From assembly GCA_038060895.1 (NCBI GenBank), contig JBBTCT010000001.1, forward strand, positions 1 through 64,000: a stretch of 64,000 bases of DNA, read 5' to 3'. The position numbers were made by a program, and so were the translations under genes. This DNA is from Planctomycetota bacterium (GTDB lineage Bacteria > Planctomycetota > MHYJ01 > WSZJ01). This document shows, piece by piece, positions 1-64,000 of this stretch (its first letter is position 1; each line of letters starts with the position of its first letter). The notes beneath the pieces were generated by a model that searched no databases, was not told the origin of the DNA, and saw only the letters and a list, made by a program, of their open reading frames with translations.

Positions 1-157
1 CTTCTCCTTGGAAAACCGCATCGGCGCAAAAGGAACAGTACTACCTGAGGTGGCCGTTCGGGCACCGGCATCGCTGAGTCCACGTCTTCAACTCGTGTTG
101 CGCGCCCCGGCTGATGGGCCGGGGCGCGACAATTCATGGACGTCATGACTTCGCGGT

Positions 158-700
158 CTACTTGACTGCGAGGACGACGAGCGTCGCCGTTTCATTCCAG
201 TTTTCAATCAAGGCGACGACTTCGACTTCGGCTCCCGAGCTTGCGATGCCTTCAAGGCCTCCCGACACAGGCATGATTTGTCCGCTACCCGCGAACTCGA
301 ACTCGCCCGTCCGCCTGTCGGCCGAAATCCGCAGACGGCCGCGCGCGCGAATGTGCGCGCCCCCGAACGTATAGCTTGCGCAGTTGACGCGATTGGCGAC
401 CCGGTTCCACTCAAACCGCGCCGGCTTCTCGAGAGTCACGATCGCCCGCTGGGCCTCGACATCCAGATCCGGCGCGACGCCGAATTCCTTCTCCAGTGCC
501 CGGGACACGCCGAGCAGCTCCTGGTTTCAGCTTCAGCCGTTGACGACAAGCCGCATCGCCGCCCACTGGCCGGGCGCCAGCTCAGGCAGATCGGCGGGAA
601 TGCCCGGACCCAGGGGACGGAGCGGCGGAACATATTCTCCCTGGCCTCCGCATCCGGCGGCGAGCACGACGAAAAGAACGAAGCCGGCGATCACGCGCAT
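158..700 (-). CDS. Predicted selenoprotein lipoprotein with U-x-U motif, HMA-like N-terminal region (about 180 aa with read-through of two TGA)
   Basis: ATG at 700 after RBS GGGAGG. Lipobox LAAG-C. The frame reads ...MRLVVNG-TGA(535-533)-S-TGA(529-527)-NQELLGVSRALEKEFGV... and continues in frame into ORF 158..508, ending at TAG. A hairpin follows the second TGA. Confidence 0.8.
493..524 (-). promoter_or_regulatory. Candidate bacterial SECIS element
   Basis: mRNA CCAG-GAGC-UGCUCGG-[CGUGUC]-CCGGGCA-CUGG: 7-bp upper stem and 4-bp lower stem. The loop starts 17 nt after the second UGA and has G at position 2. Confidence 0.6.
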
Positions 701-710
701 ACACCCTCCC

Positions 711-1616
711 TTAGAAGCGGACGGAAACCGAAATCGACACGGCGAAATCGAGCCCGAGCTGACGGCCGCCCACGTCCTGATAGAGCGGAATCTCCCCCTC
801 CAGGACGAAGCCGAGCCATGGACGCGGCCAGAACACGGCCGCGGGCCGCAGGAAGAGCGCGTCTCCGCCCGAGTCCCGAAGCCGGTCGCCGTCCTGGCGG
901 GCGCGGAACCTGTGCGTCCACTTCAGGCAAGCCTGGAGCCGCAGGAGGGGGCCCGGATACTTCTCGACGATCACGCGGTAGCCGACGGTCAGCTCGCCGG
1001 TGAGCGCGTCTCCCTCCTTGTAGTCCTGCGCTCCCGTCCCGTTTCGAACGCCCCGGATCACCGCGTTGATTTTCAGGCGGTCCACGTCGAGCGTCACGGC
1101 CGTGGCCGCGATGACGTCCCAGGAGCCGGAACCCGGCTGAAGCTGCGGCGAAAGGCGCTTGCCGCCCTCCCGCTCGCCGGTGTCCCCCGTCGGAATCTCA
1201 GCGCCGGCGAACAGCGTCCAGTTGAACGAGAAGAGATGCGCGTCTCTCTTCCAGACGCGGTATTTGGCCATGATCGCCAGATCGCCGAGTCCCTCGGCCG
1301 TCTCGCGCCGCGTGCCCGACGCATCTTCGCGCGCCCGCTCGCGATGAATCCACGGAACGACCCCGCAAATCGAGAGCTGCGGGAGAACGCCGTAACTCGC
1401 CGCCAGGGTCGCCCGATGCTCGCGGAACGTGCGGTCCTCGGGGTCGTTTCGACGGCTATCTCCCTCCAGCGGGAGGGATTCCTGGCGAAAGAACCATCCA
1501 CCCGAGACCTGAATGCCGCCCTGCCAGAGCGTCTCGCCGTCGTAGACGTCGAGCAGGCCGTCCTGGGCGTACACGGCCGACGTCGCGAGCAGGAAAACAG
1601 TGGCGGAGCGGATCAT
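711..1616 (-). CDS. Outer-membrane beta-barrel transporter (MetA-pathway/phenol degradation-like family)
   Basis: Signal peptide, GLGDLAIMAKY and PTG..QPGSGSWD motifs, alternating beta-strand pattern, C-terminal Phe. The start overlaps the arsR stop. Confidence 0.7.
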   Translation of the reverse strand: MIRSATVFLLATSAVYAQDGLLDVYDGETLWQGGIQVSGGWFFRQESLPLEGDSRRNDPEDRTFREHRATLAASYGVLPQLSICGVVPWIHRERAREDASGTRRETAEGLGDLAIMAKYRVWKRDAHLFSFNWTLFAGAEIPTGDTGEREGGKRLSPQLQPGSGSWDVIAATAVTLDVDRLKINAVIRGVRNGTGAQDYKEGDALTGELTVGYRVIVEKYPGPLLRLQACLKWTHRFRARQDGDRLRDSGGDALFLRPAAVFWPRPWLGFVLEGEIPLYQDVGGRQLGLDFAVSISVSVRF

Positions 1617-1984
1617 CTCGCACGCGTCCGTCGCCGCGCGTCAATCGCGAGGCACGCGCCGCGATCGAGAAGCTCCCCGACGCAAGGATCCACCATGAAG
1701 TAGTAAATCTCCTTCCCTTCACGGCGCGAACCCACGACGCCCTGAGCCGCCATTCGCCGCAACTGGTTGGATGCCGCGGCGATCTTCAATCCCGAGAGTC
1801 CGGCCAGCTCGCCCACGGCGGCCTCGCCCTCGCGCGCCAGCGCGTGAAGAAGCCGAATCCGGGTCGCCGACGCGAGGACCGCGAACGTCGACCGGATCCC
1901 GACGACGAGAACCGGAGGAATCCTGGCGATCTTCAGGAACGCCGACTTCGGAGGACAGCAGAGCGACCGAGGGGCGCGTTTCAT
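1613..1984 (-). CDS. ArsR/SmtB family metalloregulatory repressor
   Basis: FAVLASATRIRLL...GELA...SNQLRRM...GVVGSRREGKEIYY winged HTH. N-terminal CC and C-terminal Cys residues. Start ATG 1984 chosen because the operator lies directly upstream. Confidence 0.85.
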   Translation of the reverse strand: MKRAPRSLCCPPKSAFLKIARIPPVLVVGIRSTFAVLASATRIRLLHALAREGEAAVGELAGLSGLKIAAASNQLRRMAAQGVVGSRREGKEIYYFMVDPCVGELLDRGACLAIDARRRTRAR

Positions 1985-1988
1985 GTCA

Positions 1989-2014
1989 TACATTACACGT
2001 CTTTGTGTAATGTA
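1989..2014. promoter_or_regulatory. ArsR/SmtB-type operator palindrome
   Basis: TACATTACAC-gtcttt-GTGTAATGTA: perfect 10-bp arms over a 26-bp span, like the 12-2-12 operators of this family. It lies immediately upstream of arsR. Confidence 0.7.
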
Positions 2015-2323
2015 GAGCAAGCCCGATCCACGAAAGCGAATCTAGCGTGCCTGGAACGGGGCCGCGGCATCCCTGTGCGCTCCTGCGATTCGCAGCCAGG
2101 CGTTCCTGCCGACGCCGCGTGGCCCGGGCAGGAAGAAACTCGCCTTGGGATGCTCCAGCGTTCGGGAGCACACAAGACTCATAAGTCATGGTTTCAGGAC
2201 TCTCCAAGACCTGATTTCATCAGGCTCGGACAGGAGCCCGTGAGAGTGTCGCGAGGCCATCGCCAGTCCTTGCCTTCCCGTTTGCGCAACTCGAGGGCGA
2301 GACCAACCCGATAGGATAACGCC

Positions 2324-3541
2324 ATGCCCGCAGCATCCATCCCGCAGGCCGCGGCCCTCATCGAAGCGCTGGCGAGCCGCCGCGCGATCCGGACGCCGTG
2401 GGTGAAGGCGGCGTTCGAAGCGACGCACCGGCACCATTTCGTCCCGCCGGCGTACCGGTTTCCGGCACCGGACGGCGGCCTGACGGAACACGCATGGAAT
2501 CCCGCCGCCCCAACCGAAGAGGATTTCGGCCGGATTTATGCCGACAAGGTCCTGGTCTACAAAACGTCCGCCGACGGGAACGAGTCCCACGTCACGCTCT
2601 CCGAGCCGGGTGTAAACGCTCTCGTTTGCGAGGGACTGCAGCTCGCAGACGGACTCAGGATCATGGAAATCGGCGGCGGCCTCGGCTTCCAGGCGGCGCT
2701 CTTTTCCGGCGCCGGCGGCACGAACGAGGTGACGGCGCTGGAAATCGACGAGGAGTCGGCGGCGCGCGCGAACCGGGCGCTGGCGGAGTTCTACCCGGAG
2801 CGTCCCGTGCGTGTCGTCGCGACGGACGGCTGGCCGGGCGTCGCGGGCGCGGTGTTCGACCGGATCGTGGCGAGCGTGACGTGTCCAGACGTCTCACAGG
2901 CGTGGATCGACCAGCTCGCGGCCGGCGGCCGGATGCTGGTGCCGCTCGCGGCGGCGGGGTGGCGCGGGATGCTGACGCTGAAGCGCGACGGGGCGCAGGT
3001 GAAAGGTCGCATGGTGCTTCCGCTCGGGTACCTGAACCTCCGCGGAAGCCATCCGGCGACGCACGGTGTGCAGGTCCCCGTGAGCGAGCTCGCGCCCTGC
3101 GGCAAGGACGCGCTCACCCGCGAGCCGCTGTCGCCGATGAACTTCGCACACCATCTCGTCATTTCGCTTCTCGGAACCTGCCGCGGCGCCGGCTGGTTCA
3201 TCGCGGAGGACGACGTGCTCAAGACCGGAGGCTTTCATCCGCCCGCCGTCCGAACCGTGGAGCCGGCAGGCTTCGCGTTCCTCGCGCCGGACGCACTCGT
3301 GTGGGGGGGCCACCCTGCGGCACGGGAGATCCTGCGCGGGACGCTGAGAGAGTGGGAGATCCTGGGCAAGCCCGCCATCCCTGATTTCGAAGCAGAAATC
3401 CTGGACCGCGGCGCCATGAGAGCGGGAGATCCCGACGCACTCTGGCTGCCTCTGGAGGAGCACGCACTTCGCTGGGTACTCAAGCCGCTTCCGAAACCGC
3501 AGGCTGCAGCTGAGAACTCGAGTGGCGCGCGGACGACTTGA
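2324..3541 (+). CDS. Protein-L-isoaspartate O-methyltransferase (PCMT)-like SAM methyltransferase with C-terminal extension
   Basis: AF..T.RH.FVP, TLSEP, MEIGGGLGFQAAL, FDRIV and DQLAAGGRMLVP motifs. Confidence 0.75.
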   Translation: MPAASIPQAAALIEALASRRAIRTPWVKAAFEATHRHHFVPPAYRFPAPDGGLTEHAWNPAAPTEEDFGRIYADKVLVYKTSADGNESHVTLSEPGVNALVCEGLQLADGLRIMEIGGGLGFQAALFSGAGGTNEVTALEIDEESAARANRALAEFYPERPVRVVATDGWPGVAGAVFDRIVASVTCPDVSQAWIDQLAAGGRMLVPLAAAGWRGMLTLKRDGAQVKGRMVLPLGYLNLRGSHPATHGVQVPVSELAPCGKDALTREPLSPMNFAHHLVISLLGTCRGAGWFIAEDDVLKTGGFHPPAVRTVEPAGFAFLAPDALVWGGHPAAREILRGTLREWEILGKPAIPDFEAEILDRGAMRAGDPDALWLPLEEHALRWVLKPLPKPQAAAENSSGARTT

Positions 3542-3544
3542 CCG

Positions 3545-4321
3545 CTACTTCTTCCCCGGCTCAAAGACCGCCGCGAATAGGTGGTCTGCCTTCTGCGGAA
3601 GCAATTGTTCGCCATCCGGGGATTTCGGATTGAGGACGTAGTTGAGCGCGTCGTTGAGGTAGACGGCGTCCGGAAGCACGTGCCCGATGCCCTTGACCGT
3701 CCACAACGAGAATCCCGCCCCCGACTTCGTCACGGCCGCGCGGACGTCCTCGACCACCTTGTAGACGGGGTCCTGGTCGCCGAGGATCACCACGGCGCGC
3801 AGACCTTTCGGATCGGTTCCGGGCGCGCCCGGGTAGCCGCGCGACGCGGTGGCGATCCAGCCGGCGAAGAGGTCCTTGTGGCCCGTCGCGGCGCCCATGG
3901 CCATCAGGCCGCCTGCGGAAAAACCGTGCGCGACGACGCGCTTCGGGTCGACCTTGTAATGCGCGATGGCGAAGCGCGTGAGATCGGCGACGAACGCCGG
4001 ATCCTTCGCGAAATCCCAGCCGAACCCTGGGGCCATCGTCTCAGAGCCGCGGACGGCGCACCAGACGTCGCGGCGGTGATCGGCGACCGCGCTGCCCCAT
4101 TTCAGATTGTCGTCGGGCGTGTTTCCAAGGCCGTGCATCGTCACGACGAGCCCGGGCTTCGTGCCGGCCTTCAGCGTCTTTGGCACGTAGACCTTCGCGA
4201 ACGCGCCGCTCTCGAGGGTCACCGCTTCGAAGTCCCCGTCTTTCTCGACGGACTTCGCTTTGGGGATTTCGGCGGAAGCGGCCAGTGTGAGAAGCAGAAT
4301 CGCGAGGACAGGCCGAAGCAC
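3545..4321 (-). CDS. Secreted alpha/beta hydrolase (esterase/phospholipase-like)
   Basis: GTG start after AAGGAG, signal peptide, MHGLG, nucleophile GFSAGG, G..DP, GIGH. Paralogue of 59059..60156. Confidence 0.75.
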   Translation of the reverse strand: MLRPVLAILLLTLAASAEIPKAKSVEKDGDFEAVTLESGAFAKVYVPKTLKAGTKPGLVVTMHGLGNTPDDNLKWGSAVADHRRDVWCAVRGSETMAPGFGWDFAKDPAFVADLTRFAIAHYKVDPKRVVAHGFSAGGLMAMGAATGHKDLFAGWIATASRGYPGAPGTDPKGLRAVVILGDQDPVYKVVEDVRAAVTKSGAGFSLWTVKGIGHVLPDAVYLNDALNYVLNPKSPDGEQLLPQKADHLFAAVFEPGKK

Positions 4322-4397
4322 GGGGAGCTCCTTCGAAACGGGTGCTCCCTCTATGCCGGACGATCGCCTTCCCGTACGAAGTTCCCGGTGAAGGCCG

Positions 4398-5513
4398 TCA
4401 CTTCGTTTTGCGCGCCGGCCGGGTCCGAACGACAGGTCGCGAAGCATCCAGGACGAAGCCTTTCTTTCGCGCGCGCGCTTCGTCCTCGGTCTCCGGGCCC
4501 TCCCAGCGGATGACTCCATGGAAGAGGATCACGGCGATGATGCCGATGCAGAATTCCACGCGGTATCCGAACGTGGCGGCCAGGAGAGCGACGTAGCCGG
4601 CGAGAAGCACCAGGACCGACGTGTAGCGAAGGGCGACGAAGAAAGCGGCAAGGCCTGCCAGGAGCATCCGGCCGGCGCGGCGGAAAAGTCGGACGGGGCC
4701 GACCACGGTGAGCTCGGAGGCGACGGGCCGGAGCCGGAGCATGAGCTGCGGGACGTTGGTGAAGCGATCCGCCGGCGCGTAGGCCAGGGCTCCGAGGAGA
4801 AGGGTGACGACATCGGCGGGAAGAGCGGCCTTGAGCGCCTCCGGCGTCGCGGCGCGGTCGGGGCGATTCCCCAGAAGCACCTCGTGCAGCATGACCCCGA
4901 GCGCATAGACATCCCAGCTCGGCGCCGGCGCTTCGCCCTGAAGACCTTCGGGGGGCATGTAGTGAAGCGTTCCTCCCCAGCCTCCCTCCGATTCGTCCAT
5001 GGACCGGCTGACACGGCTGTCGAGGCGCGCGTGATGGATGGCGCGCGCCATGCCGAAGTCGATGAGCCACGGCTGACCGCCGTCGTCGAGCAGGATGTTC
5101 TCGGGCTTGAGATCGCCGTGGATGAATCCGCGGTCCTGCACATCGGCGACGGTGGAGGCCACCTGGAGGAGGATTCCGGTCGCGTGGGACCGGTCGTCGC
5201 CGCTCTTGATCCCGTCGAGCAGGTCGCGAAAGGTGCGACGACCCTTCCAGGGGAATACCAGGTGCGGGACGGGCGAAGCGCTGTATTCCGCCGGGACCAG
5301 GCCGCGGACTCCGTCGGCTTCGAGCGCGCGGACAATGTCGGCCTCGGGTTGAAGGGTCGCGGCGGCGAGCGGCGACAGCGCGAATTTGACGGCGACTTCC
5401 GCGCCGTCGGACCGGCGACGGCCCTTCCAGACCTCGCTCAGGTTGGTGACCGAGACCTGCGCTTCCAGCGTGATCTCGGGTTCAAGCAGGGTGGTATAGA
5501 TGACGCCGCTCAT
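4398..5513 (-). CDS. Membrane-anchored Ser/Thr protein kinase
   Basis: VAVK, HGDLKPEN, DFG, GTLHYMPPE, DVYALG; C-terminal hydrophobic helices. ATGA overlap with the upstream kinase. Confidence 0.85.
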   Translation of the reverse strand: MSGVIYTTLLEPEITLEAQVSVTNLSEVWKGRRRSDGAEVAVKFALSPLAAATLQPEADIVRALEADGVRGLVPAEYSASPVPHLVFPWKGRRTFRDLLDGIKSGDDRSHATGILLQVASTVADVQDRGFIHGDLKPENILLDDGGQPWLIDFGMARAIHHARLDSRVSRSMDESEGGWGGTLHYMPPEGLQGEAPAPSWDVYALGVMLHEVLLGNRPDRAATPEALKAALPADVVTLLLGALAYAPADRFTNVPQLMLRLRPVASELTVVGPVRLFRRAGRMLLAGLAAFFVALRYTSVLVLLAGYVALLAATFGYRVEFCIGIIAVILFHGVIRWEGPETEDEARARKKGFVLDASRPVVRTRPARKTK

Positions 5514-6871
5514 TGCATCATGAACGTCCACAGGGGATGGCCGCGGCGGTTCTTGTAGGTTCTTTCCGGGACGCCGGAGATCCAGGCGTTGATCGTCGTG
5601 ATGCCGAGCAGCGTGCCGATGAGGGCGAGCGGGACCGCGAACGGAATTGCAAGGGCGACGGCCAGCGGCAGCGCTTCTCTTCCGACCTCGAGATTCGACG
5701 GTTCGGGGGAGGTGACGAGCAGGACGGCGCCTGTGAGCGCGAGGGCGACGATGGCGGTGTAGAAGAGGACGCGGACTCCGCGCAGGAAGGTGCGCTTGCG
5801 CTCGGTGAAGACGAGGCGGCGTTCGTGGCCGGAGCGGCGGCGGAGGCAGCGCCGCTCTTCGAGGATGAAGGCGTCGATCGCGTGAAGCAGGGCTCCGGCG
5901 TCCGGGATGCGCCTCGCGGGGTCGTGCTGGAGCATGTCGCGAAGGAACACGTCCGACCCTGGCGGCAGGTACTCGTTCAATTCGTCGGGGCTGACGCCGA
6001 ACGCCGGCGGGCGGCCGCAGAGCATGTGGTGGAGAATGACGCCCAGCGCGTAGACGTCGGAGGCCTTGGAGGGCGGCGCGCCGGACATCGTCTCGGGCGA
6101 CATGAACGCCAGCGTCCCCGCGATTTTTTCGCCGGTGACGCTGATGACGGAGGCGCGAAGCGTGGAAAGCTGGCGCACGGCGAGCTGGTGGCGCGCGATT
6201 CCGAGGTCCAGCAGGTGGCAGACCTCGTCCAGCTGCGGCCAGTTCTCGTCGTCGGCCCAGCGCGACGCGACGCCGTGGAAGGCGCTTCGGCCCGGCTCGG
6301 GCACGCGCGGCGCGAAGCGGATATTTCCGGGCTTCAGGTCGCCGTGCGCGATTTCGGCGGCATGCAGGCGCGCAACGACCTCGACGATCGCGCGGAAGCG
6401 CCGGAACGCGTCCATGATCTCCCAGGGTGACGGCGCGCGATCCGGGAGGACGAAATTCTTGCCGGGCACGAACGGCATGACGAGGAAGGGCGGATCGTGA
6501 TCGAGGCAGACTTCGAAGATCGGAACGACCTGCGGGTCCTGGAATCGCGAGGAGATCAGGGCTTCGCGCTTGAGGTGCGCGATGAATCCCTCGACCCGGG
6601 GCAGCTTCAGCGCGACGGTTTCGCCCGTGGCGAGGCGCGTGGCGCGGAAGACCATCGAGAATCCTCCGGCGCCCGCAAATTCCTCGATGCGACACCCGCG
6701 CAGCACGCGCCCGATGAACGCCGCGGCGCCCGCGGCCGGAGGCGCCGCCGGCGCACCGCATGTTTCCAGGACGCGCGACGCGTCGGGCTGAGCGGGCGGA
6801 GGCGCTTTCCCGAAATCCAGGTTTCGGGAATTGAGAATCGGATCGATCGGGCCAGACTCAGGTTCCACCAT
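5510..6871 (-). CDS. Membrane-anchored Ser/Thr protein kinase
   Basis: GAGGFSMV, VALK, HGDLKPGN, DLG, GTLAFMSPE; two C-terminal TM helices. RBS GAGGAGG before ATG 6871. Confidence 0.85.
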   Translation of the reverse strand: MVEPESGPIDPILNSRNLDFGKAPPPAQPDASRVLETCGAPAAPPAAGAAAFIGRVLRGCRIEEFAGAGGFSMVFRATRLATGETVALKLPRVEGFIAHLKREALISSRFQDPQVVPIFEVCLDHDPPFLVMPFVPGKNFVLPDRAPSPWEIMDAFRRFRAIVEVVARLHAAEIAHGDLKPGNIRFAPRVPEPGRSAFHGVASRWADDENWPQLDEVCHLLDLGIARHQLAVRQLSTLRASVISVTGEKIAGTLAFMSPETMSGAPPSKASDVYALGVILHHMLCGRPPAFGVSPDELNEYLPPGSDVFLRDMLQHDPARRIPDAGALLHAIDAFILEERRCLRRRSGHERRLVFTERKRTFLRGVRVLFYTAIVALALTGAVLLVTSPEPSNLEVGREALPLAVALAIPFAVPLALIGTLLGITTINAWISGVPERTYKNRRGHPLWTFMMQ

Positions 6872-7065
6872 GCCTCCTCGCGCGAAGCCCGATTGTATCC
6901 CGCGGGAGAGCACGATCCCACGGCCACGTGTCGGGCTTCGCGGCTCGCTGTGCAATTTTCCTCTTCGTTCCCCGTTATCTCTCCTGGGGGGCACTCCCGG
7001 CTCGCTCGCGCGCGACCTTAGGGCCGGGTCCGCTCGCTGATATACTGCGCCGCGAAGGAAACACC

Positions 7066-10000
7066 ATGATCCAGGCAAAGCCACCCGGACCGGGAGGAAT
7101 GATCGGCGAATGCGAGGGCTGCGGCTCGCGCTTCACCATTGACCCCGTTGTCCCCGGCCGCAAGTACCGGTGCGGGAAGTGCCAGGGCGAGCTGCGTCCT
7201 GTGACGGATGAATTCCAGGTCAGCGCGCCCCGCCAGCCGACGGCCATCGACCAGATCGACATCGGCAAGCCCGGCGACCGTCCCCCGGCCGCGGCCAATT
7301 CACTCCTCGCGGGACTCGTGGCCGAATCGGGACCGGGCGCGAGCCGCGCGCTCGCGGCGAAGAAAGCGAAGGGACAGCGGCTCGGGAAAGTCGACCTGAT
7401 CAAGGAACTGGGGCGCGGGGGCATGGGGATCGTCTACCTCGGCCGCGAAGAAGAACTGCGGCGAAACGTGGCGGTCAAGGTCCTGCTCGCGGGCGACGAC
7501 GAGAAACTCCGGCTTCGCTTCCTGCGCGAAGCCCGTCTCGTGTCAAAACTGCGCCACCCGAACATCGTCGCGGTGCACGAGCTCGGCGAAGAAGGAGGGA
7601 AGGCGTACTTCACGATGGACTTCATCGAGGGCGGGTCGCTGGACGCCCGGGTGAAGTCGGGCATCGCGATGCGCGACCTGATGCAGGCCGTCGCGCTCGT
7701 CGCGCGTGCTCTCGACTACGCGCATTCGCAGGGGCTGGTCCACCGCGACGTGAAGCCGCAGAACATCCTCGTGACGCCGGCGGGCGTGCCGTACCTGACG
7801 GACTTCGGGCTCGCGAGGGAAGTCGAGTCGAACACGCGGCTCACGATGAGCGGCGCCGTGATGGGCACGCCGAGCTACATGTCGCCCGAGCAGGCGACCG
7901 GCGGCGGCGCGGTCGATTCGCGCACCGACATCTACTCGCTCGGCGCCGTCCTCTACGAAGGACTCACCGGCCGGCCGCCCTTCGACGGCATGGACCTCCT
8001 CGGCCTCCTCGCCGCCATCGTGAACGAAGACCCGGTGCCGCCTTCGAAGCGCAACCTGAATGTCCCCCCCGACATCGAAACCATCTGCCTCAAGGCGCTT
8101 CAGAAACAAAAGGACCGCCGCTACCAGACCGGCGCCGAAATGGCCGACGACATCGAGCGGTGGCTGCGCGGCGAAGCGATCGCGGCGCGGCGCTCGGGCG
8201 CGGTCGAGAAAGGCGCGAACTGGCTGAAGCGCCGACCGGCGCTCGTGGCCGGCGTGGGTGCCGGCGTGCTGGCGCTTCTCGTCATCACCGTCATCATCCG
8301 CAATTCTGCGGCGAGCGAGCGGCAGCTGGCGGAGCAGCGCGACGAGGAGAAGAAGAAGGCCGACCGGCGAGCGAAGGAATTCGAGGAGCAGACCGAGCGC
8401 GACCGGATCGCATTCGAGGGGAGGATCCGCGACCTCGAAGGACGGCTTTCCCGGGCGGCGACGCCCGAGGAGGCGGAGAAGATCCGGCGGGAGCTGGCGG
8501 GGATGAAGGGCGGGTCGGAATGGGACGCGCTGGCGGCGCGGGTCGCGGGCCTGATCGCGGCGCCCGGGTACGAGTTCGCGGCGGCGATTTCCGCCCTCGA
8601 AGGATGGAACCCGGCCGCCGCAGTGGACCAGGACCACAGGAGCTCGAAGCTGCGGGAGGTCCGCGAGGCGGCGGCGAAGCGGTTCGAGGCCGCGGAGAAA
8701 GAGGCGGTCGCCCTGGAGAATGGCGGAAATGCAGGCCAGGCGGCGGACCTCTGGCGCTTGCTCGAGCGGATCGGCATCCCTGAGCTCGCGATGAAAGCGA
8801 AGAATGCCCGTGCGCGAATCGAGGCGGCGCCGGTCGTCGGAGGACTTCCGCCGGAAGTGGCGTGGTTGCGGCTGGCAATCGCCGCGCGGATGCGCGCCCG
8901 CGATTTCGAGGGCGCGCGCGCGATGCTCGACGGTGCCGCGGGATCCGCACCGGCGCCGGAGCTGCAGGAACTCGAATGGGCCCGCGCGGCGACGCAGCGC
9001 TTCCATGACGCAGCCCGCGCCGCATTCACGGATCCCAGGGGCCTGAAGATCGCCACGGCCGCCTTCGAGACGCCGGTCACGGTGACGGGTTGGTCCGAAA
9101 AGGGCGTCAAGGTGACGAAGGACAGCGGTTCGCTCGCGATCGTCGATTACGCCGACATCCGCCCCGAGGAGCTCGTCCGGGTCGCGTCGGCCGCGCCGGA
9201 ATCCGTCGCGCTCTTCTGGGCCTTCTGGGATTCGCCGCGGCTCGGGAAAACTGCAGCCGAGCGCGATGAGGCGCGCGGCCGCAACGAAAAGGCCGCGCGC
9301 GCGTTCGGGATCGCGCGGGTCAACGCGCTTCTCGAGGCGCTCCGTGAAGCCGTAGTCGCAGGCGGACCCCGCGAGGACTTCTCGCGTCCCTTCGCCCTCG
9401 AGCCCTCCGGCTCCGGCGCTTCACAGAGGTGGAGCTACGATTTCAGCGCCCCAGAGCAGCTTCGCGACTGGATCGCCGCGGCACAGAAACCCGAGGAGTG
9501 CCAGACCGGCTGGGGCGCACGGGTCGAGGGCGGGCGCCTGCGCCTGGTGAACGCGACGGTCGGCTTCCCTGTTCTTCTGGACACGCCCGCTTCGCTGCTC
9601 GTGCAATTCCGGTCCGCGAGCCCCGCCGACCGGACGATCCTTGTTTTCCTCGACGGCTACTGCTGCGAACTTCGCGGCGGCGGCGAAGTCCTGCTGCGCG
9701 CCCCTGACGGGCGCGAGATGAAAACGGGACGCGTCTCCCCGCTTCAGGCCGGGCAGCCGTTCTCCGTCGATCTCCGGCTGCTCGACAGGAACTTTGCGGT
9801 CGTCGTAGGGGGCCAGCCTGCCCTCACCGCGGATCGCGGCAACGAGTTCGCCGGCGGTCCCACCGGCGTGGGGTCCACGCGCGACGCCGTGCTCGAGATC
9901 GAACAGATCGAGCTCGGCGGCCGCGCCGAAGCGGCCTCCGCGGACCGCTGGCAGGCGTACCGCGCGTACCTCGGAAGCATCGACACGCGCCGCGGAACTT

Positions 10001-11058
10001 CGCCGCCGGTCGATGGCTCGACGGAAGCGCGGCTCGCGAAGTGGGAACGGGCCGCCGACGGATCGTGGCAGCCGATTCCGCGCGGGTTTCGCGGCACGGT
10101 CAAGTCGCCGGGAGCCCTGACCGAAGCGAGGACCGACGCCCCGCGCAATTTCCGCTTCCAGTTCGATTACTGCGTCCACAGCGGGAAAACCGCCCGCTTC
10201 CGCGCCCGCGCGAACGGAGACTCGGGGCTCGACTGGCTCCTGCCGGCCGACCAGCCGGGAACGTGGCGGACGGTCGACGCGGTTGCGATTGAAGGCTTTG
10301 TCTTCGCGCGCGTCGACGGCGTCCTGGCACTCAAACCCGCCGGCGCTCCCCCGCCCAACGACGGCCGCTTCGCCCTCGGTCTCCCCGACGGCGACGTTTC
10401 GTTCCGCAATTTCCGCGTCCAGTCGTTCGCGAGCGGCCCCGTCGGCGACGAACCGCCGCCGCCTTGGATCGAAGCGCGCCCGGGCGGTCCCGGCCGCGTC
10501 CGGCCGCCGACTCCCGAGGGTTGGACGGAACTTTTCGACGGCCGCACGCTCGCGAACTTCATCAAGAAGGACAAGGTCTCGGTCTCGCTCGACGAAGGCG
10601 CGATCGTCATCGACCAGTCCGAGCTGCTGACGTCGAAGACCTGGAAGAGCGTCGAGTTCGAAGTCGAGTTCATGCTCGACCAGGCGGGACAGGTTTCCGC
10701 GGGATTGCGGGGCTCGTGGTTCGGGAAAGACGAGTGCGGCCCCGGAAAGCACCGCCTGTGGATGCGGAACGCTGGAGACAAGCTCGAGGCGAACATCGAC
10801 GGCCGCCCGCTGGGCGGAGTGAAGTGGAACCCGACGACCTCCGGGTGCGCGAAAATCAGGATCGACGGGACGCAGGGGCACGTGTTCAGCTTCCGCTGGC
10901 GCCCCGTCGCGGAGCCCGAAGTGGTCGATCGTCCGCCGGACCGGCCGCCCGACAAGCCGCCTCCGGATAAACCGCCGCCCGGCCAGCCGCCGCCCGGGAA
11001 ACCGCCCAAGGGCCCGCCGCCCGGGCCCGGTCCGGGGCCGGGGCCCAAGCCGAAGTAG
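7066..11058 (+). CDS. Large Ser/Thr kinase: Zn-ribbon, kinase, TM, coiled coil, lectin/DUF1080-like beta-sandwich region, Pro-rich tail
   Basis: CEGC..CGKC, LGRGGMGIVY, VAVK, HRDVKPQN, DFG, GTPSYMSPEQ, TM helix, GWTELFDG motif, PPxKPP tail. Confidence 0.9.
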   Translation: MIQAKPPGPGGMIGECEGCGSRFTIDPVVPGRKYRCGKCQGELRPVTDEFQVSAPRQPTAIDQIDIGKPGDRPPAAANSLLAGLVAESGPGASRALAAKKAKGQRLGKVDLIKELGRGGMGIVYLGREEELRRNVAVKVLLAGDDEKLRLRFLREARLVSKLRHPNIVAVHELGEEGGKAYFTMDFIEGGSLDARVKSGIAMRDLMQAVALVARALDYAHSQGLVHRDVKPQNILVTPAGVPYLTDFGLAREVESNTRLTMSGAVMGTPSYMSPEQATGGGAVDSRTDIYSLGAVLYEGLTGRPPFDGMDLLGLLAAIVNEDPVPPSKRNLNVPPDIETICLKALQKQKDRRYQTGAEMADDIERWLRGEAIAARRSGAVEKGANWLKRRPALVAGVGAGVLALLVITVIIRNSAASERQLAEQRDEEKKKADRRAKEFEEQTERDRIAFEGRIRDLEGRLSRAATPEEAEKIRRELAGMKGGSEWDALAARVAGLIAAPGYEFAAAISALEGWNPAAAVDQDHRSSKLREVREAAAKRFEAAEKEAVALENGGNAGQAADLWRLLERIGIPELAMKAKNARARIEAAPVVGGLPPEVAWLRLAIAARMRARDFEGARAMLDGAAGSAPAPELQELEWARAATQRFHDAARAAFTDPRGLKIATAAFETPVTVTGWSEKGVKVTKDSGSLAIVDYADIRPEELVRVASAAPESVALFWAFWDSPRLGKTAAERDEARGRNEKAARAFGIARVNALLEALREAVVAGGPREDFSRPFALEPSGSGASQRWSYDFSAPEQLRDWIAAAQKPEECQTGWGARVEGGRLRLVNATVGFPVLLDTPASLLVQFRSASPADRTILVFLDGYCCELRGGGEVLLRAPDGREMKTGRVSPLQAGQPFSVDLRLLDRNFAVVVGGQPALTADRGNEFAGGPTGVGSTRDAVLEIEQIELGGRAEAASADRWQAYRAYLGSIDTRRGTSPPVDGSTEARLAKWERAADGSWQPIPRGFRGTVKSPGALTEARTDAPRNFRFQFDYCVHSGKTARFRARANGDSGLDWLLPADQPGTWRTVDAVAIEGFVFARVDGVLALKPAGAPPPNDGRFALGLPDGDVSFRNFRVQSFASGPVGDEPPPPWIEARPGGPGRVRPPTPEGWTELFDGRTLANFIKKDKVSVSLDEGAIVIDQSELLTSKTWKSVEFEVEFMLDQAGQVSAGLRGSWFGKDECGPGKHRLWMRNAGDKLEANIDGRPLGGVKWNPTTSGCAKIRIDGTQGHVFSFRWRPVAEPEVVDRPPDRPPDKPPPDKPPPGQPPPGKPPKGPPPGPGPGPGPKPK

Positions 11059-11064
11059 CGGGCC

Positions 11065-13503
11065 CTACCTTTTCGCCAGCCGCAGCGCCCGCAGCGCCAT
11101 CGCCGCCCCGTAGTGGCGGCCGATGCTCGGGTTGTCGCAGAACCCGCCATCGGCCGTGCGCATGGCGAGGACATCCTCGAGAAGCGCATCCCGGTACTTC
11201 GCGCGCGCCCCGGCGGGGATTTCCGACAGCGCTTCCGCCGCGAATGCATATCCGAAGATCAGATAGTAAGAAGCGAGCCCCTCAGGAGAAGTGTGACAGA
11301 GGTTCTTCCCGCGCTCCCGCCGGTTGTGCTCGCGGAACTTCAGGTAGAGGTCGAGCGACTCGCAAACCCCCGGTACGTCGCATTTTCCCTCGCGCTTCAG
11401 GGCCATCGCATACAGCGGACTCCGAAGCGCCGCTTCCGCCTCTCGCCCCGCCTGGTTCGGTCCGGCCGCCGAGAAATAGGCGAACGCGCCATCTTTCTGT
11501 TTCGTGGAAGCCACGTATTCCGCCGCCTTCTCCAGCAGCTTCGCGGGAACGTCCGCCCCGGCGGCCTTCGCGTCGCGGAGGGCGCAGAGAGCCGCGGCCG
11601 TCACGAATCCGATCGATGCGCCCTCGCTTCCTTCGGCCTTGAAATAGGCCCATCCGCCGTCGGAGAAGCGGCCTTTGCGAAGCTCACCGACGATGTCGTC
11701 CATCGCCTCGACGATTTCCTCGTGGTCTCCGAACTTCGCGGCCGCGCACTCGGCGAGAAACCGCAGCGAGAAGATCTGTCCCCAGATCGTGTAGTCGAAC
11801 AGCCGGTCGGGATGCGTCTCGAGCGGGTTTTCCAGGACGAATTTCAGCGCGGACCGCACCGCGGCTTCCGCCTTCTTGTCCGCCTGATGCGGCAGGAGCG
11901 CAGACCCGGCGATCGCCGCGATCGCGACCCCGGGCGCGCTCTTCGGGTCCGCGAGGGAATGAGGTGACGGCCAGGAGCCGTCGCGCAACTGCGTCCGCAC
12001 GAGAAATTCGATGCCGTCTCGCTCCGCGCGGTCCGCCTCCGCGACAGGTTCCGGCGGCGACGTCATGCACCCCGCCAGCCGCGCCTCCTCGTGCCACGCC
12101 GCCCTGTCGAGCCCTGACCCCATTCCCTGGCCGCACATCATCGCCGCCGCGCGCCACGCCCAGCGGTCATCCGCGCGCCTGGCCACCAGCGCCTCAACTT
12201 CCGCCCGCACCGGCTCCAGCCCCTGCTGCATTCCCTTCGCCAGAGCGTGCCAGAACACCGCTTCCGGCTCCGCGTTCCCCGCAAGAAGCCGCTCGGCCTC
12301 CGCGAACTTCCCCATCCGGATCCGGATCACCGCCTCGTCCACGTCGATCCCTTTCGCGCCCCTTGCGCGCGCTTCGCCGACCGCCCTGAGCGCGTCGTCC
12401 CCCTTGCGCTGCCGGCGCAGCAGCGAAGCCTTAAGCCGCCACTCGTCTGCGGTTTTCGGCGACAAGAGAAGCGCCGCGGTCGCGTCGAGGTCGCCGCGTC
12501 GCAGCAGCATTTCCGCATTGCCGGCATCCTCAGGAGGCGCACCCGGGCGTTCCTTCAGCACGCCCCGCGCGAATTCGTCGAAGTAGAACGGGTCGTACGA
12601 AACGGCGTTCGCGACGACCGTTCCGTCTGAATCGGCGAAGAGAATCCCCTGCCCGAACGTGAACGGCCCGAGCCCGTACGTCGCCGGATCCTCGAACGGC
12701 GCGCCGCAGCGGTCGTTCCACTGGAATGCGACGAAGCGTTCCTTCATGAGCGCCACGACGTCCGTATCCATGAAGAGCGTCGACGGCGCATAGCGTTCGA
12801 TGTTCAGCCCGCGGTACTGCTCGACCACCACGACGACCAGCTTGTCCTCCTTCTTCGCCCGGCTCGCCGCCTCCTCCCACGATTTCGCCCAGCCGATTTC
12901 GCTGCCGCACCGCCCGGCGACTTCCTTCAGAAGCGCCTTCACCTTCGCGCCTTCGGCGTCCTTCAATGGAATGAATGCGAAGCTCTCGAGCGCAGCCGTG
13001 AACTCCCCTTCGAGTTCCTTGAACCGCGCAGCGCCCGCGGCGCACTGCACGATGAAATGCGAGCCGTGATGGACGAAGTAGTGCTGGCGCAGCGTGTAGG
13101 AAATCCCGCCCGACTCGTATTCGAACGCAAGCCAGGGAGCGCTTTCGCCGGCGACCTCGCGACTTCCCCGTCGAATCCCGGAACACCTCTGATCCTGCTT
13201 CCGCGCCTTCTCCGCAGCGTCCCGGGCCGCAGTCGCTTCCGTCACTCCCTGCAAGTCCGCGACGAAAACAGTGACACTTTCTTCCCCCGTCGCACCTTTA
13301 CGCCACGTCTTGAGCGTAAACCTCGTTCCGGGATACGGCGCGCCAACCGCCATCTCCCACTCTTCTCCGGGCTTCCGGATGCGGAATCCATGTTCCTCGT
13401 TGAGGTAGTCCTTCGCCTCTTCGGCGCCGGCCGGGATCAAAAGCGCCAGGGCGAAAAAAATCGCCCTGCGACCATTCGCCGGTTTCGACGCGGAAGATTG
13501 CAT
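11065..13503 (-). CDS. Secreted multidomain protein (thioredoxin-like domain without CxxC, TPR-like repeats, terpene-cyclase/prenyltransferase-like alpha/alpha barrel)
   Basis: Signal peptide; WAKSWEEAASRAKKEDKLVVV; repeated FL...Q..DGSW, DGGWAY, Q.DGAFAY and DGGF motifs. Confidence 0.6.
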   Translation of the reverse strand: MQSSASKPANGRRAIFFALALLIPAGAEEAKDYLNEEHGFRIRKPGEEWEMAVGAPYPGTRFTLKTWRKGATGEESVTVFVADLQGVTEATAARDAAEKARKQDQRCSGIRRGSREVAGESAPWLAFEYESGGISYTLRQHYFVHHGSHFIVQCAAGAARFKELEGEFTAALESFAFIPLKDAEGAKVKALLKEVAGRCGSEIGWAKSWEEAASRAKKEDKLVVVVVEQYRGLNIERYAPSTLFMDTDVVALMKERFVAFQWNDRCGAPFEDPATYGLGPFTFGQGILFADSDGTVVANAVSYDPFYFDEFARGVLKERPGAPPEDAGNAEMLLRRGDLDATAALLLSPKTADEWRLKASLLRRQRKGDDALRAVGEARARGAKGIDVDEAVIRIRMGKFAEAERLLAGNAEPEAVFWHALAKGMQQGLEPVRAEVEALVARRADDRWAWRAAAMMCGQGMGSGLDRAAWHEEARLAGCMTSPPEPVAEADRAERDGIEFLVRTQLRDGSWPSPHSLADPKSAPGVAIAAIAGSALLPHQADKKAEAAVRSALKFVLENPLETHPDRLFDYTIWGQIFSLRFLAECAAAKFGDHEEIVEAMDDIVGELRKGRFSDGGWAYFKAEGSEGASIGFVTAAALCALRDAKAAGADVPAKLLEKAAEYVASTKQKDGAFAYFSAAGPNQAGREAEAALRSPLYAMALKREGKCDVPGVCESLDLYLKFREHNRRERGKNLCHTSPEGLASYYLIFGYAFAAEALSEIPAGARAKYRDALLEDVLAMRTADGGFCDNPSIGRHYGAAMALRALRLAKR

Positions 13504-13545
13504 ACGGGAACTATACGGCCGGCGGGGCCTCCGCGTTTCATCCGG

Positions 13546-13584
13546 AGAGAAACAGAACCGCCCCGCGACGAAGCGGGGCGGTTC
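13546..13584 (-). terminator. Rho-independent terminator
   Basis: 12-bp stem GAACCGCCCCGC/GCGGGGCGGTTC followed on the minus strand by TGTTTCTCT, just after the DUF1326-like gene. Confidence 0.7.
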
Positions 13585-13607
13585 CTCACGGCACGCAGTC
13601 TGCCGTG

Positions 13608-14411
13608 CTACTTGTGGGCATCCTTGATCTGCTCCGTGTACGGACCCTTGTCGCCGTACGCCGCATTGGCGGTCCAGCATCCCCAGCCGCCGCCGGCGGC
13701 CTTCTTCTCCGGCGTCAGGTGGAACTCCGCGAAATTCGCCTGCCGTCCGGACAGGTTCCACGAGTACCCCGTCTCTTTATCCGTCAGCGTGTGCGTCACC
13801 GGCTCCATGTGCGTGAACGAATCTCCCCACGCATCCATGATCCCGGTGCTCCGGACCGGCTCCGTCCGTCCCGGGTTCACGATCGCCTGCGTCTTGAACT
13901 CCAGGATTCCCGGAATCGTAACCGTGCAGCCCCGCCCGTCCGCGTCCACCTTCGCCGTGAGCGGCACCTTGCGCATCCCGACAAATTTCCCGGCCAGGTG
14001 CGCCGCCTTGTCCCCCCACGATTTCACGTCCGCCGTCAGCATCTCCCCCAGCGCCTTGTACTGCGCTTCCGTCGCCGTGTCCGCGACGTAGACGTACACC
14101 CAGTTCTCCTTCGTGTCCTCCCCGAACCCCCGCCCCACGATTACCCACGTCATTCCCGACAGGTCCACGTCCCCCGCATACCCCTTGTCGATGTGCACGG
14201 CGTCCGTGTGGTCGCAGCCGTGGCAATGAAGCGGCTTCTTGTTCACCCGGCAGGGGCAGGGCGACCCGCAGCAGCAGCCGATCAGCCTCCACCCCTCCAG
14301 GTCGAACGCCGCTTTCACCGCCGGCTTGTCCGAAGACGATTCGTTCGAAGCGCAGCCGGCGTTCAGCATCGCCAGCGCCCCAAGAATGACTCCGGCACCG
14401 ATCTTCCTCAT
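13608..14411 (-). CDS. DUF1326-like Cys-rich metal-binding lipoprotein
   Basis: Lipobox NAG-C; GCCCGSPCPC..CHGC, HIDKG...VDLSG, AT.AQ..AL motifs; RBS GGAGG. Confidence 0.7.
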   Translation of the reverse strand: MRKIGAGVILGALAMLNAGCASNESSSDKPAVKAAFDLEGWRLIGCCCGSPCPCRVNKKPLHCHGCDHTDAVHIDKGYAGDVDLSGMTWVIVGRGFGEDTKENWVYVYVADTATEAQYKALGEMLTADVKSWGDKAAHLAGKFVGMRKVPLTAKVDADGRGCTVTIPGILEFKTQAIVNPGRTEPVRSTGIMDAWGDSFTHMEPVTHTLTDKETGYSWNLSGRQANFAEFHLTPEKKAAGGGWGCWTANAAYGDKGPYTEQIKDAHK

Positions 14412-14420
14412 GGTCCCTCC

Positions 14421-14446
14421 TTATCTATCTACGAGTAGGTTGATAA
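14421..14446. promoter_or_regulatory. Second TetR-type operator candidate
   Basis: TTATCTATCTACGAGTAGGTTGATAA is an imperfect palindrome resembling the site at 15047-15068. Confidence 0.5.
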
Positions 14447-14466
14447 CCCGGCCAGGAAAAGCAGGG

Positions 14467-15039
14467 TCACTTCGACACCGCATCCACCAGCCACTTCCCC
14501 GCCGACACAAGCCTCTCTTCGTCCCCGAACGCTCTCGCCGCCATCATCGCCCCCTCCAGAGACGAAAAGAACACCCGCGCCGCCGCCTCCGGTCCACCTT
14601 CGAACTCGAGCTCGCCGGAATTGCGTCCTGCCCACATCACCCCGGCCAGCCACCTCTCCGCCGCCGCGAAAAAGGATTTCACCTCCGCCTGGACGCCGGA
14701 GGGAAGCGTCGCAAACTCCGAAGCCAGCATCCCGCACAGGCACATCCGGTCTCCCTTCGAAAGCGCCGCCCGGAAGAGCTCCGCGAATGCGAGCAGTTTC
14801 CGGCGCGCGTTCCAGCGGCGGCGGTCGATGGTGGAAAGCACGGCGATGAAGCGCTCGTGATAGCGGCGCATGACCTCGCGGCCCAGATCACCCTTGGTGG
14901 GAAACCAGTAGTGGATGCTCGAAGTCTTCACGCCAACCCGCTTCGAGAGGTCGCGGAAGCTGAACGCGTTGTACCCCAGGGTCTGGGCGAATTCCTGGGC
15001 GGCGTCCAGAAGAGCATCCCGCGTTTCGGTGCTGGGCAT
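14467..15039 (-). CDS. TetR/AcrR family regulator (NemR/AcuR-like)
   Basis: GYNAFSFRDLSKRVGVKTSSIHYWFPTKGDL HTH; CLCGMLA motif. Confidence 0.9.
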   Translation of the reverse strand: MPSTETRDALLDAAQEFAQTLGYNAFSFRDLSKRVGVKTSSIHYWFPTKGDLGREVMRRYHERFIAVLSTIDRRRWNARRKLLAFAELFRAALSKGDRMCLCGMLASEFATLPSGVQAEVKSFFAAAERWLAGVMWAGRNSGELEFEGGPEAAARVFFSSLEGAMMAARAFGDEERLVSAGKWLVDAVSK

Positions 15040-15045
15040 GCGGCC

Positions 15046-15073
15046 AATCTACCTGTCGATAGGTAGATGTCAA
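15046..15073 (-). promoter_or_regulatory. Sigma70-type promoter overlapped by an operator palindrome; probably leaderless tetR mRNA
   Basis: Minus strand TTGACA(15073-15068)-16 nt-TAGATT(15051-15046)-6 nt-ATG. Palindrome ATCTACCT-gtcgat-AGGTAGAT at 15047-15068. Confidence 0.7.
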
Positions 15074-15352
15074 AGGATTGAAACCGCAGCAGCGCTTCCG
15101 CTTCGGCGCCGTCCGCTGCCAGCCTCTCCGCTTCGCCGCGCAGCCGCCGCCGCTCAACCGACATCGGCTTCCCCCCATGAGGCTCGGGCCCGCCGCCCTC
15201 CGGACGGGCGGCGGGACACTTTCGCAGCCCCGGACCGCGGATCCCCGGAAAACCAGCAGGCGAACTTTAGTGAAGCGCGATTCTGGTCGCCGCGCCCGCC
15301 GGGGCGTAACCTTTCCGGCGGCAGATCCCACCCAGCCGGAGGCGCCTGCGAC

Positions 15353-18250
15353 ATGCCGCGAGAACTCGGGCCCGTCGATGAGAAAGTGGCGGAGCTGGCG
15401 CACAAGTTCCAGCTCGCCACGCGTGACCAGATCGACAAGGCGATCCGGCTGTTCCCGGAAGAGCCGGGCAAAGACCTGGCCGAAGTGCTCGTCGCGCTCG
15501 GGGGTCTGTCGGTGGACCAGGCGCAGGCGCTTCGCGAAGTCTCGACCCCGTCTTCGCCGGCGGCGACGGTGGCAAATGCCGGCGGAGTTTCGCAGACCGC
15601 TCCGATTGCTTCCGCCGGGTCATTCCCGTGGGGGCTCCGGCCGGCCGACATGCCTTCGGCGCGGTATTCGCTCAAGGAAGAAATCGGCCGCGGCGGACTC
15701 GGCCGCGTCGTCGAGGCGGTCGACCACGTCTTCAACCGGACCGTCGCCCTCAAGCTCCTCGTGACGAACGTCGAGCGGTCCATTCTCGACCGGTTCAAAT
15801 ATGAAGCCCTGATCACCGGACGGCTGGACCACCCGCACATCGTCGCAGTGCACGACATGGGCGTGCTGGCGGGATCGCGCGACGCGTTTTTCGCGATGAA
15901 GCGGATTCACGGCGACGACATGTCGAAGATCATCAAGCGGAAATCATGGCCGCAGCGTCGCCTGCTTGAGGCGTTCCGCGACATCTGCCTGGCGATCGCG
16001 TACGCGCATTCCCGCGGCGTGGTGCATCGCGACCTGAAGCCCGCGAACGTGATGCTCGGAGACTACGGCGAGGTTTTTGTCGTGGACTGGGGACTGGCGC
16101 GCTCCATGCATTTCGAGGCGCCCGGCGAGGCGATCGTCGACGGGCCCGACGCGACCGGGATGGAGCCCTCGCGCCTGACGCTTGCGGGGTCCATCATCGG
16201 AACGCCCCAGTACATGTCCCCCGAGCAGGCGCAGGGGCAGATCGAGGCGGTTGACGAACTCAGCGATGTCTACAGCCTGGGCGCGATCCTCTACCAGATC
16301 CTGAGCGGCCGCGCTCCCTTCGACGGCGAAGACGCCCGCGCCGTCATCAGGAAGGTCCGCTCGGAGCCGCCCGTTCCACCCTCGCAGTTTGCAACCGTCG
16401 ACGCGCAACTCGAGGCGATCTGCCTCAAGGCCCTCGAAAAGGACCCGAAGGCGCGCTTCCCCGGCGCGCGCGCCCTCGCCAACGAAGTCGATGCGCACCT
16501 GGAGGGCATCCGCGACCTGGAGCATCGTTCGGGGATCGCGCAGAAACACATCGAGGACGCCGAGCGGCTGGCGAAGGAATGGAAGAGCGTCCTGGAGGAG
16601 TGGCGTGCGGTGCGACTGGAGCGGGAGCGGTCGCGCGAGAGTCCGGGATACAAGGAGGGACTGCAGGCGCTTCGCTCCGGCTGGCAACTCGAGGACAAGC
16701 TGGAGTCGCACGCGCGGCGCGGGCTGGAGCTTTTCCATGAAGCCGACATCAAGATCGGCTCGGCGCTGTCCGTTCTGCCGGGGCACGCGCAGGCGCGGCG
16801 GATGCGGGCGACGCTCTACTGGGACAAGTTTCTGCTGGCGGAAGAAGAAGGAGACCAGCGCGGAATGCTGGGCGCGCGACGGGTGCTCGAGGCGGTGGAC
16901 GACGGGACGTACTCCGCGCAGACGCGGGGAGAAGGAACGCTCTGCGTCGAGACGCTGGCGTGGCGATGCCCGTGCCTGAGCGCGGGACGCCGGATGAACG
17001 AGGGAGATTTCGCAATTCTCGGGCACGACCCGACGGCGGGCAAACGCCTCGCCACGGCGGATCGGGAACGCGGGGGGACGCAGGTCCACCGCCCGCGATT
17101 TCTCAAGGTCCACGGCGACATGTGTCCGCGGGTGCCGTCCGCGGGAACCGAAGTGTGGCTGTACCGCAACCTGGAAATCGACCGCGTGCTGATTCCGTCG
17201 GGCGAAGGAGTCGATCCGGCGCTCAACCCGGAGCTCGCGATCCGTCGCCTCTTTCCCGAGAACTCATTCAAGCCTCGCGGGATCCCGACGCTCCTCGGTA
17301 AAACGCCGATCCGGGATCTCCGGGTCCCGGTCGGGGCAGGGCTTCTCGTCCTGGTCGCCGAAGGCCGCGAACCGGCCGCCGTTCCTTTCAGCATCGGCCG
17401 CGGCGAACGCGTCGAAATCAGCGCGACGCTGTTCTCGCCCGGCGAAATTCCCCATTCGGGGCGACTCGTCACTTGCCCGCCCCGGCGAAGCGCCGCGCTT
17501 CGCCCCCAATCGCGGCTCGAGGAAGAGTCCGGGCTCGACGGCGAATTCTTCGTCGAGCGCTTCCCCGTCACCTGTCGCGAGTATGCCGAGTTCCTCAATT
17601 CCGTCGCGGGCGAAGCCCCGCGTGAAGCGATGAGGCGCGTGCCGCGGGCGGCGGAGTCTTCGGATTTCTACTGGCAGGAAGACGGTCGCGGCCGGTACTC
17701 GGTGCCCGTCGAGCACGGCGTCGCGGGCGACGGATCCGGCGAGGGCCGCGACAACTGGCGCGAAGACTGGCCGGTCATCGGCGTGTCGTGGGACGACGCG
17801 ATGGCCTTCGCGCGCTGGAAAACCGAAAAGGAAGGACGACTGTGGAGCCTTCTGCCGGAAGCGCTCTGGCAGAGGGCCGCGCAGGGGGAGGACCGGCGGC
17901 CGTTCCCCTGGGGCGAAAAGCGGATCGCCTGGTTCTCGCACAACCTCGAATCCGCGCAGGGACACCAGCGCCCCGAGCCGGCCGGCGCCCGCCCCTTCGA
18001 CGAGAGCCCCTTCGGCATCCGCGACATGGCCGGCAATGTTTCGGAGTGGTGCCTCGACGAGGTCGCGGAGGTCGGGCAGGGGCTCAAGCTCGCGCGCGGC
18101 GGAAACTGGTCCACGTCGCACCTGAGCGTGGACTGCACCACCCGGCTCGTGGGCCGGGCGGATCTCGTGCACCCGACGATCGGCTTCCGGCTCTGCGCCC
18201 CGGCGTGCCTGCCGATCAAGAAGCGGCGCCCGGTCGTCGTTGGAAGTTGA
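15353..18250 (+). CDS. Ser/Thr kinase fused to FGE-sulfatase (SUMF1-like) domain
   Basis: IGRGGLGRV, HRDLKPAN, DWG, GTPQYMSPEQ; C-terminal PVT..EY..F, PV..VSWDDA, SPFGIRDMAGNVSEW, RGGNW, IGFRL. Confidence 0.9.
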   Translation: MPRELGPVDEKVAELAHKFQLATRDQIDKAIRLFPEEPGKDLAEVLVALGGLSVDQAQALREVSTPSSPAATVANAGGVSQTAPIASAGSFPWGLRPADMPSARYSLKEEIGRGGLGRVVEAVDHVFNRTVALKLLVTNVERSILDRFKYEALITGRLDHPHIVAVHDMGVLAGSRDAFFAMKRIHGDDMSKIIKRKSWPQRRLLEAFRDICLAIAYAHSRGVVHRDLKPANVMLGDYGEVFVVDWGLARSMHFEAPGEAIVDGPDATGMEPSRLTLAGSIIGTPQYMSPEQAQGQIEAVDELSDVYSLGAILYQILSGRAPFDGEDARAVIRKVRSEPPVPPSQFATVDAQLEAICLKALEKDPKARFPGARALANEVDAHLEGIRDLEHRSGIAQKHIEDAERLAKEWKSVLEEWRAVRLERERSRESPGYKEGLQALRSGWQLEDKLESHARRGLELFHEADIKIGSALSVLPGHAQARRMRATLYWDKFLLAEEEGDQRGMLGARRVLEAVDDGTYSAQTRGEGTLCVETLAWRCPCLSAGRRMNEGDFAILGHDPTAGKRLATADRERGGTQVHRPRFLKVHGDMCPRVPSAGTEVWLYRNLEIDRVLIPSGEGVDPALNPELAIRRLFPENSFKPRGIPTLLGKTPIRDLRVPVGAGLLVLVAEGREPAAVPFSIGRGERVEISATLFSPGEIPHSGRLVTCPPRRSAALRPQSRLEEESGLDGEFFVERFPVTCREYAEFLNSVAGEAPREAMRRVPRAAESSDFYWQEDGRGRYSVPVEHGVAGDGSGEGRDNWREDWPVIGVSWDDAMAFARWKTEKEGRLWSLLPEALWQRAAQGEDRRPFPWGEKRIAWFSHNLESAQGHQRPEPAGARPFDESPFGIRDMAGNVSEWCLDEVAEVGQGLKLARGGNWSTSHLSVDCTTRLVGRADLVHPTIGFRLCAPACLPIKKRRPVVVGS

Positions 18251-18260
18251 GCGACTCGCG

Positions 18261-20570
18261 CTACTTGCGCTTGGGCACCGGCGGCGGAGTCCGGATTTCT
18301 GAATCCGGCGGCCCGACTCGCGGACGCGCGACAATTTTCGTCAGGCACATCAGCCGGAACCCGCCGTGCGGCGAGACGTGGTCCGCCGCCGCGCAGGACC
18401 TGTAGCTGGCGTGGCAACGGAGCCCGTCACTTCCCCAGTGCCCGCCCCGCATGATCCGCTCTTCCGCAAAATCCACCCCGGGTTCGTTCAGGCACATGTC
18501 CCGCGTGTTTCCGCCCAGCCCGAAAACGCCGTACGGCGACTCATCGGCCGGAAAGTCTTTCACGGACCCCGGCATCGCTCCTTCGCGATTCGTGCTGATC
18601 GTGTTGCACGCCCCGCGCAGGTGCACGTTTCCCCACGGGAACGTCCGCCCGTCCACGCCGCGCGCCGCTTTCTCCCATTCGATTTCGTGGGGAAGCGCGA
18701 ACAGCCACCCGGTCGCACCGCGTTTCCACGCGCAGTACTCGATCGCGTCGCGCCAGGAGATCGACACGATGGGCCAGCTCTCCTGCCAGTCGCCCGCGCA
18801 CCCGGGCAGCCGCTTCGAGGCCGTGCGGACGTCCTGCGGCGCAAGGGACAGGAACTCGGAGGTGGGGACCTGGAAAGGCGGCCCGAACCAGAAGTGCCCG
18901 GAGGCTTCCATTTCGCGCGGTGACCGGCGGCGAATGACGAAGTCGAGGTCGGTTCGCGCGCGCTCGTTGAGGAACTCCGCGTATTCGCGAGCCGTGACCG
19001 GGGAGCGATCAATCAGGTAGTCCTGCGTCCACACCGACTGAAGCGGCTCGCAATTCGGATTCTTGGCGTCGCCCTGGTAGAGGAACGATCCTTCCTGGAC
19101 CTGGGCGAAGCGCGGTGGAATCTCGGAGGGCAAGGACAGGGTCACCTCGACGGGCGTGTCCCCCACGAGCCCCGTGCGGACGGGGACGCGGACGGGGACC
19201 CGGTCCGGCATGCTGACAACGAGAACCCAGGAACCGCGTGGCAGATGCACGCCCTCGACGGGCGTCGTGCCGAGGTAGACACCCGGTCCCGAAGGTGAGT
19301 GCGGGGAATGGTCGTCGAACAGCGCCGATTGAAGTTCTGCAGGAAGCGGCACTTCTCCGCGCCCCTTGACTTCCGACGGCGTTGTCAGGCTCGCGAATTC
19401 GCCTGTGAGGTCGTATTTGAAGAGCCAGACCTGGGCGCCGGGCAGCGCTTCGGGGGTGCATTCGGGCCCGTGGGCCCGGAGGCGGAGCCAGCTTCCCCAG
19501 GCGTCCGCGGGGTCGCGGCCCGTCGGCGGGTGATTGAACGAACGGGCCCCGGTGATGAGGCTGACGCCGCGAAACACGAGCGAATCGGCGGCGAAGCGGC
19601 GGCCGTCGAGCACGCAACGGCAGGTAAAGGCGCGCGTCCGCACGCGCAGCGTCGATTCGCTCGTCCGGGGAACGGGGAGCGTCGTTTCGTGACGTTTCGC
19701 CTGCTCGATCAGCGACGACGACTTTTCCGCATCCCCTTCGACTTCCCAGTGATTCGCCGCCTGCCGGAAAAATTCTCCCGTGGCGCGCAGGATGACAGGA
19801 TTGGCCGACCGGCGGCGGACGAGGTCCTCGAGGGTGCGGCGGGATTGCTCGAAGAGCGAGGCTGCTTTTCGAACAAGTTTGCCGGTGGCTTCACGGTCGG
19901 CGCCGAGCGCGGTGACGCGCGGCTCGGAGACTCCGCGAGTCACGGCCTTGGCGCGGTATTCCGTCTGCTGGCGGATTTCGGTCAGGCAGTCGACGTAGAT
20001 CTTGAGCGCTCTCTCTGCGCGGCGCTCATCCTGCAACCGCTCCGCGGCGACGACTTCATCGGTTTCGTCCGGGACACCCGGGGTTTTCGCACCGGTCGCC
20101 CCGACCACTTTTGTCGGGGGATCCGTCCGGGATTTCCCCTCCCCCGCCGAGGAATCCCGCGCGCCGGCCGCCGGATCGGTCTGGATCGCCGAGAGGATCG
20201 AAAGTCCGGCCGAGAACTTCGAAAGGACCGTCGTGCCAAGTCTCTCCTTCGGGCGCATGGTGCGCAGCGACTCTTTCAGCAACGGGCCCATTTCCGCCGC
20301 GAAGAGCGCGTCGAGAATCTTCGGGTCCACCGGCGCGCTCGCCAGCGCACGCGCTTCATCCCCCTCATGGTGGCGCACGTGCGCCTCGGCGATCGAGCGG
20401 ATCAGCGCCATTTCCGACGGACCGATCGCGCCGTCTTCGACAAGTCGCAAGGTCAGCGACTTCGAAGGGTCGGTGTCGGCCTTCGCCGCCGACTTCAGGA
20501 ACTGATGGCCCAGCACAAACCGCATCTGGACGGCCATGAGTCCCGAGAGAATCTCGAATTCGCGTCCCAA
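18261..20570 (-). CDS. FGE-sulfatase domain protein, kinase-less paralogue of the convergent neighbour
   Basis: PVTAREYAEFLN, WPIVSISW.DA, EWEKAARG.DGR.FPWG, SPYGV..LGGN, RGG.W, GFRL. No HRD or DFG motifs. Start uncertain (TTG). Confidence 0.8.
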   Translation of the reverse strand: MGREFEILSGLMAVQMRFVLGHQFLKSAAKADTDPSKSLTLRLVEDGAIGPSEMALIRSIAEAHVRHHEGDEARALASAPVDPKILDALFAAEMGPLLKESLRTMRPKERLGTTVLSKFSAGLSILSAIQTDPAAGARDSSAGEGKSRTDPPTKVVGATGAKTPGVPDETDEVVAAERLQDERRAERALKIYVDCLTEIRQQTEYRAKAVTRGVSEPRVTALGADREATGKLVRKAASLFEQSRRTLEDLVRRRSANPVILRATGEFFRQAANHWEVEGDAEKSSSLIEQAKRHETTLPVPRTSESTLRVRTRAFTCRCVLDGRRFAADSLVFRGVSLITGARSFNHPPTGRDPADAWGSWLRLRAHGPECTPEALPGAQVWLFKYDLTGEFASLTTPSEVKGRGEVPLPAELQSALFDDHSPHSPSGPGVYLGTTPVEGVHLPRGSWVLVVSMPDRVPVRVPVRTGLVGDTPVEVTLSLPSEIPPRFAQVQEGSFLYQGDAKNPNCEPLQSVWTQDYLIDRSPVTAREYAEFLNERARTDLDFVIRRRSPREMEASGHFWFGPPFQVPTSEFLSLAPQDVRTASKRLPGCAGDWQESWPIVSISWRDAIEYCAWKRGATGWLFALPHEIEWEKAARGVDGRTFPWGNVHLRGACNTISTNREGAMPGSVKDFPADESPYGVFGLGGNTRDMCLNEPGVDFAEERIMRGGHWGSDGLRCHASYRSCAAADHVSPHGGFRLMCLTKIVARPRVGPPDSEIRTPPPVPKRK

Positions 20571-20676
20571 GTCGTCCCCCGCTCGGCGCCGGTCCCATGA
20601 TGCAATTCGGTCCCGCTCCGTCCCGCGGGGTCCGTATCGGCTTGACGAAGCGGCGATGTTAACCGCCGGGGCGGCT

Positions 20677-22128
20677 TCAAACCACCGAGATGTCCGGTCT
20701 TAACCTGCTTATAACGACCAGCAGGTCTCCCCTTTGCAGTTTGAAATCCTTCTCCGGGTTGAGCGTGACTTCGTGGCGCTTCCCGCCGGTCGGGCGGTCC
20801 ATCGCAATCAGGATGGCGTCCTTTTTCGTGAGCGCCGCGACGCCCTCCGCGAACGTTTTCCCCTCCAGCCACGCCGGGCACGCAATCTTGAAGAACTCGT
20901 TGCCGTACTGGACGGACAGCAGCTCCGCGATGATCGTGCTGATCCCGCTGTGAATCGCCATTGAGCTGAGCAGGGTCGCTCCATATTCCGAGGCGCAGAC
21001 CACGTCCTCGACTCCCGCCATGCGCAGGTGCGCCTCGTGTTCGCGATTCAGCAGTTCCGCGCAGGTGTAGATCTCGCCGTTCAGCTTTTCGATCGTCAGC
21101 GCCGCGAGAATCGTCCGCGCGTCGCGATCCTGGTCGCTCCGGTTCCGGCCCTTGTCGCTGACAATGATCGCCTTCGCCGCGCGCCTAATCCCCGCCTTCT
21201 CCAGAAGCTCCGCCTTCGTAAAGTCGCCCTTCACCAGGTAGATCAGGTCCCGGTTCACGATCTTCCAGTTCATCGGCGGCAGCTCTTCCAGTTCCCCGAT
21301 CACCACGATCGCGCGGTGCTTTTCCTCCGCCGAGTGCTGCAGCTCTTCGATCACCAGCGGCGCGCGCCGGTCCCAGCCGCAGATGATGATGTGGTCTTCC
21401 AGTTCGTCCAGGTCCATCGGGTTTGCCTCCAGGCGGCGGAGCCTCTGCGACATCACCGCGGCCGCGGTGCCGGTGACGATCGCGAAGAGGCAGAGTCCGG
21501 TCATGATGATGACGAGGGAAATGATCCGGCCCTGAATCGAAACGGGTACCTGATCGACAGGTTGGTTCGACACCATCGACAGCAGTGACCACCAGAAGGA
21601 ATCCGCGAAATTTCCGGGGACGGAGCCCGCTCCCTGGAACTCAAAGGCGGCCATGACGCAGGTGGCCACAAGCACGACAACGCCGGCGATCGTGAAAATC
21701 GCGATGAACTCCCCTCCGGCTCCCGAGGCGTACCGGCGACGAACCAGCGAGCCAACCCGCATCAGCCGGAGAAGCCGGAGAAGCCTCAACAGTCGCAGCG
21801 GCGCGTAGCCGACCGTCAACGGAAGCGACGCAAGAACGTCGAGCCAGTAGCGGGCACAAAAACGGGAACGCTTCCGATACGTCCAGCAGCGTACCGCCAG
21901 CTCGCCGAGGAAGAGGCCGGAGATCGCATGCCCGGCAACTTCGAGCAGCTTCACGGCCGCCGGATGTTTCGTCGCGTCGAGACTGATCTCGATCACGACC
22001 ATCGCGCTAGAGACGACGATCAGCGCGACAACCGCCCACTCGCACCAAGGCTCGTGCAGCATCCTGCGGACGCGCGATCGCGCGGATTCCCCCGGCTGCG
22101 GCCGTGAGACGAACGTGTCGCTTCTCAA
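20677..22128 (-). CDS. 6-TM voltage-sensor ion channel with RCK (TrkA-N/TrkA-C) domains, non-canonical filter
   Basis: S4 RLLRLLRLLRLMR, pore helix FWWSLL, HIIICGW, GDFT, ARTILAALTIE. Confidence 0.85.
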   Translation of the reverse strand: MRSDTFVSRPQPGESARSRVRRMLHEPWCEWAVVALIVVSSAMVVIEISLDATKHPAAVKLLEVAGHAISGLFLGELAVRCWTYRKRSRFCARYWLDVLASLPLTVGYAPLRLLRLLRLLRLMRVGSLVRRRYASGAGGEFIAIFTIAGVVVLVATCVMAAFEFQGAGSVPGNFADSFWWSLLSMVSNQPVDQVPVSIQGRIISLVIIMTGLCLFAIVTGTAAAVMSQRLRRLEANPMDLDELEDHIIICGWDRRAPLVIEELQHSAEEKHRAIVVIGELEELPPMNWKIVNRDLIYLVKGDFTKAELLEKAGIRRAAKAIIVSDKGRNRSDQDRDARTILAALTIEKLNGEIYTCAELLNREHEAHLRMAGVEDVVCASEYGATLLSSMAIHSGISTIIAELLSVQYGNEFFKIACPAWLEGKTFAEGVAALTKKDAILIAMDRPTGGKRHEVTLNPEKDFKLQRGDLLVVISRLRPDISVV

Positions 22129-22143
22129 ATCACCGCACCCCGC

Positions 22144-22962
22144 TCACGGCGCATTCTCAAGCTCCCAAAGCAGCTCTGCGGGCGTCCGGAAGCGGCGTTC
22201 GCGGTCCTTCGCGAGCATGCGCGGGAGAACGGCTTTCACCCACGGCGGGATGTGGAAGGTCACGTCGTCGATGAAGGGCTGCTCTTTGACCTGGGCGAGC
22301 AGCACGTCCTCGCGTTTTCCGGTGAAGGGCAGCCGGCCGAAGATCATCTGGTAGAGGATGATCCCGATCGAGTAGGCGTCGGATCGGAAATCGAGATCGA
22401 GCTTGCCGAGCGCCTGCTCCGGCGACATGAATTCCGGCGTGCCCGCCGTCGTTTCGCTCATCCCGCGCGAGAGGTTTCCGATCGGCTCGGCGAGACCGAG
22501 GTCGCACAGCTTCACCTGGTCGTGACCCGTCACGAGCAGGTTGTCCGGCTTGAGGTCGCAGTGCACGAATCCCTTTTCGCACAGCACGGCCAGGGCTTTC
22601 GCCGTGTCGATGAGCACTCGCCGCGCGATTGGCGGAATCAGCGTCCCGTTGCGCTGGATGAGATGCGACAGCGGGATGCAGGGCACGTACTCCATCACGA
22701 GATACGGCAGTCCGTGCACGTTCCCGCGCTTGAGGCCCTTCACGATCCACGGCGACGACAGGCTGAGGAGGAGCTGGGACTCGGTCGTGAAGCGGTGGAC
22801 GTACGCCTGGTTTTTCGCTTTTTCAGGGTAGAGCATCTTGATCGCGACGACCTGGAACGTGGCCATGTCCACGGCTTTGAAGATGGCCGCGAAGCCGCCG
22901 GTTGCGATCTTTCCCTGGACCTGGTAGCCGGGGATGGTCTGAAGATCGGGGGTGGGTTCCAC
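22144..22962 (-). CDS. Stand-alone Ser/Thr protein kinase
   Basis: VAIK, HCDLKPDN, DLG, GTPEFMSPEQ. Confidence 0.85.
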   Translation of the reverse strand: MEPTPDLQTIPGYQVQGKIATGGFAAIFKAVDMATFQVVAIKMLYPEKAKNQAYVHRFTTESQLLLSLSSPWIVKGLKRGNVHGLPYLVMEYVPCIPLSHLIQRNGTLIPPIARRVLIDTAKALAVLCEKGFVHCDLKPDNLLVTGHDQVKLCDLGLAEPIGNLSRGMSETTAGTPEFMSPEQALGKLDLDFRSDAYSIGIILYQMIFGRLPFTGKREDVLLAQVKEQPFIDDVTFHIPPWVKAVLPRMLAKDRERRFRTPAELLWELENAP

Positions 22963-23012
22963 AGAATGAGGTTATCACTTCTTCGTTGCGGAGAAATGCT
23001 TTGGGCTGTCCC

Positions 23013-23435
23013 TCAGACCGCGGGCGCCGCGGGAATCTTTCTCCGGATGCGCGCAACGACCGAGTCGTGCTCCTTTGGGGAAAGGCGCACGGGCGCGTGC
23101 GAGAACGTCCAGATCGGACGGTTCCAGGCGGGGTCGTCGGTCCGCCGCGGGATGATGTGCCAGTGAACGTGCGGTTCCTGGTTACCAAGGAGCTCGATGT
23201 TCATCTTCGTCGCGCCGAACGCGTTCTTCAGGATCCGGGCTGCCTCCGAAACTTCCTCCATCGCGGCCGCGCGCTCGGCGGGGGACATCTCGAACAGCTC
23301 GGTCACGTGCTTCTTGTGGATCAGCATCGACCAGCCCGGCCACGTCTGGTCCTCGGCAAGCCGCCAGACGTGATGCGGCCACTCGACGATGAAGAAACCA
23401 TCGCGCTTCGAGAGTCCGGCGCACATCGTGCACAT
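23013..23435 (-). CDS. HIT family hydrolase
   Basis: N-terminal CxxC, LGNQEPHVHWHIIPR histidine triad; TAATG overlap with the upstream gene. Confidence 0.9.
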   Translation of the reverse strand: MCTMCAGLSKRDGFFIVEWPHHVWRLAEDQTWPGWSMLIHKKHVTELFEMSPAERAAAMEEVSEAARILKNAFGATKMNIELLGNQEPHVHWHIIPRRTDDPAWNRPIWTFSHAPVRLSPKEHDSVVARIRRKIPAAPAV

Positions 23436-24355
23436 TACTTGCGGTGCTCCATCCAGAGGTCCACGAACCCCTTGTAGTTCTTCGCCACCATGTCCACAGC
23501 GCCCTGCCGGTCGTGCTTCTTCTCCTTGAACCCGACAAGCGCATCCCAGAACACGGTCCGTCCCACCGCGAAGCCGATCACGCCCGGCACCTTCGCGCCG
23601 GCGATGAGCCACTCCTTGACCTTCGCCGCACTTTCGCCGCGCCCGAGCACGATCACCCCGACTTCCGACCGGTTTCCCGCCCGCGCCGCGTCCGCGACCT
23701 TCTTCGCGTCCTCGGGCTTCTCCACGCCTTCCACCTTCCAGACGTCCGGCTCAACGCCCGCTTTCTGAAGCGCCACAATCGAAGCGCACATCAGCGCCGG
23801 TCTCTTTTCCGTGTCGTATTTCCCCTTGTCCCCGCCGCACTCTTTCAGCTGCGCTTCCGTCGCCGGCACAAGCAGCTCGAACATGAATTTCCGGTGGTGC
23901 ACCTTCAGGTATTCGGACAGTTCCTTCAGCCTTGCCGCCTGCCGCGCGTTCATCGCCGGATCGGCCCCCGTGTTGTAGCGCACGAGCACCTTCACCAGCA
24001 GCGGGTCGAACTTCTCGATGTGCGCCCCGTACTCTTTCCCGTATTCGAAGTCGAACTCGTCCTGCCCCGACTTCTCCGTCGGCATGCACGCCGCAATCCC
24101 GTTCTTCCGCGCGTCCAGCAGGCACGCTTCGCCGAACTGCTCGTCCACCAGGATCGCGCTCTTGTCCTTCGGCACACCCAGCGTCAGCGCCCTTTTGAAT
24201 CCGTCGTAGACGATCTCCTTGAACGAAGCGACGACCTTCGTCTCCTCGGCGGTCGGCTGGCGGCCCTTGATCCCGAACAGTTTTTCGAGAAACGAGCCGC
24301 GGTGGTCGAAGGGCATGACGAGAAGGTCGCGGTTGTAGCCGAGACTGGAAGACAT
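23435..24355 (-). CDS. DUF2090 / IolC C-terminal-like class I aldolase (TIM barrel)
   Basis: PFDHR, KVLVRY, FELLVP, GVEPDVWKVE, VLGRG, GFAVGRT.F motifs. Confidence 0.8.
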   Translation of the reverse strand: MSSSLGYNRDLLVMPFDHRGSFLEKLFGIKGRQPTAEETKVVASFKEIVYDGFKRALTLGVPKDKSAILVDEQFGEACLLDARKNGIAACMPTEKSGQDEFDFEYGKEYGAHIEKFDPLLVKVLVRYNTGADPAMNARQAARLKELSEYLKVHHRKFMFELLVPATEAQLKECGGDKGKYDTEKRPALMCASIVALQKAGVEPDVWKVEGVEKPEDAKKVADAARAGNRSEVGVIVLGRGESAAKVKEWLIAGAKVPGVIGFAVGRTVFWDALVGFKEKKHDRQGAVDMVAKNYKGFVDLWMEHRK

Positions 24356-24461
24356 GGAAGAGCTCCTTTGCAGGTGAATCGTGACGGGAGCGCGAGAGTA
24401 GCCGGGGGCGGGAAATGGCGTCAAGAAAGGCGGGGACAAGAGAAAGTGAGACACTGGTGGG

Positions 24462-25634
24462 GTGAAGCGCTTCATCGGAATTCTGGAGGACGATGCGGAG
24501 AGCAGGGTTCCGCAATTCGTGCAGACCTCGAGAATCCTGGAGCGCTCCGGGTTTCAGTTGGTCGTGCATGAGATTGTTCCGGACTTTACGAAGTGGATGG
24601 CCTCCACCTGGTCGGAGATTGCCCTGGTGTCGCTTGATCACGACCTCGGACTCCCGAGGGAGGTCGATGGGATTCGGGTTGATCCCGGCGAAGGAATGGA
24701 TGCGGTCCGGTATCTCGCGGGGCGGAAACCGGACTTCCCGGTCGTGGTGCACAGTGCCAATCCCATTGGCGCCGAACGGATGATGCTCGGCCTTGCGGAC
24801 GCCGGCTGGACCGCTTGGCGACTGCCGCCATTTGGCGACGATTGGATCGGGACAGCATGGTTACGCCGTGTGCTGTTGCTGACGGGCGCTGAGAGTGCCT
24901 CAGACTTACTTTGCGATTACGTCCTTCAGCGTCTTCTCCACCTCGGCCGCGTTATCCCCGACGGCCACGGTCGCGACCAGCTCTCCTTCCGCATTCAGGA
25001 CCGACAGCCCTGGGAATTCCGCGCCCGCGTTCGCCTTTACGAATGCGTACGCGTGCGGCCGCCGGATCAGGATTCGGACGTACGACTGCGAGGCCTTGAC
25101 GACCCCTTCGTTCTTCAACGTGTCGCAGAGCGGACCGCTCTCGAAGTGTGCGGTCGCTCATCACGTCTCCGCGCCGCTGGCGCCCACGAGCACTTTCTTG
25201 CCTGCCTTTTTTGCCTCGGCGAGTGCGTCGTCGAGTTGCTCGGGACCGGCGTATGTCCATTCGACGCCCGGCCAGGCCGCTCCGTCCTCGGCCGTCAGAG
25301 TCACCGTAACCGTTTCTTCCTTCAGCGTGTCGCTGCGCTTGAGGCGGACTTTCACCTCGGCTCCCGGCTTTGCGACCTTCAGCTGGTCGGTCAGGTCGTC
25401 GTTCGTGAACAGCTTCTGGTCTCCGAACTGAAGCAGCACGTCGCCGGCCTTGATGCCCGCCTTTGCAGCTGCACCGCCTTCCGCGACCTTGTCGACCACC
25501 ACGCCGCACACCCGGTCCACCAGCACTTCCTCCAACCCGAGCGGCTCTTCTTCCTCCTGCGCCGCAGCGTGCGATTCGAGCCCCAGCACCGCCCGTTTCG
25601 GCTTCGGCGGCTCTTCGGCAAACGCGACGGCTGA
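24462..25634 (+). CDS. Receiver-like protein (cyclic-phosphate-processing REC type); the domain ends near 24890 but the frame runs on antisense to the neighbour
   Basis: ILEDD, SLDHDLG, G.D...L, VHSANP.GA..M in the first 140 aa. The remainder is shadow sequence of the minus-strand gene. Confidence 0.6.
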   Translation: MKRFIGILEDDAESRVPQFVQTSRILERSGFQLVVHEIVPDFTKWMASTWSEIALVSLDHDLGLPREVDGIRVDPGEGMDAVRYLAGRKPDFPVVVHSANPIGAERMMLGLADAGWTAWRLPPFGDDWIGTAWLRRVLLLTGAESASDLLCDYVLQRLLHLGRVIPDGHGRDQLSFRIQDRQPWEFRARVRLYECVRVRPPDQDSDVRLRGLDDPFVLQRVAERTALEVCGRSSRLRAAGAHEHFLACLFCLGECVVELLGTGVCPFDARPGRSVLGRQSHRNRFFLQRVAALEADFHLGSRLCDLQLVGQVVVREQLLVSELKQHVAGLDARLCSCTAFRDLVDHHAAHPVHQHFLQPERLFFLLRRSVRFEPQHRPFRLRRLFGKRDG

Positions 25635-25667
25635 TGCGAGGAGAAGGACAGGCAAGTGGAGCTTCAT
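24906..25667 (-). CDS. Predicted selenoprotein A: signal peptide + PDZ + thioredoxin-like domain with adjacent U-U (253 aa)
   Basis: ORFs 25161..25724 and 24906..25118 are in frame: KKVLVGASGAET-TGA(25163-61)-TGA(25160-58)-ATAHFESGPLCDTLKNEGVVKAS. True stop is TAA. PDZ motif GGAAAKAGIKAGDVLL. Colinear with its paralogue on both sides of the TGAs. Confidence 0.82.
25123..25144 (-). promoter_or_regulatory. Candidate SECIS for selenoprotein A
   Basis: UCG-AGAGCG-[GUC]-CGCUCU-G-CGA. The loop starts 22 nt after the second UGA and begins with GU. Confidence 0.6.
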
Positions 25668-25735
25668 GAGCGTTGCCTTGACTGGAAGTTCATTGAGCAC
25701 GGCGCTGAACGGACGGCGCATCATACTCCGCGGAA

Positions 25736-26419
25736 TCAGCGGGACGACCGAACCTCCGCCAGTAGATCCGCAAACTTCCTGGCCTGGAAGTGCCCCTCAA
25801 AGCGCCGGAGCACCCTTCCGTCTGGCGTCAGCGCCACGGCTACGGGAACGGCGGAAACCTGGAGCAACTCCGCGACGCCACGCTCGCCCTCAACGTCCAC
25901 CCGGTCGAAAACCCACTTCGCCAGCTCGGCCCGGACTGATTCGTGTGGATACGTCTCCGCATCCATGAGCTCGCACGTCACTCACCCGGGACCGCTGAAA
26001 TCGAGAAGCACCAGCTTCCCGGAGGTACGCGCTTCGTCGAACCGCACTCGAAGCCGTTCCGGCAGCGTCGCCGGGTCGATGCGCTCGACTGCCGCAGCAA
26101 CGGGCGCACTTCCTGAATCGAGTCGCCGCACCGAGTAGCCGAGCCCGCGCACGGTTTCGCAAATCCGCTCCGCTGTCGTGCGGGAAGGGTCAAACCGGAT
26201 GTCAAATCGATCGTCCGCCAGGGTGACCGTCAATTCGAGAACTCCGGGATGCCCCTCCAGGGCCTCCTGTACGGCGTTCGGTCACCCCAGTCAGGTCAAC
26301 CCGAGCGTCTTCGTCATCCCTTCAACCCGGATGGCAACGACGCCTTCCTGTGACGCGGGGGGCGCCGAAGCGCACCCGCACGCGAGAATCAGCACGAAGA
26401 CCATGCGCTGTTGAATCAC
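25736..26419 (-). CDS. Predicted selenoprotein B: lipoprotein, HMA domain (UxxU) + thioredoxin domain (UxxC) (about 227 aa, 3 Sec)
   Basis: GTG 26419 overlapping the upstream stop (GTGA), or ATG 26404. Lipobox LACG-C. IRVEGMTKTLGLT-TGA(26293-91)-LG-TGA(26284-82)-PNAVQEALEGHPGV...GLGY, then GKLVLLDFSGPG-TGA(25984-82)-VTCELMDAETY...SAVP. All in one frame. Confidence 0.88.
25946..25965 (-). promoter_or_regulatory. Candidate SECIS for the UxxC codon
   Basis: UGGAUGCG-[GAGA]-CGUAUCCA, 8-bp stem; loop starts 24 nt after UGA. Confidence 0.65.
26239..26279 (-). promoter_or_regulatory. Candidate SECIS for the UxxU codons
   Basis: GGA-G-GCCCU-[GGA]-GGGGC-A-UCC upper stem with GAAC/GUUC and CCG/CGG lower stems; loop starts 23 nt after the second UGA. 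Confidence 0.5.
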
Positions 26420-27201
26420 TTCGCCTGCTTTCTCATTTCTTCGAGCACGACCTTCGCATCAGGCTCCCCTCCCAGGGGGACTCCGCCGACCCGCTTGCCG
26501 TCCGCGGTCAGGAAGCTGAGGCCCGGGATCGGTGCGGCGTCGTGCGCGGCGGCGAAGGCGTACGCGTGCGGCCGTCGGAGGATGATCCGGACGAAAGCCT
26601 CTGAGGCCTTCACAACCTCTGCGTCCTCGAGTGCCTTTGAGAGCGAACCGCTCTCGAATCGCGTGGAGCCTCATCACGTTTCAGCGCCCGACAAGCCCAC
26701 GAGCACTTTCTTTCCCTCTTTCTTCGCCAGGGCGAGCGCCGCATCGAGTTGCGCCGGGCCAGCGAACGTCCACTCGATGCGCGCTTCCTTCGGGCGCGGC
26801 TGGGAACCGAGCGTGACTTCGACAGTCTCTTCTTTCTTCGACTCTCCGCGACGCAGCAGCACTTTCACTTTCTGCTCGGGCTTCGCGGCGCGGACGAAAT
26901 CCTGAAGATCGTCACTCGAGTAGATACGGTTGGCGTCGAGCGCCAGAATCGCGTCACCTGCGGTGATGCCAGCCGCCCCCGCAGGGCCATCCTTGGCGAC
27001 CTCTTCGACGATCTGCCCGTTCACGCGGCCGGCGAGCGGATCTCCCAGGCTCAAGGCTGCCTTCTCGGAAGCGTCGGGCGCCCGGGTTCCCGCGCCGAAG
27101 AGGGCGGCCGGGGGCGGCTTTGCCTCAGGCTTGGGGTCCTCCGCGATTGCAAGTGAAGCGAACGAGACCGCCAGGACGATGCCGCCGGCAAGTTTGCGCA
27201 T
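26416..27201 (-). CDS. Predicted selenoprotein C: signal peptide + PDZ + thioredoxin-like domain with adjacent U-U (261 aa), paralogue of A
   Basis: KKVLVGLSGAET-TGA(26676-74)-TGA(26673-71)-GSTRFESGSLSKALEDAEVVKASEAFVRIILRRPHAYAF, in frame with ORF 26416..26613. PDZ motif DGPAGAAGITAGDAIL. Confidence 0.82.
26637..26658 (-). promoter_or_regulatory. Candidate SECIS for selenoprotein C
   Basis: GAGAGCG-[GUU]-CGCUCUC, perfect 7-bp stem, at the same offset (loop 22 nt after the second UGA) as in paralogue A. Confidence 0.65.
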
Positions 27202-27299
27202 GATGCCGTTCTCCACTTCGGAATTACCAATAGGTACGCTCCGGCTGCATCGGGAATTCCGGAATTCGCGGTACCGGCGCGAAATGCTTCTCCCGGACG

Positions 27300-28610
27300 T
27301 TACTTCGAAGCAGGAACGGGTACGTGGATCTCGGAGGTGAAGAGTCGCTTTGGGTCCGACCAGGAGGCCTGCCTCTTCAGCAGCAGCTCAAAATCTACTT
27401 CGACCACGGCATTGAACGCTTCCTTGCCATTGACCTGAACGACGACCGGCTTCGACAGGTCGGCCATGTCGGGGCTGACGCGGATCGTGAAGTCCTTGAT
27501 GTCGCGGGTCGTGACCTTGTACAGGTTGCCGCCCGCGTACTCGGCCTCGATGCGCGCCGAGTCGCCGCACTCGCCGAACTCGAGCCACCAGCCGCCTTTC
27601 AGCGGCGCGGTTTTCGGGAAGACCTTGTACCAGGCGGCGTCCCAGCACCACACGACGCGCGAGGGCCAGAGGATCCGGCGCTCCTTCTCCACTACGTCGA
27701 GCACCACTTTCGCGATTTCCGCCTCGTCTTTCGGGAACCACGTGTTGTGGTCGCCTCCCGCGTACTCCTTGTACCAGACCGGCGTGCCTACTTTCTTCAG
27801 CCCCTCGACACCCTTCCTGTCGAGATCGACCGGCACATCCGCGTCCAGCTCCCCGTGCCAGATCCAGTACCCCAGCTTCCCCGGCTGCTCGTACGGGCCG
27901 CGCTCTCCCCAGTTTGAGGGCGGGCCGCCCGCCATCGGCATCACCGCAGCCCAGTACTCCGGGTACCGCAGGCTGAACCACCAGGACCCGAACCCTCCTG
28001 CGCTGAATCCGCTCAGGTAGATCCGCTCCGGGTCCACGTTGAACTTCGCTCGCCACGCGTCCATGTACGCGAAGAAGAACGACTCCTCGTACACCAGCGG
28101 ATCCGTCGCCCCGTCCACCGGGTGCCAGTACTGCCGGTTCGGCGATGCCGGAGCCACGCAGATCATCCCTTTCGAGGAAGCCCACGTGGACCACGGCTCC
28201 GTCCCCATCGGGCCATTCGAGCCATGCAGGTAAATCCACAGGGGCGTCGGCTTCAGAGGGTCGTAGGTCTTCGGCACCACCCACTGAAACTCGCGGTCGA
28301 TCCCGTTCTGCTTGAACACTTCTTTCCCGCGAAACACCGGCTGCCCCTTCGCATCCTTGAACCCCGTCCGCGCGAACTTCGCGCCCCGGATCAGCTCAAG
28401 ATCCTTCTTCACAGCGTCCGACCAGGGCGCCCGCTCCCACTTCCCCGCCTCAGTCAGCGCCAGCGCCTGCTTCGCCGGATCCTCCGAAAGGAACTCCTTG
28501 ATCCGCTTCTGCCGCACCGGCGAGTCGGTTTTGAGTTTTTTCGGCGAAGCGTCTTCCGCAAAGGCAGTCGCGGCGAACAGGAGCAGTAGCGCGGAATTCC
28601 GGTGACGCAT
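27300..28610 (-). CDS. Secreted alpha/beta hydrolase (esterase/peptidase-like)
   Basis: Signal peptide; VP..YDP.KP.PL...LHG, DPERIYLSGFSAGG, HG..D..VP, GGDH. Confidence 0.8.
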   Translation of the reverse strand: MRHRNSALLLLFAATAFAEDASPKKLKTDSPVRQKRIKEFLSEDPAKQALALTEAGKWERAPWSDAVKKDLELIRGAKFARTGFKDAKGQPVFRGKEVFKQNGIDREFQWVVPKTYDPLKPTPLWIYLHGSNGPMGTEPWSTWASSKGMICVAPASPNRQYWHPVDGATDPLVYEESFFFAYMDAWRAKFNVDPERIYLSGFSAGGFGSWWFSLRYPEYWAAVMPMAGGPPSNWGERGPYEQPGKLGYWIWHGELDADVPVDLDRKGVEGLKKVGTPVWYKEYAGGDHNTWFPKDEAEIAKVVLDVVEKERRILWPSRVVWCWDAAWYKVFPKTAPLKGGWWLEFGECGDSARIEAEYAGGNLYKVTTRDIKDFTIRVSPDMADLSKPVVVQVNGKEAFNAVVEVDFELLLKRQASWSDPKRLFTSEIHVPVPASK

Positions 28611-28678
28611 GGCCGGAAGTGTAGCAAGCGGAAATCCTCGCCAGAAAATGTGAGTCTCGTTCTGAAGTTGCCGTTCCT

Positions 28679-28810
28679 CACTTTTCGAGGCGGCAGACGG
28701 GGTGCGAGGAGGGGATCCGTGCTGCCGGGCCGTTCGGCAACCGGAGCCTCGCCCCAATGACCCGGCAGTACGGAGCTCCGACGAGTCCCCGTCTGCCGCC
28801 TCGAAAAGTG
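28679..28810. repeat. Long hairpin abutting the tRNA 3' end
   Basis: Perfect 24-bp inverted repeat 28679-28702/28787-28810, plus an inner 14-bp stem 28716-28729/28761-28774 (1 mismatch). Confidence 0.85.
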
Positions 28811-28894
28811 GTCGGGGAGGGAATCGAACCCTCACGGCCCTTGCGGGCCACAGGATTTTAAATCCCGTGCGTCTGCCGATTACGCCACCCGACC
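28809..28894 (-). tRNA. tRNA-Leu (anticodon TAA), CCA not encoded
   Basis: Acceptor GGTCGGG/CCCGACC+A, anticodon arm CGGGA-TTTAAAA-TCCTG, long variable arm GGCCC-GCAA-GGGCC, T arm GAGGG-TTCGATT-CCCTC. Confidence 0.95.
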
Positions 28895-29000
28895 TCGGAA
28901 ACGATGAGGGGGTGAAATGCCGTGCGGGTCACTGCCGCGCGGCGAAAGGCTGCCGCGCGGCGCGACCCGCACGGCATTTCACCCCCTCATCGTTTCCGAG
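28894..29000. repeat. 107-bp hairpin abutting the tRNA 5' end
   Basis: Perfect 37-bp inverted repeat 28894-28930/28964-29000 enclosing two copies of CTGCCGCGCGGCG. Confidence 0.9.
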
Positions 29001-29025
29001 TGAAAACGGCCCGGAAAAGCGATGG

Positions 29026-29787
29026 CTAACGTAATCGCTCGAAGGTCGCGGCTATGGGGAGGTGATCCGACGGGACGCGGATCGAAGGGAGGATCGCGTC
29101 GTCGGCTAGAAGCGGAAGGGGGCGCGGATTGGACATAAGGTCCGCAGTATAGAGCAGAAAGTCGATCCTGCGCGCACGGCCGTTGGCGACGCATGTGTTC
29201 GCGCGAGGCATGGAAGCGTACGCATCGCGCAAGCCCGCTTCCGCAAATCTCGCCAGGACCGGGTCGTCCGCGGTGACGTTGAAGTCGCCGCAGGCAATCC
29301 ACGGCAGGCCGGAGGCGCGCTCCCGCAATCCCGCGATCAATTCGTCGGCCTGCCGGAAGCCAAACCGCTTCTCAGCCGGAGTGCCCGGCGGGTCCCATTT
29401 CAGGTGCGTCGTCGCGACCGCAACGGGCCCCTCAGGCAGCGGCACGATCGCGACGATCGCAACGTGCCCGGAACCGTCGGAATATCGGAACGAGTCCCAG
29501 GGGCCGGGTGCTGCTGGCGGACGCATGCGGATTTCGCACCCGTCCTTCCGTCCACCGCCCTTCTTCGCAAAACAGCGCTTCCACGGAATCGCCACGGCGA
29601 GGCGAGAGCTGAAGTCCTCCTGGACCTCCTGCAGGCAAACGACATCCGCATTCAGCGCTTCGATTCCATCAACGAGCCGCCCGAACCGCAGGGCCGGGTC
29701 GATCGCGTCCGGATGGCAGTCCTTGTACAGGTCCGCCCGGATGTAAGCGTCGGCGAGGACGTTCCAGGAAGCGACGGTAAACGGCAT
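29026..29787 (-). CDS. Endonuclease/exonuclease/phosphatase (EEP) family, CCR4/nocturnin-like
   Basis: SWNVLA, CLQEV, TTHL, GDFN, RIDF, PSDHLP. Confidence 0.9.
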   Translation of the reverse strand: MPFTVASWNVLADAYIRADLYKDCHPDAIDPALRFGRLVDGIEALNADVVCLQEVQEDFSSRLAVAIPWKRCFAKKGGGRKDGCEIRMRPPAAPGPWDSFRYSDGSGHVAIVAIVPLPEGPVAVATTHLKWDPPGTPAEKRFGFRQADELIAGLRERASGLPWIACGDFNVTADDPVLARFAEAGLRDAYASMPRANTCVANGRARRIDFLLYTADLMSNPRPLPLLADDAILPSIRVPSDHLPIAATFERLR

Positions 29788-29856
29788 GGGCGCATTATGC
29801 CCGCGCGGACGGGAATGACTGGAAGGGAGTCCGCGGCCGCCATAATCTTGATTCTG

Positions 29857-31197
29857 ATGAAGCCAGTGGTCCTACTGAACATCGTCGGGCTCACGCCGCG
29901 CCAGGTGGGAGAGCACACGCCGCGGATCCGGGCGCTCGCCGACGCGGGGTCGGGCGCGGGGCCCATGAAGGGCGTCCTGCCGGCCGTCACCTGCGCGGCG
30001 CAGGCAACCATGCTCACGGGACTGCTTCCCCAGGAGCACGGCGTCGTCGGGAACGGGTGGTTCCACCGCGAAACCGGCGAAGTGCGCTTCTGGCTCCAGT
30101 CGAACGCGCTGGTCTCCGGGGAGAAGGTGTACGAGGCGGCGCGGAAGCGGGACCCGAAGTTCACTTGTGCAAAGATGTTCTGGTGGTTCAACCAAGGTGC
30201 GGCCGTCGACTGGAGCGTGACGCCGAAACCGCACTACGGCGCGGACGGATCGAAGGTGTTCGACATCCAGGCGACACCGGAGGCGCTGGCGGAAAAGCTG
30301 AAGGACCGGGTCGGCGACTTTCCGTTCTTCAGCTTCTGGGGGCCGAAGAGCGGGCTACCGTCGACGGGCTGGATCGCGAAGGCGTCCGCGGACGTCATTC
30401 GACGGGAAAGGCCGACCCTGACGCTCGTCTACCTTCCTCACCTTGACTACGACCACCAGCGGTTCGGCCCCGGGAACCCGGCGCTCCTTCGCGAGGTCGA
30501 TGCGTGCGCCGGGATGGTCATCGATGCTGCGCGCGAAATCGGCGCGGCGGTGGCGGTGGTGAGCGAGTACGGGATCGCTCCCGTCTCGCGGGCGCTGTTC
30601 CCGAATCGCGTGCTGCGCGAAAAGGGCCTGATGGCGGTGCGCGACGGGCCGTTCGGCGAGATGCTCGACACGTTTGCGTCGGGCGCCTTTGCCGTCGTCG
30701 ATCACCAGGCGGCGCACATTTACGTCCGCGACCCGGCCACGGTTTCCGTCGTCGCGGAGGCCCTGCGACCGCTCGGGACCTGCCTGGTCGGAGCGGCCCG
30801 GCGGGAGATCGGCCTCGACTGCCCCCGCGCAGGAGACATCGTGCTGCTGGCGCCGCGGGACGCGTGGTATGCCTACGACTTCTGGCTGGATGAACGCCGG
30901 GCACCCGATTTCGCGCGCACCGTCGATATCCACCGGAAACCCGGGTACGACCCGCGGGAACTGTTCGCGATCAAGGGAGCGGCGCCGCGGGTCGCGAAGC
31001 GACTCCTGCAGAAGAAGCTGGGGATGCGGTACCTGATGGACGTGATCCCGCTCGACGCTTCGCTCGTGAAGGGCAGCCACGGCCTGGAGCCGGCGGACCC
31101 GCTGGACGGACCGGTGTGGGCCTGTTCGGAGAAGGGAGTACGCGTCGCGGCCATGACCGGAGTGAAAGCCGCTCTCCTCGACATGCTGAGTCGATGA
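29857..31197 (+). CDS. Alkaline phosphatase superfamily nucleotide pyrophosphatase/phosphodiesterase (EboF-like)
   Basis: NIVGLT, PAVTC.AQATMLTG, HG.VGNGW, YLPHLDY, SEYG, DHQ.AH, HRKPGYDP, GSHG. Confidence 0.9.
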   Translation: MKPVVLLNIVGLTPRQVGEHTPRIRALADAGSGAGPMKGVLPAVTCAAQATMLTGLLPQEHGVVGNGWFHRETGEVRFWLQSNALVSGEKVYEAARKRDPKFTCAKMFWWFNQGAAVDWSVTPKPHYGADGSKVFDIQATPEALAEKLKDRVGDFPFFSFWGPKSGLPSTGWIAKASADVIRRERPTLTLVYLPHLDYDHQRFGPGNPALLREVDACAGMVIDAAREIGAAVAVVSEYGIAPVSRALFPNRVLREKGLMAVRDGPFGEMLDTFASGAFAVVDHQAAHIYVRDPATVSVVAEALRPLGTCLVGAARREIGLDCPRAGDIVLLAPRDAWYAYDFWLDERRAPDFARTVDIHRKPGYDPRELFAIKGAAPRVAKRLLQKKLGMRYLMDVIPLDASLVKGSHGLEPADPLDGPVWACSEKGVRVAAMTGVKAALLDMLSR

Positions 31198-31265
31198 AGC
31201 GGGAGCATCCTTGATACGGAAGGCGACTCGACCCGAGCCACGACTGGGGGGTCGTTGTACGGGAG

Positions 31266-31372
31266 CGCGAGAAAAATCCTGCAGGTCGGGCGGAGTCGGC
31301 CCGAACGAGAGCGGCCTCCCAGGTCACCGTCAGCGGAGCCGACGGAGCCTGACCTGCAGGATTTTTCTCGCG
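31266..31372. repeat. 107-bp hairpin with REP-like core, upstream of the histone gene
   Basis: 26-bp inverted repeat 31266-31291/31347-31372 (1 mismatch) plus GTCGGC/GCCGAC inner stem; followed by a T-rich tract. Confidence 0.85.
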
Positions 31373-31424
31373 GTCCGTTTCGTTTTTCGTTTTCCTTTGC
31401 CCAACCATCCAAGGAGCCACACTC

Positions 31425-31649
31425 ATGTCCGACCTGCCCAATGCCGCGATCAAGCGAATCCTTCTGTCCAACGGAGTCCCTCGAATCTCCGCCACCTCCG
31501 TCGACCTCGCCGCCGGCGCGGCGCAGGATTACCTGGTGAAGCTGGCCAGGGCTGCCGTGGAGAGCATGAACGCGGCGAAGCGGAAAACGGTGATGGACGA
31601 AGACATCCAGGCCGCGAAGTCGGCGCTGGCGAGCGGCAGGATCCTCTGA
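31425..31649 (+). CDS. Histone-fold protein (HMf-like / CBFD_NFYB_HMF), 74 aa
   Basis: RBS AAGGAG. LPNAAIKRIL..GVPRIS...A..AKRKTVMDEDI aligns without gaps to archaeal HMf histones (LP.A.I.RI, R.S, RKT...EDI). Confidence 0.85.
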   Translation: MSDLPNAAIKRILLSNGVPRISATSVDLAAGAAQDYLVKLARAAVESMNAAKRKTVMDEDIQAAKSALASGRIL

Positions 31650-32251
31650 CCGAGGAAAAGTTCTTCGCACTGCTCGCCAGGCGGGTCAGTGCCCGCGGCC
31701 CGGCGCGGTCGGCCGTCGATGCGCGCCTGCGCTCCTGCGAGCGCCCCGGAGCCATCCTGGTCACGGACTACCGGAACTTCAGCATCTTCACCGAGCTCTT
31801 CGGCATCCTCCACTTCCTGACCCTCATCGCCGACGGCAAGCGGCTTCTTTCGCCGATCGTGCGCGCGCATCGCGGGCATGTGCTCAAGTGGGAAGCGGAC
31901 TCGCTGTTCGCGTGGTTCGACGGGCCGACGGGCGCGCGGCGCGCCATCGATGCGGCCGTAGCCATGAACCGGGCGCTGGCGCACCGGAACTCGGGGTTGC
32001 CGGAGGCGGAACAGCTCCGGCTCTGCTGCGGCGTCGGGTACGGACCGGTGTTCCGGTTCGGGCGCGAGGCCTTCGGCGCACAGGTGAATCGCGCGGCGAA
32101 GCTCGGCGAGGATCTCGCGGGAGAGGAACAGGTCTTCGCCACGGAAGAAGCCGTCGCCGCGGCGGGCGCGGGATTCCACTGGCACCCGCGCAAGATCGTC
32201 CGCTTCAAGGCGTTCAAATTCCCGTGGCGCGAACTCAAATGGACGGTGTAG
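31646..32251 (+). CDS. Class III adenylate/guanylate cyclase domain protein
   Basis: LVTD..NFS, KWEADSL, A..AA..M, GVGYG, FG..VN.AAKLGED. Probable CTG start overlapping the histone stop (CTGA); start uncertain. Confidence 0.75.
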   Translation: MTEEKFFALLARRVSARGPARSAVDARLRSCERPGAILVTDYRNFSIFTELFGILHFLTLIADGKRLLSPIVRAHRGHVLKWEADSLFAWFDGPTGARRAIDAAVAMNRALAHRNSGLPEAEQLRLCCGVGYGPVFRFGREAFGAQVNRAAKLGEDLAGEEQVFATEEAVAAAGAGFHWHPRKIVRFKAFKFPWRELKWTV

Positions 32252-33213
32252 GGGCGGAAGACACCGTCGGCGCCCGCCGGCGTGCCCGCGCGGTGTGGGG
32301 ACTGGTGTTCTGCACGCTGTTCTGGGGCGCGACGTTCTTCCTGATGAAGACGGGGAGCGAGAGGATCGCCGAAAAACTTCCCGAAGCGGATCGCGACTGG
32401 GCGCCGCTCCTGTTCCTCGCGGCACGCTTCACCCTGGCTTCGCTCGCCTTCCCGATTGTGTTCCCGCGGCTCTTCAGCGGCGCCCGGAACTCGATTCGCT
32501 GGGGTGTAATCGCCGGCGTGCCATTCTCCGTCGGGTTCATGCTGCAGATTTACGGGCTGCGCGAAGTGGACCCCGCCGTCTCCGCTCTTTTCACGAGCAT
32601 GTTCGTGGTCTTCACGCCGTTGCTCGGTCGCTTTCTGTTCGGGAAGCGGACCACGGCGGCGGTGGCGCTCGCAATCGCCTGCGCTGTTCTCGGCCTGTGG
32701 CTGGTCACCGGCGCGGGAAAATCGGGAATGCCGCACTTCGGCCGCGGCGAGTGGCTGTCGCTCCTCTGCGCGCTCGTGTTTTCCTTCCAGATCCATGCGA
32801 CGGACGTCGGGACGAAAAAGTGCGACCCGATCGGGCTGGCATGGCACCAGGTGACGTTCGGGGCGCTGGCGTGCGCCCTGCCGATCCTCCTGGTGCGCCC
32901 CTCGGCATTCGCGGCACTGCCGGCGGCGCTTCCCCACCCTTCCGTCTGGCTCGGGATCGCATTCACCGCCATTCTCGCGACCGTCGGCTCAATGGCGCTG
33001 ATGTCGCACTTCCAGCGGTTTCTCTCGCCCAACCACGCCGCCGTCGTCTACACGCTCGAACCCGTCTTCGCGGGGATTTTCTCGGCCATCTTCTTCTCGG
33101 AAGGATTCGGCGCCGCGAAGCTGGTCGGAGGCGGGCTCATCCTCGCGGGCAACCTGGCGTGCGGGATCCGCGGGAACCCCGAAGAGCCCTCGAAGGAACC
33201 CGGAAGCGCGTGA
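32239..33213 (+). CDS. DMT/EamA family transporter
   Basis: FWGATF..K, ARF.LA, about 10 TM helices, YTLEPVFA, GG.LIL.G. Confidence 0.9.
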   Translation: MDGVGAEDTVGARRRARAVWGLVFCTLFWGATFFLMKTGSERIAEKLPEADRDWAPLLFLAARFTLASLAFPIVFPRLFSGARNSIRWGVIAGVPFSVGFMLQIYGLREVDPAVSALFTSMFVVFTPLLGRFLFGKRTTAAVALAIACAVLGLWLVTGAGKSGMPHFGRGEWLSLLCALVFSFQIHATDVGTKKCDPIGLAWHQVTFGALACALPILLVRPSAFAALPAALPHPSVWLGIAFTAILATVGSMALMSHFQRFLSPNHAAVVYTLEPVFAGIFSAIFFSEGFGAAKLVGGGLILAGNLACGIRGNPEEPSKEPGSA

Positions 33214-33451
33214 GCGTCACGAGCTGCAACTTCAGCCTTCTCGGCCATCGTTTGATCTCCGCTTCCCGCCGGAGCGCCGCCCCCTGCGTCCGACGGATTT
33301 CGCTCCAGATCACCCGCACCGGCCCGCGGCCACGGGTGTATTTCGCGCCGCGGCCGGAATCGTGCTGCGCGACGCGGCGGTCAAGATCCCGGGCGATCCC
33401 CGTGTAAAGGGTGTCGTCCTTGCACCGAAGCAGATAAACGGTCCAGGGCAT
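33137..33451 (-). CDS. GIY-YIG nuclease family protein (UPF0213)
   Basis: WTVYLLRC.D.TLYTGI..DL.RR..QH..G.GAKYTRGRGP...ALRRE..IK. Confidence 0.9.
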   Translation of the reverse strand: MPWTVYLLRCKDDTLYTGIARDLDRRVAQHDSGRGAKYTRGRGPVRVIWSEIRRTQGAALRREAEIKRWPRRLKLQLVTLTRFRVPSRALRGSRGSRTPGCPRG

Positions 33452-33568
33452 CCGGGGAGTTATCGTCGCAGAACGGCCCCGCGCTTCAACGATCGCCACA
33501 CGCAACCGGTCGCAGCGCTTCGCTTTGCGCCCAACTGTGCGTTGATTCCGGCGTATCATTCTCATCCC

Positions 33569-34624
33569 TTGAAGCGTCTCCTTGCTTGCCTGCTCACCTT
33601 TTCCCTCGCCACCGGCTGCGGTTCGGGGGACGGCACGGGCGACAAGGGCGGCGGCAAGTGGGGGAAGAAGTCCGGCGCTCCGGCGGAAGCGGTGCCGGTG
33701 AAGACGGAGAAGCTTGGCCGGGGGCCGATCGCCCTTCGGCTTCTCACGACCTCGACGGTGGACCCCGTGCGCCGCGTCGAGATGGTTTCGAAGGCCGCGG
33801 GGATCGTGAAAGAGCTCCTGGTCGTCGAGGGAGCGACGGTTGCGGCGGAGGCCATCCTGGCGCGGCTGGAGGACGAGTCGCTCGCGCTGGCGAAAGTGAA
33901 AGCCGAAGTGAGCGAGAAGAAGGCGAAGGACGACTACGAGCACATGAAGACGCTTCTCGCAGAAAAATACGTGAGCGTGGACGAGTTCCGCAAGGCGGAG
34001 CAGGCGTGGCAGACGGCGAAGCTGGAAGTGGACTCGGCCAACCTGGCGCTGGCGAATGCGACGGTGAAGGCGCCGATTGCCGGGACGGTCACGCGGCTGG
34101 ATCTGCAGTTGGGAAAGCACATCCCGGCGAATGCCGTGTTCGGCGAGATCACCGACCTGTCCGAGCTGGAGTGCGTGATTTACGTGCCCGAAAAAGACGT
34201 GCTCCGGTTGAAGGAAGAGCAGCCGGCCGAAGTGTCGAGCGAGTCGCTGGAGGCGCAATTCAGGGCCGCCGTGAAGCGGATCAACCCGGTGATCGACCGG
34301 GCGAGCGGGACGGCAAAGGCATTCCTGTCGATTTCGGATCCCGAAAAACGGCTGCGTCCGGGGATGTTCATCGATGTGTCGATCGTGCTGGAGCCGCACG
34401 ACAAGGCGCTCCTCGTCCCGAAACGTGCGCTCGTCTTCGACGAGGGGCGGCCTGGTGTGTTCATGAAGAAGGGCGAGGAAGCGAAGTGGTCGGAGCTGGA
34501 GCTGGGGTTCCAGGAGAAGGACATTGCGGAGGTGGTGAAGGGAGCTACGGAGGGGGACGAGGTGATCGTGGTGGGGCAGAGCGGGTTGAAGGATGGGACG
34601 AAGGTGAAGGTGATGGCGGAATGA
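33569..34624 (+). CDS. RND efflux periplasmic adaptor (MFP) lipoprotein
   Basis: TTG start, lipobox ATG-C, G.V.....EG..V, VKAPIAGTV, INPVID..SGT, LRPGMF. Confidence 0.9.
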   Translation: MKRLLACLLTFSLATGCGSGDGTGDKGGGKWGKKSGAPAEAVPVKTEKLGRGPIALRLLTTSTVDPVRRVEMVSKAAGIVKELLVVEGATVAAEAILARLEDESLALAKVKAEVSEKKAKDDYEHMKTLLAEKYVSVDEFRKAEQAWQTAKLEVDSANLALANATVKAPIAGTVTRLDLQLGKHIPANAVFGEITDLSELECVIYVPEKDVLRLKEEQPAEVSSESLEAQFRAAVKRINPVIDRASGTAKAFLSISDPEKRLRPGMFIDVSIVLEPHDKALLVPKRALVFDEGRPGVFMKKGEEAKWSELELGFQEKDIAEVVKGATEGDEVIVVGQSGLKDGTKVKVMAE

Positions 34625-34630
34625 CGGCGA

Positions 34631-34768
34631 AAGACAAATCCCAAATCCCAACTCCAACCCCAAAACGACCCCGAAATGCCCACCGCCCAACCCAGACTGA
34701 AGTCCGAGGCCACCAAGTCGTTCGGTTGTCTGAAACTGGAGTTGGAGTTGGGATTTGGGATTTGCCTT
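34631..34768. repeat. Intergenic hairpin built of CCCAAAT/CCAACT short repeats
   Basis: 28-bp inverted repeat 34635-34662/34737-34764 (1 mismatch). Confidence 0.85.
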
Positions 34769-34791
34769 AAGCGCATTTCCCCCGCTCCCCG

Positions 34792-37700
34792 ATGAAATCC
34801 CTCCCCTCCGGCTTCTTCGGCTTCACTGTCTCCCGCCCCGTCGCGGTCTTCATGATCACGACTGCCTTCGCGGTCTTCGGCGCGGTCTCCTACCGCCGCC
34901 TGTCGCTCAACCTCATGCCGGACATTTCCTATCCCTCGGTGACCATCCGCACGGAGATGGAGGGTGCCGCTCCCGAGGACGTCGAGCGCGGCGTGACGGA
35001 GCCGGTCGAAGAGGCCGTCGGGGTCGTCGGCGGTCTCGTTCAGCTCACAAGCGTTTCACGCGCCGGGACGAGCGACGTCACCCTAGAGTTCGAATGGGGA
35101 ACGAAGATCGAGACGGCTCTTCAGGAAGTCCGGGAAAAACTCGATCACCTGCAGCTGCCGCGGGAAGCAAAGCGCCCCGTGCTGTTGCGTTACGACCCGA
35201 ACCTGGACCCGATCATGCGGATCGGGATCAGCGGGAACCGGGGACTGGTCGCGCTTCGATCGCTCGCGGACGAGGACGTGCGGCGCTCGCTTGAGAGCAC
35301 TTCCGGCGTCGCCGCGGTCAAGGTTCGCGGAGGGCGCGAAGAGGAGATCCACGTCGAGGTTCACCGGGCGGCGCTGGCGCAGCTGGGGCTGGACCCGCGC
35401 GCAGTCGCCGAGCGGCTCGGGCAGGAGAATCTGAACCAGCCCTCGGGGTCGCTCATCGAAGGCGACGTTCAGTACCTCGTGCGGACGCTGAACGAGTTCC
35501 GGTCCCAGGCGGAGCTTGGCGAAATCGTCCTGTCGCGCAAGGACGACCGTGTCGTGAAGCTGAAAGATGTCTCGACGATCCTCCGCGTCTCGAAGGACCC
35601 GAAGATCCTGGCACGGATTGACGGGCGTGAAGCGGTGCTGCTGGACATCTACCGCGAAGCGGACGCGAACATCGTCGGGGTCGCCGACGCCGTGCGCGAG
35701 CGGCTTGAGGGGGTGCCGCCGCCGTGGTGGCAGAAATACGGTAAGGGCGGCGAGGCGGAAGAGGACAGAGACAGGATCCGGCTCCCTGCGGGGATCCAGG
35801 CCACGATCCTCACCGACCAGAGCACCTTCGTCCGCTCGGCCATCGATGCGGTCTACTCGGCGGCGTGGCAGGGCGCCCTGCTTGCCGTCATCGTCCTCTT
35901 TCTGTTCCTGCGGTCGCTCACGGACACGCTGATCATCGGCGTGTCGATTCCCCTTTCGATCGTGACGACTTTCGGGGCGATGCACCTCTGCGGCATCTCG
36001 CTGAACGTGATGTCGCTGGGGGGGCTTGCGCTCGGCGTCGGCATGATGGTGGACGCATCGATCGTCGTGCTCGACTCCATCGCGCGGTGCCGCGACGAGG
36101 GGGACGACCGCGCGACCGCGGCGGTGCGCGGCACGCGCGAAGTCGGGCTCGCCGTGTCGGCCAGCGTGCTCACGACCGTCGTCGTCTTCTTCCCGATCGC
36201 CTTCATCGAGGGAATCGCGGGCCAGATTTTCCGCGATCAGGCGCTCACGGTCTGCATCTCGCTCATGGCCTCCATGGGCGTGTCGCTCTTCTTCGTGCCG
36301 ATGCTGTCATCGCGGGAATGGAAGAAACCCGAAGTGCGGCTCCCGGTGGGAAAGATCTTCACGCTCGACTACGTCCGCCGTGCGCGTGCGGGATTCGCGG
36401 CCCGCACCGTCACGGGAATCGCCGACGGACTTCTTTCGCTGCTCTTGCTCCCCGTGGCGGCCGTCCTCGAGCTTCACATTCAGCCCCTCGTCTGGTTCTT
36501 CTGGGCGCTGACCTGGCTGCTGGTCTGGATCGTTCGCATCCTGGGATTCGTCGCCGGCTGGGCCGTCTTTCCGCTGCTGTGGGTCTTCACAAAGGGAATG
36601 GACCGCCTGAACGTGTTCTATCCCGCCGCCCTGCGCATCGCGCTTCGCAGCAAGCTCATCCTCGCCGCCGCTTCCGTCGCCGTGGCCCTGGGGACCGTGT
36701 CGCTCGTCCCCCGCCTTGAACAGGAACTCATCCCGACCATGCACCAGGGAGAGTTTATTCTCGAAGTGTCGCTTCCGGTCGGAACCCCGATCGAGCGCAC
36801 GGACGCAGAGGTCAGCGCGCTCGAGAAGGCCATCCTCGCTACGCCGGGCGTGGCGCGCGTGGTGTCGGCGGTGGGCGTCGAGGACGACGCGAATCGCCGG
36901 GAGAGCGAGGGCGAGAACACGGCGCGCATCCGCGTCGCGCTCAAGCCCGCCGACGACCTCGAGGCCGCGGAACGCCAGGTCCTCCTCGCCCTCCGCGAAC
37001 GGTTCTCTTCTATTCCCGACGTCACCGTGCAGGTCGCCCATCCCGTGCTGTTTTCATTCCGCACGCCGCTCGAGCTGGAAGTCCGCGGGCACGACCTCGC
37101 GCAGATCCGCCGCTCCGCCCGCGACGCCGAGCAGGCGCTGGCGAAGCTTCCGGGCCTCACCGACGTCCGTTCCACCGTCGGCCGCGGCTCGCCGGAAATC
37201 CGGGTGACCTACAACCGCCCGAAGCTGGCGGAGTACGGGCTCGACATCAACGCGGTGGCCTCGATCGTGCAGAACCAGGTGCTGGGAACGGAAGCGACGA
37301 AGTTATCGGAGGAGGACCGGAAGGTGCCGGTGCGGGTGTCGGGCGAAGACCGGGATACCGGAGAGCTGGCGCGCGTGGCGGCGATCGTGGTGAACCCCGG
37401 GGCGGCGATCCCGGTGCGACTCGGGGCTGTGGCGACCTTTGCGCGGGCGGAGGGTCCGAACGAAGTGCGTCGCGTGGCGCACCAGCGTGCGGCGCTGGTG
37501 AGGGCGAACGTGAAGGGATACGACCTGGCCGGGGCGGCTCGGGAAGCGGAGCGGGCGGTTTCGCGGCTGCCAAGGGGGGAAGACGTGAGCTTCGTGATGG
37601 GCGGGCAGAGCCGCGAAATGCGATCCAGCGCGAACTCGCTGATCTTTGCGATCGTGCTGGCGGTCTTCCTCGTCTACGTCGTCATGGCCGCGCAATTCGA

Positions 37701-38127
37701 AAGCCTGCTGCACCCGTTCCTGCTGATGTTCACGGTGCCGATGGGGCTCGTGGGAACTGTGATCGCGCTCCTCGTGACGGCGACGCCGGTCTCGGTCGTC
37801 GTGGCAATCGGCGTGATCGTGCTCGCCGGCGTCACCGTGGACAACGGCATCGTCCTCATCGACGCCGCCAACCAGGTGCGCGCGACCGGCGCTTCCGCAA
37901 CCGACTCGATCCTCCGCGCGGCCAAAACCCGCCTCCGGCCGGTCCTCATGACCAGCCTCACCACGATGCTCGGCCTCGTCCCGATGGCGATCGGCATCGG
38001 CGACGGGGCCGAACTCCAGGCGCCCCTCGCCATCGCCGTTCTCGGCGGCTTGCTCTCCGCCACGTTCCTCACACTCATCCTCGTCCCCGTCCTCTGGCAC
38101 ACCGTTGAAGCGCGGAAGGACGCATGA
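34792..38127 (+). CDS. RND efflux permease subunit (AcrB/MdtB-like)
   Basis: RPV..MP.I.YP, GA.PEDVE..VT.P.EE, GMMVDASIV, RLRPVLMT..TT.LG..P. Confidence 0.93.
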   Translation: MKSLPSGFFGFTVSRPVAVFMITTAFAVFGAVSYRRLSLNLMPDISYPSVTIRTEMEGAAPEDVERGVTEPVEEAVGVVGGLVQLTSVSRAGTSDVTLEFEWGTKIETALQEVREKLDHLQLPREAKRPVLLRYDPNLDPIMRIGISGNRGLVALRSLADEDVRRSLESTSGVAAVKVRGGREEEIHVEVHRAALAQLGLDPRAVAERLGQENLNQPSGSLIEGDVQYLVRTLNEFRSQAELGEIVLSRKDDRVVKLKDVSTILRVSKDPKILARIDGREAVLLDIYREADANIVGVADAVRERLEGVPPPWWQKYGKGGEAEEDRDRIRLPAGIQATILTDQSTFVRSAIDAVYSAAWQGALLAVIVLFLFLRSLTDTLIIGVSIPLSIVTTFGAMHLCGISLNVMSLGGLALGVGMMVDASIVVLDSIARCRDEGDDRATAAVRGTREVGLAVSASVLTTVVVFFPIAFIEGIAGQIFRDQALTVCISLMASMGVSLFFVPMLSSREWKKPEVRLPVGKIFTLDYVRRARAGFAARTVTGIADGLLSLLLLPVAAVLELHIQPLVWFFWALTWLLVWIVRILGFVAGWAVFPLLWVFTKGMDRLNVFYPAALRIALRSKLILAAASVAVALGTVSLVPRLEQELIPTMHQGEFILEVSLPVGTPIERTDAEVSALEKAILATPGVARVVSAVGVEDDANRRESEGENTARIRVALKPADDLEAAERQVLLALRERFSSIPDVTVQVAHPVLFSFRTPLELEVRGHDLAQIRRSARDAEQALAKLPGLTDVRSTVGRGSPEIRVTYNRPKLAEYGLDINAVASIVQNQVLGTEATKLSEEDRKVPVRVSGEDRDTGELARVAAIVVNPGAAIPVRLGAVATFARAEGPNEVRRVAHQRAALVRANVKGYDLAGAAREAERAVSRLPRGEDVSFVMGGQSREMRSSANSLIFAIVLAVFLVYVVMAAQFESLLHPFLLMFTVPMGLVGTVIALLVTATPVSVVVAIGVIVLAGVTVDNGIVLIDAANQVRATGASATDSILRAAKTRLRPVLMTSLTTMLGLVPMAIGIGDGAELQAPLAIAVLGGLLSATFLTLILVPVLWHTVEARKDA

Positions 38128-41100
38128 GGAAGAGCCGGCTGGCGACCCTGAGCGTCGAGAAACCCGTGACCATGATCATGGCGACGCTGGCGCTCATCGC
38201 CGTGGGCACCCTCGCCTACATGCGCCTTCCGGTCCAGCTCCTCCCCTCCGGCTTCACCCCGCCGTTCCTCTTCGTCCGCGTCCCCTTCCGCGACGGCACT
38301 CCCCGCGAAGTCGAGCGCTTCGTGACGCGTCCGGCCGAGGAAGCGCTCTCGACGGTGCGGAACATCGAGACGATCAACTCGCGAAGCGGCGCGAACGAAT
38401 CGCGGATGTGGATCGCGTTCCGCAACGGCACCGACATGGACGACGCGTACGCCGAGGTCCGCGACCGCATGGACCGCGCCATGGCGGAAATGCCGGCCGA
38501 CGTCGAGCGCTATCACGTCTACAAGTTCAACCCGAACTCCGACCCCGTGATGGAAATCGCGGTTTCGTACCCGGAGGACGAGGAGGACCTGCAGCGGCTC
38601 GAGCAGAAACTGCGCCGCGAGCTGGAACGGCTCCCGGGAGTCGCGAGCCTGGAGTTCGAAGGCCTCGTGGACGAGTCCATCCGCATCGAGATCGACCGGG
38701 ACAAGGCGAAAGCGGCGGGCGTCAACCTCTACCAGCTTGTCCAGCGCCTCCGCTCCGAAGATTTCACAATGGGCTCAGGCACCATCACGGAAGGCGGCGT
38801 CGAGCACACGCTCCGCTCGGTCGCGACGCTCGAAGGGCCGGCCGCCGTCGCCGCCCTCCCCGTGCGCCCCGGTGTTTCCCTTGGCGACGTGGCGGACGTC
38901 CACCCGGCGCTGTCCCTCCGCGACGTGATCAGCCGCATCGACGGGAAGCCCTCGATCTCGATCGAGATCTTCAAGGAAAGCGAAGCCAATACGGTCGAGG
39001 TCTGCAATGCCGTCCGAAAGGTGATCGAAGAGGAACTCCCCCGCGATCCGGAACTCGCCGGGACGAAGTTCTTCGTGCTGGAAGACTCCGGCAGGCTCAT
39101 CAGCAGCTCGATCGAGACCCTCGAGCAATCCGCGCTCCAGGGCGCGTTCTTCTCGCTCGTCATCCTCTGGATCTTCCTCCTGCGCCTCCGCCTGTCGCTC
39201 ATCATCAACGTCGCCGTCCCCGTCTCGATGCTCGTGACGCTGGTCGTCATGCACTTCACCGGCGAAAGCTTCAACATCGTGACCCTCATGGGCCTCACGC
39301 TCTCGATCGGGATGCTCGTGGACAACTCCGTCGTTGTCTCCGAGAACATCGACCGGCTGCGCCAGCTGGGAGTGCCGCCGCGCGAAGCCGCCGTCCGGGG
39401 CGCTTCGGAAGTCGCCCTCGCCGTGACGCTCTCGACCCTCACTTCCGTAGTCGTCTTCCTCCCACTCGCCCTCATGTCCGGCGACGGCATGATGCAGTTC
39501 TTCATGGGCCGCCTCGCCATCCCTCTCTGCGTCTCGCTGGGCGCCTCCCTGCTCGTATCGCTCGCCCTCATCCCCGCCGCCACCCTGTTCCTCGCCGGGC
39601 GCCGCACCCCGAAACCGCTGGCCCCGATCCGCTGGGTCGCCTCCGCCACAGGCGCGGGCGCCGGCTGGTGCCTCCGGCACCGCCTCGAAGTCGTCCTCGT
39701 CGCCGCAGCCGTCTGCGTCTCGATCATGTACCCGTTCGAGAAGATGGAAAAGTCGATGGAGCCCAGGGAACAGCGGCACGACCTCGAGGTCTTCTTCCGC
39801 TTCACCACCACCGGCTCCCTTGCTGAAAACGACCGCGCCATGCGCCTCATCGAGTCGGCCGTAACCCCTCACATGGCGGAACTCCAGGCGACCAACCGTC
39901 GCGTCCGCTTCCGCGAATCCTGGGGCCGCATGACGCTGTACCTCGACAAGCGGTCCCGCACCGATGAAGAGCGCGAGAAGCTGCTCGAGCAATTCAAGGG
40001 TTACATTCCCGTCATCGCGGGCGTCGAGGCGTCGTCCTCCTGGCGAGGCGGCCAGGGACGCGGCGGACAGGTTGATTTCCAGATCGTGGGGGATGATTCG
40101 GAAGCGCTGGCGGAGTTGTCCGAGGAAGTGAAGCGCCGCCTCAAGCTGCTTCCCGGCGTCGCGGACGTGACGACGGATCTCGAGTCCGGCTCGGATGAGA
40201 TCCGGGTGAAGGTGAAGCGCGAGCGTGCGAGCCGCGCGGGGATCGAGTCCTGGGTTGCCGCAGGAACGGTCTCGACGGCGCTTCGCGGCGCGCGGCTGCC
40301 CGATCTTCGAGTCGGGGGGCGCGAAGTGCCGCTGATCCTGCAGTTCCCCGAGGACGACCGCGAAAACCTGGCGCAGCTCGCGCAGATCTCTCTCTACCCG
40401 CCCGGCGGCGGCGGCCCCGTGCCGCTGGGTGCGCTGGCGGATTTCGAGTTCGCCAGGGGATTCGCGGCGATCAACCACGAAAATCGGAAGACGTCGATGG
40501 GCGTGCACGTGGTTGCGAAAGGCGACGACGTCTTCGGCCTCTCCGAAACGGTCAAGTCAGAGCTCGAACGGTTCCGATGGCCCCAGGGAACGTCGTACGA
40601 CATGGGCTCCTGGTCCCGGCGCTGGAAGGGAGAGCAGGGCGACTACACCTTCTCGCTCATCATGTCCGTGATCTTCGTCTTCCTCATCATGGGAATCCTT
40701 TTCGAGTCCTGGGTCCTTCCCTTCTCGGCCCTCGCCTCGATCCCCTTCGCCATCGTCGGCGCCTACTGGTTCCTGTGGGCCACCGACACGGCGCTGGACC
40801 TCATGGCGATCATCGGGATGGTCGTCCTCGTCGGCGTCGTCGTGAACAACGCCATCGTTCTGATCGACCGCATCAACCAGATGCGCGAAGAAGGCATGGA
40901 ACGCGCTGCCGCCTGCCGCGAGGCCACCGTCTCGCGCTTCCGCCCCATCTGGATCACGGCGCTCACCACGATCGTGGGCCTGATCCCGATGGCCTTCGGA
41001 GACGCGGGCGTGGCGGGCGTCCCCTACGCGCCGCTCGCGCGCGCGGTGGGAAGCGGGCTGCTGGTCTCGACGGTCTGCACGCTCTTCGTCGTGCCCGTCG

Positions 41101-41165
41101 TCTACACGCTCCTGGACGACGTGCGGGAAGGGGCGAGGAGGCTGGCGGCCAGGCTCAGAGCGTGA
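38124..41165 (+). CDS. Second RND efflux permease subunit
   Basis: GMLVDNSVVV.ENI, GVVVNNAIVL.D, RFRPI..T..TT; ATGA overlap. Confidence 0.93.
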   Translation: MRKSRLATLSVEKPVTMIMATLALIAVGTLAYMRLPVQLLPSGFTPPFLFVRVPFRDGTPREVERFVTRPAEEALSTVRNIETINSRSGANESRMWIAFRNGTDMDDAYAEVRDRMDRAMAEMPADVERYHVYKFNPNSDPVMEIAVSYPEDEEDLQRLEQKLRRELERLPGVASLEFEGLVDESIRIEIDRDKAKAAGVNLYQLVQRLRSEDFTMGSGTITEGGVEHTLRSVATLEGPAAVAALPVRPGVSLGDVADVHPALSLRDVISRIDGKPSISIEIFKESEANTVEVCNAVRKVIEEELPRDPELAGTKFFVLEDSGRLISSSIETLEQSALQGAFFSLVILWIFLLRLRLSLIINVAVPVSMLVTLVVMHFTGESFNIVTLMGLTLSIGMLVDNSVVVSENIDRLRQLGVPPREAAVRGASEVALAVTLSTLTSVVVFLPLALMSGDGMMQFFMGRLAIPLCVSLGASLLVSLALIPAATLFLAGRRTPKPLAPIRWVASATGAGAGWCLRHRLEVVLVAAAVCVSIMYPFEKMEKSMEPREQRHDLEVFFRFTTTGSLAENDRAMRLIESAVTPHMAELQATNRRVRFRESWGRMTLYLDKRSRTDEEREKLLEQFKGYIPVIAGVEASSSWRGGQGRGGQVDFQIVGDDSEALAELSEEVKRRLKLLPGVADVTTDLESGSDEIRVKVKRERASRAGIESWVAAGTVSTALRGARLPDLRVGGREVPLILQFPEDDRENLAQLAQISLYPPGGGGPVPLGALADFEFARGFAAINHENRKTSMGVHVVAKGDDVFGLSETVKSELERFRWPQGTSYDMGSWSRRWKGEQGDYTFSLIMSVIFVFLIMGILFESWVLPFSALASIPFAIVGAYWFLWATDTALDLMAIIGMVVLVGVVVNNAIVLIDRINQMREEGMERAAACREATVSRFRPIWITALTTIVGLIPMAFGDAGVAGVPYAPLARAVGSGLLVSTVCTLFVVPVVYTLLDDVREGARRLAARLRA

Positions 41166-41272
41166 AAACAATCCGGTGAGTCAGGCTGCGTCGGCCCTGT
41201 GAGGGTAGTTTGAAACGTTTTCGTGGTGCGGGCCGACTCCGCCCGACACGCCGGATTGTTTTCACGCTCTGA
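41155..41272. repeat. Hairpin with the same REP-like core as 31285-31353 (opposite orientation)
   Basis: Perfect 22-bp inverted repeat 41155-41176/41251-41272. Core 41180-41247 on the minus strand reads GTCGGGCGGAGTCGGCCCG...GCCGACGCAGCCTGAC. Confidence 0.85.
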
Positions 41273-41421
41273 AGCTCCCGTTCCATCGAGCTGCCGCCCG
41301 GAAAGCCGACAGCCCTCCATGAATTCTGAACGTTCAGCATTCAATTTTCATGGATCTGAATATTGAGTTGGTATCGCTCAATGTTCAAGGTGGTTCGAGG
41401 ACGTCAAACCGCTGAGACAAC

Positions 41422-43179
41422 CTACTTCGGCGCCCACTTCTCCTTCACCTTCTTCACGATCGCCTCCCACCGCGAGTCCTTGCGCATCTTCGCCAGGTCG
41501 GTGTCGTTCTTTTCCATGTGCACGATCGCGTTGCCGTCTTTCCCGTACCCGGTGTCGATGGCCTTGTCGAGCGCTTCGAACGCCTTGTCGAGATCGCCGA
41601 CGAGCGACCAGCAGCAGGCCTCGTTGTAGTAGGACCCCGAGACCTCGGGGGATTCCTTCCAGGTGTCGCAGAGCTTGCGGTATTCGGCGGCGGACTCGCG
41701 CAGGAGAGGTTCGAAGCCGGACTGCTTGGCCTCGATGATCGCCATTCCCGCCTCGTAGAGGACCTGCGCCTTGAGATACTGGTCGCGCGCCGCCTTGATC
41801 GTGACCTTGCGGAGCCCCTCGATGAAGCCCGCCTCCTTGCGAAGCGCCAGGAAGATTTTCGCGCCGTCGACGCGGGGATCGAAGAACGTGACGATGGCCT
41901 CGACGCCGTCATCCATCATCTTCTGGACCAGCTCCCACATCCTCGGGAAGTCCTTCTTCGCGGCGTAGAGGTAGATCCTCAGCCGGCGCCAGCGCTCGTT
42001 CTTCTCCTCGAGAGTCCTGGCGGTCTCGATGTCCTTCTCCGCGCGGTCGAAATCTCCTTCTTCGATGAAGACGCGGGCGCGCTGGCAGTACCCGTTGAAC
42101 GACACGATCACCCCTTCCTCGCGCTCCTTCCCGTTCTTCGCGAGGGTCGTCTTGTCGGTGAGCATTTTCTGGAGCTGGGGGTCGATGGCAAAGCGCTGCC
42201 AGGCCTCGAAGTCGCGGAGCGCGCCGGACCAGTCGTGGAGCTTCAGGCGGAGGTCGCCGCGGCGCAGAAGGGCTTCGGGGAAATTCGAGTCCCAGTTGAC
42301 GGCGTTGTTGAGCGCGGACTCGGCCTCGGCGAGCTTGCCGGTCCCTTCGAGTGCGAAGCTCCTCAGGTATGAGGTCGCGGGGCCGCCGGGCGCCGCGGCA
42401 TCGGCGGCGGTGCACGCGGCCAGCGCCTCTTCCCATTTTGAATTCTTCACGCAGACCATCGCCTTTGCGAGCCGGGCCCACGCGAGCTTCGGCGTCTCGG
42501 ACAGGATCCGGTCCAGCTCGCGCGCGGCCGAAGCGTGGTCATCGGCGTTCGAGACGAGCGCCATCGTGGCCGCCGTCCCCGGGTCGTCCGTGTTCGCCTT
42601 CACCGCCTGCGCCGCGGTATCGCGCGCCAGCGCGTTGCCGTAGTCGTATTGCGCCATGGCCTTGAAGCGCCAGGTGAGCGGGATGGAGCTGTCGTTCTGG
42701 CCGGCCTTGTCGAAATACTCCTCGGCCTTGTCGGGATGGCCGGCGAGCAATTCCTGGGTGCCGGCGCCGACGTAGCTCCATGCTCCTTTCAGCGCGCGGC
42801 GCTTGAGCCGCTCCGCTTCGTCCCATGCGGCGGAGCGGTCGAGATAGACGTCGAGCAGCACGACGATCCGGTACCACGAAGCCGCGGGCTGAAAGTCGTC
42901 CTTGATCGCGTCGGCGCGGGCGAAATCCGCGAGCGCGAGCGCGGGCTCGGTGTAGCGGCGCTCCCCGCCGCGGCCGATGAACGCGTCGATGCAGGAAGGA
43001 TCGAGCTTGATCGCCTGGTCGTACAACTCGATCGCCGCCTTGCCGTGCTTTCCCTTCGCCTGGTCGCAGAGCGCCCGGGCCTCGACCTCCGGCTTCGGCT
43101 TCGAATCCTGCGCGAAGGCCGGGCAGGCGGCCGCGACGAGAAGCGCGGCGCCTGCGAACGCTCCGCTGAGGCGCTTCAT
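41422..43179 (-). CDS. Secreted TPR repeat protein
   Basis: Signal peptide, multiple TPR units (YDQAIKLDP, A..RG), C-terminal YN.ACCWSL.G..D.AF..L..AI..G; ATGA overlap. Confidence 0.85.
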   Translation of the reverse strand: MKRLSGAFAGAALLVAAACPAFAQDSKPKPEVEARALCDQAKGKHGKAAIELYDQAIKLDPSCIDAFIGRGGERRYTEPALALADFARADAIKDDFQPAASWYRIVVLLDVYLDRSAAWDEAERLKRRALKGAWSYVGAGTQELLAGHPDKAEEYFDKAGQNDSSIPLTWRFKAMAQYDYGNALARDTAAQAVKANTDDPGTAATMALVSNADDHASAARELDRILSETPKLAWARLAKAMVCVKNSKWEEALAACTAADAAAPGGPATSYLRSFALEGTGKLAEAESALNNAVNWDSNFPEALLRRGDLRLKLHDWSGALRDFEAWQRFAIDPQLQKMLTDKTTLAKNGKEREEGVIVSFNGYCQRARVFIEEGDFDRAEKDIETARTLEEKNERWRRLRIYLYAAKKDFPRMWELVQKMMDDGVEAIVTFFDPRVDGAKIFLALRKEAGFIEGLRKVTIKAARDQYLKAQVLYEAGMAIIEAKQSGFEPLLRESAAEYRKLCDTWKESPEVSGSYYNEACCWSLVGDLDKAFEALDKAIDTGYGKDGNAIVHMEKNDTDLAKMRKDSRWEAIVKKVKEKWAPK

Positions 43180-43937
43180 TTGGGCGGCGCCTCCGCCCCC
43201 TGCGTGGGCACGACCACGACGCTGCATCCCGCCGACTCGAGCTCCCTCTGGAACTTGCGCGCCTCGTCCTCGGGGACGCCCTCAAGAACGTCGTTGGGCA
43301 GATTGTTAAGCATCGAGTCCGCGATGGCATCGGTCGGGAGCTTCTTCCGGATCACGGCCCTCGCCTCCGCACGCCGGCTTTCGTCGAAACCTTCGATCCG
43401 GACGGTCCAGAACGAAGCCTGGAAGAGTGCGGACGGGAACGCCTTTCCTTCGGCCTTGACGAGCGACTTGATCCGGATCAGCGAAGGCCGGATTTCTCTC
43501 GCCTCGACTTTGCCGTCCATAGCGGCCATCTGCATTTCGCTGATGTTCTTCTGGAATTCCTGCATGTACACCGGATCGCCGATTTTCGGCCCGTACGTCA
43601 CCTCGATGTAGGCGTCGATGAGCTGGCGCGCCTCGGTCTTCTCGTCCGCGGTCAGGTCCGACGGGTCGATGCACTGCTTGGTGATCGACCACGCGAGCAT
43701 CCCTTTCCATTTGAGCGCCACGACGCCGACGCCGATCGCGCCCACGACGCCGAGAATCACCGCGATGATGCAGCAGCCCTTGAAGCAGCCGCCGGACTTC
43801 TGGGGCATCGGCGGCGGAGCCTGGAAAGACCCGGGCTGGAAGGGGGACGCGCCGGGGGAAGGGGCAAACATCGCCTGCGGCGGGTTCAGGGGAGGCTGGG
43901 GCGGCGGCGGTGACGCAGGCGGAAACGGGTCAACCAT
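43176..43937 (-). CDS. Membrane protein with C-terminal ribosomal L7/L12 CTD-like domain
   Basis: Pro-rich N-terminus, KSGGCFKGCC + TM helix, C-terminal LP..VLEGV.EDEA......LE.AG..V. Confidence 0.55.
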   Translation of the reverse strand: MVDPFPPASPPPPQPPLNPPQAMFAPSPGASPFQPGSFQAPPPMPQKSGGCFKGCCIIAVILGVVGAIGVGVVALKWKGMLAWSITKQCIDPSDLTADEKTEARQLIDAYIEVTYGPKIGDPVYMQEFQKNISEMQMAAMDGKVEAREIRPSLIRIKSLVKAEGKAFPSALFQASFWTVRIEGFDESRRAEARAVIRKKLPTDAIADSMLNNLPNDVLEGVPEDEARKFQRELESAGCSVVVVPTQGAEAPPK

Positions 43938-43963
43938 GCTTGTCTTTCCTGAATGCTTGGGGG

Positions 43964-46786
43964 TTACGGTACGAACCAGACCTCGCCGTTGTCGCCGGAG
44001 ATCGCGGCGCCCGCCGGACCCTGGGTCGCGGGAACCTTGACCGCCTGCCCGGCGCGAAACGACCACCGCGTCGAGCCGTCCGCCGCGCCGATCGCGCGTA
44101 CGAACCCGTCTTCACAAGGCACGAGCGCAAGCAGGTCGCCCAGGACGGGCGGCGCACAGGCGTCCGCAGGCAGGTCCGCAGTCCACAGGACGCCGCCGTT
44201 CGAGAGATCATAGCAGGCAAGCCGGCGCTTCGAAAGCAGCGCCACGCCACGCGTCAAGGCCGCCGCAACTCCACCGTAAACAGCGCCAGGACTCGGCTTC
44301 GTCCATCGCACAGCGCCGTCTGCACCGATCAGCGTGACCGCGCCGTCGGTTGTGGCGCAGAAGAGACCCTCGGAAGCAGCAGCGGCCGCCGCGCACGGCG
44401 AGGACAGTTTCGTCGTCCACGACACGCGTCCCGGCGTCCCCGAGACGACGCTTCCGTCCGCGAGCGCCACGGCCCAGGACGTCTCTCCGAGCGCGAAAGG
44501 GCCGTGCACGACCGCGCTGGACAGCTCCGCGCGGCCCAGCACGCTTCCCGTCGCCGTCTCGATCGCCGCGACGCCGCCTTCGGCCGGCGCGGCAAATACG
44601 GTCGAACCGTCCCCCGACGGCGCCAGCACGCCGCGAAGCCCGCTTCCCGCCGACTCGCGCCAGAGGAGCGTTCCCTCGGAGGCGTCGAGGGCCCAGATCG
44701 AGCCGTCCTGCGCGCCGGCGAGAATTGCGCCGCGAGCGGCAACCGGCGGGGTGATCCAGGGAAGGCTCGCAGCGCGGGCGCGCCAGAGGGCGTGACCGTC
44801 GCCGGAAGCGAGGGCGACCATGGTCCCGTCGGCGCTAACGATGAAGACGCCCGCGGCCGTCGTGGCGGCGCGCAGTCGGACGGCGGCGGATGCGCGGGCG
44901 GTCCATCGGGGCGCGCGCGGAAGGAGGATCGAAACGACCTCGGGCTGCGGGGACGCGACGAACATGAAAACCGGCTCGTGGCCGTCGAGCGTCGCGCGCA
45001 GCACGAGCGGGTCGCCGTCGGGAACTTCCACGAGGCAGGGAGAAAGTCCGGCTTTCACGCCGCCGGCCTCTACGGACGCGAGGGCAGGCGAAGTCTCCAC
45101 CCGAACGGCGACGCCGGCCTGGGGGGCGCGCCCGAACTCCGCTCGCAGTCTTTCGGCGGTCTTTCGCGCGTCGGCGACACGCCCGTCCTTCACCGCCGTC
45201 CGGTACTCCGAAAGAAGCGCCGCCGCGCCCGCCCGGTAACTCACGATCTTCGCCAGGCGATCCTTGCACCTGGCGGCCAGAGCGGCCTCGCGATTCTCCT
45301 CCGCCCACTTCAAAGCCGTCTGCACCGCCCCCGTCTCGTCGTCCAGTCCCATTCGTTCCAGCGTGTCGATCCGCCCCTCCGCAAACGCGCGCAGCGCCTC
45401 CGCCGCTTCAGCGTCCGCTTTTCCGCCAGCCAGGTCCTCCGCCGCACGCCGCGCCGCCTGCGCGGGACTCGACCACGGCCACGCGCGCGCGAACTCGTCG
45501 TACAGTCGACGCGCTTCGGCAGGACGTGAAGCGCGTGCCTGCTCGTCGACGGCGGTGAAACGGTGGCGCGCGAGGAATTCCCAGGTCGCGGCCCCGGCGA
45601 GCGCCGCGAACAGAACGGCGGCGGCGAGCCAGCCCCAGCGGGCGCGGGCGCGGGGGCGCGGCTCGGGGGGCAGAAGCGGCGGAGGGCGGTGGGCGATCGC
45701 CTGCGCGGCGTTGCGCGCCATCAGGCGCGAGGTCTCCTCTTTCTTCAGAAATCCGGGCGGCGACGCGGGGTTCGTGTCGGGCTTCGGCTCGAAGGTCGGC
45801 CCGTCCGTGAACGCCGCGGGCTTCGGCGTCGCCTGCCTCGACTCAGGTTCCGCGCCGGGCGCCCGCGACGTTCGCTTTTCCTCCTCCCAATCCACGTCGG
45901 GCACGGACTCGAGGCCGAAGCGCGTCATCGGCTGCGGAGGAAGCTGGGCGGGCTTTGGCGCGGGGGAAGACGCGAGCGATTCCGGCGCGCCCGGAGACAG
46001 CGCGGGCGCCGGCGCCGGTCCCGCGCCGAGGAAATCCCGCTTCAGTTGCTCCGTCGGCGTCGCGACCGCGACGACGCGGCCGCCGGGAAGGATTCGCCCG
46101 ACGCTGACGAGGTACGAAATGGCCTTAAGCGTCTCGAAGCGGAATTTGGGGGACACCTCGACGACCTGTTCGACGCCGCGCCGCCCGTCGCAGAGTTCGA
46201 TGATCTGGAGCGTCCTGTCGTCGAGCGGGAGTTCGCTCTTTCCCGGGTTCGGTGGCGCCTTCGAAAGGGCGAGGTCGGCGCGGGGAACCCTGGTCCCGAA
46301 CGCCTCCCACTCGGAAGCGCGCCGCGATCCTTCCTCGAGGAGCGGCGGAATCGGGAAAGGGTGCTCCGTCACGGGTCCGGCCTCCTCAAACAACTCCTGC
46401 GGCGGCGGCCCCTCGACAAACGAGGATTGCGCTTCGGTGAGCAGAAACAGGTCGAGAATCTCCTCCTGGATCTGCGAGCGGATCGCCTGGCGGATTTCGT
46501 CCTCGGTGATCTGGGCCATGAGGTAGAGCAACTCGCCGAAGCGAAGATTCGACTTGAGCTGTCGCTCCAGCACGAGATCAAGCTGGCGCTGGGAAATCTT
46601 CCCGGCCTTGAGCAGAACCTGCCCGATCCTGACGCCCCGCCGCTGCCCGCTCGCGACGAGCCGGACGCCGCTTCGCGCCGCGTACAGGTCCACGCGCCGC
46701 TCCCCGTCGCGAACGGTCAGCGTCCCCTCACGGCCGCTCTCGGCAAGGCCGTGCAGCAGAGTCGCAAGGGGAGGGGGAGCTGTCAT
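43964..46786 (-). CDS. DUF4388-like domain + TM + PQQ-like beta-propeller (BamB-like repeats) protein
   Basis: LL..L....REG.L.V, RIGQVLL..G.I...QL...L..Q, FGE.L; repeated DG...ALD...G..LW motifs. Confidence 0.75.
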   Translation of the reverse strand: MTAPPPLATLLHGLAESGREGTLTVRDGERRVDLYAARSGVRLVASGQRRGVRIGQVLLKAGKISQRQLDLVLERQLKSNLRFGELLYLMAQITEDEIRQAIRSQIQEEILDLFLLTEAQSSFVEGPPPQELFEEAGPVTEHPFPIPPLLEEGSRRASEWEAFGTRVPRADLALSKAPPNPGKSELPLDDRTLQIIELCDGRRGVEQVVEVSPKFRFETLKAISYLVSVGRILPGGRVVAVATPTEQLKRDFLGAGPAPAPALSPGAPESLASSPAPKPAQLPPQPMTRFGLESVPDVDWEEEKRTSRAPGAEPESRQATPKPAAFTDGPTFEPKPDTNPASPPGFLKKEETSRLMARNAAQAIAHRPPPLLPPEPRPRARARWGWLAAAVLFAALAGAATWEFLARHRFTAVDEQARASRPAEARRLYDEFARAWPWSSPAQAARRAAEDLAGGKADAEAAEALRAFAEGRIDTLERMGLDDETGAVQTALKWAEENREAALAARCKDRLAKIVSYRAGAAALLSEYRTAVKDGRVADARKTAERLRAEFGRAPQAGVAVRVETSPALASVEAGGVKAGLSPCLVEVPDGDPLVLRATLDGHEPVFMFVASPQPEVVSILLPRAPRWTARASAAVRLRAATTAAGVFIVSADGTMVALASGDGHALWRARAASLPWITPPVAARGAILAGAQDGSIWALDASEGTLLWRESAGSGLRGVLAPSGDGSTVFAAPAEGGVAAIETATGSVLGRAELSSAVVHGPFALGETSWAVALADGSVVSGTPGRVSWTTKLSSPCAAAAAASEGLFCATTDGAVTLIGADGAVRWTKPSPGAVYGGVAAALTRGVALLSKRRLACYDLSNGGVLWTADLPADACAPPVLGDLLALVPCEDGFVRAIGAADGSTRWSFRAGQAVKVPATQGPAGAAISGDNGEVWFVP

Positions 46787-46794
46787 GAGGGAGC

Positions 46795-47742
46795 CTACTT
46801 GGCAACGTTCTTGGTCAACTTGATCATCTGCCCGTTGGGCGGAAGCGGCAGGACTTCGACCTTGTCCATGAAGGAGCGCATCAGGTCGAACGACATGCGC
46901 GACTTCGATTCGTCCTTGAACTGGGCGCCGCAGGTGTAGGAATAGACGGCGACGATGAGCTCTTCTCCGCTCGAAAGCGCCGCGACGTGATAGGCCGAGG
47001 TCCCGGGTGGCGAATTCGAAACCATCATCGTGCACGCTTCGTCAACCGCCTGCTCGAGCCCCTGCTGGTCCTGCTCGGCGAATTTCATCCGACCGGCCTG
47101 CGCCGCCATCATCGTCCGCACCCACTCGAGGTCGTCCAGCTCACACGGGACGCGGATCTCCACGGCCTTCCACTTGCGCGGCGGATAGGCTTTGACGCCG
47201 CCCGCCCCGTCAGCCGCAAAGAACGACCCGCAGCGCGGGCAGCGGTACTTCCCTTCCACCCTGATCTCCAGCACTCCCGCACAAGTCGGGCACTTGAACT
47301 GCACGGGATAGGAGACCGCAGGCTTGGCCGCGACGGCCGGCGCCTGTGAAATTGCGGGTGCGGAAGCGGCCGGCGCGAGCGACTTCACGACCGCCGCCGT
47401 CGCGGCCGCCTCGTTCGGGTACAGGTCCACGAGCGCTTCGAGCCCGAGCATCTTGAAAAGCGTGACGACCTTCGCGGGGACGGAGATGAGCTTCATGTCG
47501 CCGTCCTTGCCGCGGTACTTGTCCACGAGCTTGATGATCAGCCCCATCCCGGTTGAATTGATGTAGGCGATTTCGGCGCAGTCGAGGAGCAGGTACTTCA
47601 CGCCTTCCTTGAGGAATTTTTCTATCTGCTCTTCGAACTGGGGGACGGTGGAGGCGTCGATGGAGCCCGCGAGCTTGGCGATGACGCCGTTGGCGCCGTC
47701 CGGCAGATTGAGCGGGCGGGAATTGACCTGCAGCTTCGACAA
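46795..47742 (-). CDS. STAS anti-sigma antagonist + Zn-ribbon + degenerate RsbW-like HATPase fusion
   Basis: G.IDAST, YINSTGMG, CPTC..CPRC, AVDEAC, L.RSFMDKVE...KLTK. Confidence 0.75.
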   Translation of the reverse strand: MSKLQVNSRPLNLPDGANGVIAKLAGSIDASTVPQFEEQIEKFLKEGVKYLLLDCAEIAYINSTGMGLIIKLVDKYRGKDGDMKLISVPAKVVTLFKMLGLEALVDLYPNEAAATAAVVKSLAPAASAPAISQAPAVAAKPAVSYPVQFKCPTCAGVLEIRVEGKYRCPRCGSFFAADGAGGVKAYPPRKWKAVEIRVPCELDDLEWVRTMMAAQAGRMKFAEQDQQGLEQAVDEACTMMVSNSPPGTSAYHVAALSSGEELIVAVYSYTCGAQFKDESKSRMSFDLMRSFMDKVEVLPLPPNGQMIKLTKNVAK

Positions 47743-47891
47743 AGGCGTGGCTCCGGAGAAGAGGCGGGAGCGATGGTCCGGATGATGGGAGCGAGTGTCA
47801 AGGGGAAGAGGCCGACCGCGGATTGCGTCACCATCGCTTCAGAAATGGTTCCTTGCCCGACGGTGCCCTTGTCGGCGTAGAATCGCCCTCC

Positions 47892-48995
47892 ATGCGCTGG
47901 GCTTTCTGGCGAAAAGAACCTGACCCTCCTCCGCGGACGCTCACCCGGCGCACGACGCGGAAGGACTCCGGCATCCGTCCGCCGGCCGCGCCGAGTCCGG
48001 GGAGCGAAGGGCCGCAGGAGACGATCGACGACCTGGCGCCGATGGAGGAAGCGCCTGCGGAGCCGAAGCGGAAGTCGAAGGCGCCGGCGGCCGCCGATCC
48101 CGGCGCCGGGCTTGGGTCCACGGCGACGCCGTCGAGCGGCGTTCCCGCGCTGGGCCGATCCACCGAGCGGCTCGGCGACCTGCTCGTGAAGAGCGGGGCG
48201 ATTTCCTCCGACGCGCTCGAAAAGGCTCTCGACACGCAGCGAGAACTTCGCGCGGACACCTACCTCGGCGAAATCCTCATCCGCGAGAACGCCATCGACG
48301 AGGAGAAACTCGCCGAGACGATTTCGCAGCAGTACCGGATCCCGCTCATCCGCATGGATGGCCACGAATTCAAGAAGGACCTGCTCAGCCTCCTCACCGC
48401 CGAGGACGCCTGGCGTCTGCGCGCGATCCCGACCGACAAGCTCGGCCGCATTCTCTCGGTCGCGATGACCAATCCGCTCGACGAGCGCGCCACCGCCGAA
48501 CTCGCCCGCATCACGGGCCTCAAGATCAAGCCCCTGATCGCCGTCGGCTCCGAACTACGACGCGCTCTGGACTTTGTCTATCCGGGAAGGGCGCCTTCGA
48601 CGATGCCGCGGCCGCGGACGACGCCGCCCGCGGTTAAACCCGCCGGTTCGCCCGGCACTTCCGCACGCTCCGGCGGTAACACCGGCCGCATCGTCCCCCG
48701 GGCTCCCGAGACCAGCACCAGGATCTCCCAGCTCGCCCCCGGCGCCAATACCATCCTCCGCCGCGCCACCAAACCCGCCGAGCAGCCCGTCGCCCCCGCG
48801 GAGGCGCAGGCGGATCGACTTCAGGCGGAAGCCGTGACCGACGAGGTCTTCGAAGGCGGCACCTCCACCAACCCCGAGTACATCCTGCGCCGCGTCCCGG
48901 AGCCCGGCCACCGCCGCCGCGCGACGCCCGCGACGCCGATCGGCGACGCCGAGTTTCTTCTCTTCGTGGGTTCGCTGCCGCGCGTCCGAAGCTGA
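47892..48995 (+). CDS. MshEN / T2SSE N-terminal domain protein without ATPase
   Basis: RLGDLLVKSGAIS...LEKALDTQ, YLGEILI, LSVAMTNPLD. No Walker A motif. Confidence 0.8.
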   Translation: MRWAFWRKEPDPPPRTLTRRTTRKDSGIRPPAAPSPGSEGPQETIDDLAPMEEAPAEPKRKSKAPAAADPGAGLGSTATPSSGVPALGRSTERLGDLLVKSGAISSDALEKALDTQRELRADTYLGEILIRENAIDEEKLAETISQQYRIPLIRMDGHEFKKDLLSLLTAEDAWRLRAIPTDKLGRILSVAMTNPLDERATAELARITGLKIKPLIAVGSELRRALDFVYPGRAPSTMPRPRTTPPAVKPAGSPGTSARSGGNTGRIVPRAPETSTRISQLAPGANTILRRATKPAEQPVAPAEAQADRLQAEAVTDEVFEGGTSTNPEYILRRVPEPGHRRRATPATPIGDAEFLLFVGSLPRVRS

Positions 48996-49017
48996 AAAGA
49001 AAACAGCAACGTCGGGT

Positions 49018-50076
49018 TCAGGGAGAGGACGATTCCGAAGCGGCAACGACTCCCCAGTGCGTCGCGAATCTGCCTGCCGCCGCGGCATCCCGCGCTTTCC
49101 CCCCGAACCATCCGCTCTTCACGTCGAGCAGATACCACGCCGAACGCTCCAGCGCCGCCGGCCCGCCGGCAGGGTCGTCCGCGCTTCCTGCAAGCGCCGA
49201 CAGCGTCCGCCATGCCGCCAGGCGCGCCCGGGCGGCGCAGCGGCGCGGGGCTGCGTCGCCGGCGAGCGCGGCGCAGAAGAGCCACGCCCAGGCTTCGGCG
49301 GGGGTCGTTTCGCGCGCCCGGATGATCGCCTCCTCCGGCGCCGCCGCGGGCGCCAGCGCCGCGAACGCGCCCGCCGCTGCCGCCGGGGAGGGCGCTCCGG
49401 CCGGCCGGCCCGTCGCCGCGACCACTTTCGCCCAGTGCGCGAACGCCGGGATCGCCGCTTTCGCCAGCGCGGTCGCTTCGAGGTGCGTTTCCGCAGGGAC
49501 GACCGGCACGAATCCCTCGACGTGCGCGCCGAACGGAAGGGTCAGGGAAGCCCCTTCGGCCGAGTGAAGCGGCAGCCAGGCCGAGCGCTCGAGCGGGTGC
49601 GGGGCGAGGGCGAGGGAGCCGAGGGCATCGCCGCGTTCCGCCGAGCGGCGCGCGACGCCGAGAGCGAGCAGGTCGCCTGAGACATCTTCGCGCCGGAGGG
49701 CCCGCGCGTGCGCTGCGAGCAGCATGATTTCGTCCCGGAAGCCGGCGGCTGCGATCGCAGGCCACGCATGGGCCTGCGCGAGCCGGTCTGCGAGGTCCCC
49801 CTCCCGATCCTCCGGCAGGACCTCGGCCGAAATCCATCCCGCCAGCGCGATCATGCCGGCCGCGTCGGCAGCGGCGAGATTCTCGATCCGCTCCCGCACT
49901 GCCAGGTGCGGCTTCGCCGCCCGCTCTCCGGCCGCTTCCCGAAGCGCGCCAAGGTCCGCCCACCGCCCCTCGCGCGCGAGCAAGTCCGCCTCGGTGAAGA
50001 CGTGGCGCCAATCGGACTCGGTCGCCCTCGAGAGAGTTTCGCGGGCGTCGAAGGAGGATCCGGAGTCGTCGGTCAT
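49018..50076 (-). CDS. Hypothetical protein (possibly DUF6183-like)
   Basis: Ala-rich ORF directly downstream of the PTS IIA gene; RLAAWR.L.ALAG...WF motif. Family assignment is from memory only. Confidence 0.45.
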   Translation of the reverse strand: MTDDSGSSFDARETLSRATESDWRHVFTEADLLAREGRWADLGALREAAGERAAKPHLAVRERIENLAAADAAGMIALAGWISAEVLPEDREGDLADRLAQAHAWPAIAAAGFRDEIMLLAAHARALRREDVSGDLLALGVARRSAERGDALGSLALAPHPLERSAWLPLHSAEGASLTLPFGAHVEGFVPVVPAETHLEATALAKAAIPAFAHWAKVVAATGRPAGAPSPAAAAGAFAALAPAAAPEEAIIRARETTPAEAWAWLFCAALAGDAAPRRCAARARLAAWRTLSALAGSADDPAGGPAALERSAWYLLDVKSGWFGGKARDAAAAGRFATHWGVVAASESSSP

Positions 50077-50100
50077 GGCACGCCGCGCGACGCGCGGCCT

Positions 50101-50601
50101 CTACTCCAAAGTCTGGAAAACCCGGATGATTTCGTGCTCGTTCTTCGCGTCCAGCAGGCGCTGCCGCGATTCTTCCTTGAGGATGAGCGACCCGATCTCC
50201 TTGTAGATGCTCAGGTAGGTCTTGTCGTCGTACGGGGGGGCGACCATGGCGAAGAAGAGTTTGACCGGTTCCCCGTCTTGCGCCTCGAAGTCCAGTCCCT
50301 CGGAACACCGCGCGAAGGCGATGATCATCTCCTTGGCCTGCATCGTCCGCACGTGCGGGATCGCGACGCCCATGCCGACCGCCGTGGTGCTCTTCCGCTC
50401 GCGGTTTACCAGGTCCGTCAGCAGCTTCGACTTGTTCCCGGTCTTTCCCGAGCTGTCCAGCAGGTCGCACAACTCCGAGAGCGCCCCTTCCTTGAGATCC
50501 GCCCGGTGTTTCTCGATCGAACAGCCCTCCGGCGGCTCGGTAGGACGTGTCGCGAGTTCGATCTTGATCTGGGCAGGTTTGAGGTAGCGCGCGAGGTTCA
50601 T
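50101..50601 (-). CDS. PTS IIA domain protein (PtsN/fructose-mannitol IIA-like)
   Basis: RE..STT.VG.GVAIPH, G.DF.A.DG.PV.L.F. Confidence 0.88.
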   Translation of the reverse strand: MNLARYLKPAQIKIELATRPTEPPEGCSIEKHRADLKEGALSELCDLLDSSGKTGNKSKLLTDLVNRERKSTTAVGMGVAIPHVRTMQAKEMIIAFARCSEGLDFEAQDGEPVKLFFAMVAPPYDDKTYLSIYKEIGSLILKEESRQRLLDAKNEHEIIRVFQTLE

Positions 50602-50738
50602 GGAAGCGGCACGTGATAACTCAATGGACCGTCGACTGTCGACGTTTTCCTCTTGCGCGCTTCGCGCGGGCGGGCGGGCGGGCAACGACAGAACGGCCAC
50701 CGAAGTTGGGAGGCCGTCTTTCTTTGCCCGCTCGCCCG

Positions 50739-51128
50739 CTATCCCTTCGGCAAATCAGCCCGCGCTTTGATCCGCTCCATGCAGGCCGACCAGGTATTCA
50801 GCAACTCCGCAGCCTGGGCGGGGTCGCTTCCTTCAACGGTCGAACTGATGACCAGACGCGTTCCGGTTTCCAGCGGGTCGCACCAGAATTCCACGCGCGC
50901 CCCGGGCGTAAACTGGATCGCGAAAATCGTCGGCGGCGCCCAGAGCACGACCTGGCCCTTCGTGGAGGCGCTGGTCCAGCGGAAGCGCACTTCGCCGTTG
51001 AGCCGCGGCTCGAAGGTCACCTCTCCCGCCCCGAACCACCGGCGCACCTCCGCCGGCATCGTCAGGATCAGCCAGAGCCGGTTCGGCGGCGTCGCAATGT
51101 TGTCCTCGACCAGGATTTTCCTGATCAC
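50739..51128 (-). CDS. SRPBCC/AHSA1-like domain protein
   Basis: I..PP.RLW..LT.P....WFG, FEPR..G, PP, TRL, W..C...IK; GTGA overlap with the hbd stop. Confidence 0.7.
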
Positions 51129-51991
51129 TTCGCGGCGCCGCTCTCGTACGCGTAAAACCCGCGTCCCGATTTGCGGCCGAGGTGTCCGGCGGCGACCATT
51201 TTCTTGAGAAGCGGGCACGCGCGGTACTTGTCGTCGCCGAGGCCGCGGTGGAGGACGTCCATGATGGCGAGGCAGGTGTCGAGGCCGATGAAGTCGGCGA
51301 GGGCGAGCGGGCCCATGGGGTGGTTCATGCCGAGTTTCATGATGCCGTCGATCGACTCTTTGGAAGCGACGCCTTCGTGGAGCGCGAAGATTGCTTCGTT
51401 GATCATCGGGAGGAGGATGCGGTTGGCGACGAAGCCGGGGTAGTCGTTGGCTTCGAGGGGTGTCTTTCCCATTTTCTTCGCGAGCTCGACGGTCGCTGCG
51501 GCGGTCGCGTCGGACGTCGCGTGCCCGCGGATGACCTCGACGAGCGCCATGAGGGGGACCGGGTTCATGAAGTGCATCCCGATGACGTCGGCGGGGCGTT
51601 TCGTCGCGGCGGCGATGCGCGTGATGCTGATGGAGGAAGTGTTGCTGGCGAGGATTGCGCCGGGGCGGCACTTTGAATCCAGGTCACGGAACAGGTCGAG
51701 CTTGATCTTCTCGTCCTCGATGACGGCTTCGATCGCGATGTCCCATGTGAGGGCGTTCGAAAGGTCGGTCGCGGTCCCGAGGCGTTCGAGGGCGGCGCCC
51801 TGGTCGGCGGCGGAGAGCTTCTGCTTTTCGACGAGCTTCGCGAGCGACTTCTTGACGGTCTCGAGGCCCTTGGCGACGAACTCCGTCTTCACGTCCACCA
51901 TCGTGACGCGAAGGCCGGACATGGCCGCGACCTGGGCGATGCCGTTCCCCATCTGTCCGGCGCCGATGACGCCGATGTGCTTGATGTCCAC
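51125..51991 (-). CDS. hbd: 3-hydroxybutyryl-CoA dehydrogenase
   Basis: [60 protein letters not shown]. Confidence 0.95.
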
Positions 51992-52022
51992 GTAGTCTCC
52001 CTGGCTCTTAAACTCTGAAGAC

Positions 52023-53204
52023 CTACACCGTTTCCACCCCCATCGCCACCGCATTCCCCCCGCCCAAACACAACGTCGCGCACCCCGTCTTCGCCTTCCT
52101 CTGTTTCATGGCATGCAGCAGCGTCACCAGGATCCGGCACCCGCTCGCGCCGATCGGATGCCCCAGCGCCACCGCTCCCCCGTTCACGTTGACCTTCGCG
52201 GGGTCGAGTTCCAGTTTCCTCGTCACCGCCACCGCCGCCGCGCTGAATGCTTCATTGATTTCCACCAGGTCATACTCCCTCACGGCCTTCTTCGTCTTCG
52301 CCGCGAGATTCGCCACTGCTTCCACCGGCGCCATCATCACCCACTCCGGCGCCACGCCGCCCGTCGCATATCCGGTAATCCGAGCAAGCGGCTTCAACCC
52401 GATCTCCTTCATCTTGCGCTCGCTCACCACCACCACTGCAGCCGCGCCGTCGTTGATCGACGACGAATTCCCCGCCGTCACGCTTCCGCCGTCCTTTTTG
52501 AATGCCGGCTTCAGCCCCGACAGCTTCTCGAACGTCGAGTCGGCGCGCGGGCTCTCGTCCACCTCGACCCGGATCGTCTCCTTCTTCCCCGCGATCTCGA
52601 CCGCGATGATCTCTTCATTGAACAGCCCCTTCGCCTGCGACTCGACCGCGCGCCGGTGCGACTCCGCCGCGAACTTGTCCTGGTCCGCGCGCGACACCGC
52701 GTACTTCTCGGCGACGAGCTCCGCCGTGTTGCCCATGTGGAAGTCGTTGTAGATGTCCCAAAGCCCGTCGTTCACCATCGCATCGACCAGCTTCCCGTGC
52801 CCGAGCCGCTGCCCTTCGCGCGCCTGCGGCAGCAGATACGGCGCCCTCGTCATGTTCTCCATCCCGCCGGCCACGATCAGATCCGAGTCGCCCGCACGGA
52901 TCGCCTGCGCCGCCAGCATCACGCTCTTCAGGCCCGAACCGCACACCTTGTTCACCGTGAAGCTCCCGATCCGGTCCGGGATTCCCGCGCCCCGCGCCGC
53001 CTGACGCGCAGGGTTCTGGCCGAGGCCCGCCTGAAGCACGCAGCCGAAAATCACCTCTTCAACCGCCTCAGCCGGAATGCCCGCGCGCCGAAGGGCCTCC
53101 TTGATGGCGATGGCGCCCAGCTGGGGCGCGCCGAGGCCCGTGAAGGCGCCCTGGAATTTTCCGATCGCGGTGCGGCAGGCGGAGGCGATGTAGACGTCGG
53201 CCAT
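52023..53204 (-). CDS. atoB: Acetyl-CoA C-acetyltransferase (thiolase)
   Basis: [50 protein letters not shown]. Confidence 0.95.
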
Positions 53205-53659
53205 GGAAGTGCCTCTGAAAGGTGGCGGGGAATTCATTCTAGCCCGAACGGCGAGGGCGGCAAGGCCGGCGAGGCGCGAAGGGTTGGCAAATCGCGTGGG
53301 GAATCGAACGATTTACGGGAGCTGTCAAGGGCATTCGAAAATTATTTTCGCTGTGCAGCCCTGCACGTCGGCGGATTGCGTTCGTCAAGGGCTTAAAGCA
53401 ACCGAATCTCACGCAACGGATATTTCCGGATTTTCCTCGTGGCAGCCAATACTTGATCTGATTGCTCAACATCCGCCCGAATGCCACTCCGGACCCGCTT
53501 TCCAACGAAGCGCCGTCACCCCACGATCCGGAGAATCGTGTCCTATGCTCTAGTCCAAGGGACAGGAAGGAAGCCGTGAAAGGGAACACGGCTGCCAGCA
53601 CTCCTGGGGAACTGGTTGAGATTCACCCGCCACTGGCCGTTAACTAGGGGATCGATTGC

Positions 53660-54514
53660 ATGAAACGCCTCGCCTGGGCACCCGGCCTCGCGGCCGCCGC
53701 GCTCGCCGCCGTGTCACTGTATTCCCCCAGCCCCGCGGGCGCAGACGGCAACTCGCCCCCGCACCTGACCTGGTGCTCGCTCCTGACCGAGACGCTTCGA
53801 AACCAGACCCTCGCCGGCCAGACGACCAACGCGGCGGGCAAGGCGCTCAACGCCTGCGTCGCCGACAAGGTGATCCTGTGGCAGGAAGACGGAAACGTTT
53901 TCTCCGAGAACCGCACCGTCTGCGGCCAGCACGTCACGATCCAGCTCAAGCACGCCTACGGCTGGAGCGACACCTACGTGAAGACCAAGTTCGGCTCGAC
54001 GTCGCCGACGGCCGAGCGGTACTACAACAACATCGTTTCCAGCACGGGCTTCGTCCGCATCAATAGCGTCGTCGATTTCGCCCCCGGCGACATCTTCGCG
54101 GTCAGCTACAAGGACGACCCGAACTCGAACTACCCGTCGACGACCGGCCACTGCGGCATCGTCAATTCGGTCGGCCCGATCCACACCTACACGTTCACTT
54201 CCAACGGCGTCACGATCCGCTTCCGCGACTTCGAGGTCTTCGACTCAACCAGCGCGGTCCACTCGATGGACAACCGTATCTTCCAGGCCGGCGAGCTCGG
54301 CACCGGCAGCCCGTACACCGAATGGGCCGGCGCGGGTCGTGGATACATGAGGATCTACGTCGACGCGAGCGACAACTTCCTGGGCTACACCTGGAGCATG
54401 ACGGGCACGAAGTCGCAGCCGCCCGGGACCCCGCCGACGTGGAACTACTACAACAGTAACTTCAAGGCGGAAGCGGTGCGGCACTTTGCTGTGGGACGGG
54501 TGACGGTGCCGTAG
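53660..54514 (+). CDS. Secreted protein, possible NlpC/P60 (papain-like) fold
   Basis: Signal peptide; ENRTVC, PGDIFA..Y, TTGH, FDS...H, G.G.G conserved with the adjacent paralogue. Confidence 0.6.
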   Translation: MKRLAWAPGLAAAALAAVSLYSPSPAGADGNSPPHLTWCSLLTETLRNQTLAGQTTNAAGKALNACVADKVILWQEDGNVFSENRTVCGQHVTIQLKHAYGWSDTYVKTKFGSTSPTAERYYNNIVSSTGFVRINSVVDFAPGDIFAVSYKDDPNSNYPSTTGHCGIVNSVGPIHTYTFTSNGVTIRFRDFEVFDSTSAVHSMDNRIFQAGELGTGSPYTEWAGAGRGYMRIYVDASDNFLGYTWSMTGTKSQPPGTPPTWNYYNSNFKAEAVRHFAVGRVTVP

Positions 54515-54734
54515 GTTGAGTCTGGTCACGCAGGAACTAACCTCGATGTCTTCCACGTGCGCCTCGAGGCGTCAGCACGAGGTTGCGTGACTTGCCAGGG
54601 AGCCGGCTACTTCTGCCTCTGCCGCTGCACACAGCATAAAACTCTTAAAGTCTTACAATTCTTATGCATGCCGCGGTACACTGCGAGCTGCGCCCTAGCC
54701 TGAACCCCGCAGGGCGCCATCCGAGAGGCACGAT

Positions 54735-55571
54735 ATGCGCCTCGCACGCATCTTCCCCGCCATCGCGGCCTCCGCCGCCCTCGCCGCCCTCATGGCCACC
54801 GCCGCAGGCACCCCTCCGCCGCACGTCACGCGCCTCGACACCCTCGTCGCCGACCTCCGCGCGCAGACACTGGCCGGCCTTCGCTTCAATGGCACCGGCG
54901 ACACGCTCAACGACCACGTCAACGGCCACCTCGCGCTCTGGAAGGAAGACGGCAACCCGTTCGCCGAAAACCGCTCGCTGTGCAACCAGGTCGTCACGAT
55001 CGCGCTCAAGAAGGGCTGGGGGACAACCGACGCCGCCTGGAAGGCGAAGACCGGGTACGACTATCCCTCGAGCGAACATTTCTACTCTTCCATCCGCGAC
55101 GGGAAGGGCTTCGTGCGGATCACCGCGCTGGACGACGTCCTTCCCGGCGACGTGATCGCCCTCTGGTACGTCGACGACCCTTCCAGCAGCTATCCGTCGA
55201 CGACGGGGCACACGATGGTCGTGCGCACGCTCGCTCCCGTGATCGTCTACAAGTTCCCGAAGAAGAGCACGACGGTCCGCTTCCGCGACCTCGAGGTCTA
55301 CGACTCCAGCAACTCCGGCCACTCGATGGACACGCGCAGTTTCCTCGCGGGCGAACTCGGGGGGGGAAGCGCCGCGACGGAATGGAAAGGCGCGGGGCGC
55401 GGGTGGATGCGGATCTACGTCGACGGTGCGGGCAAGTACCTCGGCTACACGTGGAGCATGACCGGGACCAAAACGCAGCCGCCGGGGACGCCGCCCTCGT
55501 ATACGTACTACAGCAAGAACTTCAAATCGGAAGCGCTTCGGCATTTCATCGTCGGCCGGTACCTGCCTTAG
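54735..55571 (+). CDS. Secreted protein, tandem paralogue of 53660..54514
   Basis: Shares ENR..C, PGD, YPSTTGH, RFRD.EV.DS, GYTWSMTGTK.QPPGTPP, NFK.EA.RHF.VGR. Confidence 0.65.
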   Translation: MRLARIFPAIAASAALAALMATAAGTPPPHVTRLDTLVADLRAQTLAGLRFNGTGDTLNDHVNGHLALWKEDGNPFAENRSLCNQVVTIALKKGWGTTDAAWKAKTGYDYPSSEHFYSSIRDGKGFVRITALDDVLPGDVIALWYVDDPSSSYPSTTGHTMVVRTLAPVIVYKFPKKSTTVRFRDLEVYDSSNSGHSMDTRSFLAGELGGGSAATEWKGAGRGWMRIYVDGAGKYLGYTWSMTGTKTQPPGTPPSYTYYSKNFKSEALRHFIVGRYLP

Positions 55572-56605
55572 GACAACCCGTACCCCCCGATCACCGTCCG
55601 CCACTTCACGCTGCCTGCCCCGACCGGCACGGCGTGCATGACGACCTCGGGCTCGGCGAGGTGCGCGACGAACAGCGTTTCGTCCTCGACGGCCATCGCG
55701 GCGTACGGCGCGCCTTCCACAGCGATTTCGCCGACCGACTCGCCGGTCTCGCCGTCGAGAACCGCGATCTTCGCGTTCATGTCGAGGTAGAGCCGTCCGT
55801 TCCACTCCACCATCGACGCGGCGGTGCCCATCTTGCGCGACCAGCGTGGCTCGCCGGTAAGCGCCTCCAGCGCGCCGATGGCGCCCCCCGAGGAGGACGT
55901 CCAGAGCGTCTTCCCGTCCGTGACGAGCCGCTTCACTTCCGCGGGTCCGTCGGCGCTCCAGAGCTCCGATCCGTCGCCCAGATCCAACGAGCGCACGATG
56001 CCTGCAGGCGTTGCGACGTAGATCGCAGTGGGGGCGAGGACGTGGGCGGCAGCGTCGGAGATCCAGCGGCCGGGCCAGTTCTTTGAAAGCTCGGTCAAGG
56101 TCCCGTCGCTGGTGATCTGGAAGAGGAGGCGTTCGTGGGGGACGAGGACGGCGCGGAGGTCGGAGGGGTACTTGTGAAGAGCGACGCGGGTGTCGTCGAC
56201 GATTTCGCCGGAGGCGGGGTCGACCTGGAGAATGTTGACGGGGGCCTCGCTGACGAGCAGCCGGCCTGCGTGGAAGCACGGGACGCAGATGCCGCGGCCG
56301 CGAGGGAGGTGCCAGGCCTGGGTGCCTGAGCCGCGGCGAAGGGCGTAGAGCACACCGTTGCTGCGGCCGACGTAGACGTTGGCGAGGTCGGCGCACGCGG
56401 GGCCGAGAAGGTCCAGGGAGCTGTCGCCGCCGCCGAATTCCCAGCGGAGGGCGCCGGTCGCGCGGTCGAGGCAGACGAGGTGGTCGCTGTAAGCGGGACC
56501 GGCGTCGTTGGAGCCGAAAGTGAGGACGTCGTCGCGGCCGACGAGAGTGCGGCGGAAACCATGGAGAAACTCGGATTCGCGGGCTTGAGTTTGGAAGTCG
56601 GGCAT
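55568..56605 (-). CDS. PQQ-like beta-propeller repeat protein
   Basis: Repeated CLD..TG..RW, LYAL...G...W, ALE..TG..RW units. Confidence 0.7.
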   Translation of the reverse strand: MPDFQTQARESEFLHGFRRTLVGRDDVLTFGSNDAGPAYSDHLVCLDRATGALRWEFGGGDSSLDLLGPACADLANVYVGRSNGVLYALRRGSGTQAWHLPRGRGICVPCFHAGRLLVSEAPVNILQVDPASGEIVDDTRVALHKYPSDLRAVLVPHERLLFQITSDGTLTELSKNWPGRWISDAAAHVLAPTAIYVATPAGIVRSLDLGDGSELWSADGPAEVKRLVTDGKTLWTSSSGGAIGALEALTGEPRWSRKMGTAASMVEWNGRLYLDMNAKIAVLDGETGESVGEIAVEGAPYAAMAVEDETLFVAHLAEPEVVMHAVPVGAGSVKWRTVIGGYGLS

Positions 56606-56836
56606 GGGAGTAATCGTACAACGGGGAGTGCGCCGCCGCGCTTTGCTCGAATACGGGCACCGATGCATTGAATGTTGACGAAATCGCACCGAATTCCGGA
56701 AGGCGCAGCCGTCCTGACTGTTTCCCCAACCTCACGCTTTTTAAGGGTTTAAGACATTCTCCGGGAAACCGCCTCCCGCGGCACGCCGTTCGTAATTACC
56801 TCAACCGGCGGGGGCCACGACTGACCGGAGGTTGCC

Positions 56837-57577
56837 ATGCGCGTCGCTTCTTTCGCACTTTCCCTCGCGATCGCTTCCCTCTTCGCCCTCCCTGTCGCGG
56901 CCGATCCGACCGCGCCACTCGATGCAAAGTCCCGCGTGGCGGCGCTCCAGGTCGCGCTCAAAGCGACCGACGAACCCGCGAAGAAAACCGCCATCGAAAA
57001 CTGCGGCGCCACGCCGCACGCTGCCACTGCTTCCGCTCTTGCTGCCGTTCTCTCGAAGGAATCCGACGCGCTTCGCATCGCGGCTGCACAGTCGCTGGGG
57101 AGAATGAAGGGGATCCCCGAGGCGGTCCAGGTCCTTCACGGCGGCATTGGCGCGAACCTGAAGAAGCCGGCGGTGCTGGAAGCGATCTTCGCCGCCGTCG
57201 GGGCGCTCGCGGACCGGGGTTCGATCGCGGTCTGCCGCGATTTCGCGGTGCAGTTCGTGTCGTCGAAGGAAGCGGCCTTTTCGGCGCCGGTGAAAGCGGC
57301 GCTCGAGGCGCTGGGGCAGATCCGGCACAAGGACAGCGTGGATGCGCTGGTGACGGCGCGGGCGAAATTCGCGACGAATGCCGGCGCGATCCTCGCGGAC
57401 ACGATGGCGGTGGCCGAAGGCGCGGCGGGCGCGGCGCAGGAGAAGCTGACCGGCGGCAACGGCGCGAGGGCGGCGGTGTTCGCGAAGTGGTGGAAGTCGC
57501 ACGGGTCGGAGTTCAACGACGACCTGACGCCGCGGCCGGTGGGGATGAGGCGCGGCGGCTACGACGGAGGCTACTGA
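56837..57577 (+). CDS. Secreted HEAT/PBS-lyase-like repeat protein
   Basis: RBS GGAGG, signal peptide, R.AAA..LG, ALEALG.IR.K.SV.AL, KWW. Confidence 0.75.
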   Translation: MRVASFALSLAIASLFALPVAADPTAPLDAKSRVAALQVALKATDEPAKKTAIENCGATPHAATASALAAVLSKESDALRIAAAQSLGRMKGIPEAVQVLHGGIGANLKKPAVLEAIFAAVGALADRGSIAVCRDFAVQFVSSKEAAFSAPVKAALEALGQIRHKDSVDALVTARAKFATNAGAILADTMAVAEGAAGAAQEKLTGGNGARAAVFAKWWKSHGSEFNDDLTPRPVGMRRGGYDGGY

Positions 57578-57578
57578 A

Positions 57579-58304
57579 ATGAATCGACTCCTCGTCATCC
57601 TGGCACTCCTGCCGGCGGCGACGGTGTTCGCGGAAAACGCGGCGCCGACCAACGCAGAGGCGCAGGCCGCGATCGGCAAACTGCGCGACACTTCGAAGCC
57701 CCGTGACGAGTCAGGGTGGAAAGCGGCCATCGCGGAGGCGGCGAGGTGCCGTCACGCTTCCGTCGTATTCGAGCTCTCTGCGTTCCTGAAGTCGGACAGC
57801 GAGGCGCAGCGCGTGTCGGCGGCGGAAGCACTGGGGACGATGCAGGGTCTGGCGGAGCCGGCGAAAGCGCTGGTGGCGGCGATCGCCCCGAACGTCGCGC
57901 GCGTCGCGACGCTCGAGGCCCTTCTCAAGGCGCTCGGCGCGCTGGGCGATCCGGCCGCAGTGCCGACGCTCAAGGCTGACGCGCTGGCGTGGCTTTGCGA
58001 AGCGGGCGCCGACCGGGGCCGCGCGCTCAACGCCGCGGCGGAGGCGCTTGGCGGGATCCGCTGCAAGGGGTCGGTGGAAGCGCTGATCGAGTTGAAGGCG
58101 AAGTGTTCGGGCGGGCCGGGGCAGCCGACGGCGGTGAGGAATGCAACCGCAACGCGGATTCACGCCTCGCTGACGAAGCTCACGGGAGTGACGGTGCTTC
58201 CCAAGGGAGATCTGGCGAAGTGGTGGGCTGGGCTCGCGCCGAAGTTCAACGAAGACCTGACACCGGTCCCGGGTGGAGGGCCCATGAAGGGGATGAAGAA
58301 GTAA
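57579..58304 (+). CDS. Secreted HEAT repeat protein, tandem paralogue
   Basis: Same motifs as the upstream gene, including KLTG...KWW...FN.DLTP.P. Confidence 0.75.
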   Translation: MNRLLVILALLPAATVFAENAAPTNAEAQAAIGKLRDTSKPRDESGWKAAIAEAARCRHASVVFELSAFLKSDSEAQRVSAAEALGTMQGLAEPAKALVAAIAPNVARVATLEALLKALGALGDPAAVPTLKADALAWLCEAGADRGRALNAAAEALGGIRCKGSVEALIELKAKCSGGPGQPTAVRNATATRIHASLTKLTGVTVLPKGDLAKWWAGLAPKFNEDLTPVPGGGPMKGMKK

Positions 58305-58382
58305 CGTAACGGTCGGGAGATGGCAGGCGGGAGCGATCCAATTTCAATCGCGGCGCGTATCTGGTGCATGCACAATTCGAGC

Positions 58383-58961
58383 ATGCGCCTCACACTCTTC
58401 GCCGCGCTCGCTGCGTTTATCGCCGGCTGCGGCGACTCCCGGAATGAACAGAAAGGACCGGTTCCCATGCCCGCCAACGTCCAGACCGCCACGTTCTCGG
58501 GAGGTTGCTTCTGGGGCGTGGAGGACCTGATCCGCAAGGTCGAGGGCGTCGTGGACACCGAGGTCGGCTACACGGGCGGCCATCTCGAAAACCCGCGCTA
58601 CGACGACACGCACGACAGCGCCTCAGGCCATGCAGAAGCGGTGCAGGTGAAATTTGATCCTGCGAAGGTGAGCTACGAGCATCTGCTGCAGCTCTTCTTC
58701 CGGCTCCACGATCCGACGACGCTGAACCGCCAGGGGAACGACAAAGGGACGCAATACCGTTCGGCGATCTTCTATCACAACGAGGAACAGAAGAAGATCG
58801 CGGAGAAGGTGAAAGACGAGGTGAACAAATCCGGAAAGTGGAAGAATCCGGTCGCGACGACGCTCGAGCCGTTCACGAAGTGGTGGCCGGGAGAGGAGTA
58901 CCACCAGGATTACCTGCAGAAGAACCCGCGGGGGTACACGTGTCATTACTGGCGGGATTAG
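58383..58961 (+). CDS. msrA: Peptide-methionine (S)-S-oxide reductase with lipoprotein signal
   Basis: GGCFWGVE, GY.GG, GHAEAV, HDPT..NRQGND.GTQYRSAIF, EEYHQDY; lipobox IAG-C. Confidence 0.95.
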   Translation: MRLTLFAALAAFIAGCGDSRNEQKGPVPMPANVQTATFSGGCFWGVEDLIRKVEGVVDTEVGYTGGHLENPRYDDTHDSASGHAEAVQVKFDPAKVSYEHLLQLFFRLHDPTTLNRQGNDKGTQYRSAIFYHNEEQKKIAEKVKDEVNKSGKWKNPVATTLEPFTKWWPGEEYHQDYLQKNPRGYTCHYWRD

Positions 58962-58966
58962 CGGGG

Positions 58967-59060
58967 GAAAAAGGCCAGGACACCTCCAAATCCCAACCTG
59001 AATTGCCGGGTTGGGATTTGGAGTTGGAGTTGGGATTTGGAGTTGTCCTGGCCGTTTTTC
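58967..59060. repeat. Hairpin of TTGGGAT/TTGGAG units; probable bidirectional terminator
   Basis: 25-bp inverted repeat (1 mismatch) with A/T tracts at both ends, between convergent genes. Same unit vocabulary as 34631-34768. Confidence 0.75.
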
Positions 59061-60156
59061 ACCTCGCGGCAGCCCTCCACACCAGGTGATACCCACTCTC
59101 GGTCTCGACCATCTCCCACGTCTCGGCCTTCATCCCTTTCACCTTGTCTTCCAGCTTCTTCCCGTACGCCGCGATCTGCTCCATCGAAATCAGGCCCTTC
59201 TTCTCCTTCGTCGCCGCGTCGTCTGACTCCTCCAGCGCTGCCTCGAGCGTCAGTTCCTTCTTCTTCAGCTTCGCGAAGCGCGCGTCGGCGATGGACTTCG
59301 CCTGCATCTTGTTCCTCGTCACTTCCGCCGGCGACTTGGCCGTTTTCCAGGCGATGTAGACGTGAAAGTAGTCAGGCGGCGGAGCCGGGCGGCCCTTCGG
59401 CGGGGCGAGGGCGTGGTCGGGGGTCTTGGGGAGCGTCCTGACGTCGCCCTTTTCCGCGGGGTCGAGGATGAAATTGATCGCGTCGTTGATGTAGATCGCG
59501 TCGGGCAGGTCGTGCCCCAGCTCGCTGACTTCGCGGAACGCCGTTCCCGGCGCGAACTTCTCGACGGCCTTCCTCGCCTCTGGCGCGAGCGAAAAGTTCG
59601 CGTCCTGCACCCCGAGGAAAACGACCGCGCGAAGTCCTTTCCAGTCTCCTGACTTTCCGCCCGGCACCGCCGGCGCTGCACAGATGACGGCTCCCGCAAA
59701 GAGCTGCCTGTTCTTCGGCGCGAGAATGCACGTCATCGCGCCGCCCGCGGAGAAGCCGTGGACAATCACGCGCTTCGCGTCGACCTTGTAAGTCGCGATC
59801 GCGTAGTTCGCGACGTCGATGATTCCCTTCTCGTCCTTCGCCGTGTTGTAGCCGTACCCGGGGCCGGTCTTGTCGCTGGCCTGGTAGGCGACCCAGACGT
59901 CGCCGCGATGCTCCGCGACTCCCTGGCCGAACTGGAGCATCGAAGCAGGGTTGCCGCCGTGGCCGTGAAGCGAGAGGACCATGCCGGGGGCTTCGCCCGG
60001 CTTGATGGATTTCGCGACGTAGACCTTGCAGAGCACGCCGGACTCGAGTGTGACGACGTCGAACTCGCCTTCTTTCTCAACCGACTTCGCTTTTGGTGTC
60101 TGCGCGAAAGCGGGAAGGGAGAGGAACAGTGCGGCGAGGAGACAGAGAGGGCGCAT
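59059..60156 (-). CDS. Secreted alpha/beta hydrolase fused to a parvulin (PpiC)-like domain
   Basis: LHGHGG, GFSAGG, G..D, LGH; C-terminal FH..IAW....R...A...A, ESDD, VET.SGYH. Confidence 0.7.
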   Translation of the reverse strand: MRPLCLLAALFLSLPAFAQTPKAKSVEKEGEFDVVTLESGVLCKVYVAKSIKPGEAPGMVLSLHGHGGNPASMLQFGQGVAEHRGDVWVAYQASDKTGPGYGYNTAKDEKGIIDVANYAIATYKVDAKRVIVHGFSAGGAMTCILAPKNRQLFAGAVICAAPAVPGGKSGDWKGLRAVVFLGVQDANFSLAPEARKAVEKFAPGTAFREVSELGHDLPDAIYINDAINFILDPAEKGDVRTLPKTPDHALAPPKGRPAPPPDYFHVYIAWKTAKSPAEVTRNKMQAKSIADARFAKLKKKELTLEAALEESDDAATKEKKGLISMEQIAAYGKKLEDKVKGMKAETWEMVETESGYHLVWRAAAR

Positions 60157-60166
60157 GCGGGATTCC

Positions 60167-61351
60167 TTATTTCTGCACGACCTCACTCTGAAACACCCCG
60201 AACATCTTCGCGAACTTTTTCTCCACCAGCTGGACCTTGAAGGTCCCCGCCGCGCCCTGCAACGGGCCCTTCCAGTCGTCGATCGTCCCCTGCGGGCAGA
60301 TGCTGAGGTTTCCCTGAAGCACGGGTTTTGGCGCGCTGCCGCTCCACACCGTGATCTCGGGAGTGAGCTTGACGGGAGAAATGTTGACGTATTCTTCGCC
60401 GCCGGAGCCCCAGGCGTGGACCTCGACACCCTTCATGGCCAGCACGCCCTTGTCCAGGCTGCACGCGAACGTGATCTTGAGGTCCATCCCCCACGCGGCC
60501 GCCGCCGTCGCGCCGGGATTCACTTCGATCGGGGACATCGTGCCCTTGCGCATCTCCGCTTTCTGGCCGCCGGCGGAAGCGCCGACTTCGCCGCCGACCA
60601 GTTCGTAACTGCCGGCCGGGAGCGTGAAAGCCTTGTACTTGCCGACGACGTTGAACGCGAGGTCTCCCGAGCGGAAGACGGCGGCGAGCAGTTTGCCCTG
60701 GGTCTTGTACCCCGTCACCGCGTCGAGCTTCCCTGTCTCGCCCTTGTACGGACGCACCCAGAGGCGCCGGCCCGAGGGCGCGACGCGCAGCTCGTTCAGG
60801 ACGCCGCCGAGCACGACCACCTTTGACAGCGGAGTCGCGTAGGGAGTCGCGCCCACGGCGACGGCGTCCCTGCCGTAACCGTCGTACATCCCGTCGTTGC
60901 TCTGGTCGATCAGGGCAATCACCTCGCCGCCGACGCTGCCTCTCCAGTAGCCTGCGCGCTCGAAGTTCCAGGTCTTCTTCTGTATTTTTCTGAAGAAGCG
61001 CGCCAGGTAGGGCGCCGAGAAGCCGTCGGCGTACGTGAGCACGAGCTGGGCCGTCGCGCCGTCGCTCTTCAGTTTTTCGTGTTCCTTGCCATCGCCGACG
61101 GTATCAACGCCGATTGCGAAGTCGGTCGGGAAGACGGCGACGCCGTTTCCGCCTTTGGTCGGAAGTGCGAGCGTGGCGCCCGTGACGGGGGTCTCGGCGC
61201 CGTGGAAGCAGGTGAAGGGAAAATCCTTCGGGCACGGGACATACGCGAGGTCGGCGGATTTCCAGCCGTCGCCTTCGGGTTTACCGGCGTCGGGGTTATC
61301 GGCCCGTGCGGCGAGGGCGAGCAGGGAGATGAGGAGGACGGCGCGCAGCAT
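60167..61351 (-). CDS. Secreted hypothetical protein
   Basis: RBS AGGAG, signal peptide, D..GDG and DQSNDG.YD candidate Ca-binding motifs. Confidence 0.65.
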   Translation of the reverse strand: MLRAVLLISLLALAARADNPDAGKPEGDGWKSADLAYVPCPKDFPFTCFHGAETPVTGATLALPTKGGNGVAVFPTDFAIGVDTVGDGKEHEKLKSDGATAQLVLTYADGFSAPYLARFFRKIQKKTWNFERAGYWRGSVGGEVIALIDQSNDGMYDGYGRDAVAVGATPYATPLSKVVVLGGVLNELRVAPSGRRLWVRPYKGETGKLDAVTGYKTQGKLLAAVFRSGDLAFNVVGKYKAFTLPAGSYELVGGEVGASAGGQKAEMRKGTMSPIEVNPGATAAAAWGMDLKITFACSLDKGVLAMKGVEVHAWGSGGEEYVNISPVKLTPEITVWSGSAPKPVLQGNLSICPQGTIDDWKGPLQGAAGTFKVQLVEKKFAKMFGVFQSEVVQK

Positions 61352-61486
61352 GACTTCTCCTATGAATTGGATAGGCTTTGCCGATGCGAAGGAGCATGCA
61401 TAACCAGACTCCCACGCTTCAAGGACGCCCGCCCCGCGGAAACGTAACACCGCGTTTTCCGCCGCTCTTCGCTTAGCATTCCGCCC

Positions 61487-61918
61487 ATGAGACTCCTCCC
61501 CGCACTGTTCGCCGCCGCGTTGCTCGCCGGCTGCGCTTCAACGGACAAACCGGCCGCGACCGTCGGCCTGGTGAAAATCCCGGTGACAGACGTTGCGAAG
61601 GCGTCGGCGTTCTACCGGGAAACACTCGGCCTCAAGGAAGAATTCGCGGTCCCTGAATTCGGGTGGGCGCAGTACGAGACCGGCGCGGTGCCGCTCTGCC
61701 TCTACGTGCCGGGCAAAGGTGGCGGAAGCGGCGTCCCGGGCCATTGCGACAGCGTGCATCTGGTAGTGGGGGATGCGACGGCGTTTCATGATGCGGTCGC
61801 GAAGCGGTGCAAGTCGCCGGTGGGGGCGGTGATGAAAAGCGAGGATGGGAACGTGTTCTTTGAAATCCGGGATCTGGACGGGAACACGATCAAGGTGATG
61901 CAGGAAGAACGGCGGTAG
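61487..61918 (+). CDS. VOC/glyoxalase family lipoprotein
   Basis: Lipobox LAG-C; V.DV.KA..FY...LG, V.D, F...D.DGN.I. Confidence 0.85.
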   Translation: MRLLPALFAAALLAGCASTDKPAATVGLVKIPVTDVAKASAFYRETLGLKEEFAVPEFGWAQYETGAVPLCLYVPGKGGGSGVPGHCDSVHLVVGDATAFHDAVAKRCKSPVGAVMKSEDGNVFFEIRDLDGNTIKVMQEERR

Positions 61919-61938
61919 GCGTTTGAAAAACGACTTGA

Positions 61939-62054
61939 ACCACAGAGTCACCGAGAGAACGGCGTCCTCGAACAGTCGAATCCATGCCGGCGGAGCCAGC
62001 GCGATCTCGGCTCGTGAAATGAAGTTGTTCTCCGTGCCTCTGTGACTCAGTGGT
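61939..62054. repeat. ACCACAGAG-type intergenic inverted-repeat element
   Basis: ACCACAGAGTCACCGAG ... CTCTGTGACTCAGTGGT, 17-bp arms with 2 mismatches. Confidence 0.6.
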
Positions 62055-62103
62055 GAGCCTTTGACGTTTTTCTTCGCAGGTCAACCCAGGTGAGGAACTC
62101 GTC

Positions 62104-64000
62104 GTGCGAAACGGTTTCGTCCAGGTTCAGGCAGCATTCCTCGCCGCGCTCTGCGGCTGCGGAGGCGGCGAACACGCCTCCGACAAGCCCGCGCCCATCG
62201 AGATCACGATCGACCGCGACGACATCGACGTGACGACGGACGTGCGCGTGAAGCCCGGCGTGTACCGGATCTCCGATGCGAATGGCGACGGCGTGCTGCG
62301 CGTGAAGACGGACGGTGTGACGGTGGACCTCACGGGCGTAACGCTCGTGGGCGCCCCCGACGGCGCGATGCCGGACTCGTTCGAGGGCATTGCGGTGCGC
62401 GTTGACGGCGCGGCCGGCGTGCGGATCAAGGGCGGCACGATGCGCGGCTACCGCGGCGGGATCTACCTGAAGGACTGCAAGGGCGTGTTCGTCGAGGGCG
62501 CGGACGTTTCCGACAACCGCGCGCAGCGCCTGAAGTCCACGCCCACCCGCTGCGACGACGGCGCGGACTGGCTCGGTCCGCACTTCAATGACAAGAACGA
62601 GTGGTGGAGCGAGTACGGCGCCGGGATCTATCTCGACAACTGCCAGGTTTGTGCCGTCACCGGTTGCCGCGGGCGGCGTACGCAGAACGGGATCATTCTG
62701 CGCGACACGACCGACTCGTTCGTGACGGACAACGACATGAGCTGGATGAGCGGCTGGGGAATCGGGATGTGGCGCTCGTCGAAGAACGAGATCAGCCACA
62801 ACCGCTGCGACTACGGTGTGCGCGGGTATTCGTACGGCGTGTACGACCGCGGGCAGGATTCGTCGGGGATCCTGATGTTCGAGCAGTGCTCCGACAACGT
62901 CATCGCGTACAACTCCGCGACGCACGGCGGCGACGGGATTTTCATGTACGCCGGACACGAGACGACGCAGCGCACGGGCGAAGGCGGCTGCAACCGCAAC
63001 CTCCTCTACCGGAACGATTTCTCGCACGCGGTCGCCAACGCGATCGAGTGCACGTTCTCCGACGGCAACCGCTTTATCGAAAACAGGCTCGACGATTCCA
63101 ACTACGGGATCTGGGCCGGGTATTCGTTCAACACGATCATCGCGGGCAACATCTGCCGCGACGCGCGCATCGCCGGTGTCGCGATCGAGCACGGGTTCGC
63201 GAACCGGATCGAGGGAAACGTCTTCGAAAGATGCTCGACCGGCATCGAAGCCTGGTGGGACGACGACGCAGATCTCATGGGCGGCGTGTACGGAAAGAAA
63301 CGCCACTGCCGCTCCGAGGACTACGAAATCACCCTCAACCGCTTCCGCAATTGCAAGCTCGGCCTCCGCCTCGGCCAGACCGGCGACGTCGCCGTGCAGA
63401 GCAACGAATTTGAACGCTGCGGCCGCGTCGCCGACTTCAAAGGGACCTGCCCCGATTTCCGTTTCGATTTCAACCGCGTCCTCGGCCAGTCGCCGGGCTG
63501 GTTCCGCAACGACACCGGGTCGAAGATCGAGATCGGCCCGTGCCTCTGGAAGGACGGGAAGCCCGCAGACACCGACGACGTCGTGTACTCGCTCGGCCCG
63601 GAGTCGCTGAACCTCGATTTCACGGCGATTTCGCACAAGGAGAAGGAGCCGGAGCTGCACGGCAAGATCGACGCAATGCTGCCGAAGGACGCGAAGCGCG
63701 GGATGAAGACGATCGTGGTGGACGAGTGGGGGCCGTGCGACCCGGCGGTGGCGAAGATTTTCCCCGCGCGGCAGACAGCGTGGGAGCAAGCGGAGTTCTT
63801 CGTGTTCGGGCCGGAAGGGACGTGGAGGGCCGTCGAGAAGAACGTGGCGGACCTGAAGGAAGACGGCGGAACCGTGCCCGGAAAAGTGATCGTCGTTGGT
63901 TTCCTGAACGCAAGCGTGGAAGAGTTCTCATTCACCATCGAAACGTCCGCGGGCGCACGGCTGAAGGCGTCCGGCGTCCTGCTTCGGGCGTCCTGGGACG
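62104..64000 (+). CDS. Right-handed parallel beta-helix (NosD/pectin-lyase-like) lipoprotein, truncated by the window edge
   Basis: GTG after GAGGA, lipobox LCG-C, repeated GIYL, QNGI, GWGIG.WRSS.N, GQDSSGIL..EQ, HGGDG.F. The frame appears open to 64000, so it is absent from the ORF track. Confidence 0.8.
   Translation, partial: MRNGFVQVQAAFLAALCGCGGGEHASDKPAPIEITIDRDDIDVTTDVRVKPGVYRISDANGDGVLRVKTDGVTVDLTGVTLVGAPDGAMPDSFEGIAVRVDGAAGVRIKGGTMRGYRGGIYLKDCKGVFVEGADVSDNRAQRLKSTPTRCDDGADWLGPHFNDKNEWWSEYGAGIYLDNCQVCAVTGCRGRRTQNGIILRDTTDSFVTDNDMSWMSGWGIGMWRSSKNEISHNRCDYGVRGYSYGVYDRGQDSSGILMFEQCSDNVIAYNSATHGGDGIFMYAGHETTQRTGEGGCNRNLLYRNDFSHAVANAIECTFSDGNRFIENRLDDSNYGIWAGYSFNTIIAGNICRDARIAGVAIEHGFANRIEGNVFERCSTGIEAWWDDDADLMGGVYGKKRHCRSEDYEITLNRFRNCKLGLRLGQTGDVAVQSNEFERCGRVADFKGTCPDFRFDFNRVLGQSPGWFRNDTGSKIEIGPCLWKDGKPADTDDVVYSLGPESLNLDFTAISHKEKEPELHGKIDAMLPKDAKRGMKTIVVDEWGPCDPAVAKIFPARQTAWEQAEFFVFGPEGTWRAVEKNVADLKEDGGTVPGKVIVVGFLNASVEEFSFTIETSAGARLKASGVLLRASWD

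Follow-up and report, generated by a model that had tools for sequence, protein, structure and literature searches.

On the minus strand of the window (the whole 64,000-nucleotide stretch of planctomycete DNA that was analyzed), three co-oriented genes, here termed A, B, and C, very probably encode true selenoproteins with more than one selenocysteine (Sec, U) each. They would form an operon for exported proteins. A and C are predicted to combine a Sec-type signal peptide and an HtrA-type PDZ domain with a DsbD-gamma/DsbH-like domain, in which T-U-U stands in place of WCxxC. B is a putative lipoprotein joining an HMA domain of the MerP/CopZ type, whose presumed metal site is U-x-x-U, to a U-x-x-C thioredoxin domain. 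The best overall explanation, and in our view a moderately probable one, is a selenoprotein operon devoted to the handling of soft metals outside the cytoplasm.

Organization of the operon

Translation of positions 24906-27216 with the standard table 11 splits the minus strand into open reading frame fragments. As proposed in the original prediction, these fragments merge into three intact genes once seven in-frame TGA codons are translated through: two in A, three in B, and two in C. Every interruption is indeed a TGA, and the three read-through frames contain neither a frameshift nor a TAA or TAG codon. Gene A (26416..27216) encodes 266 amino acids if counted from the GTG at 27216, but its likely start is the ATG at 27201; it terminates with TGA at 26416-26418. 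Gene B (25736..26419, 227 amino acids) has a GTG start and a TGA stop, and gene C (24906..25724), a paralogue of A with 48% identity, probably starts with the ATG at 25667 (MKLHLPV...) and ends with TAA. A GTGA overlap, originally assigned to C and B, is present but links the stop of A to the start of B. Export signals had been expected for all three products, and inspection of the sequences supports this: signal peptides are predicted for A (LAVSFASLAIA/ED) and C (LLLASAVAFA/EE), and a lipobox for B (LILAC). The neighbors of the operon in the window encode a DUF2090 protein, a HIT protein, an esterase-like protein, and tRNA-Leu.

Domain architecture of the encoded proteins

The PDZ domain of A (residues 66-134, 26815..27021, minus strand) is recognized by the Pfam model PF13180 (PDZ_2) with 47.1 bits against a cut-off of 27 (2.9e-12), and C matches PDZ_2 with 2.6e-13. 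It is followed in A by a domain with the motif G-L-S-G-A-E-T-U-U (26419..26784, minus strand), which we refer to as the UU domain. Its two Sec codons form an adjacent TGA TGA pair at 26671..26676 in A (U181 and U182) and at 25158..25163 in C (U188 and U189), both on the minus strand, so that the Sec-Sec of the GAETUU motif takes the place of the thioredoxin CxxC. Pfam Thioredoxin_7 scores below its cut-off in A (17.2 versus 27 bits) and gives no match in C. An AlphaFold2 model of the UU domain (pLDDT 92.6) retrieves DsbH and DsbD-gamma as top PDB matches in Foldseek with a probability of 1.00 (1vrs, 2fwg, and 2ju5; TM 0.65-0.69, E 3e-5 to 2e-4). The UU profile aligns to thioredoxin_7 proteins with the motif SGSDWCGxC, and hhalign equates UU with the first Cys of WCxxC and the following residue at a probability of 95.9%. 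Model, structural matches, and alignment agree on a thioredoxin fold whose active site lies where helix 1 begins. The first Sec would occupy the place of the nucleophilic Cys. A C-x-x-C dithiol motif is absent from the UU domains of A and C, which have U-U-x-S/T instead; the change from WCxxC to T-U-U-x-S/T means that the resolving Cys is lost and the second chalcogen lies directly next to the first.

The HMA domain of B (26135..26302, minus strand) matches Pfam PF00403 with 39.1 bits (threshold 24.8, 9.8e-10) as well as the NF041115, CopZ, MerTP, and MerP models. Two of its Sec residues, U43 (26291-26293) and U46 (26282-26284), occupy the HMA CxxC positions in the loop T-U-L-G-U-P. The third, U146 (25982-25984), is found in the sequence G-P-G-U-V-T-C at the first Cys position of the CxxC of the thioredoxin domain (25760..26044; all on the minus strand), which matches Thioredoxin_7 with 29.1 bits and the DsbD model. 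The TGA codons of the operon are therefore located at HMA or thioredoxin active sites, exactly as had been claimed.

Conservation of the in-frame TGA codons

All 23 matches to the A/C family (E<=1e-13), found in 21 of 401 sampled Planctomycetota genomes, contain exactly two TGA codons. Scanning 185,579 species genomes with a sequence pattern revealed 28 loci, 27 of them with GAETUU; 26 are labelled as planctomycete taxa and two as "uncultured bacterium" in the database. UU is invariant in 25 aligned UU domains, and so are the TGATGA columns in 44 aligned DNA sequences (40 distinct). For the B family, all 35 matches (E<=1e-12; 33 of the 401 genomes) carry in-frame TGA codons, numbering two in 19 matches, three in 14, and four in two.

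Members of the HMA family generally have a CxxC motif. In 19 aligned B homologues, U-x-x-U is invariant, and no Cys form of it was seen within this HMA-thioredoxin fusion family. The U146 column contains U in 12 and C in seven of these sequences. For the UU domain, 19 of the 150 matches listed in a profile database search cover the UU columns: 11 with Cys-Cys, six WCxxC thioredoxin_7 proteins, one with a deletion, and one with HL. The expectation that relatives should show TGA or Cys at these columns is thus borne out, UU being replaced by CC and U146 by C. Among the same 150 matches listed, 21 stop immediately before the UU columns, and roughly 110 start beyond them. Truncated gene calls would be expected to leave just this pattern, and with 131 of the 150 matches listed being pieces that break off at the UU site, the point is relevant for annotation. 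Cys-Cys is rarer than Sec-Sec at these columns.

Candidate SECIS hairpins

A hairpin after each UGA cluster was part of the original prediction, and these hairpins proved to be conserved, with compensatory changes across genomes. SECIS-like hairpins lie at 26638..26656 in A (C-GAGAGC-GGUUC-GCUCUC; its first nucleotide lies 15 nt downstream of the second UGA) and at 25125..25143 in C (C-GAGAGC-GGUCC-GCUCUG). In B, one hairpin follows the UxxU pair (26248..26266, GAGGCCC-UGGAG-GGGCAUC, nt 28-46 from the first UGA) and another starts 16 nt after the UGA of U146 (25946..25965, UGGAUGCG-GAGA-CGUAUCCA; all on the minus strand). The first UGA of the UxxU pair is located 33 nt before the loop G, compared with 23-26 nt for the other UGA codons.

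Folded one sequence at a time, the hairpins have energies that do not stand apart from those of shuffled sequences (z from +1.26 to -1.34), so that support for them comes from the comparison between genomes. For the UU hairpin, 90.9% of the alignment cells are paired and 12 are double-changed, compared with 2.3 in shuffles, none of 500 shuffles reaching as high a value. Its pair 27-33 is C-G in 34 sequences and U-A in six, through synonymous third-position changes, and the loop residues G29 and U30 are invariant. The helix of the HMA hairpin of B is paired in 94.3%, and both sides change in four of seven pairs. Since the stems fall into conserved codons (FES..LS, ALEG), part of their conservation reflects coding constraint. 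The type of hairpin found after U146 also follows the UGA of other thioredoxin-like selenoprotein genes in the same genome, and the folds of the three WCxxC homologues examined showed nothing comparable. No Rfam model matches the hairpins. With one hairpin per UGA cluster, a single element would have to serve two UGA codons in A, in C, and in the HMA part of B.

Probable decoding of UGA as selenocysteine

The presence of the Sec machinery, which had been named as a check, was confirmed in the same genome: selA (448.7 bits), selB (310.7 bits), selD (364 bits, itself with one in-frame TGA and thus Sec-containing), and tRNA-Sec (selC) at C4:13533-13624, which reaches 71.7 bits against the Rfam gathering score of 47 and is the only Rfam-confirmed copy. 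A second tRNA-SeC candidate reported by ARAGORN at C1:472898 was not confirmed by Rfam. The comparative evidence strongly supports the view that the seven internal UGA codons are decoded as Sec by SelB and tRNA-Sec, directed by hairpins within the coding sequence.

Elsewhere in the window, TGA acts as a stop and is the commonest one, terminating ten of 14 genes examined, including A and B. This, the splitting of the genes by gene callers described above, and the unremarkable folding energies are what one would also see if the seven codons were real stops, in tandem after "GAET", and Sec were never inserted, the locus being decayed or made up of several short genes. Such an arrangement is very improbable. 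Dozens of diverged genomes have in-frame TGA codons at the very same alignment positions, the protein sequence is conserved without a break on either side of them, and translation would not have to restart at a new start codon; the Cys residues of homologues at the same columns, the compensatory changes in the hairpins, and the complete Sec machinery argue against it as well. A reassignment of TGA to Trp, Gly, or another standard amino acid would account for the fact that no other codon interrupts the genes, but we assign it a negligible probability: the ten genes mentioned terminate at TGA, translating all TGA codons joins unrelated frames into junk, and homologues carry Cys at these columns rather than Trp or Gly.

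Linkage of A- and B-type genes and genomic context

Conserved synteny had been suggested as a further check, and related loci show it. A- and B-type genes are fused in a single frame in both orders, as PDZ-UU-HMA-Trx in locus L057 and as HMA-Trx-PDZ-UU in L060, and L058 has the gene order B-A. A B-like gene lies within ~4 kb in 18 of 49 UU-domain loci and was not found in the flanking DNA examined at the other 31. Only nine of the 21 genomes with an A-type match also contain a B-type match, these genomes being incomplete MAGs. We consider it likely that A/C and B work together.

Among the 49 UU loci, a MerR gene is present in eight, zf_CopZ in nine, a MerT-like gene in eight, and an RND gene in four. 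For L077 and L093, matches to Pfam models bear out the assignments of MerR, zf_CopZ+MerT+2xHMA, and ACR_tran. In the window itself, no metal genes adjoin the operon. Nor is a mer operon, with MerR, MerT/MerP, and MerA together, apparent here: tblastn with the L077 and L093 proteins detected no MerR, MerT, or zf_CopZ homologue (E<1e-6) in the assembly, which is 86.5% complete. MerA was not among the genes noted in the flanks.

Proposed role in soft-metal handling

The UxxU site of the HMA domain and the vicinal Sec-Sec pair would provide very soft, high-affinity ligands for metals of the Hg(II)/Cu(I)/Ag(I) type, and both sites may capture thiophilic metals outside the cytoplasm and pass them on. 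The thioredoxin domain of B could keep the easily oxidised selenols reduced via selenol/thiol exchange, and the PDZ domains might tether the modules of A and C to the envelope or a partner. For such a capture and hand-off of soft metals by selenolates kept reduced by the thioredoxin domain, we see the chances as evenly balanced, and we are equally divided as to whether metal handling is the main role of the three proteins. The role in envelope redox and metal handling envisaged originally is plausible from the domains and from MerR, MerT, and zf_CopZ in related loci, but finds no counterpart among the neighbors of the operon in the window.

Could the same selenoproteins be purely redox-active, that is, an envelope reductase, isomerase, or peroxide scavenger in which the PDZ domains select substrates and the HMA domain serves in redox chemistry or docking rather than as a metal site? 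The best matches of both thioredoxin-fold domains are DsbD-gamma, DsbH, and thioredoxins, and such reductase-like modules would fit a redox function equally well. Further points in this direction are the many thioredoxin-like single-Sec genes in the genome, the lack of metal genes beside the operon in the window, the existence of a Trx7/PDZ selenoprotein family (NF041199), and the view, stated in a review, that most catalogued prokaryotic selenoproteins are redox proteins. We nevertheless regard a purely redox function as rather unlikely, because UxxU, invariant in 19 of 19 aligned B homologues, is the classical metal site of the HMA fold, because metal-related genes recur beside the module, and because a UU domain without a resolving Cys would be unusual for a dithiol-type reductase. 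An improbable alternative is that the module carries or stores selenium, another chalcogen, or a metalloid outside the cytoplasm, for instance (poly)selenide on Sec-Sec in uptake or detoxification. Adjacent selenols could conceivably bind Se(0) or Se(-II) in triselenide form, and a Sec content as high as seven residues in three proteins, in a lineage rich in selenoproteins, would suit such a carrier. However, neither the window nor the related loci examined showed a gene for selenium transport or metabolism adjoining the module, and the recurring neighbors are of the metal type.

Relation to known systems

In MerT and MerA, the transfer of Hg is characterized by pairs of neighboring Cys residues. 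Extracytoplasmic handling of soft metals by A, B, and C would resemble the mer and CopZ systems in that B, like MerP and CopZ, has an HMA domain of the metal-binder type, here predicted to be extracytoplasmic and to bind metal. The ligands in A, B, and C, in contrast, would be selenium rather than sulfur, and B stays well below the cut-offs of the MerP model TIGR02052 (27.2 versus 92.55) and of the CopZ model (38.4 versus 91). Closer to B is the NCBIfam family NF041115 ("UxxU_metal_bind"), in which both metal-binding Cys residues of the HMA fold are likewise replaced by Sec. Residues 39-97 of B match profile positions 11-69 of 74 with 49.2 bits, under the cut-off of 95. NF041115 proteins are stand-alone and of about 74 amino acids, whereas in the predicted lipoprotein B the HMA domain is joined to a thioredoxin domain of the UxxC/CxxC type, and there are three Sec residues here and four in some relatives.

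A and C share the combination of a thioredoxin_7-like domain, a PDZ domain, and Sec with the NCBIfam family NF041199 (Trx7/PDZ), but the latter has a CxxU motif with one Sec instead of Sec-Sec, and its model matches only the PDZ part of A (40.5 bits) and C (40.9 bits; cut-off 300, profile positions 199-273 of 390). An adjacent Sec-Sec in a thioredoxin-fold protein is known from algal PDI_e (GUGUU), which a 2020 paper presented as the first selenoprotein in which one Sec directly follows another (PMC7539508). According to the part of that report available to us, PDI_e is a eukaryotic protein of another family with another motif and a 3′-UTR SECIS, whereas A and C are bacterial and have an in-frame candidate SECIS soon after the UU pair.

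Operons with several selenoprotein genes have precedents in the SAO and Tso systems of Haft and co-workers (cited in a review), and a preprint, in its accessible portion, proposes CC/CU motifs as heavy-metal contacts. As far as these sources go, SAO and Tso resemble the A/B/C operon in uniting several selenoproteins, in having an adjacent chalcogen pair, and in a suspected heavy-metal role partly outside the cell. They differ in protein families and lineages, and their motifs are C-U, not U-U. None of the NCBIfam models of SAO/Tso matches A or C, and B matches TsoB only weakly (E 0.0024). Nearly all known bacterial selenoproteins carry one Sec, and in a 2026 catalogue of 119 prokaryotic selenoprotein families, no protein is listed with more than two to three Sec residues or with a Sec-Sec motif. 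Neither this catalogue nor NCBIfam 20.0 contains the UU domain of A and C. The original view that the whole system is undescribed has to be narrowed accordingly: the UxxU HMA domain (NF041115), UxxC thioredoxins, and multi-selenoprotein operons are known, and only the Sec-Sec domain and the particular combination of genes appear to be undescribed.

It is possible, though we hold this more tentatively, that A and C are the first prokaryotic selenoprotein family to depend almost obligatorily on a Sec-Sec pair, which replaces CxxC in a DsbD-gamma-like fold and is decoded with one coding-region SECIS per UGA pair. Together with B, they might then form an extracytoplasmic all-selenium relay, a selenium analogue of the Cys-Cys hand-off of MerP, MerT, and MerA, with an affinity for Hg(II)/Cu(I) beyond that of thiol systems. 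If the invariant UGA pair of the UU domain is indeed read as Sec-Sec, the operon would offer a natural system for studying how SelB and one SECIS handle back-to-back UGA codons, and a natural adjacent diselenol/diselenide site for chemistry and protein engineering. The UxxU-HMA partner, whether fused or neighboring, and the mer-like neighbors in related loci would then point to toxic soft metals being handled extracytoplasmically by means of selenium, which may be relevant to how mercury and copper cycle through sediments and groundwater.

Read-Through of TGA Yields Three Co-Oriented Genes

Under translation table 11, the minus strand from 24906 to 27216 appears as a series of short ORFs. Reading through TGA converts this region into three co-oriented frames free of TAA, TAG and frameshifts, with seven internal TGA codons in total, exactly as the original prediction had it. 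Gene A (26416-27216, minus strand) contains TGA TGA at 26671-26676 and terminates at TGA; gene B (25736-26419, minus strand) contains TGA at 26291-26293, 26282-26284 and 25982-25984 and likewise terminates at TGA; gene C (24906-25724, minus strand) contains TGA TGA at 25158-25163 and terminates at TAA. The likelier start of A is the ATG at 27201, which has GGAG before it and coincides with the end coordinate originally given for the operon. For C, the ATG at 25667 is the start kept in the closest relative. The predicted GTGA overlap is present, but it joins the stop of A to the GTG start of B and not genes C and B.

TGA terminates 10 of the 14 window genes checked, indicating that it is an ordinary stop here and that only particular TGA codons are read through. 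Reassignment of TGA was ruled out by this stop-codon usage and by the junk fusions that result when every TGA is read through. Long open frames lie antisense to A-C (e.g., 24462-25634, plus strand, 390 aa), the usual artefact of high GC content, which amounts to 66.3% in the window.

Domain Architecture of A, B and C

A and C are paralogues (48% identity), each with a predicted N-terminal signal peptide, a PDZ domain (PF13180; 47 bits in A, 50 bits in C) and a C-terminal domain of ~120 residues that contains two adjacent selenocysteines (Sec, U) in the motif GAETUU, termed the UU domain. Pfam barely detects the latter: Thioredoxin_7 scores 17.2 bits for A and gives no match for C. Based on an alignment of 25 UU domains, an AlphaFold2 model with a pLDDT of 92.6 was obtained, to which DsbH and the C-terminal domain of DsbD are the closest solved structures. 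Comparison of the UU profile with a canonical SGSDWCGxC thioredoxin_7 protein (probability 95.9%) aligned the first Sec with the nucleophilic Cys and the second with the next residue, while Ser or Thr occupies the position of the resolving Cys. The active site therefore reads T-U-U in place of W-C-x-x-C.

B is a putative lipoprotein, as judged from its lipobox LILAC. It combines an HMA domain (PF00403, 39.1 bits) with the metal loop T-U-L-G-U-P and a thioredoxin domain (Thioredoxin_7, 29.1 bits; Thioredoxin_2, 27.3 bits) with the site G-P-G-U-V-T-C, the Sec of which is U146. Its best NCBIfam matches are the UxxU metal-binding selenoprotein model, followed by CopZ, MerTP and MerP, all under the cut-off. 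Membership of NF041199 (Trx7/PDZ) and NF041115 was ruled out by score.

Sec Machinery and Conservation of the TGA Codons

Four classical lines of evidence for Sec decoding were tested: machinery, TGA conservation, Cys counterparts and SECIS elements. The Sec machinery, which the original prediction had left to be confirmed, is present in the genome of the window (47 contigs, 86.5% complete). We found selA, selB, selD (G000:C2:48628-49548), which carries one in-frame TGA of its own, and the tRNA-Sec gene selC (C4:13533-13624; Rfam, 71.7 bits) ~11 kb from selA. A second tRNA-SeC called by ARAGORN (C1:472898-472990) is unlike tRNA-Sec in sequence, is unmatched by Rfam RF01852 and is probably a false positive.

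With A as query (E ≤ 1e-13), 23 matches turned up in 21 of 401 genomes sampled from the phylum, and every one contains exactly two TGA codons. With B as query (E ≤ 1e-12), 35 matches were obtained in 33 of the 401 genomes, none with fewer than two TGA codons (two in 19, three in 14, four in two). Scanning species-representative genomes by pattern yielded 28 loci, assigned by record title to planctomycete taxa (26) or to “uncultured bacterium” (two), and GAETUU is present in 27 of them. All six bases of TGATGA are invariant across 44 aligned sequences, as is U-x-x-U in all 19 aligned B homologues, seven of which have Cys in the U146 column. In some B homologues (L015 of genome G053, L017 of G028 and L019 of G022), a fourth in-frame TGA was observed in a loop reading I-P-D-T-U, just past the cis-Pro position of the thioredoxin domain, where B of the window has Ala.

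A search of 1.84 billion representative proteins with the UU-domain profile gave 276 matches at E ≤ 1e-3. Among the 150 matches listed, 21 stop exactly before the UU columns and ~110 begin after them, a pattern left by gene callers that terminate at the Sec pair. The 19 of these 150 that cross the columns comprise 11 Cys-Cys forms, six ordinary WCxxC thioredoxin_7 proteins, one deletion and one H-L form. The homologues that were to align TGA or Cys with these positions thus exist. The two full-length relatives without the pair (P0010 and P0012), with the loop deleted in one and H-L in the other, may be degenerate or non-catalytic forms. For eight database homologues, a cluster look-up yielded no names.

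Conserved Hairpins Follow the UGA Codons

Each UGA cluster had been described as being followed by a hairpin, and comparative analysis revealed conserved hairpins with compensatory changes. In A, C and their homologues, the hairpin C-GAGAGC-NGUNN-GCUCUC-G starts 15 nt after the second UGA. In this UU hairpin, 90.9% of cells are paired, and both-side changes occur in 12 cells compared with a shuffled mean of 2.3 (0 of 500 shuffles reach 12). At pair 27-33, 34 sequences have C-G and six have U-A, with no case of a broken pair; the switch requires AGC to AGU and GCG to GCA, both synonymous changes at the third position, which argues for a constraint on the RNA and not on the protein. The E. coli fdhF SECIS loop contains a G-U, which the invariant loop residues G29 and U30 resemble.

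Downstream of the UxxU motif of B lies a 7-bp hairpin with the loop UGGAN (94.3% paired; both-side changes at four of seven pairs). Nearly letter-identical copies of the hairpin after U146, UGGAUGCG-GAGA-CGUAUCCA, are found with unchanged spacing in other single-Sec genes of the thioredoxin-like type in this genome; in more distant relatives, this site is occupied by a different hairpin, and folds of three WCxxC forms contained no comparable one. The distance from the UGA to the loop G is 33 nt for the first UGA of UxxU versus 23-26 nt for the other six. When the four post-UGA stretches were folded as single sequences, the z values were unremarkable (+1.26 to -1.34); because such energies are uninformative in 66% GC DNA, comparative counts were used. 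As the stems fall within conserved codons, constraint on the coding sequence contributes to their conservation. An Rfam search over 24700-27400 at E ≤ 10 returned only chance matches and no SECIS family. Taken together, A, B and C are very probably all true selenoproteins.

In this genome and across the genus, many genes of the thioredoxin-like type have one in-frame TGA, placed at the first Cys of CxxC (e.g., C1:198984-199337, C2:61964-62224, C12:199808-200083, C34:94832-95137 and C35:20525-20818). Of these five, the genes on C2 and C12 carry a UGGAUGCG-GNNA-CGUAUCCA hairpin 16 nt after the UGA and that on C1 a close variant, which suggests an expanded paralogous Sec-thioredoxin set carrying its SECIS along. 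In selD, a GCCCUGGAAGGGC hairpin encoding A-L-E-G is located ~35 nt after the UGA, in addition to a nearer GGGUCC-GGC-GGACCU hairpin. In sequence type, the former matches the hairpin downstream of UxxU in B, which may reflect either a shared SECIS type or coincidence.

A/C and B as a Probable Functional Unit

The gene order A-B-C is retained in the closest relative, as the proposed synteny check had anticipated, and another genus member has A-B only. Further out, A- and B-type proteins are fused in a single frame, as PDZ-UU-HMA(UxxU)-Trx(WCAAC) in locus L057 and in the opposite order, HMA(UxxU)-Trx(WCAPC)-PDZ-UU, in L060; in L058 they are separate adjacent genes in the order B-A. A B-like gene is present in 18 of 49 UU-domain loci, for which flanks of up to ~4 kb each were available, several of them cut by contig ends. 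Co-occurrence is not strict, with a B-type match in nine of 21 genomes that have an A-type match, these being incomplete MAGs. The fusions in both orders, the gene order and the co-location are good evidence that A/C and B probably form a functional unit.

A second branch of UU-domain proteins (L061-L067 and L043) has a signal peptide and a UU domain with G-L-A/S-G-S-P-x-U-U, lacks the PDZ domain and ends in an extension of ~250 aa with repeated Cys-less units resembling ferredoxin or HMA. In L015, L017 and L018, a small glutaredoxin-like ORF with T-U-G-S/A-C adjoins the B homologue; L015 additionally contains an HMA ORF reading G-M-T-U-P-Q-S-C and a membrane protein in which an A-C-C-W-L-P motif is joined to a CopZ-like zinc-binding region. 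More selenoprotein genes thus cluster with B in other lineages, as indicated by these extra TGA-containing ORFs.

Metal Handling or a Purely Redox Role

The operon had been interpreted as an envelope redox and metal-handling system. Its HMA and thioredoxin domains and the metal-type genes at related loci agree with this interpretation, whereas no metal-related neighbors of the operon were found in the window, where it is flanked by DUF2090, HIT, kinase, K+ channel and esterase-like genes and a tRNA-Leu. Among the 49 UU loci, we counted MerR-family regulators in eight, zf_CopZ in nine, MerT-like membrane domains in eight and RND pumps in four. Stop-to-stop ORF clustering of the flanks was noisy (antisense frames, high GC), and the MerR and zf_CopZ/MerT clusters alone were carried on. 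In L077 and L093, Pfam confirmed MerR, zf_CopZ+MerT+2xHMA and ACR_tran; one strand of L077 carries, in this order, merR, zf_CopZ-merT-HMA-HMA, B and A. As a metal binder, the HMA domain of B belongs to the MerP/CopZ type. In MerT and at the C-terminus of MerA, Hg(II) is handed off at adjacent Cys pairs. CC and CU motifs are argued to be marks of heavy-metal contact in the accessible part of a preprint on the SAO system. On these grounds, we consider it an even question whether the UxxU and Sec-Sec sites handle soft metals outside the cytoplasm.

A purely redox role of A, B and C is a serious rival, albeit a rather unlikely one. Both thioredoxin folds look like reductase modules, the operon in the window is without a metal neighbor, and tblastn with the MerR, zf_CopZ and MerT parts of L077 and L093 gave nothing at E < 1e-6 in this 86.5%-complete genome, nor was a MerA seen in the flanks of the related loci; on the other side stand the HMA type and the mer-like neighbors elsewhere. 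If soft metals are handled, the UxxU and Sec-Sec sites would bind thiophilic metals outside the cytoplasm through their selenolates, the thioredoxin domain of B (U/CxxC) would keep these sites reduced or resolve selenenyl bonds, and the PDZ domains would tether A and C to a partner.

The window also contains two tandem overlapping AcrB-type RND pumps (PF00873) at 34792-38127 and 38124-41165 (plus strand; 776 and 616 bits), ~7.5 kb from the operon on the opposite strand and with 27-29% identity to the pump flanking the module in L093. ORFs resembling, by eye, tyrosine recombinases/integrases adjoin the mer-like/UU clusters of L077 (~5042-6289) and L085 (~1901-3025), which may reside on mobile elements.

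Relation to Known Selenoproteins

A total of 119 families of the prokaryotic selenoproteome are listed in the accessible part of a 2026 review, which ascribes 2-3 Sec to “a small subset” (PMC13188914). They include a UxxU metal-binding protein (NF041115) and UxxC thioredoxins, so both domains of B are of known kinds, as well as a putative mercuric transport selenoprotein and a Trx7/PDZ protein with CxxU and one Sec; the Tso and SAO operons comprise three to six selenoprotein genes each (PMC13188914). The GOS study, in its accessible part, has a MerP selenoprotein among its families. The original suggestion that the system is undescribed thus fails for the domain kinds of B and for multi-selenoprotein operons but appears to hold for the Sec-Sec family and for the arrangement of B. 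The lipoprotein fusion of B is new, with three Sec here and four in two sampled relatives, the latter exceeding the number given in the accessible text of the review (PMC13188914).

The U-U motif is absent from Table 1 of this review (PMC13188914) in its accessible form; supplements of the source papers or Haft and Tolstoy 2025 (PMC12013261) could hold one. NCBIfam 20.0 contains no model matching the UU domain. In the literature searched, consecutive Sec residues were found only in a eukaryotic protein, algal PDI_e (GUGUU), which the accessible part of its description presents as the first such case (PMC7539508); an earlier bacterial mention is possible. On the evidence available, A and C belong to a bacterial selenoprotein family that has not been described before, characterized by an invariant pair of adjacent Sec residues and a SECIS of its own.

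Judging from the genomes compared, the conserved, Planctomycetota-wide module of predicted exported multi-Sec proteins is real. It falls within known kinds, namely thioredoxin-fold and HMA selenoproteins and selenoprotein operons, and is not categorically new. The module is of high interest for selenium biology and recoding and, pending its function, of moderate to high interest for metal biology.
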